Source: an uncultured Gammaproteobacteria bacterium (GTDB lineage: Bacteria; Patescibacteriota; Patescibacteriia; Magasanikbacterales; UBA922). Taken from it: DNA of 64,000 nucleotides. The stretch covers positions 738,709-802,708 of the forward strand of contig OZ246405.1 in assembly GCA_965231005.1 (NCBI GenBank), read 5' to 3'. The position numbers and the translations under genes were made by a program. The notes beneath the pieces were generated by a model that was given only the letters and a program-made list of their open reading frames with translations, did no database searches and had not been told where the DNA came from. The stretch's first letter is position 1. The number at the start of each line of letters is the position of its first letter. This document shows positions 1 to 64,000 of this stretch, piece by piece.

Positions 1-597
1 ATTCTTTCAGGTGTAAAAAAACCACAGATAGTTATTTCGCCTGCATATGCAGACGATCAAGTCTTTCGAGTTTTTGACACCTTAGGAAATCAAATTGATG
101 AATATAGTATTGACGGTTTGCATGCAGGAGTAGACATTGCACTCGTCAATGCGCCCGATGGAAAAGAAAACATTGCAGCTGTTTATAAAGAAAAAAATGG
201 TGTTCACATTACACAATTCAATAGGGATATGGAGCCATCTTCGCATATTCCAGTTTCCTTTATTAAAAAACAGGCAAGACTTGAGGCAGGAGATATTGAT
301 GGTGATGGGCTTGAGGAATTTGTATTAAGTGGTGGAGTGGCTGAGACTCCTTGGGTTGCTACATACGAAATGGATGGTTCTTTGCTCAGACAGTTTTGGG
401 GGACTGATCCAGGATATACTCGTGGTATAGAGGTCAAACTAGGGGATTATGACCAGGATGGAAAAGATGATATATTTATTCTTAAATCACATGGAGCAGA
501 GGAAATAACAGTTATGAGCGCTCAGGTAAGACCTATTAGTAGTGCAAATATTTCTGATAAAATGGCTAAAAATGGGCTTTTACTGCTTGTTGACTAG
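1..597 (+). CDS. FG-GAP/VCBS-like repeat protein, 3' portion; the reading frame is open back to window position 1 so the gene begins upstream
   Basis: The frame of the 118..597 ORF has no stop back to nt 1, and the track 'M' at 118 is TTG. Repeated DGDG/DQDGKDD Ca-binding-like motifs flanked by hydrophobic beta-strand segments (DIDGDGLEEFVLSGG, GDYDQDGKDDIFILK) are typical of FG-GAP repeats. Confidence 0.45.
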   Translation: MLSGVKKPQIVISPAYADDQVFRVFDTLGNQIDEYSIDGLHAGVDIALVNAPDGKENIAAVYKEKNGVHITQFNRDMEPSSHIPVSFIKKQARLEAGDIDGDGLEEFVLSGGVAETPWVATYEMDGSLLRQFWGTDPGYTRGIEVKLGDYDQDGKDDIFILKSHGAEEITVMSAQVRPISSANISDKMAKNGLLLLVD

Positions 598-705
598 GAG
601 ATCTTGACGAAGATGCAAAAATACGCTATACTCTTTGCACCTTAGCTATCTAGATCTGACCAGAGTGGATGAGTCAGATTCAATATCCTTATATAATAAA
701 AAAAT

Positions 706-1011
706 ATGTTTGCAGTAGTTCAGACAGGTGGAAAACAGTACTTGTTAAAGACTGGTGACACCATTTCAATCGAAAAAATTGATGGAGATGTTGGTTCAGC
801 AGTTGAGTTTGACAAAGTCCTTTTGACAGCAAATGACGATGGAACTGACGTAAAAATCGGGACTCCATACTTGGATGGTGTTACTATCAAAGGAACTGTC
901 GAAGCGCAGGGTCGTGATAAAAAGATTCGTGTTGTAAAGTATAAACGAAAAGTACGATATAAACGTGTCCTTGGTCATCGTCAGCATAAGACAAAAGTGA
1001 CAATAGCGTAA
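706..1011 (+). CDS. rplU: 50S ribosomal protein L21
   Basis: The N-terminus MFAVVQTGGKQYLLKTGDTI and the ~100-aa length match bL21. Confidence 0.9.
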   Translation: MFAVVQTGGKQYLLKTGDTISIEKIDGDVGSAVEFDKVLLTANDDGTDVKIGTPYLDGVTIKGTVEAQGRDKKIRVVKYKRKVRYKRVLGHRQHKTKVTIA

Positions 1012-1047
1012 TTACACCTATTAAAAAATTCCCCATATTGGGGAATT

Positions 1048-1653
1048 TTATTTTTTTGTCGATGTCCTGTGTTTTAATGCACTTGCCAATGTTATTTCAT
1101 CTGCATATTGCAGATCACTCCCCATTGGAAGTCCACGTGCCAGGCGCGTTATCTTGACGCTCGGAAATTCTCGAGAGATATGCTGCTCTAAAAACATCAT
1201 TGTTGTTTCACCTGTCATATCTGGACTAAGTCCTAATATTACCTCTGTTACTCCGTGTGTCTTTATTCGATGAATGAGTTCTTTTATTTTCAAATGATGA
1301 AGTTTTGTTTCTTTTGCTGGATTTATCACTCCTCGGAGAACATGATATAAACCAGCATATGCGTTTGTCTTTTCAATAACTTGAACATCTTGAGAAGCAA
1401 CCACAACACAGATTTTTGTTGTATCTCTTTTTTTGTCTGAACACACCATACATGGTGATTGGTCAGAAAAGTCCCAACAAACATTGCAACTTTTTATTGT
1501 TTCAATAAGTTTCTTTAAAGAAAGTGTCAGTTCTGCTACATCTTTTTTTCCTGATTTCAGCAAATAGAAAACAAACCGCTCAGCAGTTCTTTGCCCAACG
1601 GTTGGTAATTTACTAAACGAACGAATGAGTTGTTCAATAGGTTCTGGATACAT
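1048..1653 (-). CDS. recR: recombination protein RecR
   Basis: A helix-hairpin-helix N-terminus (LPTVGQRTAERFVFYLL), a C4 zinc finger (CNVCWDFSD...CMVCSD) and a Toprim-like C-terminal half, at ~200 aa. Confidence 0.9.
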   Translation of the reverse strand: MYPEPIEQLIRSFSKLPTVGQRTAERFVFYLLKSGKKDVAELTLSLKKLIETIKSCNVCWDFSDQSPCMVCSDKKRDTTKICVVVASQDVQVIEKTNAYAGLYHVLRGVINPAKETKLHHLKIKELIHRIKTHGVTEVILGLSPDMTGETTMMFLEQHISREFPSVKITRLARGLPMGSDLQYADEITLASALKHRTSTKK

Positions 1654-1669
1654 GCTGTCTTGGATTGGT

Positions 1670-1966
1670 CTAATTTAGGCCAGGAATGTTTGGTAGTCCA
1701 CCCATTTCTTTCATTTTCATTGCCATAATACGTTGCATTTTTTTCAATGCATCCTTATGAGCGTCTTTTATTGCATGTTCTAACTTTGTCTTCATATTTA
1801 CTGCTAACAGGTCTTCATCAATGCTGATATCTGTAAGAGTAAGATTGCCATCGAGTGTCAGCGCAACGCCAGATGATTTTACTGTTGTCTGTTCTTTTGA
1901 AAGTGCATCCTGCATGGTTTTTGCTTGTGATCGGATGTCTTTGAATTGTTTGAGTTTGTTGAACAT
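1670..1966 (-). CDS. ybaB: nucleoid-associated protein YbaB/EbfC
   Basis: A 98-aa protein running MFNKLKQFKDIRSQAKTMQDAL ... GGLPNIPGL, which is characteristic of the YbaB family. It lies immediately upstream of recR, as is typical. Confidence 0.85.
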   Translation of the reverse strand: MFNKLKQFKDIRSQAKTMQDALSKEQTTVKSSGVALTLDGNLTLTDISIDEDLLAVNMKTKLEHAIKDAHKDALKKMQRIMAMKMKEMGGLPNIPGLN

Positions 1967-2057
1967 ATAAAAAGGCTTAAAAGGCTTTAAACGCCATAAA
2001 GGCCTAAAAGGCTTTTGTATTTAGCCTTTTGAGCCTTTATAGCTTTTTTAGCTTTTT

Positions 2058-3497
2058 TTAGAATGATGGAATACTTGTTGTTGGTTGTGGTGGTGATGAA
2101 GAAGGTGGTGGTGCATATCCATGGTGCTCAGTATCAAGGTCTTGGAAACTTGCCATTGTTTCTTCAAAAAATACCTTTACTTGTCCTGTTGGACCATTTC
2201 TATGTTTTGCAATATGTATTTCTGCAATATTACGTTCATCTGGAGGTATTTCTTCTAGTCGATAATTTCTGTCTGCAGCTTTTCTATACAAAAACATAAC
2301 AACGTCAGCATCTTGTTCAATACTACCAGATTCACGCAAATGTGCAAGTTTTGGTATAGCAGGCTTGCTTTGTTCCACCGCACGAGAGAGCTGTGAAAGT
2401 GCAAGAACAGGAACATCGAGCTCTCTGGCAATTCCTTTTAAATTTCTACTCATAACAGCAACTTCTTGTACACGATTGTTTGACCATTTTGAGTTGTGTG
2501 ATTCCATAAGTTGCATATAGTCAATCACAATCAGTCCTAGACCATGTTCTGCTTGGAGTCGTCGGGCTTTGCTTCGGATTTGCATAACAGTATTTCCAGG
2601 TGTGTCATCAATGAAAATTTTTGCTTCAGAAAGAACACCCATGGCTTTTCCAATTCTTGGAAAATCTTCACTTCCTGGTCTGTCAGAAAGATTCCCAGTA
2701 CGGAGTTTCCAAAGATCAACACCAGCTTCTGCACACAAAAGACGATCAACAAGTTGTTCCTTGCTCATTTCCAGTGAGAAAAATCCAACAGATGTTTTTC
2801 CATGTAAGGCTGCTTCACGAACAAAATCTAACGCAAGAGATGTCTTTCCAACAGATGGTCTGGCAGCAAGAATAATAAGATCAGACTTTTGTAATCCAGA
2901 AAGAAGGTTATCAAGTTTTTTAAATCCTGTTGGCACACCGCGCATTTTTCCTTTGTCTCTGTGGAGTTCATCAATACGTTCAAATGCACCACTAAGTACG
3001 GTTGTAATAGGTGTGAAACTTTGTCGGAGGTGTTTTTGTGTTACAGAATACAGCTGTTGCTGCGCTTCATCCAAAATTTTATCAACATCATCTTTTTCTT
3101 CATCATATCCAAGTGCAGTAATATCGTGTGCTGCTTGAAGTAATTTTCTTAGTGTTGATTTTTTTTCAATGATTTTTGCGTACTGTCCTATGTGTGAGGT
3201 CGTTGGGACAGCATTGCTTAGTTTGATAAGATAGCTTCTTCCTCCAACATCATCTATTTGATTTTTTTCTTCAAGTCTATTTCCAACTGTCAGCACATCA
3301 ATAGGCTCATTTTTATTGTGAAGTTCAAGTATTGTTTCAAAAATGGTAGAGTGAGCTTTTTTATAAAAATCCTCAGGAGAAATTGCATCTGAAATTTTAA
3401 ACATTGCTTCTTTATCAAGCAAAATAGAACCAATAAAAGACATCTCAGCTTCGAGGTTTTGTGGAGGTATTTTTCCTGTGTCTAATGTGGAGGTCAT
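2058..3497 (-). CDS. dnaB: replicative DNA helicase DnaB, with an unusual C-terminal Pro/Ser-rich tail
   Basis: The DnaB N-terminal motif PPQNLEAEMSFIGSILLD is present. The Walker A (AARPSVGKTSLAL) and RecA-like C-terminal domain are present. The ORF-track start at 3542 was trimmed to the in-frame ATG at 3497 (MTSTLDTGKIPPQN). The protein ends with ...HHGYAPPPSSSPPQPTTSIPSF. Confidence 0.9.
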   Translation of the reverse strand: MTSTLDTGKIPPQNLEAEMSFIGSILLDKEAMFKISDAISPEDFYKKAHSTIFETILELHNKNEPIDVLTVGNRLEEKNQIDDVGGRSYLIKLSNAVPTTSHIGQYAKIIEKKSTLRKLLQAAHDITALGYDEEKDDVDKILDEAQQQLYSVTQKHLRQSFTPITTVLSGAFERIDELHRDKGKMRGVPTGFKKLDNLLSGLQKSDLIILAARPSVGKTSLALDFVREAALHGKTSVGFFSLEMSKEQLVDRLLCAEAGVDLWKLRTGNLSDRPGSEDFPRIGKAMGVLSEAKIFIDDTPGNTVMQIRSKARRLQAEHGLGLIVIDYMQLMESHNSKWSNNRVQEVAVMSRNLKGIARELDVPVLALSQLSRAVEQSKPAIPKLAHLRESGSIEQDADVVMFLYRKAADRNYRLEEIPPDERNIAEIHIAKHRNGPTGQVKVFFEETMASFQDLDTEHHGYAPPPSSSPPQPTTSIPSF

Positions 3498-3647
3498 AGT
3501 ACAAAAATATGCCCTCCTGAATCCATCATATCGTAAGCACATACATTATTCAAACACCATTCTTGGATAAGATGTGGGGAATATGTGAACAATATGAGAA
3601 ATAGCCTTAGATTGCTTCTTTTTGATCATTCTTTTATAATCCAAGGT

Positions 3648-4835
3648 ATGAAAATATGTATCATAAATAATCTCTACCCTCCGAACGCGCGAGGTGGTGC
3701 AGAGCAGGTAGTAAGTAAGACCGTCGAAGGTCTTGTTCATGCTGGACATGATGTTGTTGTCATTACAACCACGCCAGATGGCGATTGGTCAGAGGCAAAT
3801 GATCAGGTTACTATTTACAGATTTAAACCAAGAAATATCTATTATTATATACATGCGCATAAGCATAATATTTTGTTTAGATTTATGTGGCATGTTGTAA
3901 ATATGTTTCATGTTGGGGCTGCCCGGCATGTAAAAAAGATTTTGCAAATAGAAAAGCCTGATGTTGTTCATACGCATAATCTTATGGGACTCAGTTTTCT
4001 TATTCCAAGAATTATAAAACAACTTGGTTTGCGACATTTGCATACGGTACATGATGTCCAATTAGTTGAACCAAGTGGTGTTATTTTAAAGTCAGAAGAA
4101 ACAAGTTGGCGGTACAATGGGTTTCCAACAAAAATATATAGTTGGATTACACGAACATTGTTTGGTTCTCCAGATGTTGTTATTTCTCCTTCGCAATTTT
4201 TGTTAGACTTCTATTCATCAAGAAATTTTTTCAAGAATTCTCCATACGTTGTTGTTCGCAATCCAATTCCATTTGATTTTTCTTCTGAACGTCATAACCT
4301 AGAAAAAGGAGAAAAGTTTCGATTGTTATATGTTGGACAAATCGAACATCACAAAGGCATTGTGTTTCTTGCAGAAGTATTTTCATCGTTAACAAATATT
4401 GATGCCGAGCTGCACATTGTTGGAAATGGGTCATTGTTTGATGATGTGAAAAAGATTGCAAATGACAATGAAAAAATTCATGCGCATGGACGTTTGAACA
4501 GACAAGAAGTTGCCTCATTGTTTCAACAGTCTGACATGACAATTGTTCCTTCGCGATGTTATGAAAATTCTCCAACTGTTATTTTTGAAAGTTTTTATTT
4601 TGGTGTTCCTGTCCTTGCGAGCAGAATCGAAGGTATTGCTGAGTTGATCCGAGAAGGGGAGAATGGTGTAACATTTGTTGCAGATGATAAAGAATCATTA
4701 AAAGAAAAAATACTATGGTGCACACAGTCAAAAACACATCTTGAAAATATGGCAAAAAAAACACGCGATTCTTTACGCGGGTTGTCAGAAGGGGAGTATG
4801 TTGAGCGATTGTTGTCGCATTATAAAAATAATTAA
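3648..4835 (+). CDS. GT4-family glycosyltransferase (GT-B fold)
   Basis: The N-terminus MKICIINNLYPPNARGGAEQVV and the ~400-aa GT4/GT1 architecture. The start was trimmed from 3585 to the ATG at 3648. Confidence 0.8.
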   Translation: MKICIINNLYPPNARGGAEQVVSKTVEGLVHAGHDVVVITTTPDGDWSEANDQVTIYRFKPRNIYYYIHAHKHNILFRFMWHVVNMFHVGAARHVKKILQIEKPDVVHTHNLMGLSFLIPRIIKQLGLRHLHTVHDVQLVEPSGVILKSEETSWRYNGFPTKIYSWITRTLFGSPDVVISPSQFLLDFYSSRNFFKNSPYVVVRNPIPFDFSSERHNLEKGEKFRLLYVGQIEHHKGIVFLAEVFSSLTNIDAELHIVGNGSLFDDVKKIANDNEKIHAHGRLNRQEVASLFQQSDMTIVPSRCYENSPTVIFESFYFGVPVLASRIEGIAELIREGENGVTFVADDKESLKEKILWCTQSKTHLENMAKKTRDSLRGLSEGEYVERLLSHYKNN

Positions 4836-6913
4836 ATCGTATACTCAAAAATCCAAATATCACCATCATCAATAACATGCCAACTATCGGCTGTTTTTTT
4901 TGCGCCTTCTATAATCTTGTCTGAGTCTGCCCAATACGAATTAAGAACAAAATAAGCTTTTTCTGCTCCAGTCATACTCATTGCCTTTTCCATATATTCT
5001 CTTTTTTGTCCTTTGTATAGCATATTTCCATATTCTTGATACAATGGACCGCCAGTAGGAATGGAATAATAAAAAAGTTCACCTTGATCTGTTTGAAAGT
5101 GGTGGGCAAAACTGTAGTACTCGAGCGCTGCTGCAGATACTAATTGATTTGCAAGGACAACATAATTGTATTCACTATTTTGATCATGGATCCACTGTAC
5201 AGCGCTTGCATCGGTAGCTGTTACATTTAATCCTGGAAAGCGAGCTTTTTGGTTGTGCTGTGGATAGGCAAGATACAAAGAGAGCATTAGTATGACAGAT
5301 GAGGAAATGACAACAAAGGATTGATATTTTTTGTTTTTTATTTTTTCAAGAACAATATACAGTCCGTACATTGCACATGGGAACAAGAAGAGCAGTGATG
5401 CCTTTATTAGGCGCAATGGATAATCACCTTGTTCATATGCAGCAACGTTTGGAAATACAAACCAACTTCGTAACAGCCAGGCACTTGCTATCATTCCCAA
5501 AAAAGCTGCAACAAGAAGCTGGATTGTCGCATTCTTTCTCTTTTTTATAAAACCAATAAAAGCAAATATCAAAAATACAACCGGAATAAGAGATTGCCAT
5601 GTGTACAAAACTTCAAAATATATTGCTGCTTGTTTTGCATACCAATATGGCTGTGCAAACAGAGAAAGAACATGGTCAATAGAAGTAAATGGATTTTGAA
5701 TGTTGGGAAGTGGCTGACCAGATAACAATAATTGTAGTGTAAAAAGAATTGGAAGAAGAATTGCAATGTCAAATATAAGAGATAGGAGCAAACTTTTTAT
5801 TGCTTTTTTTTCATTATATTTTTGTATTAAAAATGCATAAAACACGAAAAGGACGATTGGTGCCCCTATGAGTGGGTGGATTGATATTGCTGTTATTGAT
5901 AAAAGAATCGGGATATGAAAAGGAATACTTTTCTGTAAATAAAGGATAGTTGAAAAAATTGTTATGAGACTTATGAGAAGGGCAAGATTGTATGGTGTTG
6001 TAAGGTGAAAGAATAAAAATGGTAGAAAAATAACAAAAAGTGCAAGCGGATGTGCGAATTTTTTTGTAATAGCAAATCCATGTTTTAATGTTGCTGGAAT
6101 GATTGCTGGGAGTGTAAGCGATGCAAGGACAGGGACAAGATACACATCAATATAAAATAAAGGAATTGCAGTTACATTTGATAGCCAAACAACAAAACTA
6201 TATTGTCCAATGTAGTATGGTTGTTTTGGGTGGATAAAACCAAAAATTTGAATCCATTGTTCTGTTGCTCGGTGAATAAATGCATCAAATCCAAAGCCAA
6301 GTTTATAGATTATTGCTGCAACACTGTATGTGGCAAAGAAATGTACGGCAATAGATATGAACCGTGTTATAGTATTTTTGCTTTTGCTTACAAACATCAA
6401 TAGCAACCCTGTTGCGAGTGCATACAAAATAAAAAATTGAGGTGACAATGCATGCCATGGTGAACGCAAGAGTCCATCAGTACTTCCCAGAAAGAGCATT
6501 GCTATGAGTGCGATTTCAATTAAGACAAAAAAAACAAACGTTCGTTGTGTTGTTTCTTCTTCTTTTTTCCAAGATATTTGCGGAAGTTCTAGATGAGAAA
6601 TAAATCTAAAACCAGTGATGATAGGAAGCCACAAAACAAACAGGCTTGTTACTGGGGTTATTGCATGTATATAATAGAGAAGTGAGTTCGCAATAATAAG
6701 ATAAAGAAGCGATACAAGCATTGACCAGGCGAACACCTGTGTTTGTGCTTCAATCTTTTTTTGAATAATACTTGCGATTATTGTTGTTAAACCAAAAACA
6801 AAAATAACAAGTCCAGTAATGCCAAGGATAATTCCTTGTGAAAAAAGATTTGCACTCAAAAGAAACGCTCCAACAGCATATATTGAAATAAGTTGTCGTC
6901 TTGCAAGATACAT
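4832..6913 (-). CDS. polytopic membrane protein (>12 predicted TM helices) with a C-terminal soluble domain; putative GT-C-type glycosyltransferase
   Basis: A 693-aa protein with an extremely hydrophobic N-terminal ~520 aa followed by a ~170-aa hydrophilic C-terminal domain. It sits inside a glycan-biosynthesis locus. The family assignment is inference only. Confidence 0.4.
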   Translation of the reverse strand: MYLARRQLISIYAVGAFLLSANLFSQGIILGITGLVIFVFGLTTIIASIIQKKIEAQTQVFAWSMLVSLLYLIIANSLLYYIHAITPVTSLFVLWLPIITGFRFISHLELPQISWKKEEETTQRTFVFFVLIEIALIAMLFLGSTDGLLRSPWHALSPQFFILYALATGLLLMFVSKSKNTITRFISIAVHFFATYSVAAIIYKLGFGFDAFIHRATEQWIQIFGFIHPKQPYYIGQYSFVVWLSNVTAIPLFYIDVYLVPVLASLTLPAIIPATLKHGFAITKKFAHPLALFVIFLPFLFFHLTTPYNLALLISLITIFSTILYLQKSIPFHIPILLSITAISIHPLIGAPIVLFVFYAFLIQKYNEKKAIKSLLLSLIFDIAILLPILFTLQLLLSGQPLPNIQNPFTSIDHVLSLFAQPYWYAKQAAIYFEVLYTWQSLIPVVFLIFAFIGFIKKRKNATIQLLVAAFLGMIASAWLLRSWFVFPNVAAYEQGDYPLRLIKASLLFLFPCAMYGLYIVLEKIKNKKYQSFVVISSSVILMLSLYLAYPQHNQKARFPGLNVTATDASAVQWIHDQNSEYNYVVLANQLVSAAALEYYSFAHHFQTDQGELFYYSIPTGGPLYQEYGNMLYKGQKREYMEKAMSMTGAEKAYFVLNSYWADSDKIIEGAKKTADSWHVIDDGDIWIFEYTI

Positions 6914-6952
6914 TGCTTTTTCAAATATTTCACAATATAATATAGCAGAATT

Positions 6953-9196
6953 ATGAAAATATTACGAAAGTACAATCATCTTATATCGCTGTTGCTAGCG
7001 CTTGTTTCTCTCTATGGCCTATATATGGTCTTAGGGCCAGGGTCTCACCCTATTGTGGGCTGGCTATCTTTTTTTCTCTATATTGGCGTTGTTGGATATT
7101 GGTGGCAATGGATTTTTCATCGTATCTTTGGCATACATAGGGGTTCGCTTATTGGGAGAGCATACAGTTATATTTCTGCAATACTATTACTTGGATTTGT
7201 TACGTCTATATGGGTTGTGTGGTATAGGATTACCCCAGAGATCCTGTGGTGGAATTATACTGCGGTTGGATTTCTGAGTTATGGGTTGACCTATGTTTCT
7301 CGTTCTCTTAAGTCAAAAAAAATAAAAATAAAAAATACTCGTCCATATTTTACAGCAAACAATGGGTTAATACTCTTATATGTTGTTTCTTGGATTATTG
7401 GGATGTACCTTCTCTTTTCTTCAAAGAGTGGCGAGATTCTTTTTTCTCCATGGCAAACAATTTCGTCTTGGTTTTTCTTAATATACTTCTTTGCTTTTTT
7501 CTTACTGGGTATTATCATTTGTTCTCGTCATAAAAAGATTGTTATTTTAGGACTCCTCATATTTCATTCTTTTCTTATCCACGCGTATCTTCCACTTTCA
7601 CACACACAACCGTGGGGTGGTGATGTCTGGCGTATTATTGCTGCAGAAGAACAGTTATCAAACGGCGAGGCAATACTTCCTGTTATTGCAGGTCCTGAAA
7701 TGAAAACGCGTCCACTCTTTGGTATGGATGTGCCAGAAGCACTCTTGATTCCACATAAATATACATATGGACATCTTTGGGGAACGTCTATCCTTTTTGA
7801 AAAAACACTGCAGGTTGATTTGAAAACAATCAACATATGGCTTGTTCCACTGTTGTGGACCTTAGCTATACCAATTATTTTTTATAGAATAGGAATTCTC
7901 TTATTTCATTCAGAACGGCGTGCGTTAACATTGGTGTGGTTAAGTAGTATTCCATTTTCCTTGCAAGCACTTGGCGCATTAACACTCCCAGTGAGCTTGG
8001 GGTATATTGTTTTCTTTTTTGTGCTTAGTTTGCTTATACAATATATCCAAGAAGAAAAGCCATGGCAACGAAATGTTGTATTGTTGTTTTCTTTTCTCAT
8101 GTTTTTTGGCTATGCACTTCACGCGATACTTATATGGGTGAGTATGTTGTGTAGTTTCTTATTCATATTTCTTGCAAAACAATCATTTATAATGAAGCTA
8201 AGTAGAAAAGTGTCATGGAAGCGGATTGTCCGAGGTATTTTTACAATATTGGCAATTGGTATTATTCCTGTGATTGAATATGTTTCAATTGGCAAGGCAT
8301 ATCTTTCATCTGATATTATTGCTCGAATCAAACAAATGATAGGGCAATTGAGTGGATGGTTTTATGCTAGTATGATTCGTCCTCATGATATTGTGAGTGG
8401 AAATATTATTTTCAATCATACACCTGATTATGCATTCGTTGGAAATATATTTTCAACCATTCGTTTCCACGTTCCATTTTTCATGGTATTGATTTGGATA
8501 CTATTCATGTGTGCATGGGTTTATTGGTTTGCACATACAGAAAAAAAACAGTGGCATGTATTTGCATGCCTTTCTAGCACAGTAGTTGGTGGATATATTA
8601 TTGGCTGGTTTGTACTCGAAGGTGACCGATTATTTACTCGGCGATTAGATACAATGATATCTTTTCTTCTTATTATTGCTGCAATATATACTGCAAAAAA
8701 ATATAGAGGACATCTTAAAAAATATTTTTCACCCCTAACGGTTCTTATTAGTATTTTTCTTTTGAGTTGGTTTGGAACAACGACATTTGCTTCAGGGCCT
8801 GACTTGCGTGTGATAAGTAATGATGAATATCATATGGCATCATTTGTTTCTTCACAGATAGATCAACATGCATCACATCATTGTATTCTTGCTGATTCGT
8901 GGTTGCTGTTGTCAGTAGAAGCACTTACACATGGAAGAATCGTTGGAGGTGGTTTTCCAATTGATTATCAATTTGGTCAACCAGAGTTAACAAAGCTGTA
9001 TTCATCATTTCCTGATAATCCAGAACAGACTGTGCAAGATATGGCATTGGTAACACAGTCAGATAGTTGTATTGTAGTACTTGCAGGATTATCGCCAGAA
9101 AAAAAGGAAAAGATAAGTGATTTTGTGGGTGAATCCATTGGGTCATTTGGAGAAACGATTGCATGGAATATGGACTTGAAAAAACCAAGTGAGTAG
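6953..9196 (+). CDS. polytopic membrane protein (multi-TM) with a C-terminal soluble domain; putative GT-C-type glycosyltransferase, divergent from its neighbour
   Basis: A 747-aa protein with many hydrophobic segments and a hydrophilic C-terminal ~200 aa. It is divergently transcribed from the similar-architecture gene at 4832..6913. Confidence 0.4.
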   Translation: MKILRKYNHLISLLLALVSLYGLYMVLGPGSHPIVGWLSFFLYIGVVGYWWQWIFHRIFGIHRGSLIGRAYSYISAILLLGFVTSIWVVWYRITPEILWWNYTAVGFLSYGLTYVSRSLKSKKIKIKNTRPYFTANNGLILLYVVSWIIGMYLLFSSKSGEILFSPWQTISSWFFLIYFFAFFLLGIIICSRHKKIVILGLLIFHSFLIHAYLPLSHTQPWGGDVWRIIAAEEQLSNGEAILPVIAGPEMKTRPLFGMDVPEALLIPHKYTYGHLWGTSILFEKTLQVDLKTINIWLVPLLWTLAIPIIFYRIGILLFHSERRALTLVWLSSIPFSLQALGALTLPVSLGYIVFFFVLSLLIQYIQEEKPWQRNVVLLFSFLMFFGYALHAILIWVSMLCSFLFIFLAKQSFIMKLSRKVSWKRIVRGIFTILAIGIIPVIEYVSIGKAYLSSDIIARIKQMIGQLSGWFYASMIRPHDIVSGNIIFNHTPDYAFVGNIFSTIRFHVPFFMVLIWILFMCAWVYWFAHTEKKQWHVFACLSSTVVGGYIIGWFVLEGDRLFTRRLDTMISFLLIIAAIYTAKKYRGHLKKYFSPLTVLISIFLLSWFGTTTFASGPDLRVISNDEYHMASFVSSQIDQHASHHCILADSWLLLSVEALTHGRIVGGGFPIDYQFGQPELTKLYSSFPDNPEQTVQDMALVTQSDSCIVVLAGLSPEKKEKISDFVGESIGSFGETIAWNMDLKKPSE

Positions 9197-9232
9197 GGTA
9201 AGGTAGGGGTAATAATATAACCATACATAAAT

Positions 9233-9637
9233 ATGAATGATTGTATTTTTTGTAAAATTGTTAACAATGAAATTCCTAATCATACTGTGTATGAAGATGG
9301 ACAAACATTGGCATTTTTAGATATTCATCCGCGTTCAAAAGGACACACAGTTGTCATTCCAAAAGTTCATGCAGAAACGTTATTTGATTTTGACGAAGAG
9401 TTAGCAAAAGCAATGCTTCCTGCAGTTAAAAAGACAATGGAAAAAATCAATAGTGTTCTTCACCCAGATGGATATAGTGTTGGATGGAATCATGGAGAAG
9501 CTGGTGGGCAAGTCGTCCCACATCTTCATGTTCATATTATGCCTCGCTGGAATGGTGATGAGGGAGGCAATCAACATTCCATTATAAATAATCCTGGTGA
9601 CAAGACTGTTGAAGAGGTTGCTCAACTATTTGCCTAA
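9233..9637 (+). CDS. HIT-family (histidine triad) nucleotide hydrolase/transferase
   Basis: The HxHxHxx motif HLHVHIM and the N-terminal CIFCKI at ~130 aa. Confidence 0.85.
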   Translation: MNDCIFCKIVNNEIPNHTVYEDGQTLAFLDIHPRSKGHTVVIPKVHAETLFDFDEELAKAMLPAVKKTMEKINSVLHPDGYSVGWNHGEAGGQVVPHLHVHIMPRWNGDEGGNQHSIINNPGDKTVEEVAQLFA

Positions 9638-9638
9638 T

Positions 9639-10238
9639 ATGCCAAAACAATTGAAAAAGATTTCTGAAGAAGTAGTTCATGAGAATCCTTGGTTTTTATA
9701 CAAGCATGATAAATATGAACTTCCCGAAGGTGGAGAGGGTGATTATTATTATGCTGAAACAAATGGCGCTGCTATTGTCGTCCCTGTCCGAGAAGATGGA
9801 AGAATTGTTCTGGTTGTGCAGAGTCGTTATCTGGCTGAAAAACAAAGTATTGAATTTCCTGCAGGGTCGGTTCTCCATGGAATGGAGATCGTAGATACAG
9901 CTCGGGCAGAACTGCGAGAAGAAACAGGTTGGGAAGCAGATGAGATGCAAAAGATAGGTGTGTTTGCAGAGTCCAATTGTTATATAAAAGGAATGCAACA
10001 TGTGTTTCTTACCAATGTTACTGAGCAACATCAGCAAGATCCAGAACCAGGTGAAGACATTGAAGTTATCTATAGAAGACCAGATGAGATTGTTGATATG
10101 ATTGAACGAGGTGATATTTGGTGTGGAAATACACTTGCTGCATGGGCACTCGCACAAAATTATTTTTTGTCTCGAGGATCTTCAGAAGCTGCCCCAAAAT
10201 TTAATGCATTATTTAAATTTTTCTTAGGAGAAGAATAG
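9639..10238 (+). CDS. NUDIX hydrolase (ADP-ribose pyrophosphatase-like)
   Basis: A Nudix box GX5EX7REUXEEXGU is present (ELREETGWEAD). The start was trimmed to the ATG at 9639, one nt after the HIT stop. Confidence 0.8.
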   Translation: MPKQLKKISEEVVHENPWFLYKHDKYELPEGGEGDYYYAETNGAAIVVPVREDGRIVLVVQSRYLAEKQSIEFPAGSVLHGMEIVDTARAELREETGWEADEMQKIGVFAESNCYIKGMQHVFLTNVTEQHQQDPEPGEDIEVIYRRPDEIVDMIERGDIWCGNTLAAWALAQNYFLSRGSSEAAPKFNALFKFFLGEE

Positions 10239-10242
10239 ATAT

Positions 10243-10683
10243 ATGGTGTACAAAAAAGAAGACGAACGCGTAAGCGTATCAGTTGGTGCAATTGTTTTGA
10301 ACAAAGATGGACACGTTCTTTTATCAAAAAGAGCAAAAGATCCATTTCGAGGTGCGTGGGTATTGCCGAGTGGCTTTCTTCAAACACATGAGAGAACAGA
10401 AGAAGGGGTTGTCAGAGAGGTATATGAAGAAACAGGATTAAAGATAACATTGGATCGTTTATATGGTGTGTATTCTACCCCTGGTCGAGATCCACGGTCA
10501 CACGTAGTATCACCATACTACGTTGCTCATGTTGATAGTGGAAGTATTATTAATACCATAGAAGCAAAGGATTCAGATTTTTTTCCTCTAGACAAATTGC
10601 CAAAAGGAGAGTACGCTTTTGACCATGAACAGATTCTCAAAGATTTTGTGTCATCACCAGAAAAACAACCATTTTCTCCATAA
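10243..10683 (+). CDS. NUDIX hydrolase
   Basis: The motif GAWVLPSGFLQTHERTEEGVVREVYEETGLKI is a Nudix box. Confidence 0.8.
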   Translation: MVYKKEDERVSVSVGAIVLNKDGHVLLSKRAKDPFRGAWVLPSGFLQTHERTEEGVVREVYEETGLKITLDRLYGVYSTPGRDPRSHVVSPYYVAHVDSGSIINTIEAKDSDFFPLDKLPKGEYAFDHEQILKDFVSSPEKQPFSP

Positions 10684-10694
10684 TCCTATGGCAT

Positions 10695-11096
10695 ATGGAA
10701 ACTGCAAAACAAACACTTTTTATTCAACAGTTTCCTTTTGAACGCGATATTAGAGAAGATGCAAGAGCATTAGAAACCGCCAAAGTGGGGGATGTCCATA
10801 TTTCTCGGATAGAAATAAAACCGCAAGCAATCATTGGCAATCTTTATTACAACACAACAGATGTTATTTTTTTTCTGGAGAGTGGAAGTCTACGAATGAA
10901 ATTTTTTCAAATTCATACACACGAAGAAAAAGAAGTCATATATAATCCAGGGGACGGCATTATTCATTTGCCAGCGCAAGTTGCATTTGCATTTTCAAAT
11001 ATATATGATGTATCTGCAGTATTAATTATGTTTTCAAATAAGTCTCTTCAGTCTGACGATGATACATCGTTTCCACTGTATACAACAGGAATTTAA
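10695..11096 (+). CDS. small cupin-like protein, possibly a WxcM/FdtA-like sugar ketoisomerase
   Basis: A 133-aa beta-rich protein whose ...FPFERD... segment is reminiscent of WxcM-like domains. It lies directly upstream of rfbB. The assignment is weak. Confidence 0.3.
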
Positions 11097-11107
11097 CTAA
11101 TGTATTT

Positions 11108-12112
11108 ATGAAGTTACTAGTAACGGGTGGTGCAGGATTTATAGGATCAAATTTTATTCGATATTATTTACAGAATCACGCAGATGATTCTATTATTAAT
11201 GTTGACATACTTACCTATGCTGGAAATTTGGAAAATCTAAAGGATATAAAAGATGATCCAAGATATTCTTTTGTAAAAGCAGATATTTGTGACAAAGAAA
11301 CAATAGAAGACCTTGTCAAAGATGTTGACATAATTGTTCATTTTGCAGCAGAGAGTCATGTTGACCGATCAATTATGGATCCAGGTGCATTTATACGAAC
11401 AAATGTATTAGGGACACAAGTATTATTAGATGCTGTAAAAAAGTACAAAAAAAGGTTTCACCATGTTTCAACGGACGAAGTGTTTGGTGCATTAGGACCA
11501 CATGATCCACCATTTGACGAACAAACACCGTATGATCCAAAAAGTCCTTATTCAGCTTCCAAAGCAGCTTCAGATCATCTTGTTCGTGCGTATCATCATA
11601 CGTATGGATTAGAAATAACAATTTCTAATTGTTCGAACAACTATGGTCCATATCATTTTCCAGAAAAAATAATTCCGCTTTTCATTTCAAATCTTATGGA
11701 AGGAAAATCAGTTCCTGTGTATGGAGACGGTGGACAGATTCGTGACTGGATTTATGTTGATGATCATAGCCGTGGTATTGATATGATTTTGCAAAAAGGA
11801 AAAAGTGGTGAAACATATTGTCTTGGTGGGGGAAACCAACCTACAAATCTTGAGTTAACAAAGAAACTTATTCATCTTCTTGATCGTGATGAATCGTTCA
11901 TTGAATTTGTAAAAGATCGTCCTGGACATGATCGTCGGTACGATGTAGACTACAGCAAGGCAAAACATGAGCTTGGATGGGAGCCACAAGTTTCTCTTGA
12001 CGAAGGATTGAAAAAGACAGTTGATTGGTACAAAGAACATCAAGAATGGGTTGCTCGCTGCAAGAGTGGTGAATATATGAAATACTACGATGAGTGGTAT
12101 GGCCGTACGTAA
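11108..12112 (+). CDS. rfbB: dTDP-glucose 4,6-dehydratase
   Basis: The N-terminus [16 protein letters not shown], the catalytic YxxxK (YSASKAASD) and [11 protein letters not shown] match RmlB. Confidence 0.9.
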
Positions 12113-12116
12113 TACT

Positions 12117-12986
12117 ATGAAGATACTTATTATTGGAAATGGATATGTTGGAAAACGCTGTGCAGATGCATGGGACAATAGTATCCTTTCCACAAAAAAA
12201 ATTTATACAAAACAGGATGCCCTGGATATTATTGAAGAACATGGGCCAGATGTTGTCTTAAATGCTGCTGGAGTGCGTGGTTATCCAAATGTTGACTGGT
12301 GTGAAGACAATCAACTGCCGACAATGATTGGAAATACAAAATTGCCAATTCTTATTGCAGAAGCATGCCAAGAAAAAGGAATATATCTGCTTCACATTGG
12401 GTCTGGTTGTATTTTTTATGGTGATTCTCCTCATCCAGACAAAAAATGGAGAGAACATGATTTTGGAAATCCTGATGTTGTATATTCTCGCGCAAAATGG
12501 GCAGCTGACTTAGTTCTTTCTACACTTGATAATGTTGGTATTGCTCGGATTCGCATGCCGATTGACTGGATTCCTGCACAACATAATCTCATTGATAAAT
12601 TAGCAACATATCCAAAAGTTATTGATGTTGAAAATAGTGTAACAATTATTGATGACATGATTGATGTATTTTATAAACTTATGGAGAAAAATGCTTCTGG
12701 AATTTTTCATGTGACCAATCCTGGAACAATGAAGCATAAAGAACTTATGGCATTATATGAAGAATTAGTTGATCCAAATCATACAAATGAATGGATTTCA
12801 AATGATGATTTAGTCAAACAGGGGCTCGCAACAAAAGGACGCTCAAATAATTTTTTACATTCAGAAAATTTAGCAACATTTGGAATTGAAATGAGGAATG
12901 TACAAGATGCCTTGAGAGATACTATGGAAAAATACGCAAAAGCAAAAAAAGCAGGAAAATCGTCAGAAGATATTCTTTCTTGCTAG
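12117..12986 (+). CDS. NAD(P)-dependent sugar reductase/epimerase, RmlD (dTDP-4-dehydrorhamnose reductase)-like
   Basis: An MKILIIGNGYVGK Rossmann N-terminus at ~290 aa. It is adjacent to rfbB. The start was trimmed to the ATG at 12117. Confidence 0.6.
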   Translation: MKILIIGNGYVGKRCADAWDNSILSTKKIYTKQDALDIIEEHGPDVVLNAAGVRGYPNVDWCEDNQLPTMIGNTKLPILIAEACQEKGIYLLHIGSGCIFYGDSPHPDKKWREHDFGNPDVVYSRAKWAADLVLSTLDNVGIARIRMPIDWIPAQHNLIDKLATYPKVIDVENSVTIIDDMIDVFYKLMEKNASGIFHVTNPGTMKHKELMALYEELVDPNHTNEWISNDDLVKQGLATKGRSNNFLHSENLATFGIEMRNVQDALRDTMEKYAKAKKAGKSSEDILSC

Positions 12987-13084
12987 ATATTAATATTAAA
13001 GGAGCTCTATTTATTGGAGCTTTTTTTGATCTTGTTTTTTAGGCTCAAATAAGGTAATATGGGCTTACTATTAAAATAAATTAT

Positions 13085-13432
13085 ATGGATTATTATATTG
13101 ATGAACGACCTTGGGGTTGGTTTAAAATTCTCTTGGATTCACCAAATCACAAAGTTAAAGAAATGATGATTAAACCAAAGAGTCGTTTTAGTTATCAGTT
13201 GCACAAAAAAAGGAATGAACATTGGGTTGTAGTTTCAGGGAGCGCTGTTGCAATTGTTGATGGAAAAGAAAACTACCTTGAAAAAGGTGACAGCATAAGT
13301 GTTCCAATTGGTGCAAAACACCGCATGGAAAATCGTACAGACAAAGATCTAATTTTCATTGAAGTACAAACAGGAGATTATTTTGGTGAAGAAGATATTA
13401 TTCGGTTTGAGGATGATTATAATCGTATTTAA
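13085..13432 (+). CDS. cupin-domain protein homologous to the C-terminal cupin of mannose-6-phosphate isomerase / GDP-mannose pyrophosphorylase (ManC)
   Basis: ERPWGWFKILLDSPNHKVKEMMIKPKSRFSYQLHKKRNEHWVVVSG...IPIGAKHRMEN...IEVQTGDYFGEEDIIRFED aligns closely to the ManC C-terminal cupin. Confidence 0.75.
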   Translation: MDYYIDERPWGWFKILLDSPNHKVKEMMIKPKSRFSYQLHKKRNEHWVVVSGSAVAIVDGKENYLEKGDSISVPIGAKHRMENRTDKDLIFIEVQTGDYFGEEDIIRFEDDYNRI

Positions 13433-13435
13433 TGT

Positions 13436-14293
13436 ATGGATTTAAGCGTTGTCACTGTTACATGGAATTCTGAAAAACAAATTGCAAGACAAATTCGTTC
13501 TGTATTTTCTGGTTGTAAAACAATTTCTTGCGAAGAAATTGTTTCAGATAGTGGTTCAACAGATAGCACCGTTGATATTATTAAAACACAGTTTCCAGAA
13601 ATAACCATTTTCGATAACAAAAAAAATATTGGTTTTGGTGCAGGAAACAACCAAGGACTTGCAGCATCAACCGGTGAATTTGTTCTTTTTCTCAATCCTG
13701 ACATGAAGGTTGAGCCAAGGAGTTTAGATACTATTATTGACTGGATGAAAAAACATCCTGATGTTGGCATTGTCAGTCCAAAACTTATAGATCAGCATGG
13801 AAATATAAATAGTGAAGCAATGCCAAGGCGTTTTCCAAAATTGTGGGAACAAATTGCCCTTATTTTAAAAATTCCTCATATATTTCCTCGTCTTCTAGAT
13901 TCATATCATATGAAAGATTTGGATGCAGAAAAAGAACAAGAAGTAGATTCAGTGCGGGGCTCTTTCATGCTCATGCGACGTGAATTCATAGACAAACTTG
14001 GTTGGGCCTTTGATCCACGTTATTTTATTTGGTACGAAGATGTTGATATTTGTCGTGAAGCAAAAAGACATGGATACAAAGTAATGTATACTCCAATTAT
14101 TTTTTGTGTAGATTATGTTGGGCAAAGCTTCAAAAAACGCAAGACGCTTTGGAAGCAAAAGCAATTTACAAAAAGTATGATCATCTATTTTAAGAAGTGG
14201 GAACCGTGGTACAAATGGATGTGGATTGCACTCTTTCGACCATTTGGGATTGCTATGGCGTGGGCAAATGATTTATTAGTAAGGAAAACATGA
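13436..14293 (+). CDS. GT2-family glycosyltransferase
   Basis: The GT-A N-terminus LSVVTVTWNSEKQIARQIRS, plus DxD-like motifs. Confidence 0.8.
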   Translation: MDLSVVTVTWNSEKQIARQIRSVFSGCKTISCEEIVSDSGSTDSTVDIIKTQFPEITIFDNKKNIGFGAGNNQGLAASTGEFVLFLNPDMKVEPRSLDTIIDWMKKHPDVGIVSPKLIDQHGNINSEAMPRRFPKLWEQIALILKIPHIFPRLLDSYHMKDLDAEKEQEVDSVRGSFMLMRREFIDKLGWAFDPRYFIWYEDVDICREAKRHGYKVMYTPIIFCVDYVGQSFKKRKTLWKQKQFTKSMIIYFKKWEPWYKWMWIALFRPFGIAMAWANDLLVRKT

Positions 14294-15330
14294 AGAAACT
14301 TTCAGTACATTTGGTAACATGGAATGGTGCGAAATATATTCCACATCTTTTTGAATCTCTAAGAAAACAAACATACACAAACTGGAATTTGGTTGTACTT
14401 GATAATTGTTCAGACGACAACACTGCCGAAGTAATAGAAAAAGAGTTGGGCAATTTTTCTGTTCAATATTTTTTTAAGAAATACAAAAAGAATACAGGCT
14501 TTGCAGGTGGACATAATCTCTTGTTTCAGGAAACAGATTCAGAATATGTATTGTTGTTGAATCAAGACATGTACCTTACATCAAATTGTTTTGAACAATT
14601 GGTGGCATATGCAGATGCACATAAGAACATTGCAGCTGTATCTCCAAGATTGATGAGATGGAATTTTTCTGCTGTAAAAGATGATCCATCGCAAGGGTTT
14701 ACAGATCATATTGATGCACTTGGTTTAAAAGTATTTCGTTCGCGACGTGTTATTGAACAATATACAAAACAGACGTGGACTCAAACCAAACATATCTTTG
14801 ATACAGATGTGTTAGATGTTTTTGGTGTTTCCGGTGCGTTTCCTTTGCTGAGAACATCATTGGTTAAGCAAGTAGTATTTGAAGACGGTTCACTGTTTGA
14901 CGAGAGCTATCACGCATACAAAGAAGATGTTGATTTGGCATTTCGATTGCGTGCTGCAGGATATAGTGCAAGTGTGCTTCTTGATGTTGTTGCATATCAT
15001 GATAGAACAGGTGCAGGGGCAAAGCGTCTTAGTGATAGAGCATCTATTCAAAACAAGAAAAAACAGTCGCCCTGGGTTACCTATCACAGCTATAAAAATC
15101 ATCTTGTCACATTGTACAAAAATGAATACCTTCAAAATCTCCTTCTTGATCTTCCTTGGATTGTGTGGTATGAATTAAAGAAGTTTTTATACTTTCTTAT
15201 TTTCGATATAAGAGTGGTAAAGGGACTATCTGAAATATGGAGTAGTAGAGTGGAGATAGAAAAGAGACGTTTGTATATTAAAGATAAAAGAACAGTCAAT
15301 GCACTTACCATGAGGCATTGGTGGACATAG
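14290..15330 (+). CDS. GT2-family glycosyltransferase
   Basis: VHLVTWNGAKYIPHLFESLRKQTYTNWNLVVLDNCSDDNT. It is coupled by a 4-nt overlap to the previous gene. Confidence 0.8.
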   Translation: MKKLSVHLVTWNGAKYIPHLFESLRKQTYTNWNLVVLDNCSDDNTAEVIEKELGNFSVQYFFKKYKKNTGFAGGHNLLFQETDSEYVLLLNQDMYLTSNCFEQLVAYADAHKNIAAVSPRLMRWNFSAVKDDPSQGFTDHIDALGLKVFRSRRVIEQYTKQTWTQTKHIFDTDVLDVFGVSGAFPLLRTSLVKQVVFEDGSLFDESYHAYKEDVDLAFRLRAAGYSASVLLDVVAYHDRTGAGAKRLSDRASIQNKKKQSPWVTYHSYKNHLVTLYKNEYLQNLLLDLPWIVWYELKKFLYFLIFDIRVVKGLSEIWSSRVEIEKRRLYIKDKRTVNALTMRHWWT

Positions 15331-15331
15331 T

Positions 15332-16177
15332 ATGAAAGACATAAATATTGTATTTCTTAATTATTTCATGAAAGATGACATACTCAATGCCATTGATTCT
15401 TTGGTTCGAGATATTGCAGATTGTCCTTATGATGTTCAAATCACAGTTGCTGATAATTCAGAGAACAAAGACGGCATTCGGCAAGATTTAACAGCGCGAT
15501 TCCCGCAAGTACTTTATATTAATTCATATGGAAATGTAGGGTTTGGAAAAGGAAATACAAATGGATTTAAAGAAACAGAAGCACGATATTATTTTTCATT
15601 AAATCGTGACACAATTATTCCAGAAGATTCAAAAACGATAGAACGGATTGTGCGTTTTATGGATGAGCATCCTAAGATTGGATGTATGGGCCCTAAGTTG
15701 CTTAACATGGATGGAAGTTTGCAATACTCCTGCTATCGGTTTGACCTTCCATCAATTTTGATCAAACCATTTAAACAGATGAATCTAGACAAAAAATACA
15801 AATGGGTTAAGAAGTATACAGACCGATTACTTATGAAAGATTTTGACCACAATAAAACACAACCAGTGGATTGGGTTTTGGGTGCTGCACTCATAGTGCG
15901 AAAAGAAGTCGTGGATAAGATTGGTTGGTTTGATGAACGATATTTCATGTATTTAGAAGATGCAGATTGGTGTCACACTATGTGGGAACATGGATGGCCA
16001 GTCTACTATGTGCATGATATAGTTATTAAGCATATGCATGCAAGACAATCAGCGCAAGTGCCTGGAATTATAAAAGCACTATTAAAAAATAAATTAGCAC
16101 GTATTCATCTTATGAGTTGGATCAAATATCTGTTAAAGTGGCGTGGCAATCATAAATATTATGCAACACTATCCTAA
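15332..16177 (+). CDS. GT2-family glycosyltransferase
   Basis: INIVFLNYFMKDDILNAIDSL ... DAD. The start lies 2 nt after the previous stop. Confidence 0.75.
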   Translation: MKDINIVFLNYFMKDDILNAIDSLVRDIADCPYDVQITVADNSENKDGIRQDLTARFPQVLYINSYGNVGFGKGNTNGFKETEARYYFSLNRDTIIPEDSKTIERIVRFMDEHPKIGCMGPKLLNMDGSLQYSCYRFDLPSILIKPFKQMNLDKKYKWVKKYTDRLLMKDFDHNKTQPVDWVLGAALIVRKEVVDKIGWFDERYFMYLEDADWCHTMWEHGWPVYYVHDIVIKHMHARQSAQVPGIIKALLKNKLARIHLMSWIKYLLKWRGNHKYYATLS

Positions 16178-17261
16178 AATAGCAATAATCTATCTTTCCT
16201 TTCATTGTGAACCATACATCGACGATGTTGTATCTTCACTAAAAAAACTTACCTATCCAAAAGATAAGATTGAGTTTATTGTGGTAGACAATCCTCATCC
16301 AACACATGGCTCATCAATGCGCTATTTAGAAGAACATGTCATGCCTTTGTCTGGTAATGAAATTCCACATACAACACTTTTAGGACAAAAGGAGAATTTG
16401 GGATTTGCTGGTGGAAATAATGCTGGGGTTGATTGGGCGATTGAGCATGGTTTTGACTATGTCTATTTTCATAATAATGATGGATTCATGGCTGCAAACT
16501 CTCTTGAACCAATTGTAAATGCAATGGAGACTGACAAAACAATTGGAGCTGCTCAGTCACTCATGTTATTACATCCTGAAACAGAATTACTTAATAGTGC
16601 AGGAAATTCATATCATTTTCTTGGATTTGGATTTTGCGATGAATATAGAACACATATAAAAGATTTGAACGTACCAGAAATAAAGGAAGTATCATATGCA
16701 AGTGGTGCAGCATTTATGGTCCCAATCAAATTGATTAAAGAATTTGGTTCTTGGGATGAAGATTTCTTTTTGTATCATGAAGATTTGGAGTGGTCGTTTC
16801 GTCTACGTGCAGTTGGATACAAAATTGCACTCATTCGTGATTCAGTCTTTTATCATAAGTATCAATTTAGTCGTAGCATTGAGAAATTTTATTGGATGGA
16901 ACGAAATAGATATGGAGTGTTGCTTATGTTCTTCAAAATTCCAACACTTTTATTACTTCTTCCAATGCTTGTTGTTATGGAGTGTGGTCTATGGATTTTT
17001 GCACTGAAAGGTGGTTGGCTCGATAAGCGCATTGAGGTCTTGAAATATTGGATCAATCCAAAGCATTGGAGTATTTGGCTCAAAAAAAGAAAAAAAATTC
17101 AACAAATTCGCAAAAAATCAGATCGTTTCTTACTTTCTTTTTCTGTACCAGAAATTCTTTTTCAAGATGCCTCAATGAAAAATCCATTACTCTTATATGT
17201 TGGAAATCCAATCATGAAAGTATATTATTGGATTGTGGTTAAAGGACTTATTTGGTGGTAA
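16143..17261 (+). CDS. GT2-family glycosyltransferase with a C-terminal membrane segment
   Basis: IAIIYLSFHCEPYIDDVVSSLKKLTYPKDKIEFIVVDN. It overlaps the previous gene; an alternative start is the ATG at 16161. Confidence 0.75.
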   Translation: MAIINIMQHYPKIAIIYLSFHCEPYIDDVVSSLKKLTYPKDKIEFIVVDNPHPTHGSSMRYLEEHVMPLSGNEIPHTTLLGQKENLGFAGGNNAGVDWAIEHGFDYVYFHNNDGFMAANSLEPIVNAMETDKTIGAAQSLMLLHPETELLNSAGNSYHFLGFGFCDEYRTHIKDLNVPEIKEVSYASGAAFMVPIKLIKEFGSWDEDFFLYHEDLEWSFRLRAVGYKIALIRDSVFYHKYQFSRSIEKFYWMERNRYGVLLMFFKIPTLLLLLPMLVVMECGLWIFALKGGWLDKRIEVLKYWINPKHWSIWLKKRKKIQQIRKKSDRFLLSFSVPEILFQDASMKNPLLLYVGNPIMKVYYWIVVKGLIWW

Positions 17262-17263
17262 AT

Positions 17264-18355
17264 ATGAAAATTAGAAAAGCAATTCTTACTGGTGGGGGAA
17301 GGGCAACACGACTTCACCCAATTACAAGTACAATCAATAAGCATCTCCTTCCGCTGGCAAATAAACCAATGATTTTTCATGCTATAGAAAAAGCAGTTGC
17401 TGCTGGAGTAACAGAAATATTTATTAATACAAATCCTGGTGAAACAGAATTGCAAAAATATATTGGCGATGGTGGCCATTGGGGGATTTCAATTAAATTT
17501 TTTGAGCAAACAGGTGGCCCACAAGGAATCGCACATGTGGTCAACGAGGCAAGAGATTTTATTGGAAAAGATCCATTCATGTTTTATCTTTCAGACAATA
17601 TTTTACTTGGAGATCTTCATGGACTTTTTGATACATTCCACAAAGGAAAATATGATTGTATGCTTGCACTGTCAGAAGTCAATGATCCACAACGGTTTGG
17701 CATTGCAACGTTTGATGATAATGGAACTATTTTAGATGTAATTGAAAAGCCGAAAAATCCACCAAACAATCTTGCTGTAACTGGAATTTATTTGTATGGT
17801 CCTCGTGTATTTTTTGATGCATTCAATCGCATTGAAAAGAGTCATCGTGGAGAATATGAAATTTCTGATATCCATTCGCTTTTTTTAAAAGAAGGAAAGC
17901 GTGTTGGGCATAAAGAAATAACAGGGTGGTGGAAGGATACTGGAAAGGCAGAAGACTTATTGCTTGCCAATCAATTGCTGCTCGATCAGATAGAACCAAG
18001 AAGCGAACATGTCGGCGTTATGATTGATACGGATGTTCATATTGAAGGGAATGTCCATATTGGTGCTGGATCACAAATAAAAAAAGGAACTATTGTAAAA
18101 GGTCCTGTAATCATTGCAGAGAATTGTATTATTGACGGTGCGACTATTGGACCGCATGTGACGATTGGTGCTGGTACAGTTATTAAGGATGCCAAGATTA
18201 AACAGTCAATTTTGCTTGACAATAGTACTATTGATTGTGACATGCATATTACAGACAGCATGCTTGGGCGAGGAATTACCTTGAAAAAAAGAGATCACCA
18301 ATATCAAGAAGGAAAGAGAATGATTATTGGTGATAAAACAATATTGGAAGTCTAG
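17264..18355 (+). CDS. sugar-1-phosphate nucleotidylyltransferase, long form with a C-terminal left-handed beta-helix (glucose-1-phosphate thymidylyltransferase-like)
   Basis: The N-terminus MKIRKAILTGGGRATRLHPITSTINKHLLPLANKPMI and C-terminal hexapeptide repeats. The start was trimmed to the ATG at 17264. Confidence 0.8.
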   Translation: MKIRKAILTGGGRATRLHPITSTINKHLLPLANKPMIFHAIEKAVAAGVTEIFINTNPGETELQKYIGDGGHWGISIKFFEQTGGPQGIAHVVNEARDFIGKDPFMFYLSDNILLGDLHGLFDTFHKGKYDCMLALSEVNDPQRFGIATFDDNGTILDVIEKPKNPPNNLAVTGIYLYGPRVFFDAFNRIEKSHRGEYEISDIHSLFLKEGKRVGHKEITGWWKDTGKAEDLLLANQLLLDQIEPRSEHVGVMIDTDVHIEGNVHIGAGSQIKKGTIVKGPVIIAENCIIDGATIGPHVTIGAGTVIKDAKIKQSILLDNSTIDCDMHITDSMLGRGITLKKRDHQYQEGKRMIIGDKTILEV

Positions 18356-19680
18356 TACGAAAGTTCAAATAGTCCTTGTGCATGGCCAATGGCACCAAGA
18401 AAGAATATATTTCTTTCTTTTTTGTTTATGCCTGTCTTTTTAATAATACCGTTTTCAAATAATTCATGACGTACATTGTACTCTGGATCAAAAGAGGCTA
18501 ACGAATCATCAGTGGAAATTCCAATTGTCCCGTGTTCATCAATAGTATTTGCAAATGAAATTTCTTCACTTACTCGATTCAAAAGTGTTGATTCGCCAGT
18601 TTCATTAATACGCCAGATTTCCCATGGAGACCACGTAATCCATTCTTTTCTTTCGGCATCATATACAATTTCACTTGTGGGAAGTTGTGTTTGTTGTCCA
18701 TTTTCTTTATATGGGATGATTACAACGTGTTTACTTGTTTTCCCAATGAAAAGATCATCAGTAATAACAAATATTTCTCTTATTGGATCACCAGTAAGTT
18801 GAATACTTTTTTCCTTGTCTTTATTGGAAACAACGTTATTTTTTTGATTATATTCCCAAATTGAGAGATCAGCATCTACAAAAAATATTTTGCTGTCTGC
18901 TTCTCCAATATGTTCCTTTCCTCTTGGTGAATAATAAGAAATATTTCCTTTGTGAAGAACTGCTATTGCGTGTTGTCTATGATCAATCCATTGAAAGCTT
19001 TTATTATCAAGTGGAGCAGAAAGTGTGAATGATCGCTTCCCTTGAACATTATTTGCATCAAATATCTCTAAAAGATTTTTTGTTGCAGTGTCATATTGTA
19101 TAACGGCTGTATTGTAGTATGGAGACCAAGATATTCGTGGCTGTTTTGCGCTCTGAGATCGAGTAAGCAACACATGCGTTTGTCTTTTTGTATCGTATAC
19201 ATATACTTCAAACGCCTTTTTTTCTTGCGTTAAAAAAATAATATATTTTCCATCGTACGAAATATGTGCATCCAAAATATTTTTAAATTGTTCGTCAACT
19301 ATACGGATTGGCAAGGAGGAGCGTGGGAGAATAATATCTTTAATATATGTTGTTTGTTTACTTTCAATTTTCACCTCTTTTTCCCATGTGTGATATCCCT
19401 CTTTTTCAACTTTTACATGATATTGTCCAGGCGCATAATTTGTTAGTTCTATTGGAATGCGTTGATCGAGAAGGACGTTATTTAGTGTTACTGTTGCATC
19501 ATCTGGCTTAAGATCAATCGTGAGTACACCTGTTTTTGTTAGTCTCCCTTCTTCTGCGTTATATCGGTATCCAATAGTATATAATATGATGATTGGTGAA
19601 ATAATAAAAAAGATAACAATCAAAAAAATCATGATTGCTATTCTGATTGGTCGGGTAAGAATTGTATCTGGATATGGCAT
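18352..19680 (-). CDS. membrane-anchored PEGA-domain protein with a C-terminal beta-propeller-like region
   Basis: An N-terminal TM helix is followed by a PEGA-like segment (GVLTIDLKPDDATVTLNNVLLDQRIPIELTNYAPGQYHVKVEKEGYHTWEKEV). The beta-propeller-like assignment for the rest of the protein is an impression only; no repeat motifs were checked. Confidence 0.5.
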   Translation of the reverse strand: MPYPDTILTRPIRIAIMIFLIVIFFIISPIIILYTIGYRYNAEEGRLTKTGVLTIDLKPDDATVTLNNVLLDQRIPIELTNYAPGQYHVKVEKEGYHTWEKEVKIESKQTTYIKDIILPRSSLPIRIVDEQFKNILDAHISYDGKYIIFLTQEKKAFEVYVYDTKRQTHVLLTRSQSAKQPRISWSPYYNTAVIQYDTATKNLLEIFDANNVQGKRSFTLSAPLDNKSFQWIDHRQHAIAVLHKGNISYYSPRGKEHIGEADSKIFFVDADLSIWEYNQKNNVVSNKDKEKSIQLTGDPIREIFVITDDLFIGKTSKHVVIIPYKENGQQTQLPTSEIVYDAERKEWITWSPWEIWRINETGESTLLNRVSEEISFANTIDEHGTIGISTDDSLASFDPEYNVRHELFENGIIKKTGINKKERNIFFLGAIGHAQGLFELSY

Positions 19681-19748
19681 AAAAAGTGCAATTGACTTCA
19701 GAGGTCTTCTGCTGTATAATTGTAGCGTATTTTTAGGGAAAAAACAAT

Positions 19749-21050
19749 ATGTCTACCTTTGTAATTACAGGTGGAAAAAAGCTCCAGGGAAGCATTGAAA
19801 CCATGACTGGAAAGAACGCACCAATTGCTATTTTGTGTGCTTCTCTTTTGATTAAAGGGACTGTGGTGTTAAAAGACATGACCCATGTAGAAGAGGTCGG
19901 GAGAATGCTTGAAATTCTTTCAAGTATTGGAGTTGAATATTCATGGAAAGGAAATACACTTACACTCGATACAAGTAAAAAGCTTGATCTCGATGCTATT
20001 GATAAAAAAGCATGTGAAATCACACGGGCGTCACTGTTACTTTTTGGGTCAGCAGCATCTCGGTCGACATCATTTAAAATTTATAAATCTGGTGGATGTA
20101 AATTAGGAGAAAGAAGTATTCGACCACATACACTTGCCCTAAAAGAACTTGGAATCACTGTTACATCAAAACCTGGATTTTATCACGTAAAAAGAACAAC
20201 ACTGAAGTCTGGCCACATTGTCATGTATGAATCTGGAGATACCGCAACAGAAAATGCAATTATTGCAGCTGTTCTTGCACCAGGAACAACAACAATCAAA
20301 TTTGCATCTTCAAATTATATGGTTCAGGATTTGTGTTATTTTTTGGAAAAAGCAGGCGCAAAGATCGAAGGAATAGGAACAACAACACTTACGATTACAG
20401 GAGTAAAGAAACTACAGAGTGTTTCAGAATTTTATGTAAGTCCAGATCCTGTTGATGCCATGGCATGGATTTCTCTTGCAATTGCAACCAAATCTCCATT
20501 GACTATTAAAAATTGTCCTATTGAATTTCTTGAATTAGAATTGCAAAAGCTTTCAATCATGGGGCAAAAATATATTATTAAGAATAAACGTCGTTCAAAA
20601 AATAAAAAGTTCGATGTCGTTGATATAAAAATTGTTCCTTCTGATCTTGTGGCATTACCTGATAAATTGTATGGACGTCCATATCCAGGATTAAATATTG
20701 ATAATGTTCCTCTTTTTTTGCCTTTTCTAACACAAGCAAAAGGAAAAACACTGGTCCATGATTGGTGTTATGAAAATAGGGCAGTGTATTATTCTGAATT
20801 AAAAAAACTTGGTGCAAATGTTCTTCTTCTTGATCCACATCGTGTTCTTGTTGAAGGACCGACATCACTAAAAGGAAATACACTTATTTGTCCACCAGCA
20901 ATTCGTCCAGGAATGGCAGTGTTTATTTCCATGCTCGCAGCAAAAGGAAAATCAGTATTAAAAGAGTGTTATCCACTTGAAAGAGCGTATGTTGATTTGG
21001 TTGAACGATTGCAAAATGTTGGTGCAGAAGTAGAAAGACATGACGATTAA
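19749..21050 (+). CDS. murA: UDP-N-acetylglucosamine 1-carboxyvinyltransferase
   Basis: An EPT fold with the active-site Cys motif KSGGCKLG (E. coli PGGCTIG) and the N-terminus ITGGKKLQGSI. Confidence 0.85.
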   Translation: MSTFVITGGKKLQGSIETMTGKNAPIAILCASLLIKGTVVLKDMTHVEEVGRMLEILSSIGVEYSWKGNTLTLDTSKKLDLDAIDKKACEITRASLLLFGSAASRSTSFKIYKSGGCKLGERSIRPHTLALKELGITVTSKPGFYHVKRTTLKSGHIVMYESGDTATENAIIAAVLAPGTTTIKFASSNYMVQDLCYFLEKAGAKIEGIGTTTLTITGVKKLQSVSEFYVSPDPVDAMAWISLAIATKSPLTIKNCPIEFLELELQKLSIMGQKYIIKNKRRSKNKKFDVVDIKIVPSDLVALPDKLYGRPYPGLNIDNVPLFLPFLTQAKGKTLVHDWCYENRAVYYSELKKLGANVLLLDPHRVLVEGPTSLKGNTLICPPAIRPGMAVFISMLAAKGKSVLKECYPLERAYVDLVERLQNVGAEVERHDD

Positions 21051-21056
21051 TTATTT

Positions 21057-22280
21057 ATGACAAAAAAAAGTGTTATCAATGTTGTTGTGTTACTCCTCGT
21101 ATTTGCAGGGGGTGTTTTTTTTGGTCAAACATGGTCAGTATATGGTTTTTTAACAAACGATGATGGGGCTGTTGAAATTACAAAGGTCATTGATTTGTAT
21201 TCTAAAACACGATCGCCAGAAGTGACATTTAGTCAATTTTGGGATGTGTGGGACAAAGTAAAAGATCGTCATGTTGAACAGCCTGTAGATGAAGTCAAAT
21301 TATTTTATGGAGCAATTCAAGGTCTTGTAGATGGTTTAGAAGATCCATATTCTATTTATTTGGACCCTGAGCGAGCAAAAGAATTCTCATCAGAATTATC
21401 TGGAAAATTTGAGGGAATAGGTGCAGAAATTGGTATTCGTGAGGGTTTTCCTACAGTTATTGCTCCTTTGCCAGGCTCACCTGCTGAAAAAGCTGGATTG
21501 CGTGCTGGTGATAGAATATTTGCAATTGATGAAGACGAAGCTTATGGTATTAGTGTTGAAGAAGCAGTAATTAAAATTCGTGGGAAAAAAGGCACACCAG
21601 TTGTATTAACAGTTAGTCAAAATGGACTTGCGAGTGCAAAAGATATTACCATTATACGAAATACTATCAAGATTCCAACAATACATTCAGAAATGAAAGA
21701 AGATGCTGTTGGATATATTCGAATTTCCCATTTTAACGATATCACATTGAAGGAGTTTAAAAAGGCTGTCATTGATATATTATCAAAATCTCCTCGTGGA
21801 ATTATTCTTGATTTGCGGAGTAATCCGGGTGGATACTTGCAAACATCCATTGATGTGGCAAGTGAATGGATTCAAGAAGGAACAATAGTAAAAGAACGTT
21901 TTAAAGATGGAAAAGAAAAAATATATCCATCTACAGGAACGCATCGTCTGGTTGGAATGAAGACTATTATTTTGGTTGATGGGGGAACAGCCTCTGGTTC
22001 TGAAATAGTTGCTGGTGCGCTCAAAGACCATGATGCTGCAGTTATTGTAGGAGAAAAAACATTTGGAAAAGGATCTGTTCAGGATTTTGAAATTATGCCA
22101 GATGGGTCTGCATTAAAATTAACTATTGCAAAATGGTTTACGCCAAAAGATCAGGCAATTGAAGGAGAAGGAATTAAACCAGATGTTGTTATTGAAAAGA
22201 TGTTTTCTGATCCAGAAAACGAAGATGATGATCCAATTGATCATGGTTTGGAAAAAGCACTGGAATTACTGAAAAAATAA
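21057..22280 (+). CDS. carboxyl-terminal processing protease (S41 family) with a PDZ domain
   Basis: An N-terminal TM helix, a PDZ domain (GIGAEIGIREGFPTVIAPLPGSPAEKAGLRAGDRI) and the S41 catalytic region (VLVDGGTASGSEIVAGAL...KGSVQ). Confidence 0.85.
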   Translation: MTKKSVINVVVLLLVFAGGVFFGQTWSVYGFLTNDDGAVEITKVIDLYSKTRSPEVTFSQFWDVWDKVKDRHVEQPVDEVKLFYGAIQGLVDGLEDPYSIYLDPERAKEFSSELSGKFEGIGAEIGIREGFPTVIAPLPGSPAEKAGLRAGDRIFAIDEDEAYGISVEEAVIKIRGKKGTPVVLTVSQNGLASAKDITIIRNTIKIPTIHSEMKEDAVGYIRISHFNDITLKEFKKAVIDILSKSPRGIILDLRSNPGGYLQTSIDVASEWIQEGTIVKERFKDGKEKIYPSTGTHRLVGMKTIILVDGGTASGSEIVAGALKDHDAAVIVGEKTFGKGSVQDFEIMPDGSALKLTIAKWFTPKDQAIEGEGIKPDVVIEKMFSDPENEDDDPIDHGLEKALELLKK

Positions 22281-22295
22281 TAGTATACTATACAA

Positions 22296-22506
22296 CAATT
22301 AACAACTAACAAAAAACAATTAACAACATTTAAAGAAAGAATGTCTTTTAATAAGATAGTTATTAGTTACTAGCTAATAGTTAATAGACGATATAAGAAA
22401 GAAATAAACCTAGTTATCTAATAACTAGTAGCTAATAAATAATACTTCTTTCAAAGAGAGTTATTCTGTACTATTTTGTTAATTGTTAGTTGCTAATTGT
22501 TAATTG
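22296..22506. repeat. MITE-like element, copy 1: ~30-bp terminal inverted repeats (CAATTAACAACTAACAA...TTGTTAGTTGCTAATTGTTAATTG) enclosing nested AT-rich palindromes
   Basis: The arms are reverse complements of each other. Internal palindromes include TTATTAGTTACTAGCTAATAG / CTAGTTATCTAATAACTAGTAGCTAATAA. A shorter copy with the same termini is at 60130..60216. Confidence 0.5.
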
Positions 22507-22514
22507 ATATTTAT

Positions 22515-22841
22515 ATGGGCAAATTTAAAAAAGGAGCATTCCTTGGCAGTGTTGTTGGCGCTGGTATTATGTGGATGTTCACAACAAAAAAAGGGCGCAT
22601 GGTGCGAGAGAAGATGCTTGATCATGCAGGAGTTGTTTATGACGATGTAAAATCTAAAGTGCTTGCGTCAGAACAATGGAAAACATTTACAAAACAAAAA
22701 TATCTTAAAACTGTTGAAAAAGCAGTAGATAAGTATATAGCTAAGTATCCTGCAGCAAAAAAAGCAAAGAAGATGATGATAAAGGTTATTGCAGCGCAAT
22801 GGAAAAATGTACAGGCAGAGCTTAAAAAGAAGAAGAAATAA
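22515..22841 (+). CDS. YtxH-like small membrane-associated protein
   Basis: MGKFKKGAFLGSVVGAGIMWMF is the characteristic YtxH N-terminus, followed by a Lys-rich helical tail. The start was trimmed from 22497 to the ATG at 22515, which avoids overlap with the upstream inverted-repeat element. Confidence 0.6.
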   Translation: MGKFKKGAFLGSVVGAGIMWMFTTKKGRMVREKMLDHAGVVYDDVKSKVLASEQWKTFTKQKYLKTVEKAVDKYIAKYPAAKKAKKMMIKVIAAQWKNVQAELKKKKK

Positions 22842-22907
22842 TATATCTAAGACATCTCTTGAAAAAGAGGTGTTTTTTTATTTTCAGCATATTTGGTACA
22901 ATAGTAT

Positions 22908-23000
22908 CGGAAATCAGAAATCGGAAACCAGGGATTGAGCGAGATTATAGATTTATTCTCGAAACGTATCCCTGATTTCTGGTTTCTTGTTTCTGATTTT
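22908..23000. promoter_or_regulatory. long imperfect palindrome built from four inverted heptamer repeats per arm (CGGAAAT/CAGAAAT/CGGAAAC/CAGGGAT ... ATCCCTG/ATTTCTG/GTTTCTT/GTTTCTG) around a 32-nt spacer, ending in a T-run just before the PBP start
   Basis: Read directly from the sequence; no ORF is present. Confidence 0.45.
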
Positions 23001-24789
23001 TACAATGCCTACACGTATATACGGACAATCAAGTCTTGGTCGTCATAGACGACAAAATCAAGATGATAAACGAATCACATTTCTTTCTGGTATGTGTATT
23101 CTTTTTGTTATCGCTGTCTTTTTTAGACTGTTTTTCCTTATGGTAATTCAGCACAGCTTTTATGTTGCACTTGCTGCTGGAACACAAGAAATATATGCAA
23201 AATTGATCCCTGAAAGAGGAGACATCTATATTCAAGATACAAGATCTAGAGAAGAGTATAAATTGGCCATTAATGCAGACTATTTTGTTGTATTTGCTGA
23301 TACTCGTCTTATTACATCAGACGATATGGCAGAAACTGTTGCAGAAAAAATTAGTGAGGTGTTTGAATACAATGATGAAGAAAAATTAGCATTGTATGTA
23401 AAATTGAATAAGCGAGATGATCCATATGAGCCAATTGAGCAAAAGGTTCATCAAAAGGTAGTAGATACTATAAAAGCGCTTGAATTGCCTGGAATTGGCT
23501 TTATACGTCGCTCATATAGATATTATCCAGAAGGCACGCTAGGAGCCCATATTATGGGCTTTCTTGGAAAAGATGATGCAGGAGAGCGTGATATGGGGAG
23601 ATATGGTATAGAGGGGTATTGGAATGCTGAGCTTTCTGGAAGTGGAGGATTCTTAGAAGGAGTGAGAAGTGCTTCTGGGGGATGGATTTCTTTGGCAGGG
23701 AAATCATTTAAACCAGCAAAGGATGGAGTGGATATGTTGCTCAGTATTGATAGAACACTGCAGTTTAAGGCCTGTGAACGGCTTAGGCAGGGTCTTATAG
23801 AATACAAAGCAACAAGTGCCTCGTTGGTTATGATGAACCCAAAAACAGGTGCAATAATTGCCATGTGTTCACTTCCAGATTTTGATCCAAATGAATATAA
23901 CAAAGTAGAGTCAATTGATGTATACAACAATACAGCTGTATTTACCCCATATGAACCAGGTTCAATTTTTAAGCCAGTTATTATGGCTGCTGCCTTAAAT
24001 GAAGATGCTGTTTCTGTAAATAGTGTTTTTTATGACTCAGGTGCGCGCGCTGGTGTTTGTCAAAAACCAATTAGAAATGCAGATGGAAAAGTATACGAAG
24101 ATCAGACAATGTCTGGCATTCTTGAAAATTCAATAAATACTGGAATGGTATATATTGCCGAGAAAACAGGAAAAGCAAGGATGAGAGAATATATTGAACA
24201 ATTTGGCTTTGGTACAAAGGAAGGTCTGGAAATTGATACCGAACGTACAGGGACATTGAAAACCTTGTCGATTAATAGTGATGAACGGCTGGATTGTTAT
24301 GCTGCAACTGCATCATTTGGGCAGGGGATTACTGCAACACCGCTTCAAATGGTAACAGCCTTTTCTGCCATTGCAAATGGGGGAATGCTCGTAAAACCAT
24401 ATATTGTTGAAGAGCTACGGCATGCTGATGGAAAGATTGAACAAACAAAGACGCAGCATCTTCGACGTGTAATAACAACGCGTACAGCTCAACTTGTTCG
24501 AGGTATGCTTGTAAATGTTGTGGATAGTGGACATGCTGGAAGGGCTGGAGTGAAGGGATATTATGTTGCAGGAAAGACAGGGACGGCGCAGATTGCAGGG
24601 AAAGGTGGATATACAGAAGAAACAAACCATTCCTTTGTTGGTTTTGCACCAGTAGACGATCCAAAATTTGTTATGATTGTAAAATACGAAAAACCTCAAC
24701 GTCGTTTTTCAGCAAGTACTGCTGCAAATGTTTTTGGAGATATTGCGAATTTTACCCTCAAATATTACCAAGTTCCACCTTCGCGCTAG
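22987..24789 (+). CDS. class B penicillin-binding protein (peptidoglycan D,D-transpeptidase, FtsI/PBP2-like)
   Basis: An N-terminal TM helix, the SxxK motif (SIFKP) and KTGTA; an SxN motif is expected between them but was not located. Length is 600 aa. An alternative start is the ATG at 23005. Confidence 0.85.
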   Translation: MFLIFTMPTRIYGQSSLGRHRRQNQDDKRITFLSGMCILFVIAVFFRLFFLMVIQHSFYVALAAGTQEIYAKLIPERGDIYIQDTRSREEYKLAINADYFVVFADTRLITSDDMAETVAEKISEVFEYNDEEKLALYVKLNKRDDPYEPIEQKVHQKVVDTIKALELPGIGFIRRSYRYYPEGTLGAHIMGFLGKDDAGERDMGRYGIEGYWNAELSGSGGFLEGVRSASGGWISLAGKSFKPAKDGVDMLLSIDRTLQFKACERLRQGLIEYKATSASLVMMNPKTGAIIAMCSLPDFDPNEYNKVESIDVYNNTAVFTPYEPGSIFKPVIMAAALNEDAVSVNSVFYDSGARAGVCQKPIRNADGKVYEDQTMSGILENSINTGMVYIAEKTGKARMREYIEQFGFGTKEGLEIDTERTGTLKTLSINSDERLDCYAATASFGQGITATPLQMVTAFSAIANGGMLVKPYIVEELRHADGKIEQTKTQHLRRVITTRTAQLVRGMLVNVVDSGHAGRAGVKGYYVAGKTGTAQIAGKGGYTEETNHSFVGFAPVDDPKFVMIVKYEKPQRRFSASTAANVFGDIANFTLKYYQVPPSR

Positions 24790-24843
24790 GCATAATTGAC
24801 ACGGCTATTTATATTGGCTACAATTCTTTCGATCGATTAGCAT

Positions 24844-24915
24844 GGCCCCATCGTCTAGTGGTTAGGACAGATGGTTCTCATCCATCAAACAGGGGTTCGA
24901 TTCCCCTTGGGGCTG
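24844..24915 (+). tRNA. tRNA-Glu (anticodon CUC)
   Basis: A hand-folded cloverleaf: acceptor stem GGCCCCA/TGGGGCT, D-arm GTCT...AGAC context, anticodon stem GATGG/CCATC, loop TTCTCAT, T-arm AGGGG-TTCGATT-CCCCT, discriminator G. The CCA is not encoded. It closely resembles bacterial tRNA-Glu. Confidence 0.8.
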
Positions 24916-24935
24916 CTTAATACTTAAATTTTTTT

Positions 24936-25256
24936 ATGGATTACAATAAAGAACATTTGAAAAAAGAAAGTTTTGTCGATGGAAAACAAGCTGATATGCT
25001 TGCAGCAGTTCGGCAAGGTGATTATGAAGCTTTACGACAGCTCATCTCTTCTTCTGGCGAAGTGCTCACCGGTGTTTTGTCGGGACCAGGAGATGCTGAT
25101 TATGAAGGGTGTGTTGATAGAGAAGATTTTGATATTGTTGCTGCTGGAGAGGAGCCTTTTTCAAGTGTAATGCTTCACTTCCCTGGGGGGAGAAAAGATA
25201 TGATCAGACGAAATAAAAATGGTGAACTGGAGTACGTTGCAAGACTAAAGGGATAA
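24936..25256 (+). CDS. hypothetical protein (106 aa)
   Basis: A clean ORF with start ATG; no recognisable motifs. Confidence 0.4.
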   Translation: MDYNKEHLKKESFVDGKQADMLAAVRQGDYEALRQLISSSGEVLTGVLSGPGDADYEGCVDREDFDIVAAGEEPFSSVMLHFPGGRKDMIRRNKNGELEYVARLKG

Positions 25257-25384
25257 GATCAAAGACACTTTGATGGATACCTTCATCTTGCTTATCTAAT
25301 TTGGATGAGGGTTCTAAACTCATTTCTACATACCTGCAAAAAGATAAAACACTGCTTACACAGTGTTTTTTTCGATATCTATTT

Positions 25385-25603
25385 CTACTCTTCAATACCA
25401 AGTTGTTCATTGAGTTCAGACAACTCTTGTCTTAGTTCCTCTTTTCTTCTCTCATTTTCCTGTGCAGCTTCGTAATCAGCATCATCATATTCTTCAGCAC
25501 CTCCTGGACCTCTGTACTGTCTACTCATACGCTCTTTAAGATTTGCTAAAACTTCTTCTCTTCTGGCAATTAAAGACTGTTTTTTTGCTTCTAGATTTTC
25601 CAT
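25385..25603 (-). CDS. hypothetical small acidic coiled-coil protein (72 aa)
   Basis: An ORF with ATG; highly charged E/R/K-rich helical sequence. Confidence 0.4.
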   Translation of the reverse strand: MENLEAKKQSLIARREEVLANLKERMSRQYRGPGGAEEYDDADYEAAQENERRKEELRQELSELNEQLGIEE

Positions 25604-25714
25604 ATATTATATATTTATTAATAACTATTAGATATATGATAGAGTGATTTACAAATATTTGCAAATGAAGATATTGACAATATGTCTTTCTTCGATTAAA
25701 CTAGTGTCTAGCAT

Positions 25715-25791
25715 GTCAGGGTAGCTCAGTTGGTAAGAGCGCAGGATTCATAACCCTGAGGTCGGGAGTTCGACTCTCCCCCCTGACACCA
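25715..25791 (+). tRNA. tRNA with anticodon CAU (elongator Met or lysidine-Ile2); CCA encoded
   Basis: A hand-folded cloverleaf: acceptor stem GTCAGGG/CCCTGAC, D-arm GCTC...GAGC, anticodon loop TTCATAA, T-arm GGGAG-TTCGACT-CTCCC, discriminator A plus CCA. G1-C72 is paired, so it is not an initiator. The A31-C39 mismatch in the anticodon stem is noted. Confidence 0.8.
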
Positions 25792-25800
25792 AATAAAAAA

Positions 25801-25822
25801 CCGAGCAAGCAGCTCGGTTTTT
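25801..25822. terminator. bidirectional rho-independent terminator between the tRNA (+) and hup (-)
   Basis: The hairpin CCGAGC-aagca-GCTCGG is flanked by an A-run upstream and a T-run downstream. Confidence 0.6.
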
Positions 25823-25835
25823 GGATTGATATGTC

Positions 25836-26204
25836 TTAGAAGTCGGATGGTGCACTTGCTGGTTCACTAGGTGCATCTGTTGCTGGTTGGCTAGGAGCCG
25901 CAGGACTAGCGCTTCCACCTTTTTTTAATGCATCTTTCAATGCTTTTCCTGCTTTGAACTTTGGCACAGTCACAGGAGGGATCTGAATTTTCTCTGATGG
26001 ATTTTGTGGATTAACACCTACACGCCCTGCTCTTGTTTTTGCGCTAAAAGCACCAAATCCAGAAATAGTTACTTGTCCACCATTTACCAATGTATCTGTT
26101 ACTATTTGTGTAAATGCTGCGACAATATCTTCCCCTTCTTTTTTTGATAGGCCAACTTTGTCAGCAATAGCTTGTGCCAAGGCTGCCTTGTTTACTGTGC
26201 TCAT
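25836..26204 (-). CDS. hup: HU family DNA-binding protein with an Ala/Pro/Ser-rich C-terminal extension
   Basis: MSTVNKAALAQAIADKVGLSKKEGEDIVAAF...ISGFGAFSAKTRAGRVGVNPQNP is canonical HU. An extra ~35-aa tail (GGSASPAAPSQPATDAPSEPASAPSDF) follows. Confidence 0.9.
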   Translation of the reverse strand: MSTVNKAALAQAIADKVGLSKKEGEDIVAAFTQIVTDTLVNGGQVTISGFGAFSAKTRAGRVGVNPQNPSEKIQIPPVTVPKFKAGKALKDALKKGGSASPAAPSQPATDAPSEPASAPSDF

Positions 26205-26242
26205 ATGTTTCTATTAAAAACGAAATGTTTAAATATAGTGTT

Positions 26243-26275
26243 ATTTTACATAAATTTAAAAAATGTGTCAATAAA
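26243..26275 (-). promoter_or_regulatory. candidate sigma70-type promoter for hup (TTGACA-17nt-TAAAAT on the minus strand)
   Basis: On the minus strand, TTGACAcattttttaaatttatgTAAAAT lies ~40 nt upstream of the hup ATG. Confidence 0.3.
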
Positions 26276-26334
26276 GCTAAATAATTATCATGCACATATT
26301 TCTTGACAAGTATAATTTTTTTTGCAAACAAAAA

Positions 26335-26352
26335 AGAAGGTCTTTTGACCTT
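26335..26352. terminator. bidirectional hairpin terminator downstream of rny
   Basis: GAAGGTC-tttt-GACCTTC is flanked by A- and T-runs. Confidence 0.5.
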
Positions 26353-26361
26353 CTTTTGTTG

Positions 26362-27933
26362 TTATCTAGCGTATTCAATCGTTCTGGTTTCTCGTATGAC
26401 ATTGACCTTGATCTCTCCAGGATACGAGAGTTCATTTTCAATTCTTCGTGCAACATCTTTTGCAAGATTGTATGCTTGGTAGTCATCAACTTCGTGTGGG
26501 TTAATGAAGATGCGTACTTCTCGTCCAGCTTGGATAGCATACACCTTGTCTACACCAGGGAAGTCTTTTGCAGTATTTTCAAGCTCTGTGAGACGAGCAA
26601 CATATTGCTCATAACTATCACGTCTTGCACCAACACGAGATGCTGAAATTGCATCTGCTGCCATAACCAATTTTGTAATAAGAAGAGGTGGGTTAGTGTC
26701 GTGGTGTGTAAGTGCTACTTGCGCTGTATCTTCATCAAGATTAAATTTCTTCAAAATAGTATATCCAATCTCAGTGTGTGTTCCTTCTGTTTCATGGTCA
26801 ACTGCTTTTCCAATATCATGGAAAAATCCAGCTCTTCGTGCCTTTGCAGGATCCATACCAATTTCTTGTGCCATAATTCCAGCAAGGTATCCAACTTCTA
26901 AACAATGGTTCAAGACGTTTTGCCCATAACTTGTTCTATATTTTAAACGTCCAACAATAGATGCAAGTTTTGGTTCTGTGGCAATAATACCCATTTTGTG
27001 GAGTGCTTCTTCACCAGCCTTTTTAAGATCAACAGCAAGTTCTTTTTTGGCTTCAAGCACGTACTCTTCAATTTTTGCTGGTTGAATTCTTCCATCTTTA
27101 ATCAATTTTTTAAGTGCTATTGAACAGACACGTCGTCTAATAGGTGAGAAACTTGAAATCAAGAGCAGTTCTGGTGTTTCATCGATAATCAACTCACATC
27201 CTGTAAGCTTTTCAAGTGTTTTAATATTTCGTCCTTCTTTACCAATAATACGTCCTTTCATTTCATCACTTGGAAGTGGGACAGCAGTTGATGTTGTTTC
27301 ATGTGCATGGTTTGCAGCAGTACGTTGCATTGCACAGACCATAATGTCTTGTGCTTTTGCTTCTAGTGTTTCGTATCCTTGTCGCTCTAGTTTCAATACA
27401 CGATTCATAAGATCTTCTTGTGAAGATTCTTTGATTTGTTCAAACAATTGCTCTTTTGCTTGCTCAGGAGTAAAGTTAGAGATTTCTTGCAACTTCTTGA
27501 TTGCTTCTTCTTGTTTCTTTTCAATCGCTTCTTTGATAGTTTTTACTTTGTCTACTTTTTCTTGTAGACCTGTTTTTTTGTCTTCAAAATCAAGCAATTG
27601 TTTATCAAACATTGCCTCACGTTTTTGAATTCTATCTTGAAGGATTTTAATCTCCTTGCGACGTTCTGCCTCGTCTTTTTTTGCCTCGTCAATGATTTTG
27701 ATGGCTTTTTCTTTTGCCTTTAAAATCACTTCTTGCTCCTTACTTTTTGCTTGTATAAGTTTCTTTTCTGCAATAGCTTCAACAGTATTTGCACGTGAGG
27801 CAGCAATTTGTCTGCGGAGAATATATCCGAGAACCAATCCAAGACCTCCCGTAGCAAGACTGATGAGTATTGCGATAACGGTTTTTGTAAATATCATACG
27901 AAAAAATTCCGAAGTCTGTCCGGATTGATACAA
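26362..27933 (-). CDS. rny: ribonuclease Y
   Basis: An N-terminal TM helix, a coiled-coil region, a KH domain (IIGKEGRNIKTLEKLTGCELIIDETP) and an HD domain (HDIGKAVDHE...H). An alternative start is the ATG at 27897. Confidence 0.9.
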   Translation of the reverse strand: MYQSGQTSEFFRMIFTKTVIAILISLATGGLGLVLGYILRRQIAASRANTVEAIAEKKLIQAKSKEQEVILKAKEKAIKIIDEAKKDEAERRKEIKILQDRIQKREAMFDKQLLDFEDKKTGLQEKVDKVKTIKEAIEKKQEEAIKKLQEISNFTPEQAKEQLFEQIKESSQEDLMNRVLKLERQGYETLEAKAQDIMVCAMQRTAANHAHETTSTAVPLPSDEMKGRIIGKEGRNIKTLEKLTGCELIIDETPELLLISSFSPIRRRVCSIALKKLIKDGRIQPAKIEEYVLEAKKELAVDLKKAGEEALHKMGIIATEPKLASIVGRLKYRTSYGQNVLNHCLEVGYLAGIMAQEIGMDPAKARRAGFFHDIGKAVDHETEGTHTEIGYTILKKFNLDEDTAQVALTHHDTNPPLLITKLVMAADAISASRVGARRDSYEQYVARLTELENTAKDFPGVDKVYAIQAGREVRIFINPHEVDDYQAYNLAKDVARRIENELSYPGEIKVNVIRETRTIEYAR

Positions 27934-28128
27934 AAAAATTGTGGAAGTTAAATCTTGCGTTTAGATGCGCAATAAGCTCGCATGGTATTGTGCGAGAAAA
28001 TTATAATGTTTCTGAGAGTTTGAGATTGACATTTTTTTGCTAATCTAAGCGAATTTTTCCACAACAGTATCAAATCCGATTCAAGACAATTAATTTATTA
28101 CTATTGTAGGAATACTTTATCACAGAAT

Positions 28129-28809
28129 TTAGCTTTTGTCAATCATGAAAAGACGCCCTTCTATGTTGGCTTTATCAAGCTTTTTTGGCTCGATTGCCTT
28201 ATCCACAGTATATGGGCCTATTGAGGTTCTTCGGAGAGTTTCACAATATGCTCCTGTTTTTAATTTTACTCCAATATCATGACAAAGTGTTCTAATGTAC
28301 GTTCCAGTAGAGACTGCAGCTTCTAGGGTAAGAGAGGGAAACGCGTACTCGATTAGGTTGATATTGCTGATTGTAATATGATGAGGTTTTCTCTCAATCT
28401 CAATTCCTTTTCTTGCAAGTTGATAAAGCTTTTTCCCATCAACTTTTTTTGCAGAGTACATTGGTGGAATTTGGGTTTGTTCTCCTTCAAATGTTTCTAA
28501 CACAGTTTTGATTTGGGTCATTGTTGGCTCTTTGGTAACATCTTGTTTTTCGATTGTCCCAGTTTTGTCATAGCTATCAGAAACAGCCCCAAGAAATAGA
28601 GTGCTGACATAGGTTTTCTCGTATTGATGAAACGAATCAAGTTGCTTTGTTGCTTCTCTTCCAATAGCAACAATAAGAAGTCCAGTTGCAAATGGGTCTA
28701 GTGTTCCAGCATGACCAATTTTTTTTATCTTTGTGACACCACGTAAATATCCAACCACATCGTGGCTGGTCCAATCTACTGGTTTGTCTATGAGAATAAA
28801 ACCGTGCAT
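28129..28809 (-). CDS. truB: tRNA pseudouridine(55) synthase
   Basis: MHGFILIDKPVDWTSHDVV...GHAGTLDPFATGLLIVAIG contains the catalytic Asp motif. Confidence 0.9.
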   Translation of the reverse strand: MHGFILIDKPVDWTSHDVVGYLRGVTKIKKIGHAGTLDPFATGLLIVAIGREATKQLDSFHQYEKTYVSTLFLGAVSDSYDKTGTIEKQDVTKEPTMTQIKTVLETFEGEQTQIPPMYSAKKVDGKKLYQLARKGIEIERKPHHITISNINLIEYAFPSLTLEAAVSTGTYIRTLCHDIGVKLKTGAYCETLRRTSIGPYTVDKAIEPKKLDKANIEGRLFMIDKS

Positions 28810-28853
28810 AATCGTTACTTGCTATTATCTCTATTATGATATACTAGTCTCGT

Positions 28854-29855
28854 ATGAAACACAAAAATAAGAAAAAGCAAACTGCTCTTGGTTGGGGTGA
28901 GACAGGGGAAGATAAAGGTGAAATGTGGGATGCTCCGCCGTTGTTTACTGGTCCATCAGTTAGTACAAAAGATAGATTGAAATTATTATTTTTTCCCAAA
29001 AAATTTCTTTTGTATGGGTATGTAAAAAAGGCAGTACGTCGCGCAAAAAAGGAAGGACGGAAAGCTCGTATTGTTGATGTTGGATGTGGGACAGGTGGTG
29101 CAGTTATTGATATGAAAAAAATGTTTGGACGTTCTGTTGAAGTCATAGGCTTAGATGTTTTGCAGCTTCAAATCGATGTTGCAAAAAAGAAAATAAAAGA
29201 ACATGGGGTGTGGGCAGAAATCATGTGGTTTGATGGGAAAACATTTCCATTTTCAGATGGTACAATCGATGCTGTCTATTCTTCAGATGTCCTTGGTCAT
29301 GTTCCAGATGTTCCAGCATGGCTAAGAGAAATATCTCGTATTCTTCGTTCTGGTGGTACACTTGCCATGTTTGCAGAGTCAAAACTTGGAAAGCATGCAT
29401 ATATTCGGAATTATCTTATGGAAAACGGTTTAAACACCGATCCTCATGCAAAGTATCATGTGTCTCTTTATTCAAAACAAGAACTTATAGATTTGCTCGA
29501 CAACACAGGGTTTGTCATTAAAAAAATGTATTCAGTTTTTTGGGCAAAGTTTTTTGTTCATCCAGATGAGTTATATCCTGCGTTTAAGGGACAAAAAGGG
29601 TTCTTGGTTTTCAAAATAATAAATGCCATTCTTCACTTTATTAAGAAAATAACAAAACCAGTCTCGCTTGCCATTGCTGAGTTCTATGGTTTAATAGAAA
29701 TGGTTACTATTGGTCGTTGGATTGAATCGCAAGGGTATATTGTTTTAGCAACAAAAGAAAAAGAAGCTGTGAAAATTCAGGAAGAAGAACGAATTACTCA
29801 TTTTACTTCTATTGCAATGGAAATTCCAACTGCAGTGCGGGAGGTTGAATCATAA
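28854..29855 (+). CDS. class I SAM-dependent methyltransferase
   Basis: The motif I VDVGCGTGGAVIDM is present. The N-terminal ~60 aa are low-complexity, so the true start may be internal. Confidence 0.6.
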   Translation: MKHKNKKKQTALGWGETGEDKGEMWDAPPLFTGPSVSTKDRLKLLFFPKKFLLYGYVKKAVRRAKKEGRKARIVDVGCGTGGAVIDMKKMFGRSVEVIGLDVLQLQIDVAKKKIKEHGVWAEIMWFDGKTFPFSDGTIDAVYSSDVLGHVPDVPAWLREISRILRSGGTLAMFAESKLGKHAYIRNYLMENGLNTDPHAKYHVSLYSKQELIDLLDNTGFVIKKMYSVFWAKFFVHPDELYPAFKGQKGFLVFKIINAILHFIKKITKPVSLAIAEFYGLIEMVTIGRWIESQGYIVLATKEKEAVKIQEEERITHFTSIAMEIPTAVREVES

Positions 29856-29859
29856 TCAT

Positions 29860-30210
29860 ATGAAAAAAAATATTCTCAGCATATTTATTGGCATGACAGG
29901 AATTATATCAGCTGTGCTCGCATACTATGTGTTAACAATTTCTCTTTCTTCATTACTTACCATCGTCTTTGGTGCAGTTTACGTATATAATTATCCGACA
30001 AAAAAAGACTTCGAATCAAGTTTATACATATTGCTTACATATGTCATTGCCACTCTTGTTGTTCATCTTCCCACAACTTTCTTTCTACTTGCAGGCACAG
30101 GGTGGGAACAAGAATTTGCATGGATAATTGCTGCTATTCTCATTTTTGCAACAATAATTCTTGCGCTTGGAATCAATTACGCAATATACAGAATTAGATC
30201 AAAAAAATAA
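29860..30210 (+). CDS. small integral membrane protein (about 4 TM helices)
   Basis: Hydrophobic segments. The start was trimmed to the ATG at 29860, after the stop of the preceding gene. Confidence 0.45.
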   Translation: MKKNILSIFIGMTGIISAVLAYYVLTISLSSLLTIVFGAVYVYNYPTKKDFESSLYILLTYVIATLVVHLPTTFFLLAGTGWEQEFAWIIAAILIFATIILALGINYAIYRIRSKK

Positions 30211-30219
30211 TTTCATTCA

Positions 30220-30591
30220 ATGATTGATAAAAAATACAACTCATTAACTCCTGAGGAAGAGGGGATTATCCTTCAGAAAAAAACAGAACGTCCTTTTTCT
30301 GGTAAATACAATGACCACTTTGAAAAAGGATCATACTTGTGTAAACAATGTAATGCGGTATTATATAAATCAGACGACAAATTTGATTCACATTGTGGTT
30401 GGCCAAGTTTTGATGATGAAGTTGAAGGCGCAGTAAAAAGAATTCCTGATGCAGATGGAAAACGAACAGAAATTATTTGTGCAAATTGTAATGGCCATCT
30501 CGGGCATGTATTTACCGGAGAAAATCTTACAAAAAAGAATATTCGCCATTGTGTGAATTCTCTGTCATTAATATTTAAAGAAAATGAATAA
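30220..30591 (+). CDS. msrB: peptide-methionine (R)-S-oxide reductase
   Basis: CGWPSF and two CxxC pairs (CKQC...CANC); RxCxN-like HLGHVF. Confidence 0.9.
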
Positions 30592-31078
30592 AACAGAAAA
30601 AGCGATTTTTGCGGGTGGATGTTTTTGGGGTGTTGAATATTTTTTTCGAAAGCAGGAAGGTGTTCTTGCTGCTGTATCAGGATATATTGGTGGTCATGTA
30701 GAAGATCCAACTTACAAAGAAGTGTGTACAGGAACAACAGGACATATAGAAGCTGTAGAGGTTACGTTTGATCCATCAGTTATATCATATAAAAAACTTG
30801 CAAAATTATTTTTTGAAATTCACGATCCAACACAAAAGAATGGGCAAGGTCCTGACATTGGTGAGCAGTATTTGTCCATTATTTTTTATGTAGATGAAGA
30901 ACAAAAAATTATTGCTCAAGATTTAATTAGTATTTTAAAAGAAAAAGGATTTGATGTGGTAACTGAGTTGCGGAAAGCAACAACGTTTTGGAAGGCAGAA
31001 GAATATCATCAAGACTATTACACAAAGAAAGGGGCAACACCGTATTGTCATATATATACAAAACGTTTTGACGATTAG
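30584..31078 (+). CDS. msrA: peptide-methionine (S)-S-oxide reductase
   Basis: The active site is [15 protein letters not shown]. It overlaps msrB by 8 nt. Confidence 0.9.
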
Positions 31079-31087
31079 TATTATCAT

Positions 31088-31606
31088 ATGATCATCCCAA
31101 CAGCGTATATTATTATTTTTCTTATTCTTCTCGGCTTATTTCTACCGTCGTTAACGTTTGCACCGTGGGTCCCTGCAAGAAAAAAGGATTTGAAAAGAAT
31201 TTTCCGTTTAGCAGAACTCAAAGCAGGGGACGTGTTTTATGATTTGGGTTGTGGTGATGGCAAAGTTGTTCTTTATGCAGCAGAACATGCAAATGTAAAC
31301 GCAAAGGGGATTGAACTTGCATTTCCAATGTATGTTATTTGTCAGATACGAAAATTATTTACAAAAAATAACAATGCGTCGTTTATATTTGGAAATTTAT
31401 TTAAAGAAAATTTTTCTGATGCAGATGTGGTATATGTGTGGGGTATGCCTGACACGTTAAAAGGGAAGTTCAAAGCTAAAATTGAAAAAGAAATGAAAAA
31501 AGGGTCAAAACTCATTTCTTATGCGTTTAAGATTCATGGATTTGAGCCAGTATTGATTGATAAGCCACACAAGGATGATGTGTCAATTTATGTGTATGAA
31601 TTTTAG
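31088..31606 (+). CDS. small class I methyltransferase-like protein with an N-terminal TM helix
   Basis: The motif I-like FYDLGCGDGKVVLYAA. Confidence 0.5.
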   Translation: MIIPTAYIIIFLILLGLFLPSLTFAPWVPARKKDLKRIFRLAELKAGDVFYDLGCGDGKVVLYAAEHANVNAKGIELAFPMYVICQIRKLFTKNNNASFIFGNLFKENFSDADVVYVWGMPDTLKGKFKAKIEKEMKKGSKLISYAFKIHGFEPVLIDKPHKDDVSIYVYEF

Positions 31607-31706
31607 GACTTAATAAATTATTTTACAAACAAAAACAGCCTTGTATAAAGCTGTTTTTGGTTTTGGTCGAATGTTAATTCGACCGAGCCCCTTTGTTTGT
31701 TTTGAG

Positions 31707-31946
31707 TCATTTTTTTCTGTTGTTCTCGCTACTTGTCCTTTTTGGGCGAAGTGCTAGCCAAATCATCAGGAACATGACAAAAGAGGTCCCACCTGCCTGA
31801 ATCCACTGGTTGAGCGGTCGCTCAGGTAGGAAGGCTTCAACAAGATATTCCCAGTATGCACCAACCGCAGCTGCACATATCCCCATGAATGATAGCACCC
31901 AGATTGTGAGTTTTCGTTTCCTTGGTCGCTCTGCTGGTTTATTCAT
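31707..31946 (-). CDS. small membrane protein (79 aa, 2 TM helices)
   Basis: An ORF whose ATG overlaps the stop of an upstream 45-aa ORF (ATGA). It has hydrophobic helices and a basic C-terminus. Confidence 0.45.
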   Translation of the reverse strand: MNKPAERPRKRKLTIWVLSFMGICAAAVGAYWEYLVEAFLPERPLNQWIQAGGTSFVMFLMIWLALRPKRTSSENNRKK

Positions 31947-32089
31947 GATTTCGCCTTTTTGCGCTTGTCATGACGCATTTTCTGGCGTTCAGCAGCAAGC
32001 CGACTGTCTCGGTTTGAATACCACCAGCCTACAATGACATATGCCGCAGCAACAGCTAGGATCGAATAAAAGATGACTTTCGCGATCAT
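31943..32089 (-). CDS. 45-aa single-TM peptide ([48 protein letters not shown]); not in the ORF track because it is under 60 aa
   Basis: Hand translation of the minus strand. It is translationally coupled by an ATGA overlap to the 79-aa gene, and sits just upstream of and opposite to hppA. Coordinates are approximate to within 3 nt. Confidence 0.35.
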
Positions 32090-32231
32090 GTGTACCCCCT
32101 GGTTTTTGATAGGTGTCAGGATAGCATATATATTGTTCTTTGAAAAGGGGTTGATTTATTCTTCCTTTTTCTGTATTATTGCTGTGTTCATAAACATTAC
32201 TAATCACCCCAATAGGGGAAACATATACTCT

Positions 32232-34220
32232 ATGTTAGTGACTCTTGCCCTTGTGCCAGCAATTCTGGCAATTATCTACGGCATTTTCTTAATGCAGTGG
32301 ATTAAAAAACTACCTGCAGGTTCAGACCGTATGCAGGCTATTGCTCGAGCTATCGAAGAAGGAGCTCGTGCATATTTGAAAAGACAGTACCAGACTATCT
32401 CTATAGTCGGAATTATTGTCTTTGCATTTTTATGGTATTTCTTTAATTTAAATACAGGAATTGGTTTTCTTGTTGGAGCAGTATTCTCAGGACTTTCTGG
32501 CTATCTAGGGATGATTATCTCTGTAAAAGCAAATGTCCGAACAACAGAAGCTGCAAAAACAGGGTTGAAAAAAGCACTTGATGTGGCAGTAAAAGGTGGA
32601 TCAGTAACAGGTCTTCTTGTTGTTGGTCTTGGCCTTCTTGCTGTTGCAGGGTTTTATATGATCTTCAACGATGTTGATGCACTTATTGGTCTTGCATTTG
32701 GTGGAAGTTTGATTTCTATTTTTGCAAGAATCGGTGGTGGAATTTTCACAAAGGCTGCAGACGTTGGAGCAGACTTGGTTGGAAAAGTTGAAGCTGGTAT
32801 TCCAGAAGATGATCCAAGAAATCCAGCAGTTATTGCTGACAATGTTGGTGATAATGTTGGTGACTGTGCAGGAATGGCAGCAGACCTCTTTGAAACATAT
32901 GCGGTTACTGCTGTTGCTACTATGGTTCTTGGGTATTTAACATTTGAAAATAAAGAGGCAGCAATTGCATTCCCACTTCTTATTGGTGGTGTATCAATCA
33001 TTGCTTCAATTCTTGGAACATTCTTTATTAAGCTTGGAAAAGGAAAAAAGAACATCATGGGGGCATTATATAAGGGGCTTGTCGTGGCATCACTTCTTTC
33101 ACTAGTTGGTATTTATTTTATCAGCGGTGAGTACTCATCAGAACTTGGTGTAAGTACAAACGCACTATTCTTAAGTGCATTCGTAGGAATTCTCCTAACT
33201 GGACTCATGGTTTGGATTACAGAATACTACACATCTACAGAACATAAGCCTGTTAAAGCAATTGCAAAAGCAAGTAGTACTGGACATGGAACAAACGTGA
33301 TTGCAGGACTAGCTGTTTCTATGAAAGCAACAGCATGGCCTGTCTTATTCATTGTTGCTGCAGTTCTTGTCACATTTAGCATGGCAGGACTTTATGGTGT
33401 AGCAATCGCAGCTATGGCAATGCTTTCACTTACAGGTATTATTGTTGCCATTGATGCCTATGGGCCAATTACAGATAATGCTGGTGGAATTGCAGAAATG
33501 AGTGAACTAGATGCAGATGTTCGAAATACAACTGACAAACTTGATGCAGTTGGAAATACAACAAAGGCAGTTACAAAAGGATATGCAATTGCTAGTGCAG
33601 GATTAGCTGCGCTTGTGCTATTTGCAGATTACACACACAAACTTTCAGATTATGGTATGGCAAGTGTATTTAAGATCGATGACCCAAATGTTCTTGCAGG
33701 ATTGTTTATTGGTGGTCTTATGCCATACTTATTTGGTGCATACCTTATGGAATCAGTTGGAAAGGTTGCAGGAGATGTTGTTCGTGAAGTTCGAAGACAG
33801 TTTAAGAGCATAAAAGGAATTATGGATGGTTCTGGCAAGCCAGACTATGCAAAATGTGTTGACATTGTTACAAAAGGTGCAATTGGTCAAATGATTTTAC
33901 CAGCACTTATTCCAATTGTTGTTCCTGTTGCTGTTGGTCTTATTCTTGGAGCAGAAGCACTTGGTGGACTCCTTGTAGGAACAATTGTTACTGGACTATT
34001 TGTAGCAATTTCAATGACAGCTGGTGGTGGTGCATGGGACAATGCAAAGAAATATATTGAAGATGGTCATCATGGTGGAAAAGGAAGCAATGCACATGCT
34101 GCAGCAGTGACAGGAGATACTGTTGGTGATCCATACAAAGACACTGCAGGTCCTGCTGTAAACCCTATGATTAAGGTTGCAAATATTGTTGCACTCCTTA
34201 TTGTTGGAATGCTCAAATAA
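32232..34220 (+). CDS. hppA: membrane-bound proton/sodium-translocating pyrophosphatase
   Basis: Canonical H+-PPase motifs are present: [30 protein letters not shown] and the N-terminal ...[21 protein letters not shown]. The start was trimmed from 32073 to the ATG at 32232 ([12 protein letters not shown]), matching H+-PPase N-termini. Confidence 0.9.
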
Positions 34221-34241
34221 GTAGAATTCAAAAAACAAAAA

Positions 34242-34265
34242 ATCCTCCGGTTGGAGGATTTTTTT
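34242..34265. terminator. bidirectional terminator between hppA and the convergent permease gene
   Basis: ATCCTCC-ggtt-GGAGGAT has an A-run on the 5' side and a T-run on the 3' side. Confidence 0.6.
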
Positions 34266-34385
34266 ATACCCTCGTTTCATCTTAATTACTATTTAAGAAG
34301 AAACGAGGGTAGGCAAGGACTGCACGTACCCAAGCGGTATAGTCTGTGGCTTCCAACCACGACTTTTCCGGTGTTTTGTGTCTTT

Positions 34386-35777
34386 CTACAGGATGTGACT
34401 CAGGATGCTGACGTACGCCATTCCCATGAGCATAAGCACGATGCCGATGCCAAACGCGTGGCGCATCCAGTCGAAGAACGAGATTTTGGTCCCGTGCTTT
34501 CCCATGATCACGACAATGACGATGTTCGAAGCTGTTCCGATGATGGTGTGAACACCACCGGTCAGGCTTGCCCATGCCACTGAGATCTGCTGGAGCAGGT
34601 CGTTCTGTGTGATAGCTTCTTTGCCGAGTTCGAAAACAGCAAGTGCATTGTCTGCAAAAGCGCTAAATCCGTGTGTCGTGGCATACTCAGAAATTGCTCT
34701 GAATGCTCGCTGTGGAGGGAGCATGGTGCCAAAGGCCTGAATGGCCATATAGCACATACCACCCATGAACATAAGCGCAATGAGGAATCCACTGACAAGT
34801 CCACTCTCAATAGCTTCGCCAAACACATGCGTGACTGGATTTTTCTGTCCAGGCTGAGTTTTGCGAACTTCAGGGCGCAGTGCATGAAGAAAGTTGATGG
34901 GGAAGCAGACAGCAAAGACGACGATCATTCCAAGAATGGACTTTTCACCACCAAGCATGTCTGCGAAGACACCAAAGTAGAGAACTCCAGCCCAAAGCAC
35001 CAGATTGACCCAGTCAATGGCCCAAAAGGGTTTTGTCTCAATCTTTGGCGAGTTTTCGCAGTTGTCAGCAGTCTTGTATGCCCACCAGCCAGTAACCAGA
35101 AGACTTGCCAGGACGATCGGTCCGAGGTATCTGAGTGTATCCCAGGTTGTCCAGCCAAACATGCCTGCAGCAATCACAATGCTTGGTGCAGCAAAGTTGG
35201 TCAGACCACCGCCAACCCCGATTCCAACACCATGCAGGACGCCGAGTTTCTTCTTGGTTTCTTCGGTCTGGTTTGCGTTGACTTGTGCAAAGCCGCCTGT
35301 TGATGCGGCAGCAGCAGCTACCTCAGAAATGACTGATGCCAGTCCACCAACGAGGATCATGACCATGGCACTAAACTTTCGTTCATCTCCCCCTGCGAGA
35401 TGCTGGAGGAATGCAACCATGTGATTCACGAAACGCTTGAGCTGCAAAGAGGTGAACATGAGCGTTCCAACCAATATTGCAGCGTGCATGTCGATGTGAT
35501 GGCTTACGCTGTTAATGACTTCTTGAGCTCCGCCGCTTCGGGTGAACGAGACCCACATGAACACGGCACCGATGATGATGAGGACTTCTGTCTTTGTCGC
35601 GACCTCGATGAGGGACATTGCTTTGCCGTTGAGAAAGCCGAGCACATATCCGTTGTTTTTGCCGTTTCCATTGCCTCCGAGTTGGATCAAGCGTCTTGCG
35701 AGACTTTGTCCGACAGCTGCGAGCAACAGAAAAAAGGCCAAAATGCCCAGGTTCTGCCAATCGAGTGGTGACATCAT
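34386..35777 (-). CDS. ArsB/NhaD/CitMHS-superfamily ion permease (putative Na+/H+ antiporter or anion transporter); GC-rich, probably horizontally acquired
   Basis: A ~460-aa polytopic protein with two repeated halves and glycine-rich hairpin-like segments (GVGIGVGGGLTNFAAPSIV). The track start at 35849 is TTG and was trimmed to the ATG at 35777 (MMSPLDWQ). Coding GC is ~52%, against a ~36% background. Confidence 0.6.
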   Translation of the reverse strand: MMSPLDWQNLGILAFFLLLAAVGQSLARRLIQLGGNGNGKNNGYVLGFLNGKAMSLIEVATKTEVLIIIGAVFMWVSFTRSGGAQEVINSVSHHIDMHAAILVGTLMFTSLQLKRFVNHMVAFLQHLAGGDERKFSAMVMILVGGLASVISEVAAAAASTGGFAQVNANQTEETKKKLGVLHGVGIGVGGGLTNFAAPSIVIAAGMFGWTTWDTLRYLGPIVLASLLVTGWWAYKTADNCENSPKIETKPFWAIDWVNLVLWAGVLYFGVFADMLGGEKSILGMIVVFAVCFPINFLHALRPEVRKTQPGQKNPVTHVFGEAIESGLVSGFLIALMFMGGMCYMAIQAFGTMLPPQRAFRAISEYATTHGFSAFADNALAVFELGKEAITQNDLLQQISVAWASLTGGVHTIIGTASNIVIVVIMGKHGTKISFFDWMRHAFGIGIVLMLMGMAYVSILSHIL

Positions 35778-36090
35778 GCCTACCTCCTCTGTTTGGGGTT
35801 TTGCGTTTATCCTATAGAGGAAATCTATAGAGATCAGTGAAAATACCAAACGTTGATAGACTCACTGACCTCTATAGGTTTATCCTTGCCTTGTAATGAA
35901 CAGGTATTCCAAGACAATATGTCCTTGAATACACCTACCGTACAAGAAAGGTACGGCAATGCAAAATGGTAGCATATTTTTTTCTTTCCGTCAATACTGT
36001 TTTTATTTTTTTGGCTTAATATTGACAAATTAGCAATTTATCCGTATAATCTACACTACTTGAACTATTTATTCCTCTAGACATATCCAC

Positions 36091-38118
36091 ATGAACGTCA
36101 CAGAGCTAGCTCGGCGTCTCAGAATTCATCCCAAGAAACTTTTGGAAATCCTCCCTGAGTATGGTTTTGATATTGGAAAGAAGGCAATTAAGATTGATAA
36201 TAAAGTTGCAACACAGATTTTGAAACAATGGAAATACATTAAACAAGATATTGAAAAAAAGCGTATTGCTGAATTAGAAGAAAAAAAGAAAAAAGAACGT
36301 GAAATGCGTAAGGAAACAGGTGCAAAGATTGTATTGCCAGAAAGAGTTACTGTAAAAGAATTTGCAGAAAAATTAGAAATTCCAATTGCACAACTCATTA
36401 GTGAGTTAATGAAAAACGGAATCCTTGCAAATCAGAATCAACATATTGATTATGATACAGCAGCAATTTTGGCAGAAGAGTTAGGATTTGGTGTTGAAAA
36501 AGAAGAAGGTGAAAATGCAGCTCAAGACGATGCAGGAGTTGACCAATTAGAACAAGCACTTGCTCGTGGAAAAAAACAAGAACGAAGAGCTCCAGTTATT
36601 GTTGTTATGGGACATGTTGATCATGGAAAGACACGTCTTCTCGATACAATTCGTGAAGCAAATATTATTGATACAGAAGCAGGAGGTATTACACAACATA
36701 TTGGTGCATACCAAACCGTGTGGAAAGATCCAAAAACAAAAGAAGAACGAGCACTTAGTTTTATTGATACACCAGGACATGAAGCGTTTACTGTAATGAG
36801 AAGTCGTGGTGCAAAAGTTGCTGATATTGCCATTCTTGTTGTTGCTGCTGACGATGGGGTAAAGCCACAGACAAAAGAAGTTATTCAAATTATTAAAGCA
36901 GCAAAACTTCCATTTGTTGTTGCTATTAATAAAATTGATAAAGAAACAGCAGATGTACAACGTGTAAAAACAGAACTTTCACAGCATGATGTACTTCCAG
37001 AAGATTGGGGCGGAACAGTACCAATGGTAGAAATTTCTGCAAAAGAAAAAATAAATATTGATAAATTGCTTGATCTTCTCTTGCTTATTACAGACTTACA
37101 TGAAAAAGAAATTGTTGCAGATCCATCTGTTGCTGCAGCAGGAACAATTATTGAATCTCATGTAGATAAAGGAATGGGACCAGTTGCAACAGTGTTGGTT
37201 CAGGCAGGGACACTTAAAAAGAATGATAAACTTGTTGTGAACGGAGAAATTTATGGAAAGGTACGTGCAATGAAAGACTACAATGGTGATTCAATTGATA
37301 AGGCAGGACCATCTGTTCCAGCGCAAATCATTGGATTTAAAGTTGCGCCACAAGTTGGTGATATTTTAGATGTTGCTCAAGGTGCAAATGCAAAGAAAAT
37401 TGATGTAAAGGCAAAACGCATTGAACAAAAGGGTGCTGAAAAACATGGTATTGTTCAAGCAGCAAAAGATGAATCAGACGAAGAAGATAAAGGAAAGAAC
37501 ACACTTAATCTTCTTATTAAAGCAGATGTGCTTGGATCACTAGAAGCTATTATTGGATCGCTCGAAAGCATTGTACACGATGAAGTTGGTGTAAAGATTA
37601 TTGGAAAAGGACTTGGAAATATTACTGAAGATGATGTAAACAAAGCAGAAGCTGCAGCTGCACATGTTATTGGATTTAATGTAAAAGCAAGTCCAATTGC
37701 AGAAGAAGTTATGAGAGATAAAGATATTAATTTTTTGCAGTACAGTATTATTTATGATTTAATTAATTGGGTTAAAGATGAATTAGAAAAATTATTAGAT
37801 CAAGAAAAAATCGTTACAGAACTTGGTATTTTGAAAGTATTAGCAATTTTTAGAACAGACAAGGGAGCAATGACTATTGGAGGAAGAGTAGAAAGTGGAA
37901 AAATTATTCCAGCGCTTGCTCGTGTAAAACGAGATGGAGACATAATTGGAACTGGAAAAATTACTGAGTGTCAGATTGGAAAAAGTAAGGCAAAAGAAGT
38001 TCCATCTGGGACAGAATGTGGACTTCGCTTTGAAGGAAAAACGCGGATCGAAGAAGGTGATGTGCTCGAAGTATACTCAGAAGAAGTAAAAACACGTAAG
38101 ATTGAATTTAAAACATAA
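36091..38118 (+). CDS. infB: translation initiation factor IF-2
   Basis: The G-domain ([29 protein letters not shown]) and C-terminal beta-barrels. Confidence 0.95.
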
Positions 38119-38131
38119 TATATTTATTTCT

Positions 38132-38452
38132 ATGCCAGAAGTAATTCTTACAGATGATAATTTTGAAACAGAAGTTTCACAAGCAGATCTTCCTGTTCTT
38201 GTAGATTTTTGGGCACCATGGTGTGGTCCTTGTAAAATGATGGGACCAATTGTAGAAGAACTTGCAGGAGAATATGAAGGGAAAGCAAAAATCGCAAAGG
38301 TAAATGTTGATGAACAACAAGCAACAAGTGGAAAGTTTAATGTTATGAGTATTCCTACATTTCTTCTTTTCAAAAATGGAGAAGTGGTAGATCAAACAGT
38401 TGGTGGGGTTCCAAAAGAAAAATTGAAAGAAATGATTGATAAACATCTATAA
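38132..38452 (+). CDS. trxA: thioredoxin
   Basis: WAPWCGPCKM active site at ~106 aa. The start was trimmed to the ATG at 38132. Confidence 0.9.
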   Translation: MPEVILTDDNFETEVSQADLPVLVDFWAPWCGPCKMMGPIVEELAGEYEGKAKIAKVNVDEQQATSGKFNVMSIPTFLLFKNGEVVDQTVGGVPKEKLKEMIDKHL

Positions 38453-38565
38453 AGAATTTATAAATTTTTTTTAAAAAGTATCTGTTCATCAGATATTTTT
38501 TAATATTGACAATTGTTATAAAACATGCAATACTAATTTTACATTTATTTGTAATATATTTTCAT

Positions 38566-38994
38566 ATGAAAAATAAGGAGGGCGGGATTAGCCCAACACA
38601 ACAGTCTATAATGAACGTAGACAAAAAATTTGATCAATTTATGGTCAAGATGGATCAATTTATGTTGAAAGTAGAGAAAAATTTTCAGCAGGTCGATCAA
38701 AAATTTGAAAAGATTGACCAAAATTTTCAAGAGATTGGAGAGAATTTTAAAAAGGTTTTTGCTGCTATACAAAGAAATGAAGATAATATAGGAAGGAATA
38801 CAGGAGCAATAAATCGTTTGGAAGCAAAAACAGAATACCGTTTTGCAATATTAAATGAAAAAATTGAAGAGATAAGAGACATGATTATTAACATTGATAA
38901 GAAATCAAGCGAAGATATCTCTGCAGTTATGATGGATCAGGATACATTAAAAAAACGGATAGATGTACTAGAGAAGCACACACTACCAACATAA
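38566..38994 (+). CDS. hypothetical coiled-coil protein with internal heptad-like repeats (FDQFMVKMDQFMLKVEKNFQQVDQKFEKIDQNFQEIGENFKK)
   Basis: An ORF; the TTG-start track ORF at 38506 was trimmed to the ATG at 38566. There is no family assignment. Confidence 0.4.
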   Translation: MKNKEGGISPTQQSIMNVDKKFDQFMVKMDQFMLKVEKNFQQVDQKFEKIDQNFQEIGENFKKVFAAIQRNEDNIGRNTGAINRLEAKTEYRFAILNEKIEEIRDMIINIDKKSSEDISAVMMDQDTLKKRIDVLEKHTLPT

Positions 38995-39115
38995 AAAAAG
39001 GCGCCTATGGCGCTTTTTTCTTTTCCAATTCAGACTGTGTTTGTCAATATTATTATTTGCATAGATTTATCCTACATAGTACAATGAATATCCCTATAAT
39101 TAATAACGTAATGAT

Positions 39116-40342
39116 ATGAGCAATCCTTTTGAAAATGCCATGAAGCAGTTAGATAAGGCTGCATCAGTTATGAGTTTAGACAAAAACGTTCATGAAGTAT
39201 TAAAACATCCTGAGCGTGTTATTAAAATGGCGATTCCAGTAAAAATGGATAGCGGGGAGACAAGAGTGTTTACTGGATTCCGTTCACAGTTTAACAATGC
39301 ACTTGGTCCGTACAAAGGGGGAATTCGATATCACTGGAATGTAACAGAAGATGAAGTAAAAGCACTTTCGTTTTGGATGATGGTAAAATGTGCAACAGTA
39401 AATATTCCAATGGGCGGAGGAAAAGGTGGCATTATTGTAAATCCAAAAGAAATGTCAGAAGGTGAGCTCGAAAGACTATCTCGTGGTTTTGTGCAAAAGC
39501 TGTGGCGTAACATTGGATCAGACAAAGATGTGCCAGCTCCAGATGTGTACACAACACCGGAAATTATGGGATGGATGCGAGATGAATATGAAAAACTTGT
39601 GGGACATAGTGATCCAGGAGTTATTACAGGAAAGACAATTGAAAATGGTGGAAGTGAAGTTCGTGGATACTCAACTGCGCAGGGTGGTGTGTACTGTGTA
39701 GATGAACTTGCAAAGAAACTAGGACTTCAATCATCAGAAACGACTGTTGCCGTTCAGGGGTATGGAAATGCAGGAAGTTTTATGGCAAAAATTCTCTCAG
39801 GTCTTGGATATAAGATTGTTGCAGCAAGTGATTCAAAAGGCGCTGTATATAATCCACAAGGTCTAGATGTTTCTGCACTTTCTGAGTGGAAAGTAAGCAA
39901 CAAAACTGTTGTTGGATTTGCAGGAACTGAAGAGATTTCAAATGAAGCGATTTTAGAACTTGATGTTGATATTCTTGTTCCAGCAGCACTTGAAAATGTT
40001 ATTACAAAAGATAATGCTGCAAATGTAAAAGCAAAAGCTGTTGTAGAATTAGCAAATGGACCAACAACACCAGAAGCAGATGAAATTCTAAAAGAAAAAG
40101 GTGTTATTGTTGTGCCAGATGTTCTTGCAAATGCAGGTGGTGTGACAGTAAGTTATTTTGAATGGGATCAAAATGTAAAAGAAGAACATTGGTCAGAGCC
40201 AGATGTTCTTGCAAAATTAGAAAAAATTATGCGTGATGCATTTACAGAAGTATGGGAAACAAAAGAAAAATATAATGTTGATATGAGAACTGCGGCGTTT
40301 GTAAAAGCTATTGAGCGTGTTGCAGAAAAAATGGACATCTAA
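39116..40342 (+). CDS. gdhA: Glu/Leu/Phe/Val dehydrogenase family; glutamate dehydrogenase
   Basis: The catalytic Lys motif GGGKGGI and the Rossmann motif GYGNAGS at ~408 aa. Confidence 0.85.
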   Translation: MSNPFENAMKQLDKAASVMSLDKNVHEVLKHPERVIKMAIPVKMDSGETRVFTGFRSQFNNALGPYKGGIRYHWNVTEDEVKALSFWMMVKCATVNIPMGGGKGGIIVNPKEMSEGELERLSRGFVQKLWRNIGSDKDVPAPDVYTTPEIMGWMRDEYEKLVGHSDPGVITGKTIENGGSEVRGYSTAQGGVYCVDELAKKLGLQSSETTVAVQGYGNAGSFMAKILSGLGYKIVAASDSKGAVYNPQGLDVSALSEWKVSNKTVVGFAGTEEISNEAILELDVDILVPAALENVITKDNAANVKAKAVVELANGPTTPEADEILKEKGVIVVPDVLANAGGVTVSYFEWDQNVKEEHWSEPDVLAKLEKIMRDAFTEVWETKEKYNVDMRTAAFVKAIERVAEKMDI

Positions 40343-40366
40343 ATGTAAATTAATAAAAAGATAAAA

Positions 40367-40399
40367 GGCAGGTTGCGCGAGCATGTCCTGCCTTTTTTT
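40367..40399 (+). terminator. rho-independent terminator of gdhA
   Basis: GGCAGG...CCTGCC hairpin followed by T7. Confidence 0.55.
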
Positions 40400-40434
40400 G
40401 CTCCTTATGGTTGTATTGCTTTTTCAAAAAAGTT

Positions 40435-41019
40435 CTAGTCGCCTTTCCATCCTTCTACATTTGCAGCGATCAGTGCAAAGGATATGCCGAATGCTCCTGC
40501 CCCGAGCTTTTCAAGTTGTTCGAACATAGGATGTGATCTGATCATCATGTATAGGACCAGCAAGATCATCAGTGCACTGGGTGCCATGAAAAGACCGTCG
40601 TAGCCATCTTCATGCACTCCTTTGCTTTCTGCATCACCAACGCCCTCGTAGTAGACGATCGGATCTTTGAACGAGTCATCCACATCTGTTCTCACAACGA
40701 TCAAAGACATCATTTCTTCCAGTGGAAAGTAGTTGTGCTCAAGCAACCGGGTCAATGCTTCGGTGAGAGCCTCTCGTCCGCTGTCAGACAGTCCTTGAAT
40801 GTACTCTCGAAGTTCTTTGCGTAGCGTAGCGTCTGGCTTCAGGTTCACCACACCACCGAGTGGTCCATATTCAGACACTCGAATGTGTCGATTCCTAATG
40901 CCAGTCAACGCATGCTCACCAAATGCCTTCATTCCTGAGATTGCGAAGAGCGGCGCCAAAGCCATCTTTCCGAGATTCATATTGCCCCCTTGTGGAAGTG
41001 TTTGTTCGGAGTCTAGCAT
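40435..41019 (-). CDS. hypothetical protein (194 aa) with C-terminal hydrophobic segments; GC-rich (~48-50%)
   Basis: A clean ORF whose codon usage is distinct from its neighbours. No motif is recognised. Confidence 0.4.
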   Translation of the reverse strand: MLDSEQTLPQGGNMNLGKMALAPLFAISGMKAFGEHALTGIRNRHIRVSEYGPLGGVVNLKPDATLRKELREYIQGLSDSGREALTEALTRLLEHNYFPLEEMMSLIVVRTDVDDSFKDPIVYYEGVGDAESKGVHEDGYDGLFMAPSALMILLVLYMMIRSHPMFEQLEKLGAGAFGISFALIAANVEGWKGD

Positions 41020-41087
41020 TTTGGGTCAACTTCGTCAATAAAATTACCTTGCATTTTTAGCTGATTTTCTATACTATAAGTACTGTT

Positions 41088-41852
41088 ATGGATACATTTT
41101 TGAAGAAAATTATCAAAGAGGGAGGAATGATAGCAAAGAAATTTTTTGATAAAGGTGTTACTCACACAACCAAGGCGCATCTTGGGGATTTGCTTACAGA
41201 AGCTGATATGGAAGTAAGTAATTATTTAGTTACGCAGATTCATAAAGCATACCCAGACCATCATATTTTTAGTGAAGAAATGGATGAAGAAATTAATCCA
41301 GGAGCGCAATATGAATGGGTAATTGATCCAATCGATGGTACACGGAATTTTGCAATGGGAATTCCAATGTGGTGTGTACTTGTTGCTGTTTTGAAAGATG
41401 GTGAACTACATATGAGTGCTGTGTACAATCCAACTGCAGATGAATTATTTTTTGCAGAAGCTGGAAAAGGTGCTACCATGAATGAAAAAGAAATCCATGT
41501 CAACAATACAGAAACAACAGAACATGGTTTTGGCATTTGTGCACGTAGTTCAACAGATTTTCCTTTTAGAGAAGAGTTTGTTCGCGCGATGAATGAAATC
41601 GTTGATAACACAAACACGTGGGTTCATTCTTTTGGCACAATGCTTGGTGTCTGTTATGTTGCAAACGGTGGTATTGATTTCTTTTTTGCAAATACAGGAT
41701 ATGATTTTGATAATTTAGCTCCTGCACTTATTGCAAGAGAAGCTGGTGCGCTTGTTACAGACTGCGATGGAAATGAATGGAAGCGAGATCGACATGATAT
41801 TGTTATTGCAAATCCAAAACTACATCCGAAACTTATGGAATTTTTTAGATAA
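41088..41852 (+). CDS. inositol monophosphatase family protein
   Basis: IMPase motifs WVIDPIDGTRNF and ...DGE... Confidence 0.85.
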   Translation: MDTFLKKIIKEGGMIAKKFFDKGVTHTTKAHLGDLLTEADMEVSNYLVTQIHKAYPDHHIFSEEMDEEINPGAQYEWVIDPIDGTRNFAMGIPMWCVLVAVLKDGELHMSAVYNPTADELFFAEAGKGATMNEKEIHVNNTETTEHGFGICARSSTDFPFREEFVRAMNEIVDNTNTWVHSFGTMLGVCYVANGGIDFFFANTGYDFDNLAPALIAREAGALVTDCDGNEWKRDRHDIVIANPKLHPKLMEFFR

Positions 41853-41856
41853 ATAT

Positions 41857-44838
41857 ATGAAGACATATCAAGATTTTTTAGACAACAAAGGGGAGCAAGA
41901 ATGGCAGAAAAAGTGGGAAAAGAATGGCACATTCAAAACTCCAGAAAAAGTAACTGCAAAAAATAAATATTATATTTTGCCGCAACTTCCATATCCATCT
42001 GGAAGCGGTCTTCATGTTGGTCATGCAGAAGTATATACTGCGTGCGATATTTATGCGCGGTATCAACGCATGAACAAAAAGAATGTTCTTCAAGTTATTG
42101 GTTGGGACTCTTTTGGTTTGCCTGCAGAAAATTATGCTATTAAAACAAATGTTCATCCGCGCAAAAGTACAAATGATGCAGTAGATAATTTTCGCTCACA
42201 AATAAAAGCACTTGGAATTTCTGTTGACTGGGAAAGAGAAACAGCAAGTCATAGTCCTGAGTATTATAAATGGACGCAGTGGTTTTTCTTGCTCATGTAC
42301 AAACGTGGACTTGCATACAGAAAAATGCAAACAGTAAATTGGTGTGAAAGTTGTAAAACTGTTCTTGCAAATGATCAAGTAAAAGAAGGAAATTGTGAAC
42401 GTTGTGATACTGTTGTTGATCAAAAAGAAATGGAACAATGGTTCTTGAAAACAACACAGTATGCTGACCGTCTTTTAGAAGGGTTAGATGATCTTGACTG
42501 GCCAGAAGAAACAAAAAAACGACAGCGCGATTGGATTGGTCGTTCTGAGGGAGTTAATTTTAAAATGAAAGTAAAAGGATCAGATGTTCATTTTGAAGTA
42601 TATGATTCGGTCCCTCAGACATATACAGCACAAACATTTGTAGTCATTGCGCCAGAACATCCAAAATTACCAGAATTGGTAAGGGGTACAAAGCATGAGA
42701 AAGAAGTGTTGGATTTTGTAGAAAAAGTAAAAAAGAAAAAAAAGGAAGGGAACAAATTTGAGGTTGAGCAGGAAATTGACGGTATATTTACTGGTCTTTA
42801 CATGGATGATCCATATGGCACAGGTGATTTACCTCTCTGGGTTGCATCATTTGCCATTGTAGACTATGGAAGCGGTGTTGTAGGTTGTAGTGTTCATGAT
42901 GAGCGTGATTTTACTTTTGCAAAAAAATTTGATATTCCACTTCGGCCAGTCATGTTTCCAGATGATAAGGCAGAAGCAAAGAAAGTCAAAAATCTTGAGT
43001 ATTGTTATCATCATGATGTTAATGCAGTTTTAGCTTCCCCAAAAGAATTTGAAGGAAGAAAATGGGGTGAAGCACGAGATGAAATAATAGATTTTTTAGT
43101 AGAAAAGGGGATTGCAACACGTGCAGTTCAATACAAACTCCGAGACTGGTCAATTTCTAGACAGCGTTTTTGGGGTGCACCAATTCCAATGTTGTTTAAT
43201 GAAGAAAAGAAGAATAAAAAATATAAATATCTTTGTATTCATGGATTTACAGCAACAAGTCAATCAGTATTTTGGAATTCTGTAAAAAACACACTAGAAG
43301 CACAAGGACATGAAGTATATTGTCCTGATTTACCAAATACTGATGCACCAACCATGAATGAACAAGTAGATTTTATTATAGATAATTTTGATCTTACAGA
43401 CGACACTGTTATCCTTTCTCACAGTCACGGTGCAGGTGTTGCTATGCGACTGCTTGAAAAAACTGAAAAGCATGTTGCAAAGGTTGTATTTATTGATGGG
43501 TTTATTCGTCCAGAATTTAATGACAAAAAAAGACCACTTGTTGAAAAGAGTGGCAAATGGAAATTTGATTTCAAAAAAATTAAAACATTATCCGATGAAT
43601 TTGTTGTTATTGGAGATAATAAATTTCCAGTTATTCCAAAAGACCAGTTAGAAGAAATGGCAGAATTATTCGATGCACAACTTGCATATGTTCATGCAGA
43701 AGATGAACATTTTAAAACAGCAAATGAACCATCACTTCTAGAATATATTTTTGTAGATGGATGGAAAACAGTTCCAGAAGAAGATCTTCCAGTTGAATTG
43801 CCAGATGATGTTGACTTTAAACCAACAGGGGAGTCACCACTCAATTATTCAAAAGATTTTCAAAAAGGAGTTGAAAAGAAATATGGAAAAGGGTGGAAAC
43901 GTGAACCAGATACACTTGATACATTTATGTGTTCAAGTTGGTATTACTTTAGATATCTTGATCCACACAATGATAAGGAATTTGCATCACCAAAACAATT
44001 AAAAACATGGATGCCAGTTGATTTTTATCTTGGTGGTGCAGAACATGTAAATGGACACTTGCTTTATTCACGTTTTTTCACAAAAGTACTTCATGATGCA
44101 GGATATATTGATTTTGATGAACCATTTACAACGCATCGTCATCAAGGAATTATTCTTGGTGCAGATCATAGAAAAATGAGTAAGCGGTGGGGCAATGTGG
44201 TCAATCCAACAGATGTTGTAGATCAGTTTGGTGCAGACACGTGTCGCATGTATGAGATGTTTATGGGGCCGCTTGAAGATGCAAAGCCATGGGACACAAA
44301 TGGGGTAAAAGGGGTAAGACGGTTTTTAGACAAAGTTTGGAAGTTGCAAGAGAAAGTATCAGACAAAGCATCATCAAAACAAATTATAAAAATATTGCAC
44401 CAAACAATTAAAAAAGTTGGTGATGATACCAATGAGTTGAGGTTTAATACTGCGATTGCAAAACTTATGGAACTTGTAAACGCATATAGCAAGGAAGAAA
44501 GCATTGCAACAAGTGAATATAAAGCGTTTTTGATCATGCTTTCTCCATTTGCACCACATATTACAGAAGAACTTTGGAATCGACTTGGAAATACGAAAAG
44601 TATCTCATTTGAAAAATGGCCAACATACGATGAAAAGAAAATTGTTGAAGATACAATAACACTGGCTGTGCAGGTGAATGGAAAAGTACGTGCTACAATG
44701 GAAGTCGCAGCTGATATTTCAGAAAAAGATGCGCAGGCACAGGCACTTGAATTAGAAAATGTTCAGAAATGGTTGGATGGAAAAAAACCAAAAAAAGTTA
44801 TTTATGTAAAAGGGAAGTTAATCTCTATTGTTGTATAA
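41857..44838 (+). CDS. leuS: leucyl-tRNA synthetase carrying an inserted YdeN/RBBP9-type alpha/beta-hydrolase domain
   Basis: HIGH (HVGH), KMSKS (KMSKR), the CP1 editing domain (GSGVVGCSVHDERDFTFA, YKLRDWSISRQRFWGAPIP) and a C-terminal anticodon-binding region. The start was trimmed to the ATG at 41857. A ~180-aa insertion lies at approximately nt 43195-43755. Confidence 0.9.
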   Translation: MKTYQDFLDNKGEQEWQKKWEKNGTFKTPEKVTAKNKYYILPQLPYPSGSGLHVGHAEVYTACDIYARYQRMNKKNVLQVIGWDSFGLPAENYAIKTNVHPRKSTNDAVDNFRSQIKALGISVDWERETASHSPEYYKWTQWFFLLMYKRGLAYRKMQTVNWCESCKTVLANDQVKEGNCERCDTVVDQKEMEQWFLKTTQYADRLLEGLDDLDWPEETKKRQRDWIGRSEGVNFKMKVKGSDVHFEVYDSVPQTYTAQTFVVIAPEHPKLPELVRGTKHEKEVLDFVEKVKKKKKEGNKFEVEQEIDGIFTGLYMDDPYGTGDLPLWVASFAIVDYGSGVVGCSVHDERDFTFAKKFDIPLRPVMFPDDKAEAKKVKNLEYCYHHDVNAVLASPKEFEGRKWGEARDEIIDFLVEKGIATRAVQYKLRDWSISRQRFWGAPIPMLFNEEKKNKKYKYLCIHGFTATSQSVFWNSVKNTLEAQGHEVYCPDLPNTDAPTMNEQVDFIIDNFDLTDDTVILSHSHGAGVAMRLLEKTEKHVAKVVFIDGFIRPEFNDKKRPLVEKSGKWKFDFKKIKTLSDEFVVIGDNKFPVIPKDQLEEMAELFDAQLAYVHAEDEHFKTANEPSLLEYIFVDGWKTVPEEDLPVELPDDVDFKPTGESPLNYSKDFQKGVEKKYGKGWKREPDTLDTFMCSSWYYFRYLDPHNDKEFASPKQLKTWMPVDFYLGGAEHVNGHLLYSRFFTKVLHDAGYIDFDEPFTTHRHQGIILGADHRKMSKRWGNVVNPTDVVDQFGADTCRMYEMFMGPLEDAKPWDTNGVKGVRRFLDKVWKLQEKVSDKASSKQIIKILHQTIKKVGDDTNELRFNTAIAKLMELVNAYSKEESIATSEYKAFLIMLSPFAPHITEELWNRLGNTKSISFEKWPTYDEKKIVEDTITLAVQVNGKVRATMEVAADISEKDAQAQALELENVQKWLDGKKPKKVIYVKGKLISIVV

Positions 44839-45391
44839 CACTATGAAAAGCAGAATTGGCCTGTCAGTCGTTCTTCTTGTACTTCTTGTAACTGCAGGAT
44901 GTGGATGGGGATACAAAGATAAAAAAGGTGGAGCATATTCAGTTGTGTCTGTAGAGTATCGTGCGCAGATTGAAAAACTTGTGTATGATCAAGCAAAGGC
45001 ATGGGAAACAGGGGATATAGAATTACTTAAATCTACCATGCATCCAGATATTGTATTTGCATATCCTGGTCGGCGTTTAAATTTCGATCAAGTTGTTGAA
45101 GATTTGGAATATTACAAAGATCATTTTGCAAATACAAAAGTATATATTCACAACATCATTATTGATGGTGATATGGTTGCTGTTGAATGGCAGTTTGCAT
45201 CAGATAATTTAGAAAAAGGAAAACGTACAGCAGTGAGTGATGGTATTATTGGAAAAATAAAAGATGGAAAAATAATCATGTGGAAAGAATATTTGGACGG
45301 GCGAGTGAGTAGAAGTCAGTTAGTTGATGAACTTCCACTAGAAGAAGGGGAAGAACCATTTCCAACACCAAACAAACCTAAAAAAAATTAA
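44828..45391 (+). CDS. lipoprotein with a SnoaL-like/NTF2-fold domain
   Basis: Signal peptide plus lipobox LVTAGC; QAKAWETGDIELLKSTMHPDIVF...GDMVAVEWQF is typical of SnoaL-like folds. Confidence 0.6.
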   Translation: MLYNTMKSRIGLSVVLLVLLVTAGCGWGYKDKKGGAYSVVSVEYRAQIEKLVYDQAKAWETGDIELLKSTMHPDIVFAYPGRRLNFDQVVEDLEYYKDHFANTKVYIHNIIIDGDMVAVEWQFASDNLEKGKRTAVSDGIIGKIKDGKIIMWKEYLDGRVSRSQLVDELPLEEGEEPFPTPNKPKKN

Positions 45392-45448
45392 TTATTTTAT
45401 CGAATGGAACGCGGATCTAACGGATCAAACAGATAAAAACGGATTAAT

Positions 45449-45841
45449 ATGTTAAGGGGGGAAACAACTGAGAAAATAATCAAATCTTATTATACTGTAT
45501 ATAATAAGCTCGGGTTTGGATTTTTGGAAAAAGTGTATGAAAATGCGATGTTGATTGAATTGAGAAGGATTGGTGTTTATGCTGATAAACAGGTTCCAAT
45601 AGATGTCTTGTATAATGAAAAAATTGTTGGAAAATATTTTGCAGATATTATTGTAAATAGTGAAGTTATCATAGAATTAAAAGCTGCAGAATCATTGAGG
45701 GTAGAAGACGAAGCACAATTAGTTAATTATCTTAAGGCCACTTCTGTTGAAGTAGGTCTTTTGTTAAATTTTGGGAAAAAACCTGAATTTAAAAGAAAAA
45801 TTTTTGAAAACAAATACAAAGATCCGTACAAATCCGTTTAA
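45449..45841 (+). CDS. GxxExxY family protein (PD-(D/E)XK-like)
   Basis: ...GFGFLEKVYENAM...ELKA...N at ~125 aa, matching the GxxExxY family. Confidence 0.7.
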   Translation: MLRGETTEKIIKSYYTVYNKLGFGFLEKVYENAMLIELRRIGVYADKQVPIDVLYNEKIVGKYFADIIVNSEVIIELKAAESLRVEDEAQLVNYLKATSVEVGLLLNFGKKPEFKRKIFENKYKDPYKSV

Positions 45842-45854
45842 TCCGTGTTCTATT

Positions 45855-47288
45855 ATGGAGGGGATACTACAATCAAAAAGCAAAAGATTTATAGTCTTTT
45901 GTTTTTGTTTTTTAATCGGTGTTGCTGTTTCATCACTTGCAGAGATAACGATAGCTTCTTATATATTACTTTTTCTTTCTTTCCTATCTGTTTCAATACT
46001 CATTTTAACCTATTCAAACAAAAAATATTTCTTTATTTTTTTGTCTTTCAGTTTTTTATTTTTTGGAATCGCAAGACATTCCATTGCACAACCAGCAAAA
46101 ATAGATTCATCTTTTGAAATTCAAACATTACAAGGATATGTTGCTGCAGAACCAGATGTGCGAATGGATGGTGTACGCTATATTGTTAAAACAAAAAAAT
46201 TGGGACGCATTTACCTAAAAACACATTTGTATCCTCGATATGATTATGGAGATGTGTTGCGTCTCAAATGTCGTCTTAAAAGACCTGAACCAATTGAAGA
46301 CTTTCGATATGATATGTATCTTGCTCGCTATGGTGTATTTCAAATTTGCACACAGCCAAAGATTGAGAAAGTAGGTGAAAGCGAGGGAATTTTTTTGCTT
46401 GAAAAAATTTTAAAAGCAAAAGTTGTTATTGCAAAACAAATAAATCTTTTGTGGCATGAACCGCACGCAAGTTTTATGGCAGGACTGTTGTACGGATATC
46501 GTGGAGGACTTGGAAGTTTAAACGAATTATTTAGTAGAACAGGAGTCACACACATTGTTGCAATATCTGGATATAATATTACGATTATTTCTCTGATTCT
46601 AAGTTCTTTTTTAGTTGATTTGTATATTCCAAGAAAAAAAGCATTTTATATTATCATTATTGGTATTTCATTATTTGTTATTTTTGCAGGACTAAGTGCA
46701 TCAGTTGTGCGTGCAGGGATTATGGGTGTTATTGTTTTGCTTGCTAAACAAATGGGACGTGCATCACAAGTAGGAAACGTTATGCTTTTGACAGCTGTTC
46801 TTATGACAGTACATAATCCATTTATTTTGTTATGGGATGCAGGATTTCAATTATCTTTTATTTCAACACTTGGACTTGTATATATAAGCCCGATGCTGCA
46901 ACCGTTTTTTAAAAAAATTCCAGAAGTACTTGGTTTTCGCGAATCAATTGAAGCAACATTGAGCGCGACCATAGCAACACTTCCACTTATTCTTTTTCAA
47001 TTCAAACGACTATCCATTGTTGCAGTAATTGTAAATGTTCTTATTCTTTGGATTATTCCTTTTTTAATGTTGCTCGGGTTTTTAGCAGTGCTGTTCAGCT
47101 TTGTATTTAAACCAATTGGATTTATTATTTCTTGGCTGGCATGGCTTGGATTGAGTTATGTTATTGTGGTTGTCAAATGGTTTGCAGATTTATCATTTGC
47201 TGCTGTTGATTTACATTTACCATGGTGGGGGATGGTATTTGGATATATTGCATTGTTTGTAATGATATGGAAACATACAAAAAAATAG
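45855..47288 (+). CDS. comEC: ComEC/Rec2 DNA-internalisation channel, membrane (competence) domain only
   Basis: A DUF4131-like N-terminus, then the competence domain (GVTHIVAISGYNITII...) and many TM helices. The start was trimmed to the ATG at 45855. Confidence 0.75.
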   Translation: MEGILQSKSKRFIVFCFCFLIGVAVSSLAEITIASYILLFLSFLSVSILILTYSNKKYFFIFLSFSFLFFGIARHSIAQPAKIDSSFEIQTLQGYVAAEPDVRMDGVRYIVKTKKLGRIYLKTHLYPRYDYGDVLRLKCRLKRPEPIEDFRYDMYLARYGVFQICTQPKIEKVGESEGIFLLEKILKAKVVIAKQINLLWHEPHASFMAGLLYGYRGGLGSLNELFSRTGVTHIVAISGYNITIISLILSSFLVDLYIPRKKAFYIIIIGISLFVIFAGLSASVVRAGIMGVIVLLAKQMGRASQVGNVMLLTAVLMTVHNPFILLWDAGFQLSFISTLGLVYISPMLQPFFKKIPEVLGFRESIEATLSATIATLPLILFQFKRLSIVAVIVNVLILWIIPFLMLLGFLAVLFSFVFKPIGFIISWLAWLGLSYVIVVVKWFADLSFAAVDLHLPWWGMVFGYIALFVMIWKHTKK

Positions 47289-48166
47289 CTTTCTATAGCA
47301 TAATCCTTCTTATTAGTATTTCTCTTCTTTTTTTGTATACATCAAATGATGTCAAAAAGGATGAGGATGCTCATCTCAAAATGATTTTTCTCGATGTTGG
47401 TCAAGGAGATGCAACATTTATACAATTTCCAAACGGAGAACAAATGCTTATTGATTGTGGAATTGATGCAGTTTCGATTGAAGCACTTGGTCGTGTTATG
47501 CCATTTTATGATCGAGACATTGATTATCTTCTTGTGTCTCATCCAGATCTTGACCATTATGGTGGATGCATTGATGTACTGAATCGTTTTGATGTTCATC
47601 ATATTCTTTACAATGGAGAACAAAAACAATATAGTCAGCTTTGGCAAAGTTTTATGCGTGCTATTCAAGAGGAACAGGCTATGTATTCTATTGTAAGTAG
47701 TTCAGTGCATTGGAATATTGCTGGTGTTGGAATAGATTTTTTATATCCAGATCATTCCATTGAAAAGAATAAAAATATTCCTGGAGTGAAAAAAGATGTT
47801 GGAAGCAACAATGCATCTATTGTTATGAAATTAAGCTATGGTGATCAAGATACATTACTCACTGCAGATGCCGAAGCTGAGTTGGAGGAATATCTTGTAG
47901 ATGTATATGGAGAAGAACTGGATGTTGAAATACTCAAGTTAGGTCATCATGGATCATTAACGTCTTCAATTCAGCCATTTCTTGATGCAGCAACACCGGA
48001 GACAGCAGTTGCTTCTGCAGGAATGGAGAATAAATTTCATCATCCATCAGAGCGAGTTATTCGAAGAGTAAAAAGGATGGGGACAGAAATTTGGAGAACA
48101 GACATAAGTGGTGATATAATGGTATCTATAACAACATCAACACATTCAGTTGATTCTCAAAAATAA
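47267..48166 (+). CDS. ComEC-type metallo-beta-lactamase domain protein, as a separate ORF with its own N-terminal TM helix
   Basis: FLDVGQGDATFIQFPNGEQMLIDCG...HPDLDHYGG is the MBL fold typical of the ComEC C-terminus. It overlaps the upstream ORF by ~20 nt in another frame. Confidence 0.75.
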   Translation: METYKKIAFYSIILLISISLLFLYTSNDVKKDEDAHLKMIFLDVGQGDATFIQFPNGEQMLIDCGIDAVSIEALGRVMPFYDRDIDYLLVSHPDLDHYGGCIDVLNRFDVHHILYNGEQKQYSQLWQSFMRAIQEEQAMYSIVSSSVHWNIAGVGIDFLYPDHSIEKNKNIPGVKKDVGSNNASIVMKLSYGDQDTLLTADAEAELEEYLVDVYGEELDVEILKLGHHGSLTSSIQPFLDAATPETAVASAGMENKFHHPSERVIRRVKRMGTEIWRTDISGDIMVSITTSTHSVDSQK

Positions 48167-49574
48167 TATGAAGATATTTCGATATTTTTTTATTCTCAGT
48201 GCCTTTCTTTTGTTGACGTCTCATGTTTCTGCAGCTCCATTTAGTTTTGTTGTCAATCAAAATATTTGGCTATCTGGGTCTACAAATTTTGAAGGTGATA
48301 CAGTAAAAGTATATACCGTAATCGTAAACAATAATTTTGAAAATTTAACTGCAGAAGTTCAATTTTTAAATAATGGTCAAATTATTGGAAAAACATCTGT
48401 AGCAAATCTTGGTTTTGAAGAAGCAAAGCAGGTTTGGGTTAACTACAAACTTCCTGCTGGATCGCAGCAATTTACTGTTCGTTTGCGAAACGTAAAGGTT
48501 GTTGAAGAAGGTGATGAACAAACGCTTTCTCAAACACAGGTGGCACAGTTTGATGCAGAGTCATCATATGATATTGACACTGACACAGATGGTGATGACA
48601 TTGGAAATAAAGTTGATGAAGACGATGATAATGATGGACTCAGTGATGCAAAGGAAAAAGAAGTTGGAAGTAATCCATTAAAAGTTGATTCAGATGGAGA
48701 TTCTCTTGATGATAAAACAGAGGTAGATAGGGGATTGAATCCTGCTAAAAAAGATTCAGATGGAGATAGCCATAATGACAATGTAGATTTATTTCCGGCA
48801 AATAAGGGAGAGTGGGCAGATGCTGATAAAGACGGGATAGGTGATAATAGTGATCCAGATGATGATAATGACGGATTGAGTGATGTTGATGAAAAAAAAT
48901 TGGGAAGTAATCCACATAAAAAAGATACAGATGGTGATGGACTAACAGATGGAGACGAAAAGAAGTATGGAAGTAGTCCAACAAAAAAAGATACAGATGG
49001 TGATGGGATTGATGATAAACAAGAAATTGCAGATCAAACAAATCCATCAAAAGCTGACTCAGATGATGATGGGCTAAGAGATAATGATGAAAAAAAATAT
49101 GGCACAAATCCAAATAAAAAAGACACAGATGGAGATGGACTTTCAGATGGTGACGAAGTAGAAAAAGGGACAAGTCCAACAAAGAAAGATACTGATGGTG
49201 ATGGTGTTTCAGACTTAACAGATGTATTTCCATTAGATGCAAAAGAATCTGTCGATACAGATTTAGACGGGATTGGAAATAATGCGGACGAAGATGATGA
49301 CAACGATGGGCTAAGTGATGCAGAGGAAAAAACACATAAAACAGATCCACTCAATATTGATTCAGACGATGATGGTATTTCTGACACAGATGAAATTGAA
49401 AAGGGAACAGATCCTCTTGCCGGTGATACAGATGGAGATGGAAGTAGTGATAGTGAAGATGCAGAACCATTGGTTGCTTCTAAACTTGATGCAAAAAAAG
49501 CTGTTCAATATGGGGCTGTCATTTCCTTTGTTCTTGCAGTAGTATTTTACGGCTTGTATAGTGCCAAGAGATAA
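48150..49574 (+). CDS. secreted, C-terminally membrane-anchored protein with ~12 tandem thrombospondin type-3-like Ca-binding repeats
   Basis: Signal peptide; repeated KKDTDGDGLSDGDEKKYGSSP units (DxDxDGxxDxxE); C-terminal hydrophobic helix plus KR. Confidence 0.7.
   Translation: MILKNNMKIFRYFFILSAFLLLTSHVSAAPFSFVVNQNIWLSGSTNFEGDTVKVYTVIVNNNFENLTAEVQFLNNGQIIGKTSVANLGFEEAKQVWVNYKLPAGSQQFTVRLRNVKVVEEGDEQTLSQTQVAQFDAESSYDIDTDTDGDDIGNKVDEDDDNDGLSDAKEKEVGSNPLKVDSDGDSLDDKTEVDRGLNPAKKDSDGDSHNDNVDLFPANKGEWADADKDGIGDNSDPDDDNDGLSDVDEKKLGSNPHKKDTDGDGLTDGDEKKYGSSPTKKDTDGDGIDDKQEIADQTNPSKADSDDDGLRDNDEKKYGTNPNKKDTDGDGLSDGDEVEKGTSPTKKDTDGDGVSDLTDVFPLDAKESVDTDLDGIGNNADEDDDNDGLSDAEEKTHKTDPLNIDSDDDGISDTDEIEKGTDPLAGDTDGDGSSDSEDAEPLVASKLDAKKAVQYGAVISFVLAVVFYGLYSAKR
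48560..49480 (+). repeat. tandem coding repeats (~75-nt units) encoding TSP3-like motifs
   Basis: Visible periodicity of gatacagatggtgatgg... units in the DNA. Confidence 0.6.
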
Positions 49575-49653
49575 GACGTTTTTACAAATACAAAATGCCC
49601 GGTGAAAAGAATAGCGTTTGCTATATTCACCGGGTTTTCTTATATATGTTGTT

Positions 49654-50538
49654 ATGGATGTAATAAAGAGGAAAATATTTTCGTGGTACAAAAAAAATAG
49701 ACGTGATTTGCCATGGAGAAGAACAAGAAATCCTTACCATATTTTGGTAAGTGAAGTTATGCTTCAACAAACACAGGTGTTGCGAGTTATTGTAAAATAT
49801 AAAGAGTTTCTCAAAGCATTTCCAACAGTAAAACGTCTTGCTGAGGCAGCTCCTGCTGAAGTAATTAGGGCTTGGAAAGGGCTAGGATATAATCGGCGTG
49901 CATTATTTTTGCAGAAAACAGCTCGTACAATTAGGCGTGAGCACGGTGGACGTTTTCCCAAAACGTACAAAGAACTGATAGCATTGCCTGGAGTGGGTGA
50001 TTATACTGCTCGAGCTATTCTTTCGTTTGCATTTGATAATCCTGTAGCAATGATGGATACAAATCATCGGCGGTTTTACCAAAGAGTTTTTTTTGGTTTG
50101 AAAAAAAAGAGGGATCAGTACTTATTGGTAAAGGGTGATAAGATAGTTTCATCATTTTCAAAAAATAAAAAAAATAATATTGTTTCTCGTGCATATATTT
50201 GGAATCAAGCCCTTATGGATTTCGGTTCTCAAATTTGTACAACACAAAAACCTGGATGTCATGTATGTCCTATTCAAAAACATTGTAAAGCATTTCCTCG
50301 AATTCTGACACAGAAACATATTCAAGTAAAAAAGAAATCAATTCCTTTTAAAGAAACTGATAGGTATGTCCGTGGGAGAATAATAGATGCGCTTAGACAA
50401 AAGAACAATATGAAGATAGTTGTATTGGAGAAAAAATTTCCTGATGTTGATCCCAATCGATTCCAGCGGATTTTATCTCGCCTAGCGTATGATGGCTTGA
50501 TTTCTCTAAAGAAAGATCGTATACTATTGCCAACATAA
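49654..50538 (+). CDS. HhH-GPD DNA glycosylase with a 4Fe-4S cluster (MutY/EndoIII-like)
   Basis: VSEVMLQQTQV, the HhH-GPD motif LPGVGDYTARAIL and a Cys cluster CTTQKPGCHVCPIQKHC. The start was trimmed to the ATG at 49654. Confidence 0.75.
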   Translation: MDVIKRKIFSWYKKNRRDLPWRRTRNPYHILVSEVMLQQTQVLRVIVKYKEFLKAFPTVKRLAEAAPAEVIRAWKGLGYNRRALFLQKTARTIRREHGGRFPKTYKELIALPGVGDYTARAILSFAFDNPVAMMDTNHRRFYQRVFFGLKKKRDQYLLVKGDKIVSSFSKNKKNNIVSRAYIWNQALMDFGSQICTTQKPGCHVCPIQKHCKAFPRILTQKHIQVKKKSIPFKETDRYVRGRIIDALRQKNNMKIVVLEKKFPDVDPNRFQRILSRLAYDGLISLKKDRILLPT

Positions 50539-50553
50539 TCGCATGACAAACAT

Positions 50554-51243
50554 ATGAAAAAAAGAACAATTATCTCAGTCGGTGGATCAATCGTTATTCC
50601 CAAAACAGGATTTGATGTTCCATTTTTGAAAAAATTCAAAACACTTATTCTGAAGCATGTAAGACGGGGTCATCAGTTCATTCTTGTTATTGGTGGTGGA
50701 GGAACGTGTAGAGATTATCAGCAAGCAGCAAAGAAGACAGTGTCTTCGTTGACAAAGCAGGATCTTGACTGGATTGGTATTCATAGCACACATTTTAATG
50801 CACAGTTTGTTAAATATCTATTTAAAGGACATGCTGCTCCAGATATTATTGTAAATCCACATAAAATTATTCGAAGCAAAAAACCAATCATTATCGGCGC
50901 AGGGTATAGACCTGGGCATTCTACAGATATGGATGCTGTACTTTTGGCAAAAAAATTTAAAGCAAAGCAAATCTTAAACTTATCAAATATCGACTACGTG
51001 TACACGAAAGATCCAAACAAATACAAAGATGCAAAAAAAATAAAAGAAATTGATTGGGCTTCCTTTAGAAAAAATATTGTTGGAAATACGTGGGATCCTG
51101 GAAAAAACGCACCGTTCGATCCTATTGCAAGTAAAGAATCACAGCGTCTTGGTCTAGAAGTTGGAATCCTGCGTGGGACAAATCTAAAAGAAGTAGATCA
51201 TGCACTGTCTGGGAAAGTATTTAAGGGAACGATTATACGCTAA
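50554..51243 (+). CDS. amino-acid-kinase-fold protein (putative archaeal-type UMP kinase)
   Basis: ISVGGSIV...LVIGGGG carboxylate-kinase signature at ~229 aa. Confidence 0.55.
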   Translation: MKKRTIISVGGSIVIPKTGFDVPFLKKFKTLILKHVRRGHQFILVIGGGGTCRDYQQAAKKTVSSLTKQDLDWIGIHSTHFNAQFVKYLFKGHAAPDIIVNPHKIIRSKKPIIIGAGYRPGHSTDMDAVLLAKKFKAKQILNLSNIDYVYTKDPNKYKDAKKIKEIDWASFRKNIVGNTWDPGKNAPFDPIASKESQRLGLEVGILRGTNLKEVDHALSGKVFKGTIIR

Positions 51244-51277
51244 ACATCATCCAAAAAACTCTCGGTTATCCGAGAGT

Positions 51278-51979
51278 TTATTTTTTTTGTTTGCGAAGCT
51301 TGAGTATTATGAAGAAGAATTCGATAATATCTTTTTTAGAAAGTTTTGATTTTCCTTCTTGTCTGTCTACAAACGTTACAGGAATTTCCTTTACAGAAAA
51401 TTTTTTTTGTTCAGTTCTAAATAACATTTCTTCCTGAAATGCATATCCATTACTTTTAATAGTTTCTAATTCTATTGATTCCAGAACTTGTTTTTTATAA
51501 CATCGGAAACCAGCAGTAACATCTTTTGTTTGCAGTCCAAGGAGGATTCGTGAAAACCACATCGCTCCATTACTCATACTTTTTCTTACAAATCCCCAAC
51601 CAATGATTTTTCCTCCTTGTATTTTTCGTGATCCAATAACAAGGTCATATGTTTGCGCAGCAGCAATTATTTGGGGAAGATCTTCTGGGTCGTGTGAGAA
51701 ATCTGCATCCATTTCCAACATATGTGTTGCGTCAAGTTCTATCGCTTTTTTAAATCCAGCAATATATGCTGATCCAAGTCCACGTTTTTCTGGTCTTTCA
51801 ATAACATGGATAGGATAGGTTTCTCTTAATTGTTTAACAATGTCAGCAGTACCGTCTGGAGAGTTATCATCAACAACAATAATTTCCAAATTTGAAATAT
51901 TGATTTGGAATATTTTTTTTATTAATTTTTCTATATTTTCTCCCTCATTGAATGTGGGAATAACAATAATTGGCTTCAT
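51278..51979 (-). CDS. GT2 polyprenol-phosphate sugar transferase (DPM1/GtrB-like)
   Basis: PIIVIPTFNEGENIEKLIKKI...IIVVDDNSPDGTADIV and a C-terminal basic tail. The start was trimmed to the ATG at 51979. Confidence 0.75.
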   Translation of the reverse strand: MKPIIVIPTFNEGENIEKLIKKIFQINISNLEIIVVDDNSPDGTADIVKQLRETYPIHVIERPEKRGLGSAYIAGFKKAIELDATHMLEMDADFSHDPEDLPQIIAAAQTYDLVIGSRKIQGGKIIGWGFVRKSMSNGAMWFSRILLGLQTKDVTAGFRCYKKQVLESIELETIKSNGYAFQEEMLFRTEQKKFSVKEIPVTFVDRQEGKSKLSKKDIIEFFFIILKLRKQKK

Positions 51980-52055
51980 GCGTTTCTTGCAATCTCCCTG
52001 TCTATATGTAAATATATAAGGAGTGTATAAATTGACTGTTATTTTAGCATAGTAT

Positions 52056-53192
52056 ATGGATGAGTCAACGTACAAATTATATTCAACCTCAAGTCAGGCA
52101 TGGGATGCCATGTATGATGCGATAGAAGCAGCAACCAGTTCCATTTATTGGGAGCTGTATATTTTTATTGATGATTCTGCTGGAAAGAGGTTTTTTGATC
52201 TTCTTGAAAAAAAAGCAAAAGAGGGGATTGATGTAAAAGTCATTGTTGACTCAGTTGGAAGTTTTGCCTTATCAAGCAGAACTGTTGGTTCATTGAAACA
52301 AGCAGGTGTTGACATACGTTTTTTCCATCAAAGAAAATATCGTCATAGAGGTCTTTGGAAAAAGTTAGTTTCTAGAACACACAGAAAAATATTAATTGTT
52401 GATGAGTCAATTGGTTTCATTGGTGGAGTCAACATTCAAGCATCTATGAAAGATTGGCTAGATATTCACCTCAAAATTAAAGGAAGATCGGTTCATTCAC
52501 TTTTGAGAGCTTTTGCAAAAATGTATATTATTTGTGGTGGTGAGAAAGAATCAGTGAAACATCTTTTTAAATATCGTTTTCGTGTTAAGCAATCAATGGT
52601 TGATTTTATTTACGATGATCCAGAAAAAAATAAATCAAAGGCAAGAAAGAAATATATGGAGGCGCTTTTGAAAGCACGAGAAAGAGTCATTTTGTTTTCA
52701 CCGTATTATTTTCCAGACAAAAAATTTCTTTATGCCTTGTGGCGTGCTCGTAAGCGCGGTGTAAAAGTTGACTTACTTATTCCATTTCGTACAGATCTTC
52801 GCATAGCAACATATGCAAGTTATGGTTGGTTTTCACTTATGAGAAAATTGGGTGTTCGTGTTCATCTTGTAGATCAGATGATGCATGGAAAAGGAGTTGT
52901 TGTAGATGATGACTGGGCAATGGTTGGAAGTAGTAATATTGAACATGGTAGTTTTTATGATAATTATGAAGCAAATGTGAGAATTCGAGATAGAGAGTTT
53001 GTAAAGCATATTAAAGAGACAATATCAGACTGGATGAATAAATCCTTAAATTTAGAAGATATTAATTGGGAAAAAAGAGGGAAATGGCAACGATTCAAAG
53101 AATGGGTGGCTCGTCGGCTTTATGCAATTTGGCATCCTCGAACAGGGAAAATGGGACAGGGGGAGCATTATCGTTTCAAAAAAAAGAGATGA
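52056..53192 (+). CDS. phospholipase D-family protein (cardiolipin synthase-like), two HKD motifs
   Basis: HRKILIVDESIGFIGGVNI and HGKGVVVDDDWAMVGSSNIE. Confidence 0.75.
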   Translation: MDESTYKLYSTSSQAWDAMYDAIEAATSSIYWELYIFIDDSAGKRFFDLLEKKAKEGIDVKVIVDSVGSFALSSRTVGSLKQAGVDIRFFHQRKYRHRGLWKKLVSRTHRKILIVDESIGFIGGVNIQASMKDWLDIHLKIKGRSVHSLLRAFAKMYIICGGEKESVKHLFKYRFRVKQSMVDFIYDDPEKNKSKARKKYMEALLKARERVILFSPYYFPDKKFLYALWRARKRGVKVDLLIPFRTDLRIATYASYGWFSLMRKLGVRVHLVDQMMHGKGVVVDDDWAMVGSSNIEHGSFYDNYEANVRIRDREFVKHIKETISDWMNKSLNLEDINWEKRGKWQRFKEWVARRLYAIWHPRTGKMGQGEHYRFKKKR

Positions 53193-53286
53193 AATATTCT
53201 TTTTAGTTATCCACATTAAAACAGTCATTTTTCTCCATAATTAGGAGTTTTTTTGATATACTATGTTTGAAAAACTATAGACATCT

Positions 53287-54525
53287 ATGCATGCATTCAT
53301 GTTTGATTATAAAGTACAGACAATAACTTGGTTTTTTTTACTTACCTGTTTTTTTGTTTTACTTCCTTCTGCTGTAGGTGCAGCTTCAACATTTGGGAAT
53401 AATGTTTCAGTTGGAGGAACAGCCACAATTACTGGTACAACATTTATAACTGGGACAGTCCATATTGGGGTAGTAACAAATTTTCATGAGTCAAGGACTG
53501 CAGGTGATGTAAATATTGGTGGACAGTTGGCTGTAGATGATCAAATCTATGCAAGTTCAACTCTTGCGGTTCAAGGTGCTATTTATACAAGTAGTACAAT
53601 TACTTCAGATGGTGCGTTAACAGCAAGTGGAAATGTCACGCTTGGAACAGATGACACAAATTCTATCCAAATAAATGCAGATTTTACAACTGGCCCACAA
53701 CCAAATGCCAATAATACATATGATTTTGGAGCATTTGGAAAGGCATGGGGTGGGTTGTATGCTTCAGGAACAGTATATGTTGGACAAACATCTAGCTTTA
53801 ATCTTGGATCAGATGCTGGAGATGTGAACATAGGTGGACAATTAGTTGTAGATGATGAGATTTTTGCAAGCAGTACGCTTACTGTTCAGTCAACTGTAAA
53901 GCCATATTCGAGCAATCAAGTTGATCTGGGAACAGCCACAAATGGATGGAAGGATATCTATACTTCAGGAACAGTCTACATTGGAGATTTCACAAGTATA
54001 TATTCTGACACACTAGGTACGTATATTGAGTCGGATGTACAAGCAAGTTATCTTCTCTTTACCTTTGGTGGTACAATTCGAGGTACGTTATCCAATACAG
54101 GAAATTTAGATCTTGGTACAGCTACAGTAGATGGTGGTAATATTTCAATAACAAAAGGTAATCAATCTGGAAATCCAGCACTCAATATCATTCTTTCTAG
54201 TGATGCTAATGGTCATGCAACTTTTCAAACAGATGCTGGAGATGCAATATTTGATACAGCAGGAAATAATGTGAAGCCAGTCAATAACGATGATATTGCT
54301 CTTGGTGAGTATGGCAGTGCATGGAGTGATTTATTTGCATCAGGAACAGTTCACAGCGCCACAAGTTCAATATATAATGATGTTGGAACATCAACAATGT
54401 ATATGAGCAGTGGACTATCGGGTGTTGGTTCTGAGCTCATTTTAGAAGATAGCGATGGTGCTGGATGTTCTGCAATTATGGTTCTTAATGGAAATATAAC
54501 AGCAACGACAGTTGCATGTCCATAA
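53287..54525 (+). CDS. secreted repeat protein (paralog 1) with a signal peptide and conserved mature N-terminus ASTFGNNVSVGGT
   Basis: Signal peptide; internal repeats of ...SGTV[HY][IV]G...AGDVNIGGQLVVDDEIFASSTLTVQ...; two Cys near the C-terminus. Confidence 0.6.
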   Translation: MHAFMFDYKVQTITWFFLLTCFFVLLPSAVGAASTFGNNVSVGGTATITGTTFITGTVHIGVVTNFHESRTAGDVNIGGQLAVDDQIYASSTLAVQGAIYTSSTITSDGALTASGNVTLGTDDTNSIQINADFTTGPQPNANNTYDFGAFGKAWGGLYASGTVYVGQTSSFNLGSDAGDVNIGGQLVVDDEIFASSTLTVQSTVKPYSSNQVDLGTATNGWKDIYTSGTVYIGDFTSIYSDTLGTYIESDVQASYLLFTFGGTIRGTLSNTGNLDLGTATVDGGNISITKGNQSGNPALNIILSSDANGHATFQTDAGDAIFDTAGNNVKPVNNDDIALGEYGSAWSDLFASGTVHSATSSIYNDVGTSTMYMSSGLSGVGSELILEDSDGAGCSAIMVLNGNITATTVACP

Positions 54526-54566
54526 ATTTATTTAATAAAATATTATAAAAAATAATTAAAAAAACT

Positions 54567-55919
54567 ATGCAACAATCAACATTGCACAGGCAGGATAGAT
54601 TAGCTCGTCAAATATGGTTTTGGCTTGTCTCTATTGTGCTTTTCTTTTCTATTCCATTTGCTGCAAATGCAGCTTCAACCTTTGGGAATAATGTATCAGT
54701 AGGTGGGACTCTTACCCAGACAGGAGCAGCAACATTTGACGGAGTAATTCAACCAGCGTCAAACAATGGTGAAGACATTGGAGCATATGGTGCAGCATGG
54801 AGTGAAGTGTTTGCATCAGGAACAGTTCACATTGGTGAAGTAACAAGCGCAAATGAATCTACAACAGCAGGAGATGTAAACATTGGTGGACAGCTTGTCG
54901 TAGACGATGAAATTTTTGCAAGTAGTACGATTACAGTACAAACATCTATTCTTCCATATTCACACGATGGAGCTGACATTGGTACAAATGGTACAGCAGC
55001 ATGGAATGATCTATACACATCAGGGACAGCATTTATTGGTGATGTGAATAGTTCCAACCAGGCTACAACAGCAGGAGACGTAAACATCGGAGGACAACTT
55101 GTGGTAGATGATGAGATTTACGCAAGTAGTACGATTACAGTACAAACATCTATCCTTCCATACTCAAATAGTCAGGCAAATATTGGTGCATGGGACACTG
55201 CTTGGAATAATATTTTTGCCTCAGGCTCATCATATCTTGCTGGTGCGACTTTTAATAAGAATGGGACAATAACATTTGGGACATCAACTGCAGGTGCAAC
55301 TATTGGAGAGGTAGTCTTTAATTCTCCTTTAGCGTCAGATATTCCTATTGATACAGGAAATACAAGGTCAATTGGTAGTTACTTTGGTGCGCTTAAAGAC
55401 ATGTATGCATCAGGAACAATTTTTTCAAACTCAGTGAGTAGTACAGTTCTAGATGTAAGTGGGGTAGTAACTATCGGTACAATAGATAGCTCTAACGAAG
55501 CTTCAGCAGCAGGAGACGTCAACGTTGGTGGACAGCTTGTTGTCGATGATCAGCTCTATGCAAGTTCTACTCTGGCCGTGCAAGGTGCTATTTATGCAAG
55601 TTCAACAATTGTTGTTGATGGAGGTGTAACGGTTAATGCATCAAATGGTTCTGATGCTGATTTTCAAGTAAATAACAGTTTTGGAACAGCAATTTTGTTT
55701 ACTGATGTGTCAGAGGGTAATACAGGTATTGGTACGTCAACTCCAGAGGCTGGAATTGATGTGTTCAGTATTGCAACATCATCAGCTCGAATTGATTCTA
55801 AACATGAATCAAGAGGTGGTTGTCTCATTATCAAGGATCGTGATGGTGATGGATATTCTTATGGAACAGTTAATGATGGGGCTATTACTTGGTCAACAGC
55901 AGATTGCACACAAGGATAA
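54567..55919 (+). CDS. secreted repeat protein (paralog 2), same family as 53287..54525
   Basis: Signal peptide, then the identical ASTFGNNVSVGGT mature N-terminus, three or more TTAGDVNIGGQLVVDDEI[FY]ASSTITVQTSILPYS repeats, and two Cys near the C-terminus. Confidence 0.6.
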   Translation: MQQSTLHRQDRLARQIWFWLVSIVLFFSIPFAANAASTFGNNVSVGGTLTQTGAATFDGVIQPASNNGEDIGAYGAAWSEVFASGTVHIGEVTSANESTTAGDVNIGGQLVVDDEIFASSTITVQTSILPYSHDGADIGTNGTAAWNDLYTSGTAFIGDVNSSNQATTAGDVNIGGQLVVDDEIYASSTITVQTSILPYSNSQANIGAWDTAWNNIFASGSSYLAGATFNKNGTITFGTSTAGATIGEVVFNSPLASDIPIDTGNTRSIGSYFGALKDMYASGTIFSNSVSSTVLDVSGVVTIGTIDSSNEASAAGDVNVGGQLVVDDQLYASSTLAVQGAIYASSTIVVDGGVTVNASNGSDADFQVNNSFGTAILFTDVSEGNTGIGTSTPEAGIDVFSIATSSARIDSKHESRGGCLIIKDRDGDGYSYGTVNDGAITWSTADCTQG

Positions 55920-55940
55920 TAATAATTGACAATTAGTAAA

Positions 55941-55966
55941 AGACACCCAGCAGGGTGTCTTTTTTT
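55941..55966. terminator. hairpin terminator (AGACACCC-agca-GGGTGTCT followed by T7)
   Basis: Perfect 8-bp stem plus T-run; it also serves the minus strand with a flanking A-run. Confidence 0.65.
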
Positions 55967-55970
55967 GTCT

Positions 55971-56178
55971 TCCAGGAAACCCCGCACGGAGCGAACCTGA
56001 CGTACACGACAGATGTGGATGTGTTGTTGAGCAAGAGTGCGGGGATGAATGGTGCCGCTGGAGCCTGATGAAATACAGGCGATTTGCGCGAAGCGACAAC
56101 AAAAGGAAACCCCGGACGTGAGTCCGGGGAGGAGGTCATACCAAGCGGGGAAACCGAGTCCGTAAGGGCTCGGTAGGT
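55971..56178. ncRNA. GC-rich (~58% GC) ~200-nt non-coding island with three strong hairpins; candidate structured RNA of unknown class, strand unresolved
   Basis: Sharp compositional contrast to the flanks, with no plausible ORF. Hairpins: CCCCGCAC...GTGCGGGG, CCCCGGA-cgtgag-TCCGGGG and CCGAG-tccgtaaggg-CTCGG. It lies between convergent genes, bounded by a bidirectional terminator. Confidence 0.35.
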
Positions 56179-56180
56179 TA

Positions 56181-56609
56181 TTATATTTTTATTACACGAG
56201 TCTTTTCATCAATATGTTCAAGATAAAGATGCTTTGCCTTCCTATTTTTTAGCAAGCTCTGTATCTTATCTGGCCATTCAATAATAGTGAGTGTTTTGCT
56301 ATCTCCTAGGTAGTCTTCAATTCCAATATCAATTAATTCTTGTTCATGTTCTAATCTATATGTATCAATGTGTACCAGTTGTTCTATACTGTTTTTGAAC
56401 TCTGGTAGTGAATACATATTCATTAGAGAAAATGTTGGGCTCGTGATATCATTTGTTATTCCAAGTTCGTTTGCAATGAGTTTTGTGAGTGTTGTTTTGC
56501 CAGCACCAAGATCTCCATGTAGAAGCAGTATATCTCCGCCATGTAATCCACTAACAATATCTTCTGCAATTTTTTTTGTCTCTTCAATTGAGCGTACTGT
56601 ATATTCCAT
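56181..56609 (-). CDS. tsaE: tRNA threonylcarbamoyladenosine biosynthesis ATPase TsaE
   Basis: LHGDLGAGKTTLTKLIANELGI P-loop at ~140 aa. Confidence 0.85.
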   Translation of the reverse strand: MEYTVRSIEETKKIAEDIVSGLHGGDILLLHGDLGAGKTTLTKLIANELGITNDITSPTFSLMNMYSLPEFKNSIEQLVHIDTYRLEHEQELIDIGIEDYLGDSKTLTIIEWPDKIQSLLKNRKAKHLYLEHIDEKTRVIKI

Positions 56610-56610
56610 A

Positions 56611-57885
56611 TTAATTTGGAAGAGGGAAGTCTTTGCAAAGTTCTTTTACTTCTTCATGAATCTTTACAAGTGCTGCATCATTGTCAACGTTTGAAAGCGC
56701 ACTATGGATAAACCCAGCAACAGTCTTCATTTCTTCTTCTTTCATTCCTCTTGTCGTAAGTGCAGGAGTACCCATACGAATTCCAGAAGGATCAAATGGC
56801 TTTCTTGGGTCAAATGGAACTGTATTCTTGTTTACAGTAATTCCAGCTTTTCCAAGTGCTTTTTCACCTTGTTTTCCTGACAGGTTTTTATTGTTTAAAT
56901 CAATAAGAAGAAGATGTGTTTCAGTTCCACCAGTCACAAGGTTGTATCCATGTTGCAAGAGTTCATCTGCCAATACTTTGGCATTTTTTACAATTTGCTG
57001 TGCATATACTTTAAACTCAGGTTGCATTGCTTCCTTCAGAGCAACAGCAATGGCTGCTGTTTGATGGTTATGTGGGCCACCTTGGATTCCAGGGATAATT
57101 GCACGGTCAATCAATGTCGGGATGTTTTCTTTTGAGCGCTCTACCTTTTTGAGTGGAGTAGACGGGTTTCCGTTTGCAAGAATAAGTGCACCACGTGGAC
57201 CGCGAAGTGTTTTGTGAGTTGTTGTAGTAACAACATCTGCAATACCAACTGGATTTGGGTGAACACCGCCCGCAACAAGCCCAGCAACATGTGCCATATC
57301 TGCTAAAAGATATGCACCGACACTGTCTGCAACTTCCTTGTATTTTTCCCATTCATAGATTTGAGGATAGGCACTTCCTCCAGTAATAATTAATTTTGGT
57401 TTATGCTCTTTTGCAAGTTCATACATCTGGTCAACATCAATAAATCCATCTTCTTTTCTACACGTGTACTGGATACTATTGAAAAATGTACCTGAAAAGT
57501 TTAACTTTAATCCATGCGTCATATGTCCACCATGGAATAATTTTAATCCCATGAGTGTGTCTCCCGGATCAAGCAAAGCAAAAAATACTGCAATATTTGC
57601 AGGGCATCCTGAGTGAGCTTGTACATTTGCATGGTCTGCACCAAAGAGTTCTTTTGCTCTATCTCTTGCCAAATTTTCAACATCATCAACATTTTCACAT
57701 CCACCATAGTAGCGAATACCAGGATATCCTTCTGAATATTTATCAGTAAGACGTGATCCTGCTGCTTCCAGTACTGCTTCTGATGTATGGTTTTCAGAAG
57801 GAATCATTTCAAGTCCTTCTGCTTGTCGCAGGGTTTCTTTTTGTATCAGGTTATAAATGTCTGGATCTTTTTCTTGTAAATTCAT
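56611..57885 (-). CDS. glyA: serine hydroxymethyltransferase
   Basis: LEMIPSENHTSEAVLEAAGSRLTDKYSEGYPGIRYYGGCE, with the PLP Lys in TTTTHKTLRGPRG. Confidence 0.95.
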   Translation of the reverse strand: MNLQEKDPDIYNLIQKETLRQAEGLEMIPSENHTSEAVLEAAGSRLTDKYSEGYPGIRYYGGCENVDDVENLARDRAKELFGADHANVQAHSGCPANIAVFFALLDPGDTLMGLKLFHGGHMTHGLKLNFSGTFFNSIQYTCRKEDGFIDVDQMYELAKEHKPKLIITGGSAYPQIYEWEKYKEVADSVGAYLLADMAHVAGLVAGGVHPNPVGIADVVTTTTHKTLRGPRGALILANGNPSTPLKKVERSKENIPTLIDRAIIPGIQGGPHNHQTAAIAVALKEAMQPEFKVYAQQIVKNAKVLADELLQHGYNLVTGGTETHLLLIDLNNKNLSGKQGEKALGKAGITVNKNTVPFDPRKPFDPSGIRMGTPALTTRGMKEEEMKTVAGFIHSALSNVDNDAALVKIHEEVKELCKDFPLPN

Positions 57886-57972
57886 AAAATATTATCTAGT
57901 ATTTATTATCTATCATCTAATAGTTCATCAATTAATTGTGCTCAAGGTATCTGTAAATCATACTTTGAAATT

Positions 57973-58389
57973 TTATATGTTAGATAATGATTTGAGATAG
58001 TCATCAATAACGATTTTAACATTTGGTGCGCAGTCTTCAGGAAGGTTGTGAATGTCAAACCAACCCCATTCTACAACATCATCACCAATTGAAATTTCTC
58101 CGGTTCTTTTTGCTAGAAAATGAATAAGAATGGTATATCTGGTATCATCCTCAACCCGTTTCATCATGAGTGGTCGGAGTGGGCGTAATATTTCAACATC
58201 AATATTTAATTCTTCCTTTGCTTCTCGTATACAAACGTCTTCAAATGTTCCATTAAAATCTTCCATTTTTCCACCAGGAAAGAACCATGGGGTTATACCA
58301 AAATCTTTTTCTTCTTTATCAAGTAAAACCTTACCATCTTCAATGATTACAGGTCCACAGGCAATAATTGTATTTGGGGGAAGAGTCAT
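57973..58389 (-). CDS. NUDIX hydrolase
   Basis: Nudix box GGKMEDFNGTFEDVCIREAKEELNI. Confidence 0.8.
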   Translation of the reverse strand: MTLPPNTIIACGPVIIEDGKVLLDKEEKDFGITPWFFPGGKMEDFNGTFEDVCIREAKEELNIDVEILRPLRPLMMKRVEDDTRYTILIHFLAKRTGEISIGDDVVEWGWFDIHNLPEDCAPNVKIVIDDYLKSLSNI

Positions 58390-58539
58390 ATGTTATAAAA
58401 TTATGATACTAGGATAGCATACCGGGAGGTCGTCATCAAGACGTGGAATCAAACAAAAAACAGGCCTAGTAGACTTGTTTTTTTGGTTGATATTTGTGTT
58501 TATCTCAGAGTATATCTCTTTTTGCAAAAGAAATATGCT

Positions 58540-58578
58540 CCGAGCCCCGACCGAACGTTGTTCAGTCAGGGCCCTCGG
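58540..58578 (-). terminator. conserved 3' hairpin of cassette A (paralog at 59233..59269)
   Basis: CCGAGCCCCGAC...GTCAGGGCCCTCGG imperfect long stem immediately after the stop codon. Confidence 0.45.
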
Positions 58579-58594
58579 TTGAAGATTGAATTCG

Positions 58595-59029
58595 CTACTT
58601 CGCGTCGGGCATGTCGAAGTCGTCGTGTCCGGCGTGGACGTCCTTCATGTGGTAGATCTTGACGATGCATTTGCCACCGCAGTCGAAGGTGTCGCCATTG
58701 CCGACGTAGGAAACGCTGTGTCCGTCCGGGTTGGAGTTGCCCACCTGGAAACCGTGGGCCAGCCCCTTGGTCGTGGTCTTGACGGTGACCTTCGGGCAGC
58801 TGCTGTACGCGGCGACGAACGACGTTCGGCCCTGCGCCTTCTTCTCCAGCTTCTGCACGTTGTACGTACAGTCGCTCTGGAGGAAGACGGCATGGATGTC
58901 GTCGATGTCCATGTAGACGACGCTGGTGGTGGCCTTGCTGGTCTTGTTGTCGGGCTTGTCCTCGTCCGGAAGGATGGCGATGAGGATGGCTGCGAAGATC
59001 ACGAAAATGCCGATAGTTCTGCTATCCAT
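58595..59029 (-). CDS. cassette A: small secreted Cys-containing protein (144 aa, signal peptide, 4 Cys); GC-rich
   Basis: The minus-strand ORF has a signal peptide (MDSRTIGIFVIFAAILIAIL), a Shine-Dalgarno GAGGTG upstream and balanced composition. The overlapping plus-strand ORF is V/G/D/A-rich junk. Confidence 0.6.
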   Translation of the reverse strand: MDSRTIGIFVIFAAILIAILPDEDKPDNKTSKATTSVVYMDIDDIHAVFLQSDCTYNVQKLEKKAQGRTSFVAAYSSCPKVTVKTTTKGLAHGFQVGNSNPDGHSVSYVGNGDTFDCGGKCIVKIYHMKDVHAGHDDFDMPDAK

Positions 59030-59064
59030 GTAGCACCTCGAAAGAACAGACCTTTGCGGCCTGG

Positions 59065-59147
59065 GTAGTTGAATTCAAAAGGAACCGAGGTCAGCGCATG
59101 GCGCCAAGTCCCGGTAGAGGGATCCAGCGCACGATTGCTAACTGAGT
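59065..59147 (-). promoter_or_regulatory. conserved ~85-nt upstream leader module of cassette A (paralogous copy at 59971..60053)
   Basis: The two copies have 2 mismatches over ~85 nt, and each lies 35-45 nt upstream of its ATG. The module contains the GCGC-atg-GCGC hairpin and GAATTC / GGATCC palindromes. Confidence 0.55.
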
Positions 59148-59232
59148 GCAAGACACAGTATGTCTTTTGCTCAACTAACAATTAGCTGTATTTTCTCACG
59201 GTATACTTCCTTTCTTTGAAGGAAACATGCCA

Positions 59233-59269
59233 CGAGCCCCGACTGAACGTTGTCCAGTCGGGGCCTCGG
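59233..59269 (-). terminator. conserved 3' hairpin of cassette B
   Basis: CGAGCCCCGACTG-aacgttgtc-CAGTCGGGGCCTCG, a 13-14-bp stem. Confidence 0.45.
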
Positions 59270-59285
59270 TTAAAGGTTGAATTGA

Positions 59286-59924
59286 CTACCAGCGGCCGTC
59301 GATCTGATACACGCACTCGTCAGTCTCGCACGTGAGGTTCGTCGTGAGCTGAGTAGGTCGGATGCTGATCTCCTTGCCGTTGTGGAGCAGGCGGACGTCG
59401 CCAGGAACACGATCTTTGTCTAGGTTCTTGAACGTGACGCTGTCACAGTTCGGGAACGAAAGAGGTCGGTTGCCCCAGTAACTCCAGACGCTTGCGGAAA
59501 ACTCGCAGACCTTCGAAACGCGGACGGGGTAAGGGCTGTTCCACAGTGCTTCGTCAGAGCTCTTGATGCTGTGAACGACGCAATAGCCGAGGCACGTGTA
59601 CCGGCCTTTCCCGGTTTGGTCCACGTACTTGGCATCCTGTTCCGGAACCTCGGGATGGTAGAGGCTGATCGTGAAGTTCAAGCGAACATCCTGCGCATCC
59701 AGCGTCAGGCTGTCGCATCCCGGGAATCGGGCCGAACGCTCAGCGCCGTAGCGGTGTTGGAATTTGACGATGTCCAGCGTGCACTTGTGGACCTCTGGGT
59801 GGTACGTGAGGACCGGTTCGATCGGCTTCGAGTAATCGAACTTGATCGGTTCCGGCGCCGAATCGTCGCACGCAACGAGGTTGAGGACAAAGATGGACGC
59901 AAGGGACAAAAGGAAAATACGCAT
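59286..59924 (-). CDS. cassette B: secreted lipoprotein-like Cys-rich protein (212 aa, lipobox LVAC, 9 Cys, internally duplicated ~70-aa module)
   Basis: ORF with signal peptide MRIFLLSLASIFVLNLVAC; an SD GGAG upstream; it precedes the same conserved leader as cassette A. Confidence 0.6.
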   Translation of the reverse strand: MRIFLLSLASIFVLNLVACDDSAPEPIKFDYSKPIEPVLTYHPEVHKCTLDIVKFQHRYGAERSARFPGCDSLTLDAQDVRLNFTISLYHPEVPEQDAKYVDQTGKGRYTCLGYCVVHSIKSSDEALWNSPYPVRVSKVCEFSASVWSYWGNRPLSFPNCDSVTFKNLDKDRVPGDVRLLHNGKEISIRPTQLTTNLTCETDECVYQIDGRW

Positions 59925-59970
59925 GATAGCGCTCCAGATTGGGGCGGCCGTTCAAAGGGTGGGGCCGGCT

Positions 59971-60053
59971 GTAGTTGAATTCAAAAGGAACCGAGGTCAG
60001 CGCATGGCGCCAAGTCCCGGTAGGGGGATCCAGCGCACGTTTGCTAACTGAGT
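59971..60053 (-). promoter_or_regulatory. conserved upstream leader module of cassette B (copy of 59065..59147)
   Basis: Near-identical to leader A. Confidence 0.55.
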
Positions 60054-60129
60054 TCAGAAGAAATTCTTCTCTGCTCAATCAACAATTTTTTTGACTCGTT
60101 AAAGCTTTTTCAATTAATGTTTTAAAAAA

Positions 60130-60216
60130 CAATTAACAATTAACAACTAACAAACTTTCTTTCACTATTCTTTGATTCAAAGAGTTGTTATTTGTTTCTT
60201 GTTAATTGTTATTTGT
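60130..60216. repeat. MITE-like element, copy 2 (short form) inside the GC-rich cassette island
   Basis: CAATTAACAATTAACAACTAACAAAC ... TTCAAAGAGTTGTTATTTGTTTCTTGTTAATTGTTATTTGTT shares its termini and the internal TTCAAAGAG core with copy 1. Confidence 0.45.
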
Positions 60217-60266
60217 TCAGCAGTTTCTTTCTCTTCAGTATAGCACTGAAAAGAAGAAAACTGCAC

Positions 60267-60297
60267 GCCCGACGGTTTTGGATATTATCCGTCGGGC
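60267..60297 (-). terminator. conserved 3' hairpin of cassette C (GCCCGACGG-loop-CCGTCGGGC)
   Basis: A 9-bp GC stem with the same stem sequence as in cassette D but an unrelated loop; preceded by the shared (ACT)GCACG motif. Confidence 0.45.
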
Positions 60298-60321
60298 AGC
60301 AGGTTCGGTGTAGGGTGCCGA

Positions 60322-60441
60322 TCAGGCGAACGCGCCGCTGTTGATGAGCGGGCAGATGAGCGTTGCGGCCAACGTGCACGCTGCCAGGAACGTGATGAAG
60401 TTGGAGGAAACGTACTCGGTGGGGAAACAGCTCGGGATCAT
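60322..60441 (-). CDS. cassette C: 39-aa hydrophobic single-TM peptide (MIPSCFPTEYVSSNFITFLAACTLAATLICPLINSGAFA); not in the ORF track
   Basis: Hand translation. Its start context CATGGAAAGCTCC is identical to that of the cassette D gene, and it sits between a conserved 3' hairpin and a conserved ~250-nt leader. Coordinates are approximate to within 3 nt. Confidence 0.4.
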   Translation of the reverse strand: MIPSCFPTEYVSSNFITFLAACTLAATLICPLINSGAFA

Positions 60442-60690
60442 GGAAAGCTCCAATGTGCCGACCCAACATGGGCGGGCGAGGGAAAATGGTCTCGTGGACC
60501 AGGTTGTGGTCGCACGAGTCGACCGGGGAACAAGAGTCTCTAAGAAGAACCTTGTATCCCGGTCGAACTAACCTTGAAGCTGAACCTACACTGTAATGAA
60601 CCTGCGAGTGGATGAATCTGTATCTCAGAAGTTGAGTTATTGATTACTTATCTCACTCGTACATAGATGGCATTTATTCTATATACCAGT
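60442..60690 (-). promoter_or_regulatory. conserved ~250-nt 5' leader of cassette C (paralogous to 61000..61250), with a long imperfect hairpin
   Basis: About 85-90% identical to leader D by eye. It contains TCGACCGGGGAACAAG...CTTGTATCCCGGTCGA stem arms and TATATA at its distal end. Confidence 0.5.
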
Positions 60691-60753
60691 AGATAAGTTT
60701 TGTTTTGAACAGTTCTTCTCTCCTCAATTAAGAAGAGAAGAGAAGGACTGCAC

Positions 60754-60785
60754 GCCCGACGGAAATATGGAAGTTCCCGTCGGGC
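60754..60785 (-). terminator. conserved 3' hairpin of cassette D (GCCCGACGG-loop-CCGTCGGGC)
   Basis: As for cassette C. Confidence 0.45.
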
Positions 60786-60810
60786 AGCAGGTTCGGTCGT
60801 GTAGGAGTTG

Positions 60811-60999
60811 TTACTTGCTGGCGAGCTGGATCGGCGCATCGCTCGTGTCCACGTGGATGTGGACCGTACCGAGATCGATGCCGCGCTCGAGCTTGCTGCG
60901 CGAGCTGTTGATGGACAGCTGGCAAGCGCTCAGGACGCAGACGATGATCGCGGTCACGATGATGCCGAAAACGGTGCTCTTGAAGTTGACAGTACGCAT
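60811..60999 (-). CDS. cassette D: 62-aa small lipoprotein-like or TM peptide (MRTVNFKSTVFGIIVTAIIVCVLSAC...)
   Basis: ORF in the track; N-terminal hydrophobic helix with an LSAC lipobox-like motif; conserved leader upstream and conserved hairpin downstream. Confidence 0.5.
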   Translation of the reverse strand: MRTVNFKSTVFGIIVTAIIVCVLSACQLSINSSRSKLERGIDLGTVHIHVDTSDAPIQLASK

Positions 61000-61250
61000 G
61001 GAAAGCTCCAGAAGTGCCGACCCAACGTGGGCGGGCGAAAAGGCGGTCTCGTGGACCAGGTTGTGGTCGCACGAGTCGACCGGGGAACAAGAGTCTCTGT
61101 TAAGATCCTTGTACCCTGGTCGAAAAACCTTTGGAGTTTCTGTACCTACACTGTAATGAACCTGTGAGGAGATGAATCTGTATCTCAGTAATGAGATGTG
61201 GACTACTTATCTCACTCATACATAGATGGCATTGATTTCTATATATAAGG
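61000..61250 (-). promoter_or_regulatory. conserved ~250-nt 5' leader of cassette D
   Basis: Same organisation as leader C. Its stem arms TCGACCGGGGAACAAG...CTTGTACCCTGGTCGA carry compensatory differences relative to copy C. Confidence 0.5.
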
Positions 61251-61530
61251 GGACAAGCTTTTGAAGAGGAATAACTGTGGGTTTTTGTGTCTATATATGT
61301 TATAGATTTTTAAACTCTTTGTTATTTTTGAACAGCATAGTATAACACAAAAAAAGGATCTTGTCAAGCCCCTTGCGAAATAATTTGGCTTAAATAAGGT
61401 AATAAATAAAAAAATGGCTTTGTTAAGCCAAGTGAAATTTTACTAAATAAAGGTATAAGATTGCCGCGGTCCCTTTCGACTTAGGCAGGCTCAGGGTCCC
61501 TCGCAATGACAGTAAAGTCAAATTTGTTTT

Positions 61531-63225
61531 TTAAGCCTTTTTGCCTTTTAGCTTTTTAAGCCTTTTAATCATATATGTTCCAATCTTTCTATATCCTAAT
61601 TTTCTATAATATCCACGTACTCCAACACCAGAAATAACAGCAATTTTATTACCTTTTTTTGCTTTTACAAGGTTTTCAGCTTCCTTCATAAGCCTTTTTC
61701 CTACCCCTTTATGCTGAGAAGCTAGTTCATTTCTTTTTCCAATTGAAACAAGCGTTCCATATACATGAAGTTCTCTGACAAAAGCAGCTTTTTTGATTTC
61801 AGGTATGAGTTTAATTAGATCCTTGTTTTGATCAGAAGAGGGTATTCGTAGGCGTAAGAATCCGTAAACAGCTATTCTTTCTTTATCTTCTAGACTTAAG
61901 AAATATTCTGTCCCACCAATTGTCTCATATTCATCAATAAATAACTGTGGTTCTTCATTGGCATCCATAATATCTTTTTGACGTCCAATTTCTCTACAAC
62001 GAAGACAAACACATTTTTTGCCTTGTTCTTTTAGTTCTTTTGACAAATCTTCTCGAAGGTTTGTAATAGTATTTCCAGCATAGATTTCATTTGAAGGAAT
62101 ATCTCTGATCAATCTAGAAATTCTGCAATAACGTGGTGTAGCAAGTTTCATTGCAAGAAGTGCACGAAACAATCCTTCATCACCATATGGCTTGTATCGA
62201 CCATCTTTCCACCACTGATATAATTCTGCAGATTTAATAACAGTATTTGGATAAATTTTAATCATATCAGGACAAAGTCCAGGATCAGAAAAAATTGTTT
62301 TGTACATTTCAATATCATGTTCAGGAGAACTTCCTGGAAGATCTGGCATGAAATGAAGGTCAACCTTAAATCCAGCACTGCGCAAAAGTAGCATTGCATC
62401 TCGAAATTGCTGTACAGTGTGTCCTCGTTGAATCAATTCAAGGATGTTGTCATCTGGAGCTTGTAGTCCAAGTTCAATTCTTGTGCACCCTTGTTTTCTC
62501 ATGTGCTGAATTGTTTTTGGAGTTATTGCGTCCGGGCGAGTTTCAAGAGTTATACCAATAATTCTATATCCTGCTGTTTCATTGTATGTTTGTTCTTGTT
62601 CAAGTTCCTTTTGAATTTGTTCAAGAGTCTTTTTGGCACACTCTTCTTCAGTCTGTTCTGGAACCTCTTTTCTTCTTGTTAAATTATTGCAGGCTTTAAA
62701 TGATTCCAAGAGAAACCAATATTGATATTTAATAGGGTAAGCATTCCATGTTCCACCTTTAATGATATATTCAATCTTGTCAGCATTGTGGCCATTGCGT
62801 TCAAGCATTTGAATACGACGCTGCATTTGCGTGTAAGGCGAAAAATTGAGGCGTAAGGCTCTTGCAGCTGCTGGTTCGCTTGCAATATAGCTTTTTGGCA
62901 TTCGAACCTCTGTAGGGCAATATACGCATTTTCCAGGACAGGCATATGGCTTGACCAAGGATGTGATAATAGATACCCCAGAAAGACTTCGAATACTTGC
63001 CTTGAGCATGAATGATTCAAAGAGTTTGCTTTTAGGCACTCTTTTCTTTTTTACTAAATTTTGATAGGCTGATATAAGTTCTCTGTTTGCAGGCTTACTG
63101 ATTTTAAGAGAACCACAAACTTTTTGTGCTGCATCATTAAACTCATCCCTTGTTTTAGGATGAAGATCAACGATGCCCAGGACAATCGTTTCAAGTAATT
63201 TGTTATCAAGTTTGTTTGTAAACAT
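61531..63225 (-). CDS. elp3: Elp3-family tRNA uridine(34) carboxymethyl/acetyl-transferase (radical SAM + GNAT)
   Basis: The radical SAM CxxxCxxC (CPGKCVYCP), an Elp3-type N-terminus and a C-terminal GNAT acetyltransferase region at 564 aa. Confidence 0.85.
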   Translation of the reverse strand: MFTNKLDNKLLETIVLGIVDLHPKTRDEFNDAAQKVCGSLKISKPANRELISAYQNLVKKKRVPKSKLFESFMLKASIRSLSGVSIITSLVKPYACPGKCVYCPTEVRMPKSYIASEPAAARALRLNFSPYTQMQRRIQMLERNGHNADKIEYIIKGGTWNAYPIKYQYWFLLESFKACNNLTRRKEVPEQTEEECAKKTLEQIQKELEQEQTYNETAGYRIIGITLETRPDAITPKTIQHMRKQGCTRIELGLQAPDDNILELIQRGHTVQQFRDAMLLLRSAGFKVDLHFMPDLPGSSPEHDIEMYKTIFSDPGLCPDMIKIYPNTVIKSAELYQWWKDGRYKPYGDEGLFRALLAMKLATPRYCRISRLIRDIPSNEIYAGNTITNLREDLSKELKEQGKKCVCLRCREIGRQKDIMDANEEPQLFIDEYETIGGTEYFLSLEDKERIAVYGFLRLRIPSSDQNKDLIKLIPEIKKAAFVRELHVYGTLVSIGKRNELASQHKGVGKRLMKEAENLVKAKKGNKIAVISGVGVRGYYRKLGYRKIGTYMIKRLKKLKGKKA

Positions 63226-63967
63226 GAGTATTATTATGAATCAAGATGATGTCCGCCAAAGGCGGATCAGCCCTCGGCTGGCAAAACAATTGATTACCAT
63301 GAACCAAGAAACCTATGATAATATTGCAGATCAGTTTTCTGGTACAAGAGATTATCTTTGGGAAGATGTAAAAGCACTTGTACAGTATATCAGAAAAGGG
63401 GAGTCTGTTTTGGACCTTGGTTGTGGTAATGGAAGATTATATCAGATATTTGAAAAAAATCAAGGGAGCTATACTGGCCTCGACCAAAGTGCAAATTTGA
63501 TTACACTCGCAAAAGAAAAATTTCCTGCAGGTAGATTTGAAGTAGGGGAGTTTGCACTGCTTCCTTTTGATGATAATTCGTTTGATAGCATTTGGGCAAT
63601 TGCTTCTTTTCATCACATTCCATCAGAAGAATTGCGTATAAAAGCATTGCACGAAATGAAACGAATACTCAAACCAAATGGAAGGATTATTATGTTGAAC
63701 TGGAATATGTATGGTGAGTGGGTTCAAAATAAAGTCCAGTCTGGCGCATATAGAGAACCAGCTCCAGGAGACTTTATTGTTCCTTGGCGCGACGGTTCAA
63801 AAAAGAATTATGGTGATAGATATTATCATGGGTTTGTACCAAAGGAAATTGAAGAGCTTTGTAAACACGTTGAATTAAATGTTGTTGAGCAGTACTATAT
63901 AAAAATGCAGAAGAAAAGTAACAAAGAGGAAGGAGATAATCTTATAAGCATTATTCAAACAAAATAA
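63224..63967 (+). CDS. class I SAM-dependent methyltransferase (Methyltransf_11-like; Trm9-like candidate)
   Basis: Motif I VLDLGCGNGRLYQIF and post-I acidic D. It is divergent from elp3 with overlapping start codons. The start is at ATG 63224 or 63236. Confidence 0.7.
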   Translation: MSIIMNQDDVRQRRISPRLAKQLITMNQETYDNIADQFSGTRDYLWEDVKALVQYIRKGESVLDLGCGNGRLYQIFEKNQGSYTGLDQSANLITLAKEKFPAGRFEVGEFALLPFDDNSFDSIWAIASFHHIPSEELRIKALHEMKRILKPNGRIIMLNWNMYGEWVQNKVQSGAYREPAPGDFIVPWRDGSKKNYGDRYYHGFVPKEIEELCKHVELNVVEQYYIKMQKKSNKEEGDNLISIIQTK

Positions 63968-64000
63968 AATATCCGGTAGTACCGGATATTTTTGTTATTG

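What the first reader, a model, noticed from the sequence alone, without database searches (positions are those of the whole stretch)
43195..43755. Leucyl-tRNA synthetase carries an inserted YdeN/RBBP9-type alpha/beta-hydrolase domain
The single 1035-aa LeuS ORF has HIGH, an intact CP1 editing domain and KMSKS. Between the end of CP1 (…RQRFWGAPIPM) and the resumption of the catalytic core (DGWKTVPEEDLPVELPDD…) there is an extra ~180 aa. That segment aligns along its length to standalone YdeN/RBBP9 (DUF1234) serine hydrolases. It has an oxyanion-hole I-H-G-F, the nucleophile elbow LSHSHG (GxSxG-type), and downstream Asp and His in the expected positions (VVIGDNKFP…HAEDEHF). It is not intein-like: there is no C/S…HN and no splicing blocks. 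An esterase fold fused inside an aaRS is unusual. It could be a second trans- or post-transfer hydrolytic activity, or a moonlighting domain.
Basis: partly seen in the sequence, partly recalled or inferred. Interest (0 to 1): 0.75.

Follow-up and report, generated by a model that had tools for sequence, protein, structure and literature searches.

The report
Serine hydrolase nested inside leucyl-tRNA synthetase
A leucyl-tRNA synthetase of a tiny uncultured (CPR) bacterium really carries a complete small serine-hydrolase enzyme inside its catalytic core. Relatives of this hydrolase are repeatedly built into, or encoded right next to, leucyl-tRNA synthetase genes in many ultra-small bacteria and archaea, which points to an undescribed partner activity of this enzyme.

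Summary
The LeuS gene (41857-44838, 993 aa) has a ~183-aa domain (aa 451-633, window 43207-43755) at the tip of the beta-hairpin after WGAPIP.

**What the domain is**
- It scores above the Pfam cut-offs for Abhydrolase_1, Abhydrolase_6 and Ser_hydrolase.
- Its best solved relatives by sequence and fold are YdeN and RBBP9 (TM about 0.8).
- It keeps the HG oxyanion motif, the nucleophile Ser523 and His618.
- The acid residue is not at the canonical position. A conserved D/E (D587) lies three residues earlier.

**It is not an artefact.** The identical protein occurs in three assemblies, one a 1.23-Mb contig. 91 of the 119 other related LeuS clusters aligned carry an insert at this site, while close relatives (71% identity) lack it.

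**New finding.** This hydrolase clade is specifically tied to LeuRS.
- It is nested at three or more sites, one only 6 residues from the CP1 editing motif.
- Otherwise it is a separate gene 0-36 nt from bacterial-type or archaeal-type LeuRS genes, once together with a YbaK-like deacylase.

**Interpretation.** RBBP9 removes aminoacyl groups that have a free alpha-amine. I therefore propose a LeuRS-coupled aminoacyl hydrolase for quality control; this is inferred, not shown. The idea that it replaces a dead CP1 domain was tested and rejected. No literature describing it was found.

The parts
41857..44838 (+). leuS gene, 993 aa plus stop. Bacterial-type leucyl-tRNA synthetase that hosts the nested domain.
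   Evidence: ORF list. TIGR00396 scores 870 bits against a cut-off of 548. The full-length AF2 model matches LeuRS structures with TMt about 0.8. The same 993-aa product is called in public assemblies.
42013..42024 (+). HIGH signature (HVGH, aa 53-56).
   Evidence: Translation and alignment to 1h3n.
42526..43098 (+). CP1 editing domain (aa 224-414).
   Evidence: Pfam PF13603, E = 1.2e-39.
42604..42621 (+). Variant T-rich editing motif DSVPQT, where canonical LeuRS has TTRPDT.
   Evidence: The variant is conserved in 120 or more metagenome LeuS loci, mostly without a hydrolase.
43180..43206 (+). Host strand PIPMLFNEE, the N-terminal arm of the hairpin that carries the insert. In T. thermophilus and many CPR homologues this hairpin bears the first CxxC of a four-Cys cluster.
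   Evidence: Strand 445-447 in the model.
43207..43755 (+). Nested YdeN/RBBP9-family serine hydrolase domain (aa 451-633).
   Evidence: Pfam. PDB sequence search. AF2 pLDDT 95-98 within the full-length model and 96.8 alone. Foldseek hits 1uxo, 2qs9, 7oex and 9fcr with TM 0.79-0.84. Boundaries come from relatives without the insert.
43240..43245 (+). HG oxyanion-hole motif (H462-G463).
   Evidence: His is conserved in 114 of 117 family domains.
43417..43431 (+). Nucleophile elbow SHSHG with the predicted nucleophile S523.
   Evidence: Ser is conserved in 114 of 117 domains and the elbow Gly in 111 of 117. It aligns with RBBP9 S75.
43516..43536 (+). Loop FNDKKRP (aa 554-560), a signature of the LeuRS-linked clade (F, D, R). 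It is mostly a gap in other standalone family members.
   Evidence: Group-specific conservation.
43615..43617 (+). D587, the candidate acid of the triad. It lies 3 residues upstream of the canonical YdeN/RBBP9 acid position (F590 here).
   Evidence: D or E at this position across the window-type clade, while position 590 is variable. Alignments to YdeN and RBBP9.
43708..43710 (+). H618, the catalytic histidine (EHF).
   Evidence: Conserved in 116 of 117 domains.
43756..43797 (+). Host strand DGWKTVPEEDLPVE, the C-terminal arm of the hairpin, where the LeuRS core resumes.
   Evidence: Strand 636-638 in the model.
44173..44187 (+). KMSKS signature (KMSKR). The leucine-specific domain that precedes it in T. 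thermophilus is absent.
44377..44721 (+). Anticodon-binding domain.
   Evidence: Pfam PF08264, E = 4e-23.

Best explanation
**Shown**
- The gene encodes a bacterial-type LeuRS of a Magasanikbacteria-like CPR bacterium.
- A complete, independently folding YdeN/RBBP9-family serine hydrolase domain is nested at the tip of the surface beta-hairpin that follows WGAPIP.
- All LeuRS signatures are kept.
- The hydrolase keeps its HG motif, nucleophile Ser and His. It also has a conserved carboxylate close to, but not at, the usual acid position.
- The domain belongs to a distinct clade of the family that is specifically linked to LeuRS.

**How the clade is linked to LeuRS**
- Nested after WGxPIP (site A, as here).
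- Nested in the first hairpin of CP1, only about 6 residues before the T-rich editing peptide (site B).
- Nested inside CP1 (site C).
- Encoded as a separate gene 0-36 nt from a LeuRS gene of either the bacterial or the archaeal type.

**Inferred**
- Its solved relative RBBP9 cleaves aminoacyl groups that carry a free alpha-amine, forming acyl-enzymes with Leu/Ile, Met, Phe, Tyr and Trp. By analogy, the domain is an active aminoacyl-group hydrolase working together with LeuRS.
- The most likely role is as an extra quality-control step. It would deacylate wrongly made aminoacyl esters, with mischarged tRNA-Leu the prime candidate, in cis when nested and in trans when separate.
- It would act alongside the CP1 site, not in place of it.

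**My estimates**
- Real nested hydrolase fold: above 0.95.
- Catalytically active: about 0.75.
- Functionally coupled to LeuRS: about 0.8.
- Specifically an aminoacyl-tRNA or aminoacyl-ester deacylase: about 0.35-0.4.
For: **Identity and fold:**

**Catalytic residues:** among 117 family domains, the HG-motif His is kept in 114, Ser in 114 and His in 116.

**A real gene:** the identical protein occurs in three assemblies, including a 1.23-Mb contig.

**Spread:**
- 91 of the 119 other related 90%-identity clusters aligned have a site-A insert.
- The carriers named by their sources include Magasanikbacteria, Buchananbacteria, Parcubacteria and Nomurabacteria, and a contig labelled Euryarchaeota. 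Doudnabacteria, Gracilibacteria and a Sungbacteria protein carry it at site B instead.

**Positions:**
- Site B lies 6 residues before TTRPDT (L005, L008, L018).
- In ValS one insertion site is homologous to LeuS site A.

**Gene linkage of the nearest standalone relatives:**

| Standalone hydrolase | Position relative to LeuRS gene |
|---|---|
| P0064 | 6 nt upstream of LeuS |
| P0085 | 24 nt upstream |
| P0092 | 36 nt upstream |
| P0103 | 2 nt downstream |
| P0100 | abuts an archaeal-type LeuRS |
| P0091 | Pacearchaeota cluster: hydrolase, hydrolase, YbaK-like deacylase, Ham1, archaeal LeuRS |
| P0107 | two genes from LeuS |
| ORF in L164 | adjacent to LeuS |

That is 7 of 9 nearest standalone relatives within 3 genes of a LeuRS gene, plus L164. 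Chance expectation is under 1% each. A distant family member used as a control is not linked.

**Alternative arrangements in related hosts:** LeuRS proteins 59% identical to each other carry the hydrolase either nested or as an adjacent gene.

**Family chemistry:** RBBP9 is an aminopeptidase that needs a free alpha-amine (PMC8866121). It also activates valacyclovir, an amino-acid ester (a reference cited in PMC7730578).

**Rigid placement:** the junctions of the insert are predicted with pLDDT 95-97.
Against: - The distance and orientation of S523 relative to the tRNA 3' end, the synthetic site and the CP1 site are therefore unknown.
- Most carriers keep a canonical CP1 editing site, so an extra deacylase is not obviously needed.
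- The same family is also nested in proteins unrelated to tRNA (SecA, UvrA, Der) and fused to small-molecule 'housecleaning' enzymes.
- LeuRS of these lineages accepts other nested domains too: NUDIX, methyltransferase and HAD.
- The domains are acidic (mean pI about 6), which is not what a free-standing tRNA binder usually looks like.
- The canonical acid residue is missing in the window protein.
- The insert evolves much faster than the host, 43-46% against 74-76% identity.
- Seen from the LeuRS side, only about 6% of a sample of 120 CPR LeuS loci have the hydrolase nested or adjacent.
Confidence: 0.4

Rival explanations
1. Amino-acid supply. The domain is an RBBP9-like aminopeptidase that releases N-terminal hydrophobic residues, including Leu, from imported peptides. 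It is coupled to LeuRS (and more rarely ValRS and AlaRS) to feed the synthetase in organisms that cannot make amino acids.
For: - The only biochemically defined activity in the family is an aminopeptidase that requires a free alpha-amine, with Leu/Ile adducts on the active-site residue.
- The acidic pI fits a peptide or small-molecule substrate.
- Linkage is to synthetases of aliphatic amino acids.
Against: - There is no precedent for channelling from a peptidase to a synthetase (my own knowledge).
- RBBP9 prefers aromatic residues, yet no PheRS, TyrRS or TrpRS hosts were seen among the top 150 family representatives.
- The neighbouring YbaK-like deacylase and the placement beside the CP1 editing peptide fit proofreading better.
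Confidence: 0.2
2. An autonomous 'housecleaning' esterase with no mechanistic tie to leucylation. A promiscuous small domain has been captured at structurally permissive surface loops of abundant essential proteins, which gives co-expression and gene economy in reduced genomes.
For: - The same family is nested in SecA, UvrA, Der, TsaD, Fmt, ValS and AlaS. It is also fused to glyoxalase, Ham1, peptidase S51, an aminoglycoside nucleotidyltransferase and riboflavin kinase.
- LeuRS also hosts NUDIX, methyltransferase and HAD domains.
- The insert shows cassette-like turnover, with weak correlation between insert and host divergence (r = 0.26).
- Presence and absence vary among close relatives.
Against: It does not explain why free-standing members of this clade sit 0-36 nt from LeuRS genes of both bacterial and archaeal type, upstream or downstream, in different lineages. 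It also does not explain the repeated use of LeuRS among all possible hosts.
Confidence: 0.2
3. A non-catalytic module. The fold would be kept as a structural, tRNA-binding or regulatory appendage, for example compensating for the missing leucine-specific domain or the lost zinc knuckle.
For: - The window protein lacks the canonical acid residue and has an unusual elbow, SHSHG.
- The leucine-specific domain is absent and the CxxC pairs are lost in this clade.
Against: - Ser, His and the HG motif are nearly invariant across 117 domains, which is hard to explain without catalysis.
- Relatives that lack the insert also lack the leucine-specific domain and the cysteines, so there is nothing specific to compensate for.
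Confidence: 0.07
4. A selfish protein-level insertion (intein-like or otherwise mobile), or an assembly or sequencing artefact.
For: - Insertions lie at conserved sites of several essential proteins.
- There is presence/absence polymorphism and replacement by another subtype at the same site.
Against: - The fold is alpha/beta-hydrolase, not Hint.
- There is no Cys/Ser/Thr at the N-junction and no His-Asn at the C-junction.
- There is no endonuclease and no flanking direct or inverted repeats, and no Rfam intron.
- The identical protein is found in three independent assemblies, and diverged homologues (41-69% identity) keep the same architecture.
Confidence: 0.02

Closest known systems
YdeN (B. 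subtilis, PDB 1uxo) and human RBBP9 (2qs9, 7oex, 9fcr); Pfam PF06821 Ser_hydrolase / DUF1234
   Same: - Same compact, lid-less alpha/beta-hydrolase fold of about 180 aa (TM 0.79-0.84, rmsd 2.3-2.6 A).
- Same HG motif, nucleophile elbow and catalytic His.
- The Pfam match is above the cut-off.
   Different: - It is nested inside another enzyme instead of being free-standing.
- Sequence identity is only 19-22%.
- The acid residue is shifted 3 positions.
- There is a clade-specific loop (F554, D556, R559), and Q503 and E624 replace the usual W and F.
- The substrate is unknown.
Canonical bacterial LeuRS (T. thermophilus 1h3n/2bte; E. coli 4aq7)
   Same: - HIGH and KMSKS signatures, the ZN1/CP1-hairpin cysteines, the CP1 editing domain, and the anticodon-binding and C-terminal domains are all present.
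- Identity is 30-33%, with TMt about 0.8.
   Different: - A 183-aa hydrolase is nested in the hairpin at Tth 438-445.
- The leucine-specific domain is absent.
- The T-rich editing motif is DSVPQT.
- The four-Cys cluster of that region is lost.
Cis and trans aminoacyl-tRNA editing modules (CP1, INS/YbaK/ProX, AlaX/ThrRS second additional domain, DTD and the DTD-like N-terminal domain of archaeal ThrRS)
   Same: - These are hydrolytic modules either fused to a synthetase or encoded as free-standing factors. The same module occurs in both forms, as found here.
- A YbaK-like gene sits in one of the clusters.
   Different: None of the known editing modules is an alpha/beta-hydrolase with a serine nucleophile (my own knowledge; no such report was found). 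No deacylase activity has been shown for this domain.
Synthetases with other appended enzymatic domains, e.g. NCBIfam NF040702 'isoleucine--tRNA ligase, N-acetyltransferase domain-containing'
   Same: An essential class Ia synthetase carries an unrelated enzyme domain. NF040702 appears in the hit list.
   Different: The partner fold is different. Here the domain is nested inside the catalytic core at a hairpin tip, not appended, and it also exists as a conserved neighbouring gene.

Membership tests
Bacterial-type leucyl-tRNA synthetase (TIGR00396 leuS_bact) | Whole-protein profile score above the curated cut-off | tested here: met
   870 bits against a cut-off of 548.4.
Bacterial-type leucyl-tRNA synthetase (TIGR00396 leuS_bact) | Class I signatures HIGH and KMSKS | tested here: met
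   HVGH at aa 53-56 and KMSKR at aa 773-777.
Bacterial-type leucyl-tRNA synthetase (TIGR00396 leuS_bact) | CP1 editing domain with the canonical T-rich peptide (TTRPDT), the GTG motif and the universal Asp | tested here: inconclusive
   The domain is present (PF13603, E = 1.2e-39) and the HDERD Asp is kept. However, the T-rich peptide is DSVPQT and the GTG region is GSGVVGCS. The variant is conserved in 120 or more loci. Whether it still edits is unknown.
Bacterial-type leucyl-tRNA synthetase (TIGR00396 leuS_bact) | Leucine-specific domain before KMSKS | tested here: not met
   Tth residues 580-636 have no counterpart; query residues 768 and 773 flank the gap. The domain is also absent in all CPR relatives aligned.
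YdeN/RBBP9 serine hydrolases (Pfam PF06821, DUF1234) | Profile match above the gathering score | tested here: met
   26.8 bits for the insert alone and 24.1 bits in the full protein, against a cut-off of 22.
YdeN/RBBP9 serine hydrolases (Pfam PF06821, DUF1234) | Compact lid-less alpha/beta-hydrolase fold of about 180 aa | tested here: met
   AF2 pLDDT 96.8. The top Foldseek hits are 1uxo, 2qs9, 7oex and 9fcr with TM 0.79-0.84. The next-best folds reach TMt of 0.54 or less.
YdeN/RBBP9 serine hydrolases (Pfam PF06821, DUF1234) | HG oxyanion motif, Ser in a Sm-x-S-x-Sm elbow, and the catalytic His | tested here: met
   H462-G463, S523 in SHSHG, and H618. They are conserved in 114, 114 and 116 of 117 homologous domains respectively.
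YdeN/RBBP9 serine hydrolases (Pfam PF06821, DUF1234) | Catalytic Asp at the canonical position after strand 7 (RBBP9 D138, the 'DDP' motif) | tested here: not met
   The aligned position is F590. A conserved D/E lies at position 587 in this clade. Whether D587 completes the triad could not be checked, because no coordinates were available.
YdeN/RBBP9 serine hydrolases (Pfam PF06821, DUF1234) | Hydrolase activity (aminopeptidase or amino-acid ester hydrolase, as for RBBP9) | not testable with these tools
   Requires an enzyme assay. The family activity is taken from PMC8866121.
Inteins / Hint-domain protein-splicing elements | Hint fold, an N-terminal Cys/Ser/Thr, a C-terminal His-Asn, and a nucleophile at +1 | tested here: not met
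   - The fold is alpha/beta-hydrolase.
- The junctions read ...NEE|KKNKK... and ...YIFV|DGW....
- No intein or Hint family appears among the Pfam matches listed at E up to 1 for either query.
Known aminoacyl-tRNA trans-editing families (YbaK/ProX, AlaX, DTD) | Homology to one of these folds | tested here: not met
   No such family appears among the Pfam, NCBIfam or PDB hits of the insert. The resemblance is in arrangement only: fused or free, and next to a synthetase gene.
Known aminoacyl-tRNA trans-editing families (YbaK/ProX, AlaX, DTD) | Deacylation of mischarged tRNA | not testable with these tools
   Needs biochemistry.

The most novel reading that the evidence does not exclude
The LeuRS-linked clade of YdeN/RBBP9 hydrolases could be a previously unrecognised structural class of translation quality-control enzyme. 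It would be a serine-nucleophile alpha/beta-hydrolase that removes aminoacyl groups made in error by LeuRS, either from tRNA-Leu or from lysine side chains aminoacylated by escaped Leu-AMP. It would act in cis when nested beside the CP1 hinge and in trans when encoded next to leuS. It would be used by both bacterial-type and archaeal-type LeuRS across CPR bacteria and DPANN archaea.
Probability: 0.3. Interest if true: 0.9.

Novelty: new variant of a known kind. Interest (0 to 1): 0.72.

Why it matters
Proofreading by aminoacyl-tRNA synthetases is thought to rest on a small, closed set of editing folds. Here a conserved serine hydrolase is tied to LeuRS in several independent ways: nested at several sites, or as the adjacent gene, with both bacterial-type and archaeal-type enzymes.

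This suggests either an additional quality-control chemistry or a new kind of metabolic coupling in organisms with minimal genomes. It also gives the orphan YdeN/RBBP9 family a concrete, testable cellular partner.

The loci further show that LeuRS in CPR bacteria is a hot spot for nested enzyme domains (hydrolase, NUDIX, methyltransferase, HAD). That is of interest for protein-engineering rules on domain insertion and for how reduced genomes pack functions.

Tried and rejected
1. **Does the hydrolase replace a degenerate CP1?**
   - In the first sample, 15 of 92 insert-bearing LeuS had the DSVPQT/GSGVVGCS CP1 variant, against 0 of 28 proteins without a site-A insert.
   - A metagenome scan for the motif then found 59 LeuS of this variant without the insert and only 4 with it.
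   - The variant is an independent, conserved CP1 type, so the idea is rejected.

2. **Intein or mobile element?** No splicing residues, no Hint fold, no flanking repeats and no Rfam hit.

3. **Chimera?** Rejected.

4. **A second copy of the domain in the window?** None found.

5. **Homologue search with the CP1 region alone.** It returned only gene fragments and was uninformative.

6. **First homologue search with the insert plus flanks.** The conserved flanks swamped it and only one true insert-bearing hit came back.

7. **AFDB fold search.** The library was unavailable.

8. **Model coordinates.** They are not exposed, so no distances to the active sites or the tRNA could be measured.

9. 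**Net charge as a proxy for tRNA binding.** The domains are acidic, which is weak evidence and not decisive.

10. **Literature.**
    - Nine full-text searches were run (one more was rejected for a bad term). None found a description of a LeuRS-hydrolase fusion or of an alpha/beta-hydrolase editing factor.
    - The papers on the T. thermophilus and E. coli LeuRS structures are not held.

Full report
**1. The observation**

The region lies in one long ORF on the + strand (41731-44838). The first 42 codons overlap the upstream inositol-monophosphatase-like gene. The likely start is ATG 41857, which gives 993 aa. Public gene calls give the same product, identical over its full length (P0211).

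The protein is a bacterial-type LeuRS.
- NCBIfam TIGR00396 scores 870 bits against a cut-off of 548.
- Pfam finds tRNA-synt_1, the LeuRS editing domain PF13603 and Anticodon_1.
- HVGH and KMSKR are present.

Against T. thermophilus LeuRS the alignment runs in three blocks: query 13-447 to Tth 10-438, query 637-768 to Tth 445-579, and query 773-993 to Tth 637-876.

Close relatives that lack the insert read PIPVLYDDK|NELHPVPEEDLPV. The window reads PIPMLFNEE|KKNKKYKY...EYIFV|DGWKTVPEEDLPV. This places the insert at aa 451-633, window 43207-43755, in the turn of a beta-hairpin.

**2. What the insert is**
- **Profile matches.** On its own the segment matches Abhydrolase_1 (3.4e-10), Abhydrolase_6 (7.7e-10) and Ser_hydrolase PF06821 (5.7e-6), all above their curated cut-offs.
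- **Solved relatives by sequence.** The best are B. subtilis YdeN (2e-7) and human RBBP9 (3e-4).
- **Full-length model.** An AlphaFold2 model built on 120 homologues has mean pLDDT 91.4 and pTM 0.87. The insert scores 95-98, and so do both junctions. Strands 445-447 and 636-638 lie on either side of the insert, as expected for the two arms of the hairpin that carries it.
- **Insert-only model.** pLDDT is 96.8. Its best structural matches are YdeN (TM 0.79/0.81) and RBBP9 (TM 0.80-0.84, rmsd 2.3-2.6 A). Other alpha/beta-hydrolases follow far behind.
- **Catalytic residues.** In 117 full-length domains of the family, the HG-motif His is present in 114, the nucleophile Ser in 114 and the catalytic His in 116. 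In the window these are H462-G463, S523 (elbow SHSHG) and H618.
- **The acid is the exception.** The RBBP9 D138 / YdeN 'DD' position aligns with F590. A D or E is instead conserved at 587 throughout the window-type clade. I could not check in 3D whether D587 reaches H618, because model coordinates are not exposed.

**3. Not an artefact, not splicing, not a normal LeuRS feature**
- The identical protein is found on three assemblies: a 1,232,850-bp contig, a 128,873-bp ENA contig and a third contig of 20-50 kb.
- A 41%-identical copy with the same architecture was the first hit in an independent metagenome.
- There are no intein junction residues and no Hint fold, no flanking repeats, and no Rfam match in the gene.
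- The T. thermophilus LeuRS aligned residue by residue lacks the segment. The E. coli, N. gonorrhoeae, Agrobacterium and Mycoplasma hits in that search were not aligned residue by residue. LeuS proteins of 797-865 aa, 71-72% identical to the window over its C-terminal part, also lack it.

**4. Distribution**
- The genome scan found the same-site insert in two Magasanikbacteria, a Buchananbacteria, another Patescibacteria MAG and a contig labelled Euryarchaeota SM23-78.
- In two Doudnabacteria and a Gracilibacteria the same kind of domain sits elsewhere: in the first hairpin of CP1, ending about 6 residues before VFTTRPDT (site B).
- An exhaustive profile search of 1.84 billion representatives gave 1854 hits with E below 1e-3 and 59 with E below 1e-30. 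The best hits are mostly LeuS proteins carrying the domain at site A, site B or, once, inside CP1 (site C). Free-standing proteins of about 180 aa make up the rest.
- A profile search with full-length site-A proteins listed 120 clusters at 90% identity. Of the 119 aligned with the window, 91 carry a site-A insert.
- The sources name these proteins 'alpha/beta fold hydrolase', 'leucine--tRNA ligase' or 'leucyl-tRNA synthetase/predicted alpha/beta hydrolase family esterase'. The fusion is therefore visible to annotation pipelines.
- Nine full-text literature searches were run. None found a description of it.
- The nearest named relative (69% identity) is from Candidatus Magasanikbacteria. That is the likely origin of the window.

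**5. A promiscuous family with a LeuRS-linked clade**

The family is also nested in other proteins:
- ValS at two sites, one between WFGHRIP and DTLDTWFSS, which is homologous to LeuS site A
- AlaS, SecA, UvrA, Der, TsaD and Fmt

It is also fused to glyoxalase, an aminoglycoside nucleotidyltransferase, peptidase S51, Ham1 and riboflavin kinase. LeuS of these lineages also carries NUDIX, methyltransferase, HAD and unassigned domains inside CP1. Taken alone, this would suggest passive capture at permissive loops.

The gene neighbourhoods argue otherwise. I looked up the nine free-standing proteins closest to the insert profile:

| Free-standing hydrolase | Position relative to LeuRS gene |
|---|---|
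| P0064 | stop codon 6 nt before the start of an 809-aa LeuS, on 11 contigs |
| P0085 | 24 nt upstream of a 957-aa LeuS |
| P0092 | 36 nt upstream of an 801-aa LeuS |
| P0103 | 2 nt downstream of an 806-aa LeuS, followed by Sua5 |
| P0100 | abuts an archaeal-type LeuRS |
| P0091 (Pacearchaeota) | same-strand cluster: hydrolase, hydrolase, YbaK-like deacylase, Ham1, archaeal-type LeuRS |
| P0107 | two genes from LeuS |
| P0081 | could not be judged |
| P0082 | no synthetase on a short contig |

- A distant family member used as a control lies next to ybeY.
- The LeuS next to P0103 is 59% identical to a LeuS that has the domain nested (P0062). Related hosts therefore use either arrangement.
- In a genome of about 1000 genes, the chance of lying within three genes of leuS is under 1%. 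Seven of nine is not chance, even allowing for shared ancestry, because both the orientation and the LeuRS type differ between cases.

**6. Evolutionary behaviour**
- A neighbour-joining tree of 222 domains places site-A inserts in at least two or three separate groups.
- Site-B inserts are interleaved with free-standing proteins and with the copies found in other hosts (a rough tree on 178 columns).
- The insert diverges faster than its host. Identity to the nearest relatives is 43-46% for the insert and 74-76% for the core.
- Some close hosts carry a different subtype at the same site. Core and insert identities correlate weakly (r = 0.26).
- Gain, loss and replacement at the same hairpin have therefore occurred repeatedly.
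- The LeuRS-linked clade has its own signature: loop F554-x-D556-x-x-R559, Q503 instead of W, D587 instead of S, and E624 instead of F. This points to a substrate pocket different from that of ordinary YdeN proteins.

**7. A tested and rejected idea**

The window and its nearest relatives have DSVPQT instead of TTRPDT, and GSGVVGCS-HD instead of GTGAIMAVPAHD, in CP1.
- In the first sample this variant occurred only in insert-bearing proteins: 15 of 92 against 0 of 28. That suggested the hydrolase had taken over from a decayed editing site.
- A pattern scan of metagenome contigs for the variant motif returned 120 LeuS loci. Of the 63 that could be judged, 59 lack the insert and 4 have it.
- The variant is a widespread and conserved CP1 type, independent of the hydrolase. 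Most hydrolase carriers have a canonical CP1.

**8. Mechanism**

Shown:
- a folded, conserved hydrolase with serine-hydrolase residues, rigidly set in a hairpin of the LeuRS core
- specific linkage of its clade to LeuRS

From the literature:
- RBBP9 is an aminopeptidase that needs a free alpha-amine. It forms acyl-enzymes with single Leu/Ile, Met, Phe, Tyr or Trp residues (PMC8866121).
- It has also been reported to activate valacyclovir, an amino-acid ester (a reference cited in PMC7730578).
- In N. gonorrhoeae LeuRS the aminoacylation domain is interrupted by the CP1 hairpin, CP2, the editing domain, a zinc-binding 'Zn2' module and the LS domain. Zn2 is drawn with the static body of the enzyme (PMC9424281).
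- My assignment of site A to that module rests only on the CxxC...CxxC pattern seen in T. thermophilus and many CPR homologues.

Inferred: the domain hydrolyses an aminoacyl group from some leaving group, and its substrate or product is shared with LeuRS. I rank the possibilities as follows.
- **(a) About 0.35-0.4.** An additional deacylase for aminoacyl esters made in error, with mischarged tRNA-Leu first. It would work in cis or in trans. Support comes from site B sitting beside the editing peptide, from the YbaK-like neighbour, from hosts that are mostly editing synthetases (Leu, Val, Ala), and from the way known editing modules occur both fused and free.
- **(b) About 0.2.** An aminopeptidase that supplies Leu.
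- **(c) About 0.2.** An autonomous housecleaning esterase carried along.
- **(d) Under 0.1.** A non-catalytic appendage.

Against (a):
- CP1 is intact in most carriers.
- The domains are acidic.
- The canonical acid residue is missing here.
- The family also occurs in SecA, UvrA and Der.

**9. Comparison and novelty**

By profile score, fold, nucleophile and His, the insert belongs to PF06821. It fails the canonical-acid test. The host is a bacterial-type LeuRS that lacks the leucine-specific domain and has a variant editing motif.

No known editing fold (CP1, INS/YbaK, AlaX, DTD) is an alpha/beta-hydrolase; this rests on my own knowledge, and one search found no counter-example. I file it as a new variant of a known kind: a synthetase with an added enzymatic domain. 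There is a realistic chance (about 0.3) that it marks a new class of LeuRS-associated quality-control enzyme.

**10. Verdict**

The arrangement is common in CPR lineages but I found no description of it in the literature I could search. The LeuRS-specific linkage makes it well worth an experiment. Interest 0.72.

Noticed in passing
window 44158-44175 (aa 768-773); alignment to 1h3n: This LeuRS has no leucine-specific domain. Tth residues 580-636 correspond to only about 4 residues before KMSKR. All aligned CPR relatives share this.
   Followed up: partly
window 42604-42621 and 42865-42900 (CP1): The CP1 editing motifs are a conserved variant: DS[VI]PQT for TTRPDT, and G[ST]G.V.[CS]S.HD for GTGAIMAVPAHD. 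The variant occurs in 120 or more metagenome LeuS loci, mostly without any hydrolase. Its editing competence is unknown.
   Followed up: yes
L002:4351-7764, L008:5236-8868, L006:4288-7803; P0070, P0240, P0280, P0311: Related CPR LeuS proteins carry other enzyme domains nested inside CP1: NUDIX (PF00293), SAM-dependent methyltransferase, HAD, and an unassigned segment of about 150 aa. These often occur together with the hydrolase, giving proteins of up to about 1370 aa.
   Followed up: partly
P0106, P0181, P0171, P0168 (ValS); P0118 (AlaS); P0083 (SecA); P0133 (UvrA); P0132 (Der); P0117 (TsaD); P0139 (Fmt): The same hydrolase family is nested in other essential proteins. In ValS, one of the two sites is homologous to LeuS site A.
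   Followed up: partly
L212:4001-8549 (Candidatus Pacearchaeota contig JAHZTO010004402.1): A same-strand cluster holds two Ser_hydrolase genes, a YbaK-like tRNA_edit gene, Ham1 and an archaeal-type LeuRS.
   Followed up: partly
L214:1-6303 compared with window 41088-44838 and L001: The local gene order is shared between lineages: inositol-monophosphatase-like gene, then LeuS, then (hydrolase), then Sua5, then SHMT further on. In these lineages the hydrolase is either nested (window, L001) or a separate gene just after LeuS (L214).
   Followed up: partly
window 40435-41019 (- strand): A 194-aa ORF has GC 0.47-0.49, against about 0.37 for the window. It has no Pfam hit on record and is present in another assembly of the same organism (L202).
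   Followed up: no
L007:4729-8004 and L015:4654-7446: Contigs labelled Euryarchaeota and Woesearchaeota encode LeuRS proteins that align with the bacterial-type enzyme along the core. Both have a different, longer C-terminal region ending ...PGKPAI(V/F).. . L007 also carries the site-A hydrolase.
   Followed up: no
L001:3-2656: The LeuS gene on this ENA contig (name suggests a long-read assembly) is broken into four ORFs. This is probably indel errors rather than a genuinely split gene.
   Followed up: no

Follow-up and report, generated by a model that had tools for sequence, protein, structure and literature searches.

Four minus-strand genes for putative exported proteins, each bracketed by complementary 5′ and 3′ flanks, in a GC-rich islet of a Magasanikbacteria-like genome

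Introduction

Tandem families of lipoprotein paralogues with conserved upstream regions are known from the erp/ospE-F-elp 'upstream homology box' genes of Borrelia and from the vlp/vsp genes of Mycoplasma, in which the signal peptide is conserved and phase variation is brought about by promoter tracts or by site-specific inversion. Pairing between the two ends of a message is known from other systems: hok/sok-type type I toxin mRNAs have a 3′ fold-back element that pairs with the 5′ end, and in the icaR mRNA of S. aureus the SD region base-pairs with the 3′ UTR of the same molecule. Here we describe an array of four small-protein genes (A to D) in a window of 64,000 nt (the whole stretch of DNA analysed) from a Magasanikbacteria-like genome.

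The array shares with the Borrelia and Mycoplasma families the clustering of co-oriented genes whose products are small surface lipoproteins (here predicted), much stronger conservation in the 5′ non-coding sequence than in the mature protein, and signs of recombination between the flanks, but its signal peptides differ, its conserved part is purely UTR, each unit adds a 3′ module and 5′-3′ complementarity, and its composition is alien to the genome. It resembles hok/sok in its long structured leaders, a predicted 5′-3′ helix that encloses the translation start and the ORF, the small hydrophobic products of C and D and the tandem copies; unlike hok/sok, it showed no detectable antisense RNA promoter or family match, two of its four products are secreted-type proteins of 144–212 aa, and D has a lipoprotein signal. 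As in icaR, part of the 3′ UTR shows complementarity to the 5′ UTR of its own transcript, a possible route to translation control or RNase III cleavage, but in the array the SD lies inside the loop, outside the helix, and the helix belongs to a duplicated, reusable scaffold. Integron cassettes and CALINs likewise combine co-oriented, diverse small ORFs with a conserved imperfect palindrome after each and a composition unlike that of the host, whereas the array lacks the sequence and structure features of attC, has its own promoter-like sites and conserved 5′ leaders, and is accompanied by no integrase that we could find. Phage 'morons' and small genomic islets are similar in being single genes of deviant composition, with their own promoter and terminator, set between conserved neighbours; the array differs in having no prophage context and in consisting of paralogous scaffold families found again at one and the same chromosomal slot in different genera. 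The layout of a small exported-protein gene within a UTR scaffold whose ends can pair matches no known family.

Results

The GC-rich islet extends over ~2.8 kb (window 58.5–61.3 kb) at 55–60% GC in a host genome of 37% GC, and its four small-protein genes all lie on the minus strand in the gap between elp3 and a Nudix gene. Measured in 300-nt windows between 58,350 and 61,200, the GC content was 0.45–0.60, compared with a mean of 0.367 (sd 0.047) in the remainder of the window; this profile, together with the GC3 of the ORFs, bore out the foreign composition proposed in the initial annotation. The islet is a mosaic, in which GC-rich parts alternate with AT-rich, host-like segments (promoter, leader and spacer). 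MEGAHIT and Logan assemblies from two runs agreed at 100% identity over both junctions, the AT-rich spacer inside the array and the array as a whole, all of which were also present on a 1.23 Mb NCBI contig, showing that the array is real and not the chimeric misjoin that had been considered at the outset. All seven public contigs carried the array in a single orientation, with breakpoints that did not coincide with the pairing arms described below. Elsewhere in the window, GC-elevated genes were observed at 34386–35849 and 40435–41019.

Codon periodicity was strong in all four ORFs, each of which is preceded by an SD and an ATG, and their GC3 was 0.76–0.89; the window has 58 further ORFs, whose GC3, two intermediates excepted, was 0.14–0.34. 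GC3 and periodicity together show that the four reading frames are real and that their codon usage, typical of a bacterium of ~63–65% GC, is alien to the host. We therefore take the minus-strand ORFs of 144, 212, 39 and 62 aa, proposed earlier from the open reading frames, to be real genes. From their codon usage it follows that this coding DNA has a mutational history other than that of the genome, being either foreign or part of a separate gene pool. Public gene calls chose the antisense strand at the array, which explains why the A–D proteins are missing from protein databases. The coding sequences of A and B showed no structure beyond that expected from composition (z about 0), so selected structure does not account for their high GC; for D, synonymous shuffles were less structured than the native coding sequence (z −2.9).

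By sequence rules, B and D are predicted lipoproteins and A is predicted to be membrane-anchored. ORF A (58595–59029; GC1/2/3 0.51/0.37/0.89) would encode 144 aa with a membrane anchor at the N terminus and then a single four-Cys domain, and ORF B (59286–59924; 0.55/0.41/0.76) 212 aa with a lipoprotein-type signal (lipobox LVAC) followed by two ~75-aa four-Cys domains, which represent an internal duplication (E 1e-4). ORF D (60811–60999; 0.49/0.41/0.87) would give a 62-aa product with a lipoprotein-type signal (MRTVNFK..., lipobox LSAC) and a 36-aa polar tail. ORF C (60322–60441; GC3 0.86–0.90) was read from the ATG that aligns with that of D, yielding 39 aa (43 aa from a TTG start); its product is hydrophobic, with a lipobox-like LAAC and no basic N-region, and the gene may be degenerate or decaying and possibly non-functional. 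The C and D proteins had no significant similarity, in agreement with the earlier view that coding sequences are unrelated within each family. That view did not hold for A and B, which appear to share the four-Cys domain weakly: the A protein matched the first domain of B at E 0.03, with 24% amino-acid identity over one domain and the four Cys in register.

Promoter-like sites on the minus strand were found ahead of D, B and A. The array-head site (61339..61367), located in AT-rich host-like DNA, is strong by consensus: it is of the sigma-70 type, with TTGACA, a 17-nt spacer and an extended −10 (TG-n-TATACT), matching 11 of 12 consensus positions. The site for B (60085..60113) reads TTGAAA, 17 nt, AAAAAT, and the conservation between A and B begins at about the predicted transcription start. 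A weak site for A (59190..59220; TTCAAA, 19 nt, TG-n-GAAAAT) lies within the second hairpin of B. An AT-rich spacer of host-like composition (60124..60217, GC 0.37), comprising a 30-nt-arm inverted repeat and a T-run, separates the C/D pair from the A/B pair; its inverted repeats I2/I3 are 87–89% complementary. A sequence scan revealed no convincing antisense (plus-strand) promoter at the array.

Each ORF lies between a structured leader and a 3′ module, all on the minus strand. The D leader (61000..61332; fold z-score −6.7) has an AT-rich 5′ third, a GC-rich 3′ part with several hairpins and an SD, TGGAG, 7 nt ahead of the ATG; its last ~265 nt are homologous to the paralogous C leader (60442..60702; z −6.05). 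The B leader (59925..60078) consists of a long imperfect hairpin, a 5′ arm (59968–59996) and 46 unique nt with the SD TGGAG, and the A leader (59030..59183) of hairpins, the 5′ arm CCUCGGUU..UUGAAUUC..CUAC (59065–59090) and 35 unique nt with the SD GAGGTG. The 3′ modules contain, in order, a 3′ arm, a GC hairpin and a pyrimidine/purine hairpin. In D (60705..60810; z −7.1) these elements lie at 60788–60805, ~60748–60790 and ~60715–60745; in C (60215..60321; z −5.8) the arm is at 60299–60314 and the GC hairpin is followed by a U-rich tract; in B (59195..59293) the arm (59264–59293) overlaps the stop codon and the GC hairpin is at ~59237–59263; and in A (58505..58598) the arm, GUAG.GAAUUCAA..AACCGAGG (58573–58598), includes the stop codon and the GC hairpin is at ~58544–58572. 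The GC hairpins, with their U/CU tracts, are of the terminator type downstream of all four ORFs, and folding confirmed the hairpin directly after each stop codon that had been noted at the outset.

Alignment of the flanks supported the two families, A/B and C/D, and the proposed layout of leader, variable small exported-type protein and 3′ hairpin. The description of the flanks as near-identical applied to the A/B leader, where an 86-nt block was 97% identical, but not to the others (74–88%): the A/B 3′ block of 56 nt was 80% identical, and in C/D the ~265-nt leader was 84–88% and the 3′ blocks 82–100% identical. Between the 97% leader block and the ORF, the 35–46 nt of non-coding sequence in A and B could not be aligned. 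Predicted pairing was retained where sequence had changed. The C/D leader alignment contained 76 predicted pairs, none broken, with one compensatory and seven wobble-compatible changes; the C/D 3′ module had three compensatory pairs; and the A/B 3′ module had 29 pairs, none broken and three compensatory. Overall, 0 of 130 predicted pairs in three alignments were broken, with seven compensatory and 15 single pair-keeping changes, many via G-U, although these figures come from two copies per family, so that the statistics are thin, and RNAalifold favours structures that suit both sequences. The G-U pairs are valid on the minus-strand transcript only. No copies of flanks or modules were found beyond the array, including in the rest of the window.

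The initial annotation had missed a further feature, the complementarity between the 5′ and 3′ UTRs that brackets each ORF. The first ~30 nt past each ORF were complementary to its own leader, at a score reached by 0/2000 shuffles for A, B and C and by 1/2000 for D. The 3′ arm of D is complementary to leader positions 61145–61164 and that of C is predicted to pair with 60585–60605. In A, the predicted pairing of the arms amounts to 20 bp, split over three collinear helices that lie at the inner edge of each conserved block (0/5000 shuffles match); in both A and B they sit exactly at the boundary between conserved and variable sequence, and four of the five differences between their 3′ arms fall in internal loops. 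In C/D the 5′ arm lies in the middle of the leader, and a local hairpin competes with it when the leader is folded alone. The closing helix was present in the minimum-free-energy fold of every full-length unit, bearing in mind that long-range 5′-3′ pairs are frequent in such folds of any long RNA, and a looser duplex or chain statistic for the pairing was not significant. Formation of a panhandle, and any role for it, is suggested by prediction.

A block with the same layout was found in a relative from the same project (L020; 71% Elp3 identity), whose elp3-Nudix gap holds 61–70% GC DNA with two same-strand ORFs (GC3 0.88–0.89 from their ATGs) for a Cys-rich lipoprotein and a TM/Cys-rich protein. 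These cassettes are unrelated in sequence to A–D. A 3′ module is common to the two, with one pair changed from A-U to G-C in a compensatory manner, and their conserved leader motif AAUCCAACA is complementary to this module (21/2000 and 0/2000 shuffles reached the score), so that complementarity recurs in three unrelated sequence families (A/B, C/D and L020). In other relatives, GC-elevated ORFs for small Cys or exported-type proteins lie directly 3′ of elp3, a pattern across the lineage that the initial annotation had not recognised, and the content of the gap differs among relatives. L020 also has a classical island, in which a gene of GC3 0.95 adjoins a tRNA and a tyrosine integrase.

A word-indexed search through 5.8 billion clusters gave no homologue of the 212-aa B protein, the four-Cys domain profile had no match in 1.84 billion representatives, and plasmids, phages and the PDB likewise yielded none. 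ORF D gave no family match, and none of the toxin or antitoxin families of Rfam and Pfam matched at the array. For the earlier statement that the window has no integrase, two checks were made: precomputed Pfam annotation of genes within ~10 kb revealed no recombinase, and tblastn of the whole window with one Xer-like query gave no match.

Discussion

An ordinary horizontal islet, in which a high-GC donor supplied two genes complete with UTRs and terminators and each gene underwent tandem duplication, would explain the codon usage of a ~63–65% GC bacterium and would fit the other GC-elevated genes of the window, the L020 gene beside its tRNA and tyrosine integrase, and the variability of the gap. 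The likeness of the flanks would then reflect recent duplication and gene conversion, and the complementarity would have no function of its own. We consider this explanation possible but rather unlikely, because the searches returned no donor homologue, the leaders are mosaic, with their AT-rich host-like 5′ part belonging to the C/D duplication, plain duplication fails to explain 97% flank identity beside unalignable non-coding and coding sequence, and the complementarity is found in three unrelated families. That the contig joins a high-GC organism onto a CPR genome is hardly credible: the composition shift is abrupt and some Logan/MEGAHIT contigs end within the array, but two runs, two assemblers and the NCBI contig give identical sequence for both junctions and the whole array, and host-like pieces are interleaved with GC-rich ones. 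An integron-like array without an integrase (CALIN), with the 3′ hairpins as attC sites, is equally hard to credit, and identity as integron cassettes was not supported. The co-oriented ORFs, the palindrome after each and the unusual composition are as expected of such an array, but RYYYAAC/GTTRRRY (R″/R′) boxes are as frequent as expected by chance and four junctions hold a single pair at usable spacing, the modules are two local hairpins instead of one long attC-type stem with paired R and L boxes, promoter-like sites and conserved long leaders travel with the ORFs, and no IntI was found nearby.

Two further readings, both improbable, address the pairing itself. C and D, perhaps all four units, could be type I toxin-antitoxin-like loci, in which the mRNA of a membrane peptide is kept inert by hok-type 5′-3′ pairing and neutralised by an antisense RNA; this would suit the small hydrophobic products (39 and 62 aa), the highly structured leaders of ~260–330 nt, the closing helix, the tandem duplication common for such loci and the structured D coding sequence (z −2.9). 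We regard it as a weak reading, since no convincing plus-strand promoter for an antitoxin RNA and no Rfam/Pfam match were found, the signal of D is that of a canonical lipoprotein and not a pore-forming helix, and A and B, alike in RNA architecture, encode Cys-domain proteins of 144 and 212 aa, far beyond the usual toxin size. The initial assessment that the array fits neither integrons nor type I loci cleanly is borne out by these results. Marginally less probable still, the arms could be DNA inverted repeats for a recombinase, making SD and ORF an invertible ON/OFF switch for a surface protein or a passenger mobilised in trans like a MITE or mobile insertion cassette. Imperfect inverted repeats of ~20–26 bp do bracket exactly the variable segment of A and B, a 10-bp palindrome, TTGAATTCAA, lies within them, and the abrupt change from conserved to variable sequence suggests that recombination took place at the arms. 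Asymmetric loops, however, break up the arms, no recombinase lies within ~10 kb and no Xer-like match in the window, the orientation is single in 7/7 contigs with breakpoints away from the arms, the conserved sequence lies outside the repeats and not inside, and the window has no more copies. Moreover, the neighbouring hairpins change in a wobble-compatible, strand-specific manner, which points to RNA.

We tentatively favour a reading of the islet, at rather less than full conviction, as autonomous exported-protein genes of foreign composition held in constrained UTR scaffolds at a lineage hotspot. It would comprise four autonomous minus-strand transcription units in two tandem paralogue pairs, D-C and B-A, each running from a promoter-like site through a structured 5′ leader, SD and ATG to a small exported protein and a 3′ UTR, of which the first ~25–30 nt are complementary to the leader and are followed by the terminator-type GC hairpin and the pyrimidine/purine hairpin. 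The mRNA would close as a panhandle around the SD and ORF. The scaffold would be the conserved part, under constraint at the RNA level, and may gate mRNA stability, processing or translation, while the interior of the panhandle would diverge fast or be swapped by recombination between the conserved flanks. Transcription, export and biological function of the units are deduced from their sequence, and a role as secreted effectors or peptide toxins is conjectural; the likeliest role of the proteins is in contact with a host or neighbouring cells, at the cell surface or after secretion. The gap downstream of elp3 is best read as a lineage-wide slot in which such GC-elevated exported-protein genes may land.

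Four genes of alien codon usage in a GC-rich array

Between the Nudix gene and elp3, the GC content rises from about 0.35 to 0.45-0.60 over positions 58,350 to 61,200 (300-nt windows), whereas the window outside the array has a mean of 0.367 (s.d. 0.047), so that the GC-rich block in AT-rich DNA described by the initial annotation is confirmed. Its four ORFs were found on the minus strand at the sizes claimed for them: A (58595-59029, 144 aa), B (59286-59924, 212 aa), C (60322-60441, 39 aa) and D (60811-60999, 62 aa). They are overlapped on the plus strand by ORFs of 160, 135 and 129 aa. Considering that long ORFs arise by chance on several frames of GC-rich DNA, codon periodicity was tested, and it supports the minus-strand frames. 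GC1/GC2/GC3 are about 0.5/0.4/0.76-0.89 in A-D, and the overlapping plus-strand ORFs display the mirror periodicity, with a high GC1. The remaining ORFs of the window (at least 90 aa) have a GC3 of 0.14-0.34, with two exceptions that are intermediate at 0.50 and 0.57. GAGG or TGGAG is present 5-8 nt ahead of each of the four ORFs. Based on the codon periodicity, the GC3 contrast with the other ORFs of the window and the SD before every ORF, we conclude that the A-D minus-strand frames are genuine genes, with a codon usage that is foreign to the genome around them.

Runs ERR2281800 and ERR2281801 provide ENA (MEGAHIT) and Logan contigs that carry the window's Nudix and Elp3 proteins and match the window at 100% identity over the array and both junctions. 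An NCBI contig of 1,232,850 bp records identical gene products. AT-rich, host-like stretches, namely the 61339-61367 promoter, ~110 nt at the start of the C/D leaders (5′ UTRs) and the 60124-60217 spacer, alternate with the GC-rich parts of the array, a pattern that a chimeric join would not give. The misjoin that the initial annotation had raised as a possible trivial explanation is thus made very unlikely by the identical independent contigs and the interleaved composition. Independent assemblies end within ORFs B and A, away from the repeats (59712-59723, 58695 and 58762), which may reflect strain-level polymorphism or low coverage there.

Elsewhere in the window, a gene for a 487-aa membrane protein (34386-35849, minus strand) has a GC content of 0.51 and a GC3 of 0.57, against ~0.24 for the genome; it gave weak Na_H_antiport_3 and CitMHS matches and lacks the cassette flanks. 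A 194-aa orphan (40435-41019, minus strand; GC 0.49, GC3 0.50) is hydrophobic in its C-terminal part and had no Pfam match. Two copies of a ~104-nt direct repeat (54859-54962 and 55063-55166; 89% identity, 204 nt apart) fall within a 450-aa ORF of unusually high GC2 (54567-55919), which indicates that the predicted protein is internally repetitive. Just beyond both ends of the array, at 58388-58402 and 61295-61309, lies a direct repeat (ATATGTTATA.., 13/15) that could be an integration scar, repeats of such size being expected by chance in AT-rich sequence. A GC-rich patch of ~50 nt between the elp3 stop codon and terminator (61415-61430) could form a hairpin (61455-61505, minus strand; CATTGCGAGGGACCC...GGGACCGCGGCAATC).

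The slot downstream of elp3 in relatives

Elp3 homologues with source names belong to Magasanikbacteria or Patescibacteria, the nearest relative being 73% identical. Relatives keep the gene order methyltransferase, Elp3, gap, Nudix, SHMT, TsaE and differ in the content of the gap. In L020, a contig from the same project as the window (Elp3 identity 71%) with about 47% GC overall, the gap contains a block of 61-70% GC with two ORFs on the Elp3 strand, whose GC3 is 0.88-0.89 counted from their ATGs. Cassette 1 encodes a 199-aa Cys-rich lipoprotein (MRTMTILIAVAILALTAC...) with a Pfam Dicty_CTDC Cys repeat at 8e-13, and cassette 2 a TM protein of 189 aa whose tail is Cys-rich. ORFs with a milder rise in GC (GC3 about 0.65), encoding zinc-ribbon-like small proteins with paired CxxC, directly follow elp3 in the contigs L021 (9781-10501), L026 (8760-9555), L028 (8689-9036) and L031 (6990-7710); these small ORFs are partly conserved in DNA among L021, L026, L027 and L031. 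The contig with the closest Elp3, L030, carries a gene for a 262-aa signal/TM protein, whose GC content is 0.48 against 0.31 for the contig. Taken together, the gap contents of L020, L021, L026, L028, L030 and L031 show a slot that repeatedly hosts compositionally deviant genes, predicted to encode small Cys-containing or exported proteins.

L020 also carries a classical island (155-2560), with a tyrosine integrase (155-964), a tRNA (1052-1122, minus strand) and a 327-aa orphan gene (1341-2324, minus strand; 67% GC, GC3 0.95). The orphan gene has its own promoter-like site and a GC-rich 3′ UTR of ~170 nt, and its start context, GGAGGAAACC, is that of L020 cassette 1. The position of this GC3 0.95 gene next to a tRNA and a tyrosine integrase argues that these genomes take up high-GC DNA. 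In L028, a 1.8-kb region at 51-60% GC between the PALP and methyltransferase genes (4550-6330) has almost no called genes. It can be read as a succession of units, each with a TTGACA/TATAAT-like promoter, a GC-rich segment of 100-250 nt with 5′-3′ closing stems and a terminator, which are candidate novel small RNAs; Rfam gave no match in this region, which also has a 114-aa ORF (GC3 0.70).

In all public records of the array the gene callers took antisense ORFs (129, 135 and 147 aa), at 58586-59068, 59571-59978 and 60767-61156 on the plus strand in ENA, Logan and the NCBI contig. The callers again chose the antisense strand for the L020 gap cassettes, the calls in that contig lying at 10522-11154 (minus), 11521-12171 (minus) and 1317-2381 (plus). 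Thus, in the public calls for the window and L020, the antisense strand is annotated for every GC3-rich gene seen here. Each called antisense product is a singleton in a collection of about 15 billion proteins, from which the true A and D proteins are absent (B is not on record). Callers trained on a low-GC host chose the antisense strand in all the cases examined, and such genes are therefore systematically missing from protein databases.

Predicted export of the encoded proteins

Bacterial lipoprotein signals consist of an N-terminal basic region, a hydrophobic core and a lipobox, [LVI][ASTVI][GAS]C. Judged by this rule, B (signal MRIFLLSLASIFVLNLVAC, lipobox LVAC), D (signal MRTVNFKSTVFGIIVTAIIVCVLSAC, lipobox LSAC) and L020 cassette 1 carry lipoprotein signals. 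Read in the same way, A has an N-terminal anchor of the uncleaved type, and C contains LAAC and lacks the basic N-region. In the alignment of A with the first half of B (E 0.03), the four Cys are in register; the halves of B are related to each other (E 1e-4), and the three domain copies (A and two of B) share the pattern C..C..T..L.H..C..C. No significant similarity was detected between the C and D proteins. The earlier description of the coding sequences as unrelated within each family therefore stands for C/D and does not wholly hold for A/B.

Comparison of the A-D proteins with Pfam, NCBIfam, PHROGs and PADLOC gave nothing above noise, and a homologue search with the B protein (B212) found none. 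A profile of the four-Cys domain, built from the three copies, retrieved only BspA-like LRR and Ig-like repeat noise from 1.84 billion representatives; neither blastn and tblastn searches of plasmids and phages nor a phmmer search of PDB gave anything. Because strand miscalls leave CPR homologues out of protein databases, these negative results mainly argue against a sampled high-GC donor. An AlphaFold model of B212 made with no alignment was all-beta, with a pLDDT of 49, and was unusable.

Conserved flanks and a predicted 5′-3′ panhandle

The flank identities reproduce the two families, A/B and C/D, as they had been described. In A/B, an 86-nt leader block is 97% identical and the 3′ block 80%; in C/D, about 265 nt of leader are 84-88% identical and the 3′ blocks 82-100%. 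The leader folds of C and D scored z values of −6.1 and −6.7 against shuffles, and the 3′ module folds of the four units −3.5 to −7.1. In every unit the 3′ module comprises a GC hairpin and, after it, a U/CU-rich tract that doubles as the 5′ arm of a second hairpin, one side of which is pyrimidine-rich and the other purine-rich. Alignment of the C/D leaders (76 predicted pairs) revealed one compensatory change and seven single pair-keeping changes, that of the C/D 3′ modules (25 pairs) three and two, and that of the A/B 3′ modules (29 pairs) three and six, respectively, with no pair broken in any of them. Many of the single changes yield G-U, which is valid on the minus-strand transcript alone. 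Within the coding sequences of A and B, no structure was detected beyond synonymous shuffles (z about 0; D, −2.9), so that selected mRNA structure was rejected there and does not account for the high GC of the long ORFs.

Rfam gave no match in the window at gathering score and only spurious miRNA and snoRNA matches at E ≤ 10, as it did in the relatives. A chimeric six-frame query of the leaders found no match, a negative that is uninformative because the query also missed P0125, an antisense ORF product that is in the collection and has an exact 51-aa stretch of the query. Exact-word scans with both leaders and the 3′ modules gave nothing in IMG/VR and only two chance matches of 20-21 nt, in Leucobacter, among GTDB representatives. 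The scan of JGI metagenomes gave none for A/B and 13 chance 19-mers for C/D, in contigs of 62-70% GC. No further copies of the flank modules were found within the 64-kb window.

Folding of the whole units predicted a helix between leader and 3′ UTR that closes around the SD and ORF, referred to as a panhandle, in all four cases. On the minus strand, 59065-59090 pairs with 58573-58598 in A (8+8+4 bp, including the UAG stop codon), 59968-59996 with 59264-59293 in B, 60585-60605 with 60299-60314 in C, and 61145-61164 with 60788-60805 in D. RNAduplex energies, gapped local alignment and a loose helix-chain statistic were discarded, as they did not discriminate in GC-rich sequence. Since minimum free energy folds often hold long-range pairs and the loose statistics were uninformative, we used a stricter test, in which the score came from perfect, collinear helices (6 bp or longer) that the leader can form with the 30 nt directly following the ORF, and was compared with that of 2000 shuffles. 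The observed score was reached by none of the 2000 shuffles for A, B, C and L020 cassette 2, by 1/2000 for D and by 21/2000 for L020 cassette 1. The A/B arms correspond exactly to the innermost 26 nt of the conserved blocks (score reached by 0/5000 shuffles), and four of the five differences in the 3′ arm fall in internal loops. In L020, the arm motif AAUCCAACA is the sole leader element common to both cassettes and pairs with UGUUGGA of the shared 3′ module, whose hairpin contains one compensatory change (A-U to G-C). The complementarity in A/B, C/D and L020 thus defines one predicted architecture in three unrelated sequence families: leader, 5′ arm, SD and ORF, 3′ arm, GC hairpin, second hairpin.

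The A/B leaders are 97% identical right to the final base of the arm. Past the arm, A and B become unalignable over the following 35-46 nt of non-coding sequence and over the ORF, and similarity returns at G-UAG. Simple divergence after duplication was rejected for A/B, as it would not produce such sharp conserved/variable edges. The interior may diverge between homogenised or strongly constrained flanks, or interiors may be swapped through recombination in the flanks, two accounts that two copies per family do not separate.

Comparison with known systems and interpretation

In integrons, an attC site folds into a single long, imperfect hairpin (57-141 nt), whose base is closed by pairing of the R″ (RYYYAAC) and R′ (GTTRRRY) boxes. 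The cassettes are mostly promoterless and without conserved 5′ leaders, and IntI, attI and Pc adjoin the array, being absent in CALINs. Here, R″/R′ boxes occur at chance level (3-5 per strand in 3.1 kb), and the sole box pair spaced by 50-150 nt (59169-59282) extends over two distinct local hairpins. Unlike integron or CALIN cassettes, those of the array have promoter-like sites before D, B and A, and each ORF has a conserved 5′ leader of 86-265 nt. The attC reading is very improbable on these grounds. No Phage_integrase match was found among the called genes within ~10 kb of the array, and tblastn with one Xer-like recombinase found no match in the window. Invertons combine both orientations in a population with an available recombinase; all seven public contigs carry the array in one orientation. 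In MITEs and IS elements, inverted repeats terminate the unit at its outer ends, with target-site duplications on either side. By contrast with these and with mobile insertion cassettes (MICs), the inverted arms of the array lie at the inner edge, and conserved sequence continues outward on both sides. With the arms inside the conserved unit and no other copies in the window or the scanned collections, IS, MITE and MIC are all improbable. Type I toxins are hydrophobic peptides of small size (<~60 aa), and their antitoxin is a small RNA, antisense or divergent, that has its own promoter. C (39 aa) and D (62 aa, with its lipobox signal) fit in size and hydrophobicity; A and B do not. A consensus scan for a plus-strand antitoxin promoter found none above 4+4 of 12, the lone candidate being weak and within a hairpin, and Rfam, Pfam, NCBIfam and PADLOC gave nothing significant for known toxin or antitoxin families. 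A type I toxin-antitoxin locus is improbable, given that no antisense promoter or family match was found and given the size of A and B. The attC, antisense-promoter and size tests therefore bear out the initial view that the array fits neither system cleanly. A literature search for similar CPR islands found nothing usable.

The array is real and is explained by no known family. Our best, still tentative, reading is an islet of autonomous exported-protein genes of foreign composition, with RNA-constrained UTR scaffolds and a 5′-3′ panhandle, located in a lineage-specific hotspot downstream of elp3; its function, its transcription and the role of the panhandle are what we infer from sequence. 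The main rival is plain transfer and duplication with incidental complementarity. It would fit the high-GC gene beside the L020 integrase and would have to accommodate the sharp A/B edges and the strict helix scores, and we consider it rather unlikely. Quite improbable, in our judgement, is an undescribed kind of CPR cassette, a reusable "panhandle mRNA" scaffold into which exported-protein ORFs are swapped at a fixed slot without an integron-type integrase. Such a scaffold would consist of the structured leader, the 5′-3′ closing helix and the double 3′ hairpin, and diverse GC-rich ORFs would be exchanged into it at one chromosomal site. It would serve as a post-transcriptional switch and also provide the homology through which cassettes are exchanged. 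In that case, the alien codon usage would mark a gene pool that is shared among episymbionts or is tuned to something besides the translational bias of the bacterium itself.

CPR bacteria are generally regarded as living attached to other microbes and, to our knowledge, almost nothing is known of the surface or secreted proteins that mediate this attachment. Read as an islet of exported-protein genes, the locus marks compositionally distinct, small exported, Cys-stabilised proteins that appear to be fast-diverging or exchanged at a conserved slot, and they are therefore plausible interaction factors. With its 5′-3′ complementarity, the conserved UTR scaffold could represent a new post-transcriptional control or a platform for cassette exchange. 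If the array results from plain gene transfer, it would still document repeated uptake of high-GC DNA at a single hotspot in reduced genomes.

Follow-up and report, generated by a model that had tools for sequence, protein, structure and literature searches.

Why should two neighbouring bacterial genes of unrelated sequence be preceded by almost the same stretch of 86 nt? The question arises in a window of 64 kb, the whole stretch of DNA analysed here (64,000 nucleotides), where a GC-rich island of 3 kb with four orphan lipoprotein-like cassettes, A to D, lies in a context of bacterial housekeeping genes. The ORFs of these cassettes have GC3 values of 0.76–0.89 versus 0.23 for genes of the host, a CPR bacterium with 36% GC, and this places the coding sense on the minus strand. 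ORFs on the plus strand were rejected as true genes, the GC3 signal there being a mirror image; the island genes, which look genuine, are absent from protein databases because automatic gene calling chose the opposite strand. An assembly chimera was also rejected, as the island junctions are spanned by independent contigs from two runs, all of which show a single arrangement.

Table 1. Features of the cassette island, with positions in the window, listed from the island head in the minus-strand direction
Feature	Position	Strand	Description
Near-consensus sigma-70-type promoter	61339-61367	−	TTGACA-17-TATACT, extended TG; 11/12; island head, upstream of D
Cassette D	60811-61245	−	~245-nt structured leader (61000-61245) and ORF
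ORF D	60811-60999	−	62 aa, lipoprotein-like, lipobox LSAC, GC3 0.87
3′ module of D	60699-60810		Equivalent to that of C
Cassette C	60322-60685	−	Leader (60442-60685), about 86% identical to that of D, and ORF
ORF C	60322-60441	−	39 aa, GC3 0.88
3′ module of C	60210-60321	−	Box, GC hairpin, AT-rich hairpin
AT-rich inverted repeat	60123-60217	.	AACAATTAACAA heptad repeats; spacer between cassettes C and B
5′ module of B	59971-60085	−	hp3, hp4 and 26-nt 5′ box
hp3 of B	60041-60085	−	12-bp basal stem, 3x3 internal loop, apical 6-bp hairpin
86-nt block, copy B	59971-60056		
hp4 of B	60001-60039	−	
5′ box of B	59971-59996	−	26 nt; box orientation (−) from 59971
ORF B	59286-59924	−	212 aa, lipobox LVAC, two Cys-containing repeats, GC3 0.76, GGAG Shine-Dalgarno
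3′ module of B	59196-59289	−	3′ box, hp1 and hp2, ~95 nt
3′ box of B	59264-59289	−	Includes TAG stop codon; box orientation (+) from 59264
hp1 of B	59236-59264	−	GC hairpin
hp2 of B	59196-59235	−	AT-rich hairpin
5′ module of A	59065-59181	−	hp3, hp4 and 26-nt 5′ box
hp3 of A	59135-59181	−	
86-nt block, copy A	59065-59150		
hp4 of A	59095-59133	−	
5′ box of A	59065-59090	−	CCUCGGUUCCUUUUGAAUUCAACUAC, 26 nt; box orientation (−) from 59065
ORF A	58595-59029	−	144 aa, N-terminal signal or anchor, 4 Cys, GC3 0.89, GAGG Shine-Dalgarno
3′ module of A	58505-58598	−	3′ box, hp1 and hp2, ~95 nt
3′ box of A	58573-58598	−	Includes TAG stop codon; box orientation (+) from 58573
hp1 of A	58544-58572	−	
hp2 of A	58505-58543	−	

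The block, described in an earlier note as ~85 nt with 2 mismatches ahead of two unrelated genes, measures 86 nt, and its two copies, which differ at 2 positions (97% identity), each lie upstream of one minus-strand ORF (A or B); a core of 37 nt occurs twice in exact form, with zero occurrences expected. Conservation between the 5′ modules extends over ~118 nt, from AATTGTT through CAACTAC, where it ends abruptly, and the final 35–48 nt ahead of the ATG are not alike in A and B. The distal hairpins and the "related sequences" following them, which the note had treated as separate motifs, form one stem-loop, hp3: GCTCAACTAACAATT and GCTCAATCAACAATT are the 5′ arm of its 12-bp basal stem, TTGCTAACTGAGT, the last 13 nt of the block, is the 3′ arm, and a variable apical hairpin sits on top. 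Both apical hairpins exist. That of A is AAGACA-cagta-TGTCTT, as had been described; in B, the arms AGAAGAA and TTCTTCT lie 1 nt apart and not on either side of an "att" loop, so that the effective hairpin has 6 bp and a 3-nt loop.

The TTGAATT[C/G] motifs already seen in both modules belong to a 26-nt composite box, CCTCGGTT-N4-5-TTGAATT-N2-3-CTAC, of which there are four copies against zero expected, every one at a payload edge and in alternating orientation. The box is bipartite, with a 7-nt part, a noncomplementary spacer of 4–5 nt and an 8-nt part. Each 5′ module carries an inverted copy of the box that begins at the stop codon of each ORF, and both ORFs terminate within it; this bracketing of the payload by inverted boxes had been overlooked. 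Downstream, the palindrome previously reported to be shared by the two 3′ flanks is present and corresponds to hp1, after which comes a second hairpin, hp2, that covaries between the A and B copies. In order, a cassette consists of hp3, hp4, the 26-nt box, the payload (its own Shine-Dalgarno region and ORF), the inverted box from the TAG stop codon, hp1 and hp2.

The stems differ between the two copies without losing their pairing. In this comparison of two copies, whose 86-nt core is without informative variation, we counted 14 stem changes, six of them compensatory and eight Watson–Crick/G·U switches on the sense strand, and no broken pair (hp3: three compensatory, two wobble; hp1 and hp2 together: three compensatory, six wobble). 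All eight one-sided changes lead to G·U and not to A·C on the minus (sense) strand, for which the chance is ~0.004 assuming equal odds. Because all stem substitutions keep pairing, they argue for a transcribed RNA element. The covarying hairpin of the earlier note, the apical part of hp3, is replaced between the copies and still pairs, and the leader RNA element is the best-supported part of what that note proposed.

The region from the stop of B to the start of A folds to −100 kcal/mol (z = −5.9), with a closing stem between the two boxes that encloses hp1 to hp4, and the minus-strand fold is 10 kcal/mol better than that of the plus strand; G·U totals across the whole island are alike on both strands. 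In whole-mRNA models, the minimum-energy folds of both A and B contain a long-range box helix of 8+7+5 bp. When the energy of leader–trailer pairing was compared with that of shuffled trailers, cassettes A, B, C and D did no better than chance for such GC-rich RNA, and the longest exact leader–trailer complement in the four cassettes is 8 nt (P about 0.13).

A similar plan, likewise overlooked earlier, is found in C and D and in a related genome. The D-to-C region folds to −162 kcal/mol (z = −14.3). B has the 5′ module although it is preceded by a C-type 3′ module, from which it follows that the 5′ half goes with the downstream ORF. In relatives of the host, GC-rich cassettes of similar build lie downstream of elp3, at the counterpart chromosomal spot, and gene content between elp3 and NUDIX-SHMT-TsaE differs among these genomes. 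Relative L018 has two cassettes with GC3 values of 0.88–0.89 and two hairpins enclosed by a closing stem (z = −5.7); in relatives L019, L022 and L023, leader and trailer complement each other over 11–13 bp, and one base pair of this helix covaries, being A-U in two lineages and U-A in the third.

At the sequence level, the further copies in genomes or metagenomes that the earlier note had envisaged did not turn up in any collection searched. Outside the island, neither the 64-kb window nor the 9 kb next to it has any copy of the block, and viral contigs held no further copy of its 25-nt and 29-nt cores or of patterns for the box, hp1, C/D and L018. A degenerate box pattern gave seven single matches in 185,579 species-representative genomes, all due to chance, one of them within an M23 peptidase gene of a Saccharibacterium; a core 20-mer gave three chance matches in JGI metagenomes, in high-GC sequence otherwise unlike the island. 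By blastn, the island had no match among plasmids and, among 50,697 phage records, only a 37-nt look-alike of the promoter, from Enterococcus phages. The 5′ module, searched as a covariance model over the window and nine loci, returned the known copies only. The model of the 3′ module also matched an unrelated AT-rich double hairpin at 31617-31715, and because of this its weak matches on the C/D flanks are not proof of homology. As far as these searches reach, the 86-nt element does not form a widespread sequence family; what relatives have in common with it is the architecture and not the sequence. No published description of such islands was found in the literature. That two unrelated genes share their folded flanks, in an island with counterparts at one locus in relatives, points to a portable unit of expression and exchange that is new.

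The payloads are equally isolated. Word-index searches with ORFs A and B, a HMMER search with ORF B through all 1.84 billion representative proteins, a tblastn search of the payloads against phages, a search of viral loci for the payload of B and a Pfam scan all yielded no homolog. A single-sequence AlphaFold model of ORF B reached a pLDDT of 48.8, too low for a fold search.

The reading that we favour, tentatively and with somewhat less than even confidence, is that a transcribed 5′ UTR module of ~118 nt has the 86-nt block as its GC-rich core and, together with a ~95-nt 3′ UTR module, brackets two unrelated GC-rich orphan ORFs, controls the processing or stability of their mRNA and, through its repeats, permits payload swapping. 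The four hairpins would protect or mark the mRNA ends. In a monocistronic RNA, the two boxes would pair and clamp the 5′ and 3′ ends as a panhandle; in a read-through RNA, the paired boxes would close a multi-branch junction between cistrons. Either way, a double-stranded determinant of processing or stability, of the RNase III-site or end-protection type, would set payload output. At the DNA level, the repeated modules could supply homology for swapping payloads, the host having a ComEC-like gene for competence, and such swapping would explain both the identical flanks on unrelated ORFs and the variable content downstream of elp3.

In rRNA operon stems, the intercistronic RNase III sites of T7 and the fold-back of hok mRNA, a long-range helix controls processing, stability or translation. 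The island cassettes resemble these in that complementary sequences flank what may be a functional segment; unlike them, they have no homology to those systems, and their pairing on energy alone is not distinguishable from chance. Phage morons and the minimal mobile elements of naturally competent bacteria are small self-contained transcription units of deviant composition between conserved genes, and, as with these, the cassettes found at one locus change from lineage to lineage; in contrast to the island, they are not known to be defined by conserved structured flanks or inverted boxes.

The promoter-early stem-loop (PeSL) cassettes of T4-type phages are stem-loop modules placed between small, non-essential, homolog-less ORFs of a hypervariable region; the modules recombine, so that ORFs are shuffled and circles can be released (PMC2839356, PMC4122927). 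PeSL-like module recombination would explain the identical flanks around unrelated genes in the island, where stem-loops also lie between all ORFs. The island differs in its location in a CPR bacterial chromosome instead of a phage, in its far longer modules (about 118 nt and about 95 nt, with four hairpins) and in the inverted box at both payload edges, and its similarity to phage records is confined to the 37-nt promoter match. In PeSL cassettes, a strong sigma-70-like promoter is joined to a terminator stem-loop; in the island, a near-consensus promoter is present only upstream of D, B has only a weak sigma-70-like match (9/12) with a predicted start that would truncate the hp3 stem, A yielded no match, and the hairpins are without U-tracts. 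The shared promoter or operator suggested in the earlier note is thus not specifically supported; as a DNA palindrome, hp3 matches at only ~70%.

A serious rival to the UTR-module reading, which we nevertheless consider unlikely, takes the boxes and hairpins for DNA recombination sites at which a recombinase encoded elsewhere inverts or excises payloads or the inter-ORF segment, as in an inverton or shufflon, or captures cassettes via folded single-stranded sites, as at integron attC. The position of the four alternating boxes exactly at the payload edges favours it, since segments flanked by inverted repeats, as in invertible DNA and shufflons, result; so do the ending of both ORFs within a box, the alignment of the 5′ module with the reverse complement of the 3′ module over ~77 nt (P = 0.02 and 0.08) and the presence of unrelated ORFs in identical flanks at a locus that varies among relatives. 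However, a Pfam scan of 36 window ORFs revealed no recombinase, transposase or reverse transcriptase, a tblastn search of the window with a relative's integrase gave no match, and the genes called in the 9 kb that follow the window include no recombinase. Moreover, the 5′ half moves with the downstream ORF, conservation reaches far beyond the boxes, the one-sided changes in the stems are specific to one strand, and all independent contigs agree on one arrangement. A DGR or retron was rejected, as the genes searched in and just beyond the window yielded no reverse transcriptase and there is no pair of template and variable repeats.

The integron form of this rival can be examined more closely. 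An attC site is a single imperfect hairpin of about 57–141 nt, one per cassette and 3′ of the ORF, with R″ (RYYYAAC) at its 5′ end and R′ (GTTRRRY) at its 3′ end, and only ~6 nt of it opens the next cassette; integron arrays adjoin the tyrosine recombinase IntI, save for CALIN (attC clusters without an integrase). As in integrons, the island ORFs are co-oriented and promoter-distal, each ORF end lies inside an imperfect palindrome, and the contents of neighbouring cassettes are unrelated; the box geometry (7 nt, ~5-nt unpaired spacer, 8 nt) is reminiscent of an R-box, central spacer and L-box. The motif at the R″ position, ATTCAAC in the 3′ box of B, fits, but that of A is ATTCAAT, and both 5′ boxes have TTTGAAT at the R′ position instead of GTTRRRY. 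The island site is multi-branched, with 226 nt and four internal hairpins, and leaves a conserved half of 118 nt with the downstream ORF, and no integrase was found in the 64-kb window and the adjacent 9 kb. On these grounds, an integron attC was rejected.

A further reading, possible though rather doubtful, casts the 5′ module as a cis-regulatory leader (riboswitch, attenuator or protein-binding RNA) that senses a signal and switches both genes, the 3′ similarity being incidental terminator structure. With 97% identity between the copies, the core is kept much better than either the 3′ module or the apical hairpin (about 80–88%), which suggests sequence-specific recognition; the same identity could stem from recent duplication or gene conversion rather than constraint. 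Two stable hairpins lie within the module, a terminator-like hairpin with a U-rich tail is located directly ahead of the Shine-Dalgarno sequence of A (59063-59047), and the C/D leader contains a terminator-like stem (60501-60487), with an alternative CUCGUG/CACGAG pairing readable in its sequence. Against such a leader, no curated Rfam covariance model matched: at gathering thresholds, only two tRNAs were detected in the whole window, and at E ≤ 10 the island returned noise far below threshold. The stretch from module to start codon, which would be the expression platform, is not conserved between A and B, two copies lend no weight to an aptamer, and the inverted box at the stop codons is left unexplained.

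We regard it as improbable that the 226-nt stretch between B and A, bounded by 26-nt imperfect inverted boxes, is a MITE- or REP-like repeat whose outer copies are truncated halves and whose effects on RNA are secondary. The Correia (CREE) and ERIC MITEs of proteobacteria are intergenic elements of 100–250 nt with ~26-nt terminal inverted repeats; they are transcribed along with adjacent genes, form stable folds, may serve as substrates of RNase III or bring promoters with them, and they occur in tens to hundreds of dispersed copies with target-site duplications. The terminal inverted repeats of the 226-nt stretch, the extended inverted likeness of its halves and its strongly folded, intergenic and probably co-transcribed nature agree with this comparison. 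Unlike those elements, the copies here are confined to one island, as halves on payloads, with none dispersed in the 64 kb, the adjacent 9 kb or the public collections searched, and no target-site duplication is seen at the ends of the stretch. The supposed half copies make up exact complementary halves, and each sits on an ORF in the right orientation, which fits a flanked payload better than three insertions and two truncations.

No more credible is that the flanks have no dedicated function and are what remains after two horizontally acquired genes recently underwent segmental duplication or gene conversion, with hairpins that are ordinary terminators: only two copies with a nearly identical core exist and the sequence is not conserved elsewhere in the collections searched, but divergence is very uneven, the fully replaced apical hairpin still pairs like all 14 changed stem positions, hp1 and hp2 are without U-tracts, and C/D as well as relatives show this build again with unrelated sequences. 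Six-base palindromes resembling restriction sites (GAATTC, GGCGCC and GGATCC), a feature that the earlier note had pointed out, were rejected as chance-level (3 versus 1.2 expected, P = 0.12).

A life attached to host cells is assumed for CPR bacteria. If the UTR modules are portable units of expression and exchange, they would explain how such organisms acquire, express and reshuffle surface proteins without homologs, and small genomes could then be searched for a structured RNA or recombination element of a new type; if they are duplication remnants, the island is a local curiosity. A wider proposal, which we put forward as speculation and think quite unlikely, is that this clade of CPR bacteria keeps an integrase-independent cassette platform downstream of elp3, in which unrelated GC-rich orphan genes for lipoproteins or other small Cys-rich proteins reside in interchangeable structured 5′ and 3′ modules with inverted boxes, the modules serving both as RNA processing or stability elements and as recombination handles between cassettes and genomes. 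Were this platform real, frequent recombination could, by way of GC-biased gene conversion, have raised the GC3 of the payloads as a side effect. Within the island itself, the heptad repeats of the spacer between C and B and the 5′ arm of hp3 are members of one motif family.

The window has a GC content of ~36%, that of an AT-rich bacterial genome, and its housekeeping genes and Elp3 homologs indicate a host near Magasanikbacteria, within the Candidate Phyla Radiation. The source of the sequence is ENA project PRJEB17505. Between the Elp3 gene and the NUDIX-SHMT-TsaE block lies a 3-kb island of 52–58% GC. An assembly chimera is ruled out here, since independent ENA and Logan contigs, which come from two runs, match the window exactly where the island joins its flanks. 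Immediately 3' of elp3 (61470–61525, minus strand), a GC-rich imperfect hairpin, cattgcgagggaccc...gggaccgcggcaat, is followed by a canonical terminator and a strong promoter heading the island.

When the minus strand is read, the island contains four small ORFs, A to D, with a GC3 of 0.76–0.89 versus 0.23 in the flanking host genes. The public gene calls in this region (58586–61167; loci L001 and L015), of 129, 135, and 147 aa, are all on the plus strand, antisense to A–D. We rejected them as artefacts because their GC pattern is the mirror image, peaking at codon position 1; the antisense "proteins" are also singletons. The strand choice of the gene callers probably explains the absence of A–D from protein databases. 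No homologs of A and B were found in any search made.

Features of the island, and of the same site in related genomes (loci with L numbers)
Feature	Position	Strand	Remark
Elp3 gene	61531–63225	minus	one border of island
Cassettes C and D with leaders and 3' modules	60200–61260	minus	
ORF D	60811–60999	minus	62 aa; lipobox LSAC
ORF C	60322–60441	minus	39 aa; FLAAC
ORF B	59286–59924	minus	212 aa; lipobox LVAC
ORF A	58595–59029	minus	144 aa; signal or anchor
NUDIX-SHMT-TsaE block	56181–58389	minus	other border of island
GC-enriched cassettes	L018 12700–14250; L019 9710–10600; L022 2077–3160; L023 9704–10200; L024 8100–9100		
~150-nt leader	L019 10140–10330; L022 2570–2750; L023 9760–9925		

As the earlier note had claimed, both A and B are preceded by a common block, which measures 86 nt (59065–59150 and 59971–60056; 97% identity). 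Alignment of the upstream regions shows that conservation covers ~118 nt, from AATTGTT to a sharp end at CAACTAC, and that the 35–48 nt ahead of each start codon, Shine-Dalgarno sequences included, are unrelated. The two different small hairpins reported distal to the block are present, but folding joins them in one structure with the "related sequences" thought to follow them: a 12-bp stem has GCTCAACTAACAATT or GCTCAATCAACAATT as its 5' arm and the block end TTGCTAACTGAGT as its 3' arm. The resulting hairpin, hp3, consists of this basal stem, a 3×3 internal loop, and a small apical hairpin that differs between the copies; a second hairpin, hp4, lies inside the block. A composite box, CCUCGGUU-N4-UUGAAUU-N3-CUAC, takes up the block's last 26 nt; the previously reported TTGAATT motifs belong to it. 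An inverted copy of the box starts exactly at the TAG stop codon in both A and B, and the composite pattern occurs four times versus 0 expected, in alternating orientation. The shared 3' palindrome proved to be a GC-rich hairpin, hp1, and is followed by an AT-rich hairpin, hp2. The supposed restriction-site-like palindromes, by contrast, are GAATTC, GGCGCC, and GGATCC; a count of three six-base palindromes in the block is at chance level (P = 0.12).

Between the copies, hp3 shows three compensatory and two wobble changes, and hp1 and hp2 together show three compensatory and six wobble changes, with no broken pairs in either case. All eight one-sided stem changes exchange Watson–Crick for G·U pairs, or the reverse, on the minus strand, and none yields A·C (chance ~0.004 if A·C is equally likely without strand-specific selection). 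Each hp3 basal stem contains three G·U pairs and is therefore only ~70% matched as a DNA palindrome. The predicted fold from the B stop codon to the A start codon has an energy of −100 kcal/mol (z = −5.9), with the two boxes closing a junction around hp1–hp4; this is the minus strand, and the plus strand folds less stably, by 10 kcal/mol. However, G·U totals for the island as a whole are similar on both strands. A long-range box helix is found in the minimum-energy folds of whole-mRNA models of both A and B. Compared with shuffled trailers, the leader–trailer duplex energies of A–D do no better than chance would in RNA this rich in GC, and no exact complement exceeds 8 nt; pairing of the boxes in the cell is therefore suggested by their sequence, position, and recurrence rather than by energy.

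Most economically, the block can be read as the core of a transcribed 5' UTR module, which together with the 3' module would make up a portable "chassis" around unrelated payloads. The leader RNA proposed earlier is supported, and its promoter or operator alternative finds no specific support. The hairpins would protect or mark the RNA ends, and the boxes would form a double-stranded clamp or intercistronic junction governing processing, stability, or translation. As DNA, the module repeats could provide the homology for payload exchange in this host, which carries a ComEC-like competence gene. The main rival explanation is that the boxes themselves act on DNA, in inversion, excision, or attC-like capture, as their alternating orientation, their bipartite geometry, and an inverted similarity over 77 nt that links the 5' with the 3' modules (P = 0.02 and 0.08) would suggest; however, no recombinase was found among the 36 window ORFs scanned with Pfam or by tblastn of the window, attC core motifs are not matched, the conserved sequence reaches outside the boxes, and changes in the stems are strand-specific. 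Less likely readings are a ligand- or protein-responsive leader in the 5' module, a MITE-like element, and a duplication remnant without function.

In behaviour, the proposed chassis comes nearest to PeSL cassettes. In T4-type phages, these are conserved modules, with a promoter and a stem-loop, that lie between homolog-less ORFs and mediate modular shuffling (PMC2839356). The chassis is nevertheless not a member of the PeSL family and fits no known one. No further copies of the A/B modules were found in the viral contigs, species-representative genomes, JGI metagenomes, plasmids, phages, or comparison loci searched, and these two copies would represent a class of element with conserved regulatory flanks around shuffled genes without homologs.

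Cassettes C and D have a common leader of ~245 nt (~86% identity) that differs from the A/B leader, and a 3' module distinct from that of A/B but arranged identically: a box, then a GC hairpin, then an AT-rich hairpin. The fold from the D stop codon to the C start codon (−162 kcal/mol, z = −14.3) is far more extreme than that of the A/B region, and a closing stem, CCUACAC/GUGUAGG and GAACCUGC/GCAGGUUC, surrounds several hairpins.

Relatives with 71–73% Elp3 identity retain the synteny of Elp3, a variable segment, and NUDIX-SHMT-TsaE. L018 has an island of 60–72% GC with two Cys-rich ORFs (GC3 0.88–0.89 versus 0.43 in the host), of which one bears a lipobox and the other a predicted membrane segment; its cassettes have 3' modules in common, with a closing stem CUGUUGGAUU/AAUCCAACAG (z = −5.7). 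Three further lineages (L019/L020/L025, L021/L022, and L023) have one or two tiny Zn-ribbon-like ORFs, each behind a consensus promoter; here the leader CCUCCCAGG... complements the trailer ...CCUGGGAGG over 11–13 bp, with one covarying base pair (U-A in one lineage, A-U in the other two). L024 has one GC-richer gene at the site, and L026 and L027 have none. What is conserved downstream of elp3 is the architecture and the hot spot, not the sequences. Cassette GC3 exceeds host GC3 by 0.17–0.45 in every case listed, irrespective of host GC content, which may point to a GC bias linked to recombination, and not to a single foreign donor.

Several other structures were observed. A conserved structured leader of ~150 nt, UGCAAUCGAGACGUUGCGGACG...CCUACAACAUCCCAAGUGCC..., lies ahead of the small Zn-ribbon-like ORFs (CxxC) of three lineages; no Rfam family matches it, and it is a candidate new cis-regulatory RNA. 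In the C/D leader, a terminator-like stem, UGGUC-CACGA-GACCA, precedes a U-run (60501–60487); with the alternative pairing CUCGUG/CACGAG, this looks like an attenuator. In the part of A's 5' UTR that is specific to the payload, a terminator-like hairpin, CAGGCC-GCAAA-GGUCUG then UUCUUUCGAGG (59047–59063, minus strand), overlaps the Shine-Dalgarno region, whose UCGAGG could also pair with CCUCGG of the 5' box. Large AT-rich inverted repeats built of AACAATTAACAA heptads (15 matches versus 1.8 expected) lie in a host intergenic region (22289–22513) and between cassettes C and B (60123–60217); their motif family also includes the 5' arm of hp3.

Elsewhere in the window, a 50%-GC gene (34250–36010, minus strand) encodes a 487-aa transporter with a weak Na+/H+ antiporter-like Pfam match. 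It has a structured leader of ~190 nt and a 9-bp leader–trailer complement. Exact motifs of 10–12 nt recur in the C/D flanks: GTTCATTACA from the leader, and CGTGCAGTCCTT from the trailer, where an AT-rich hairpin comes next. The gene may represent a larger member of this class of cassettes, but the overall similarity of its flanks is weak. The leucyl-tRNA synthetase ORF (41731–44838, plus strand, 1035 aa) contains an alpha/beta-hydrolase domain match at residues 501–617, between the editing and anticodon-binding domains.
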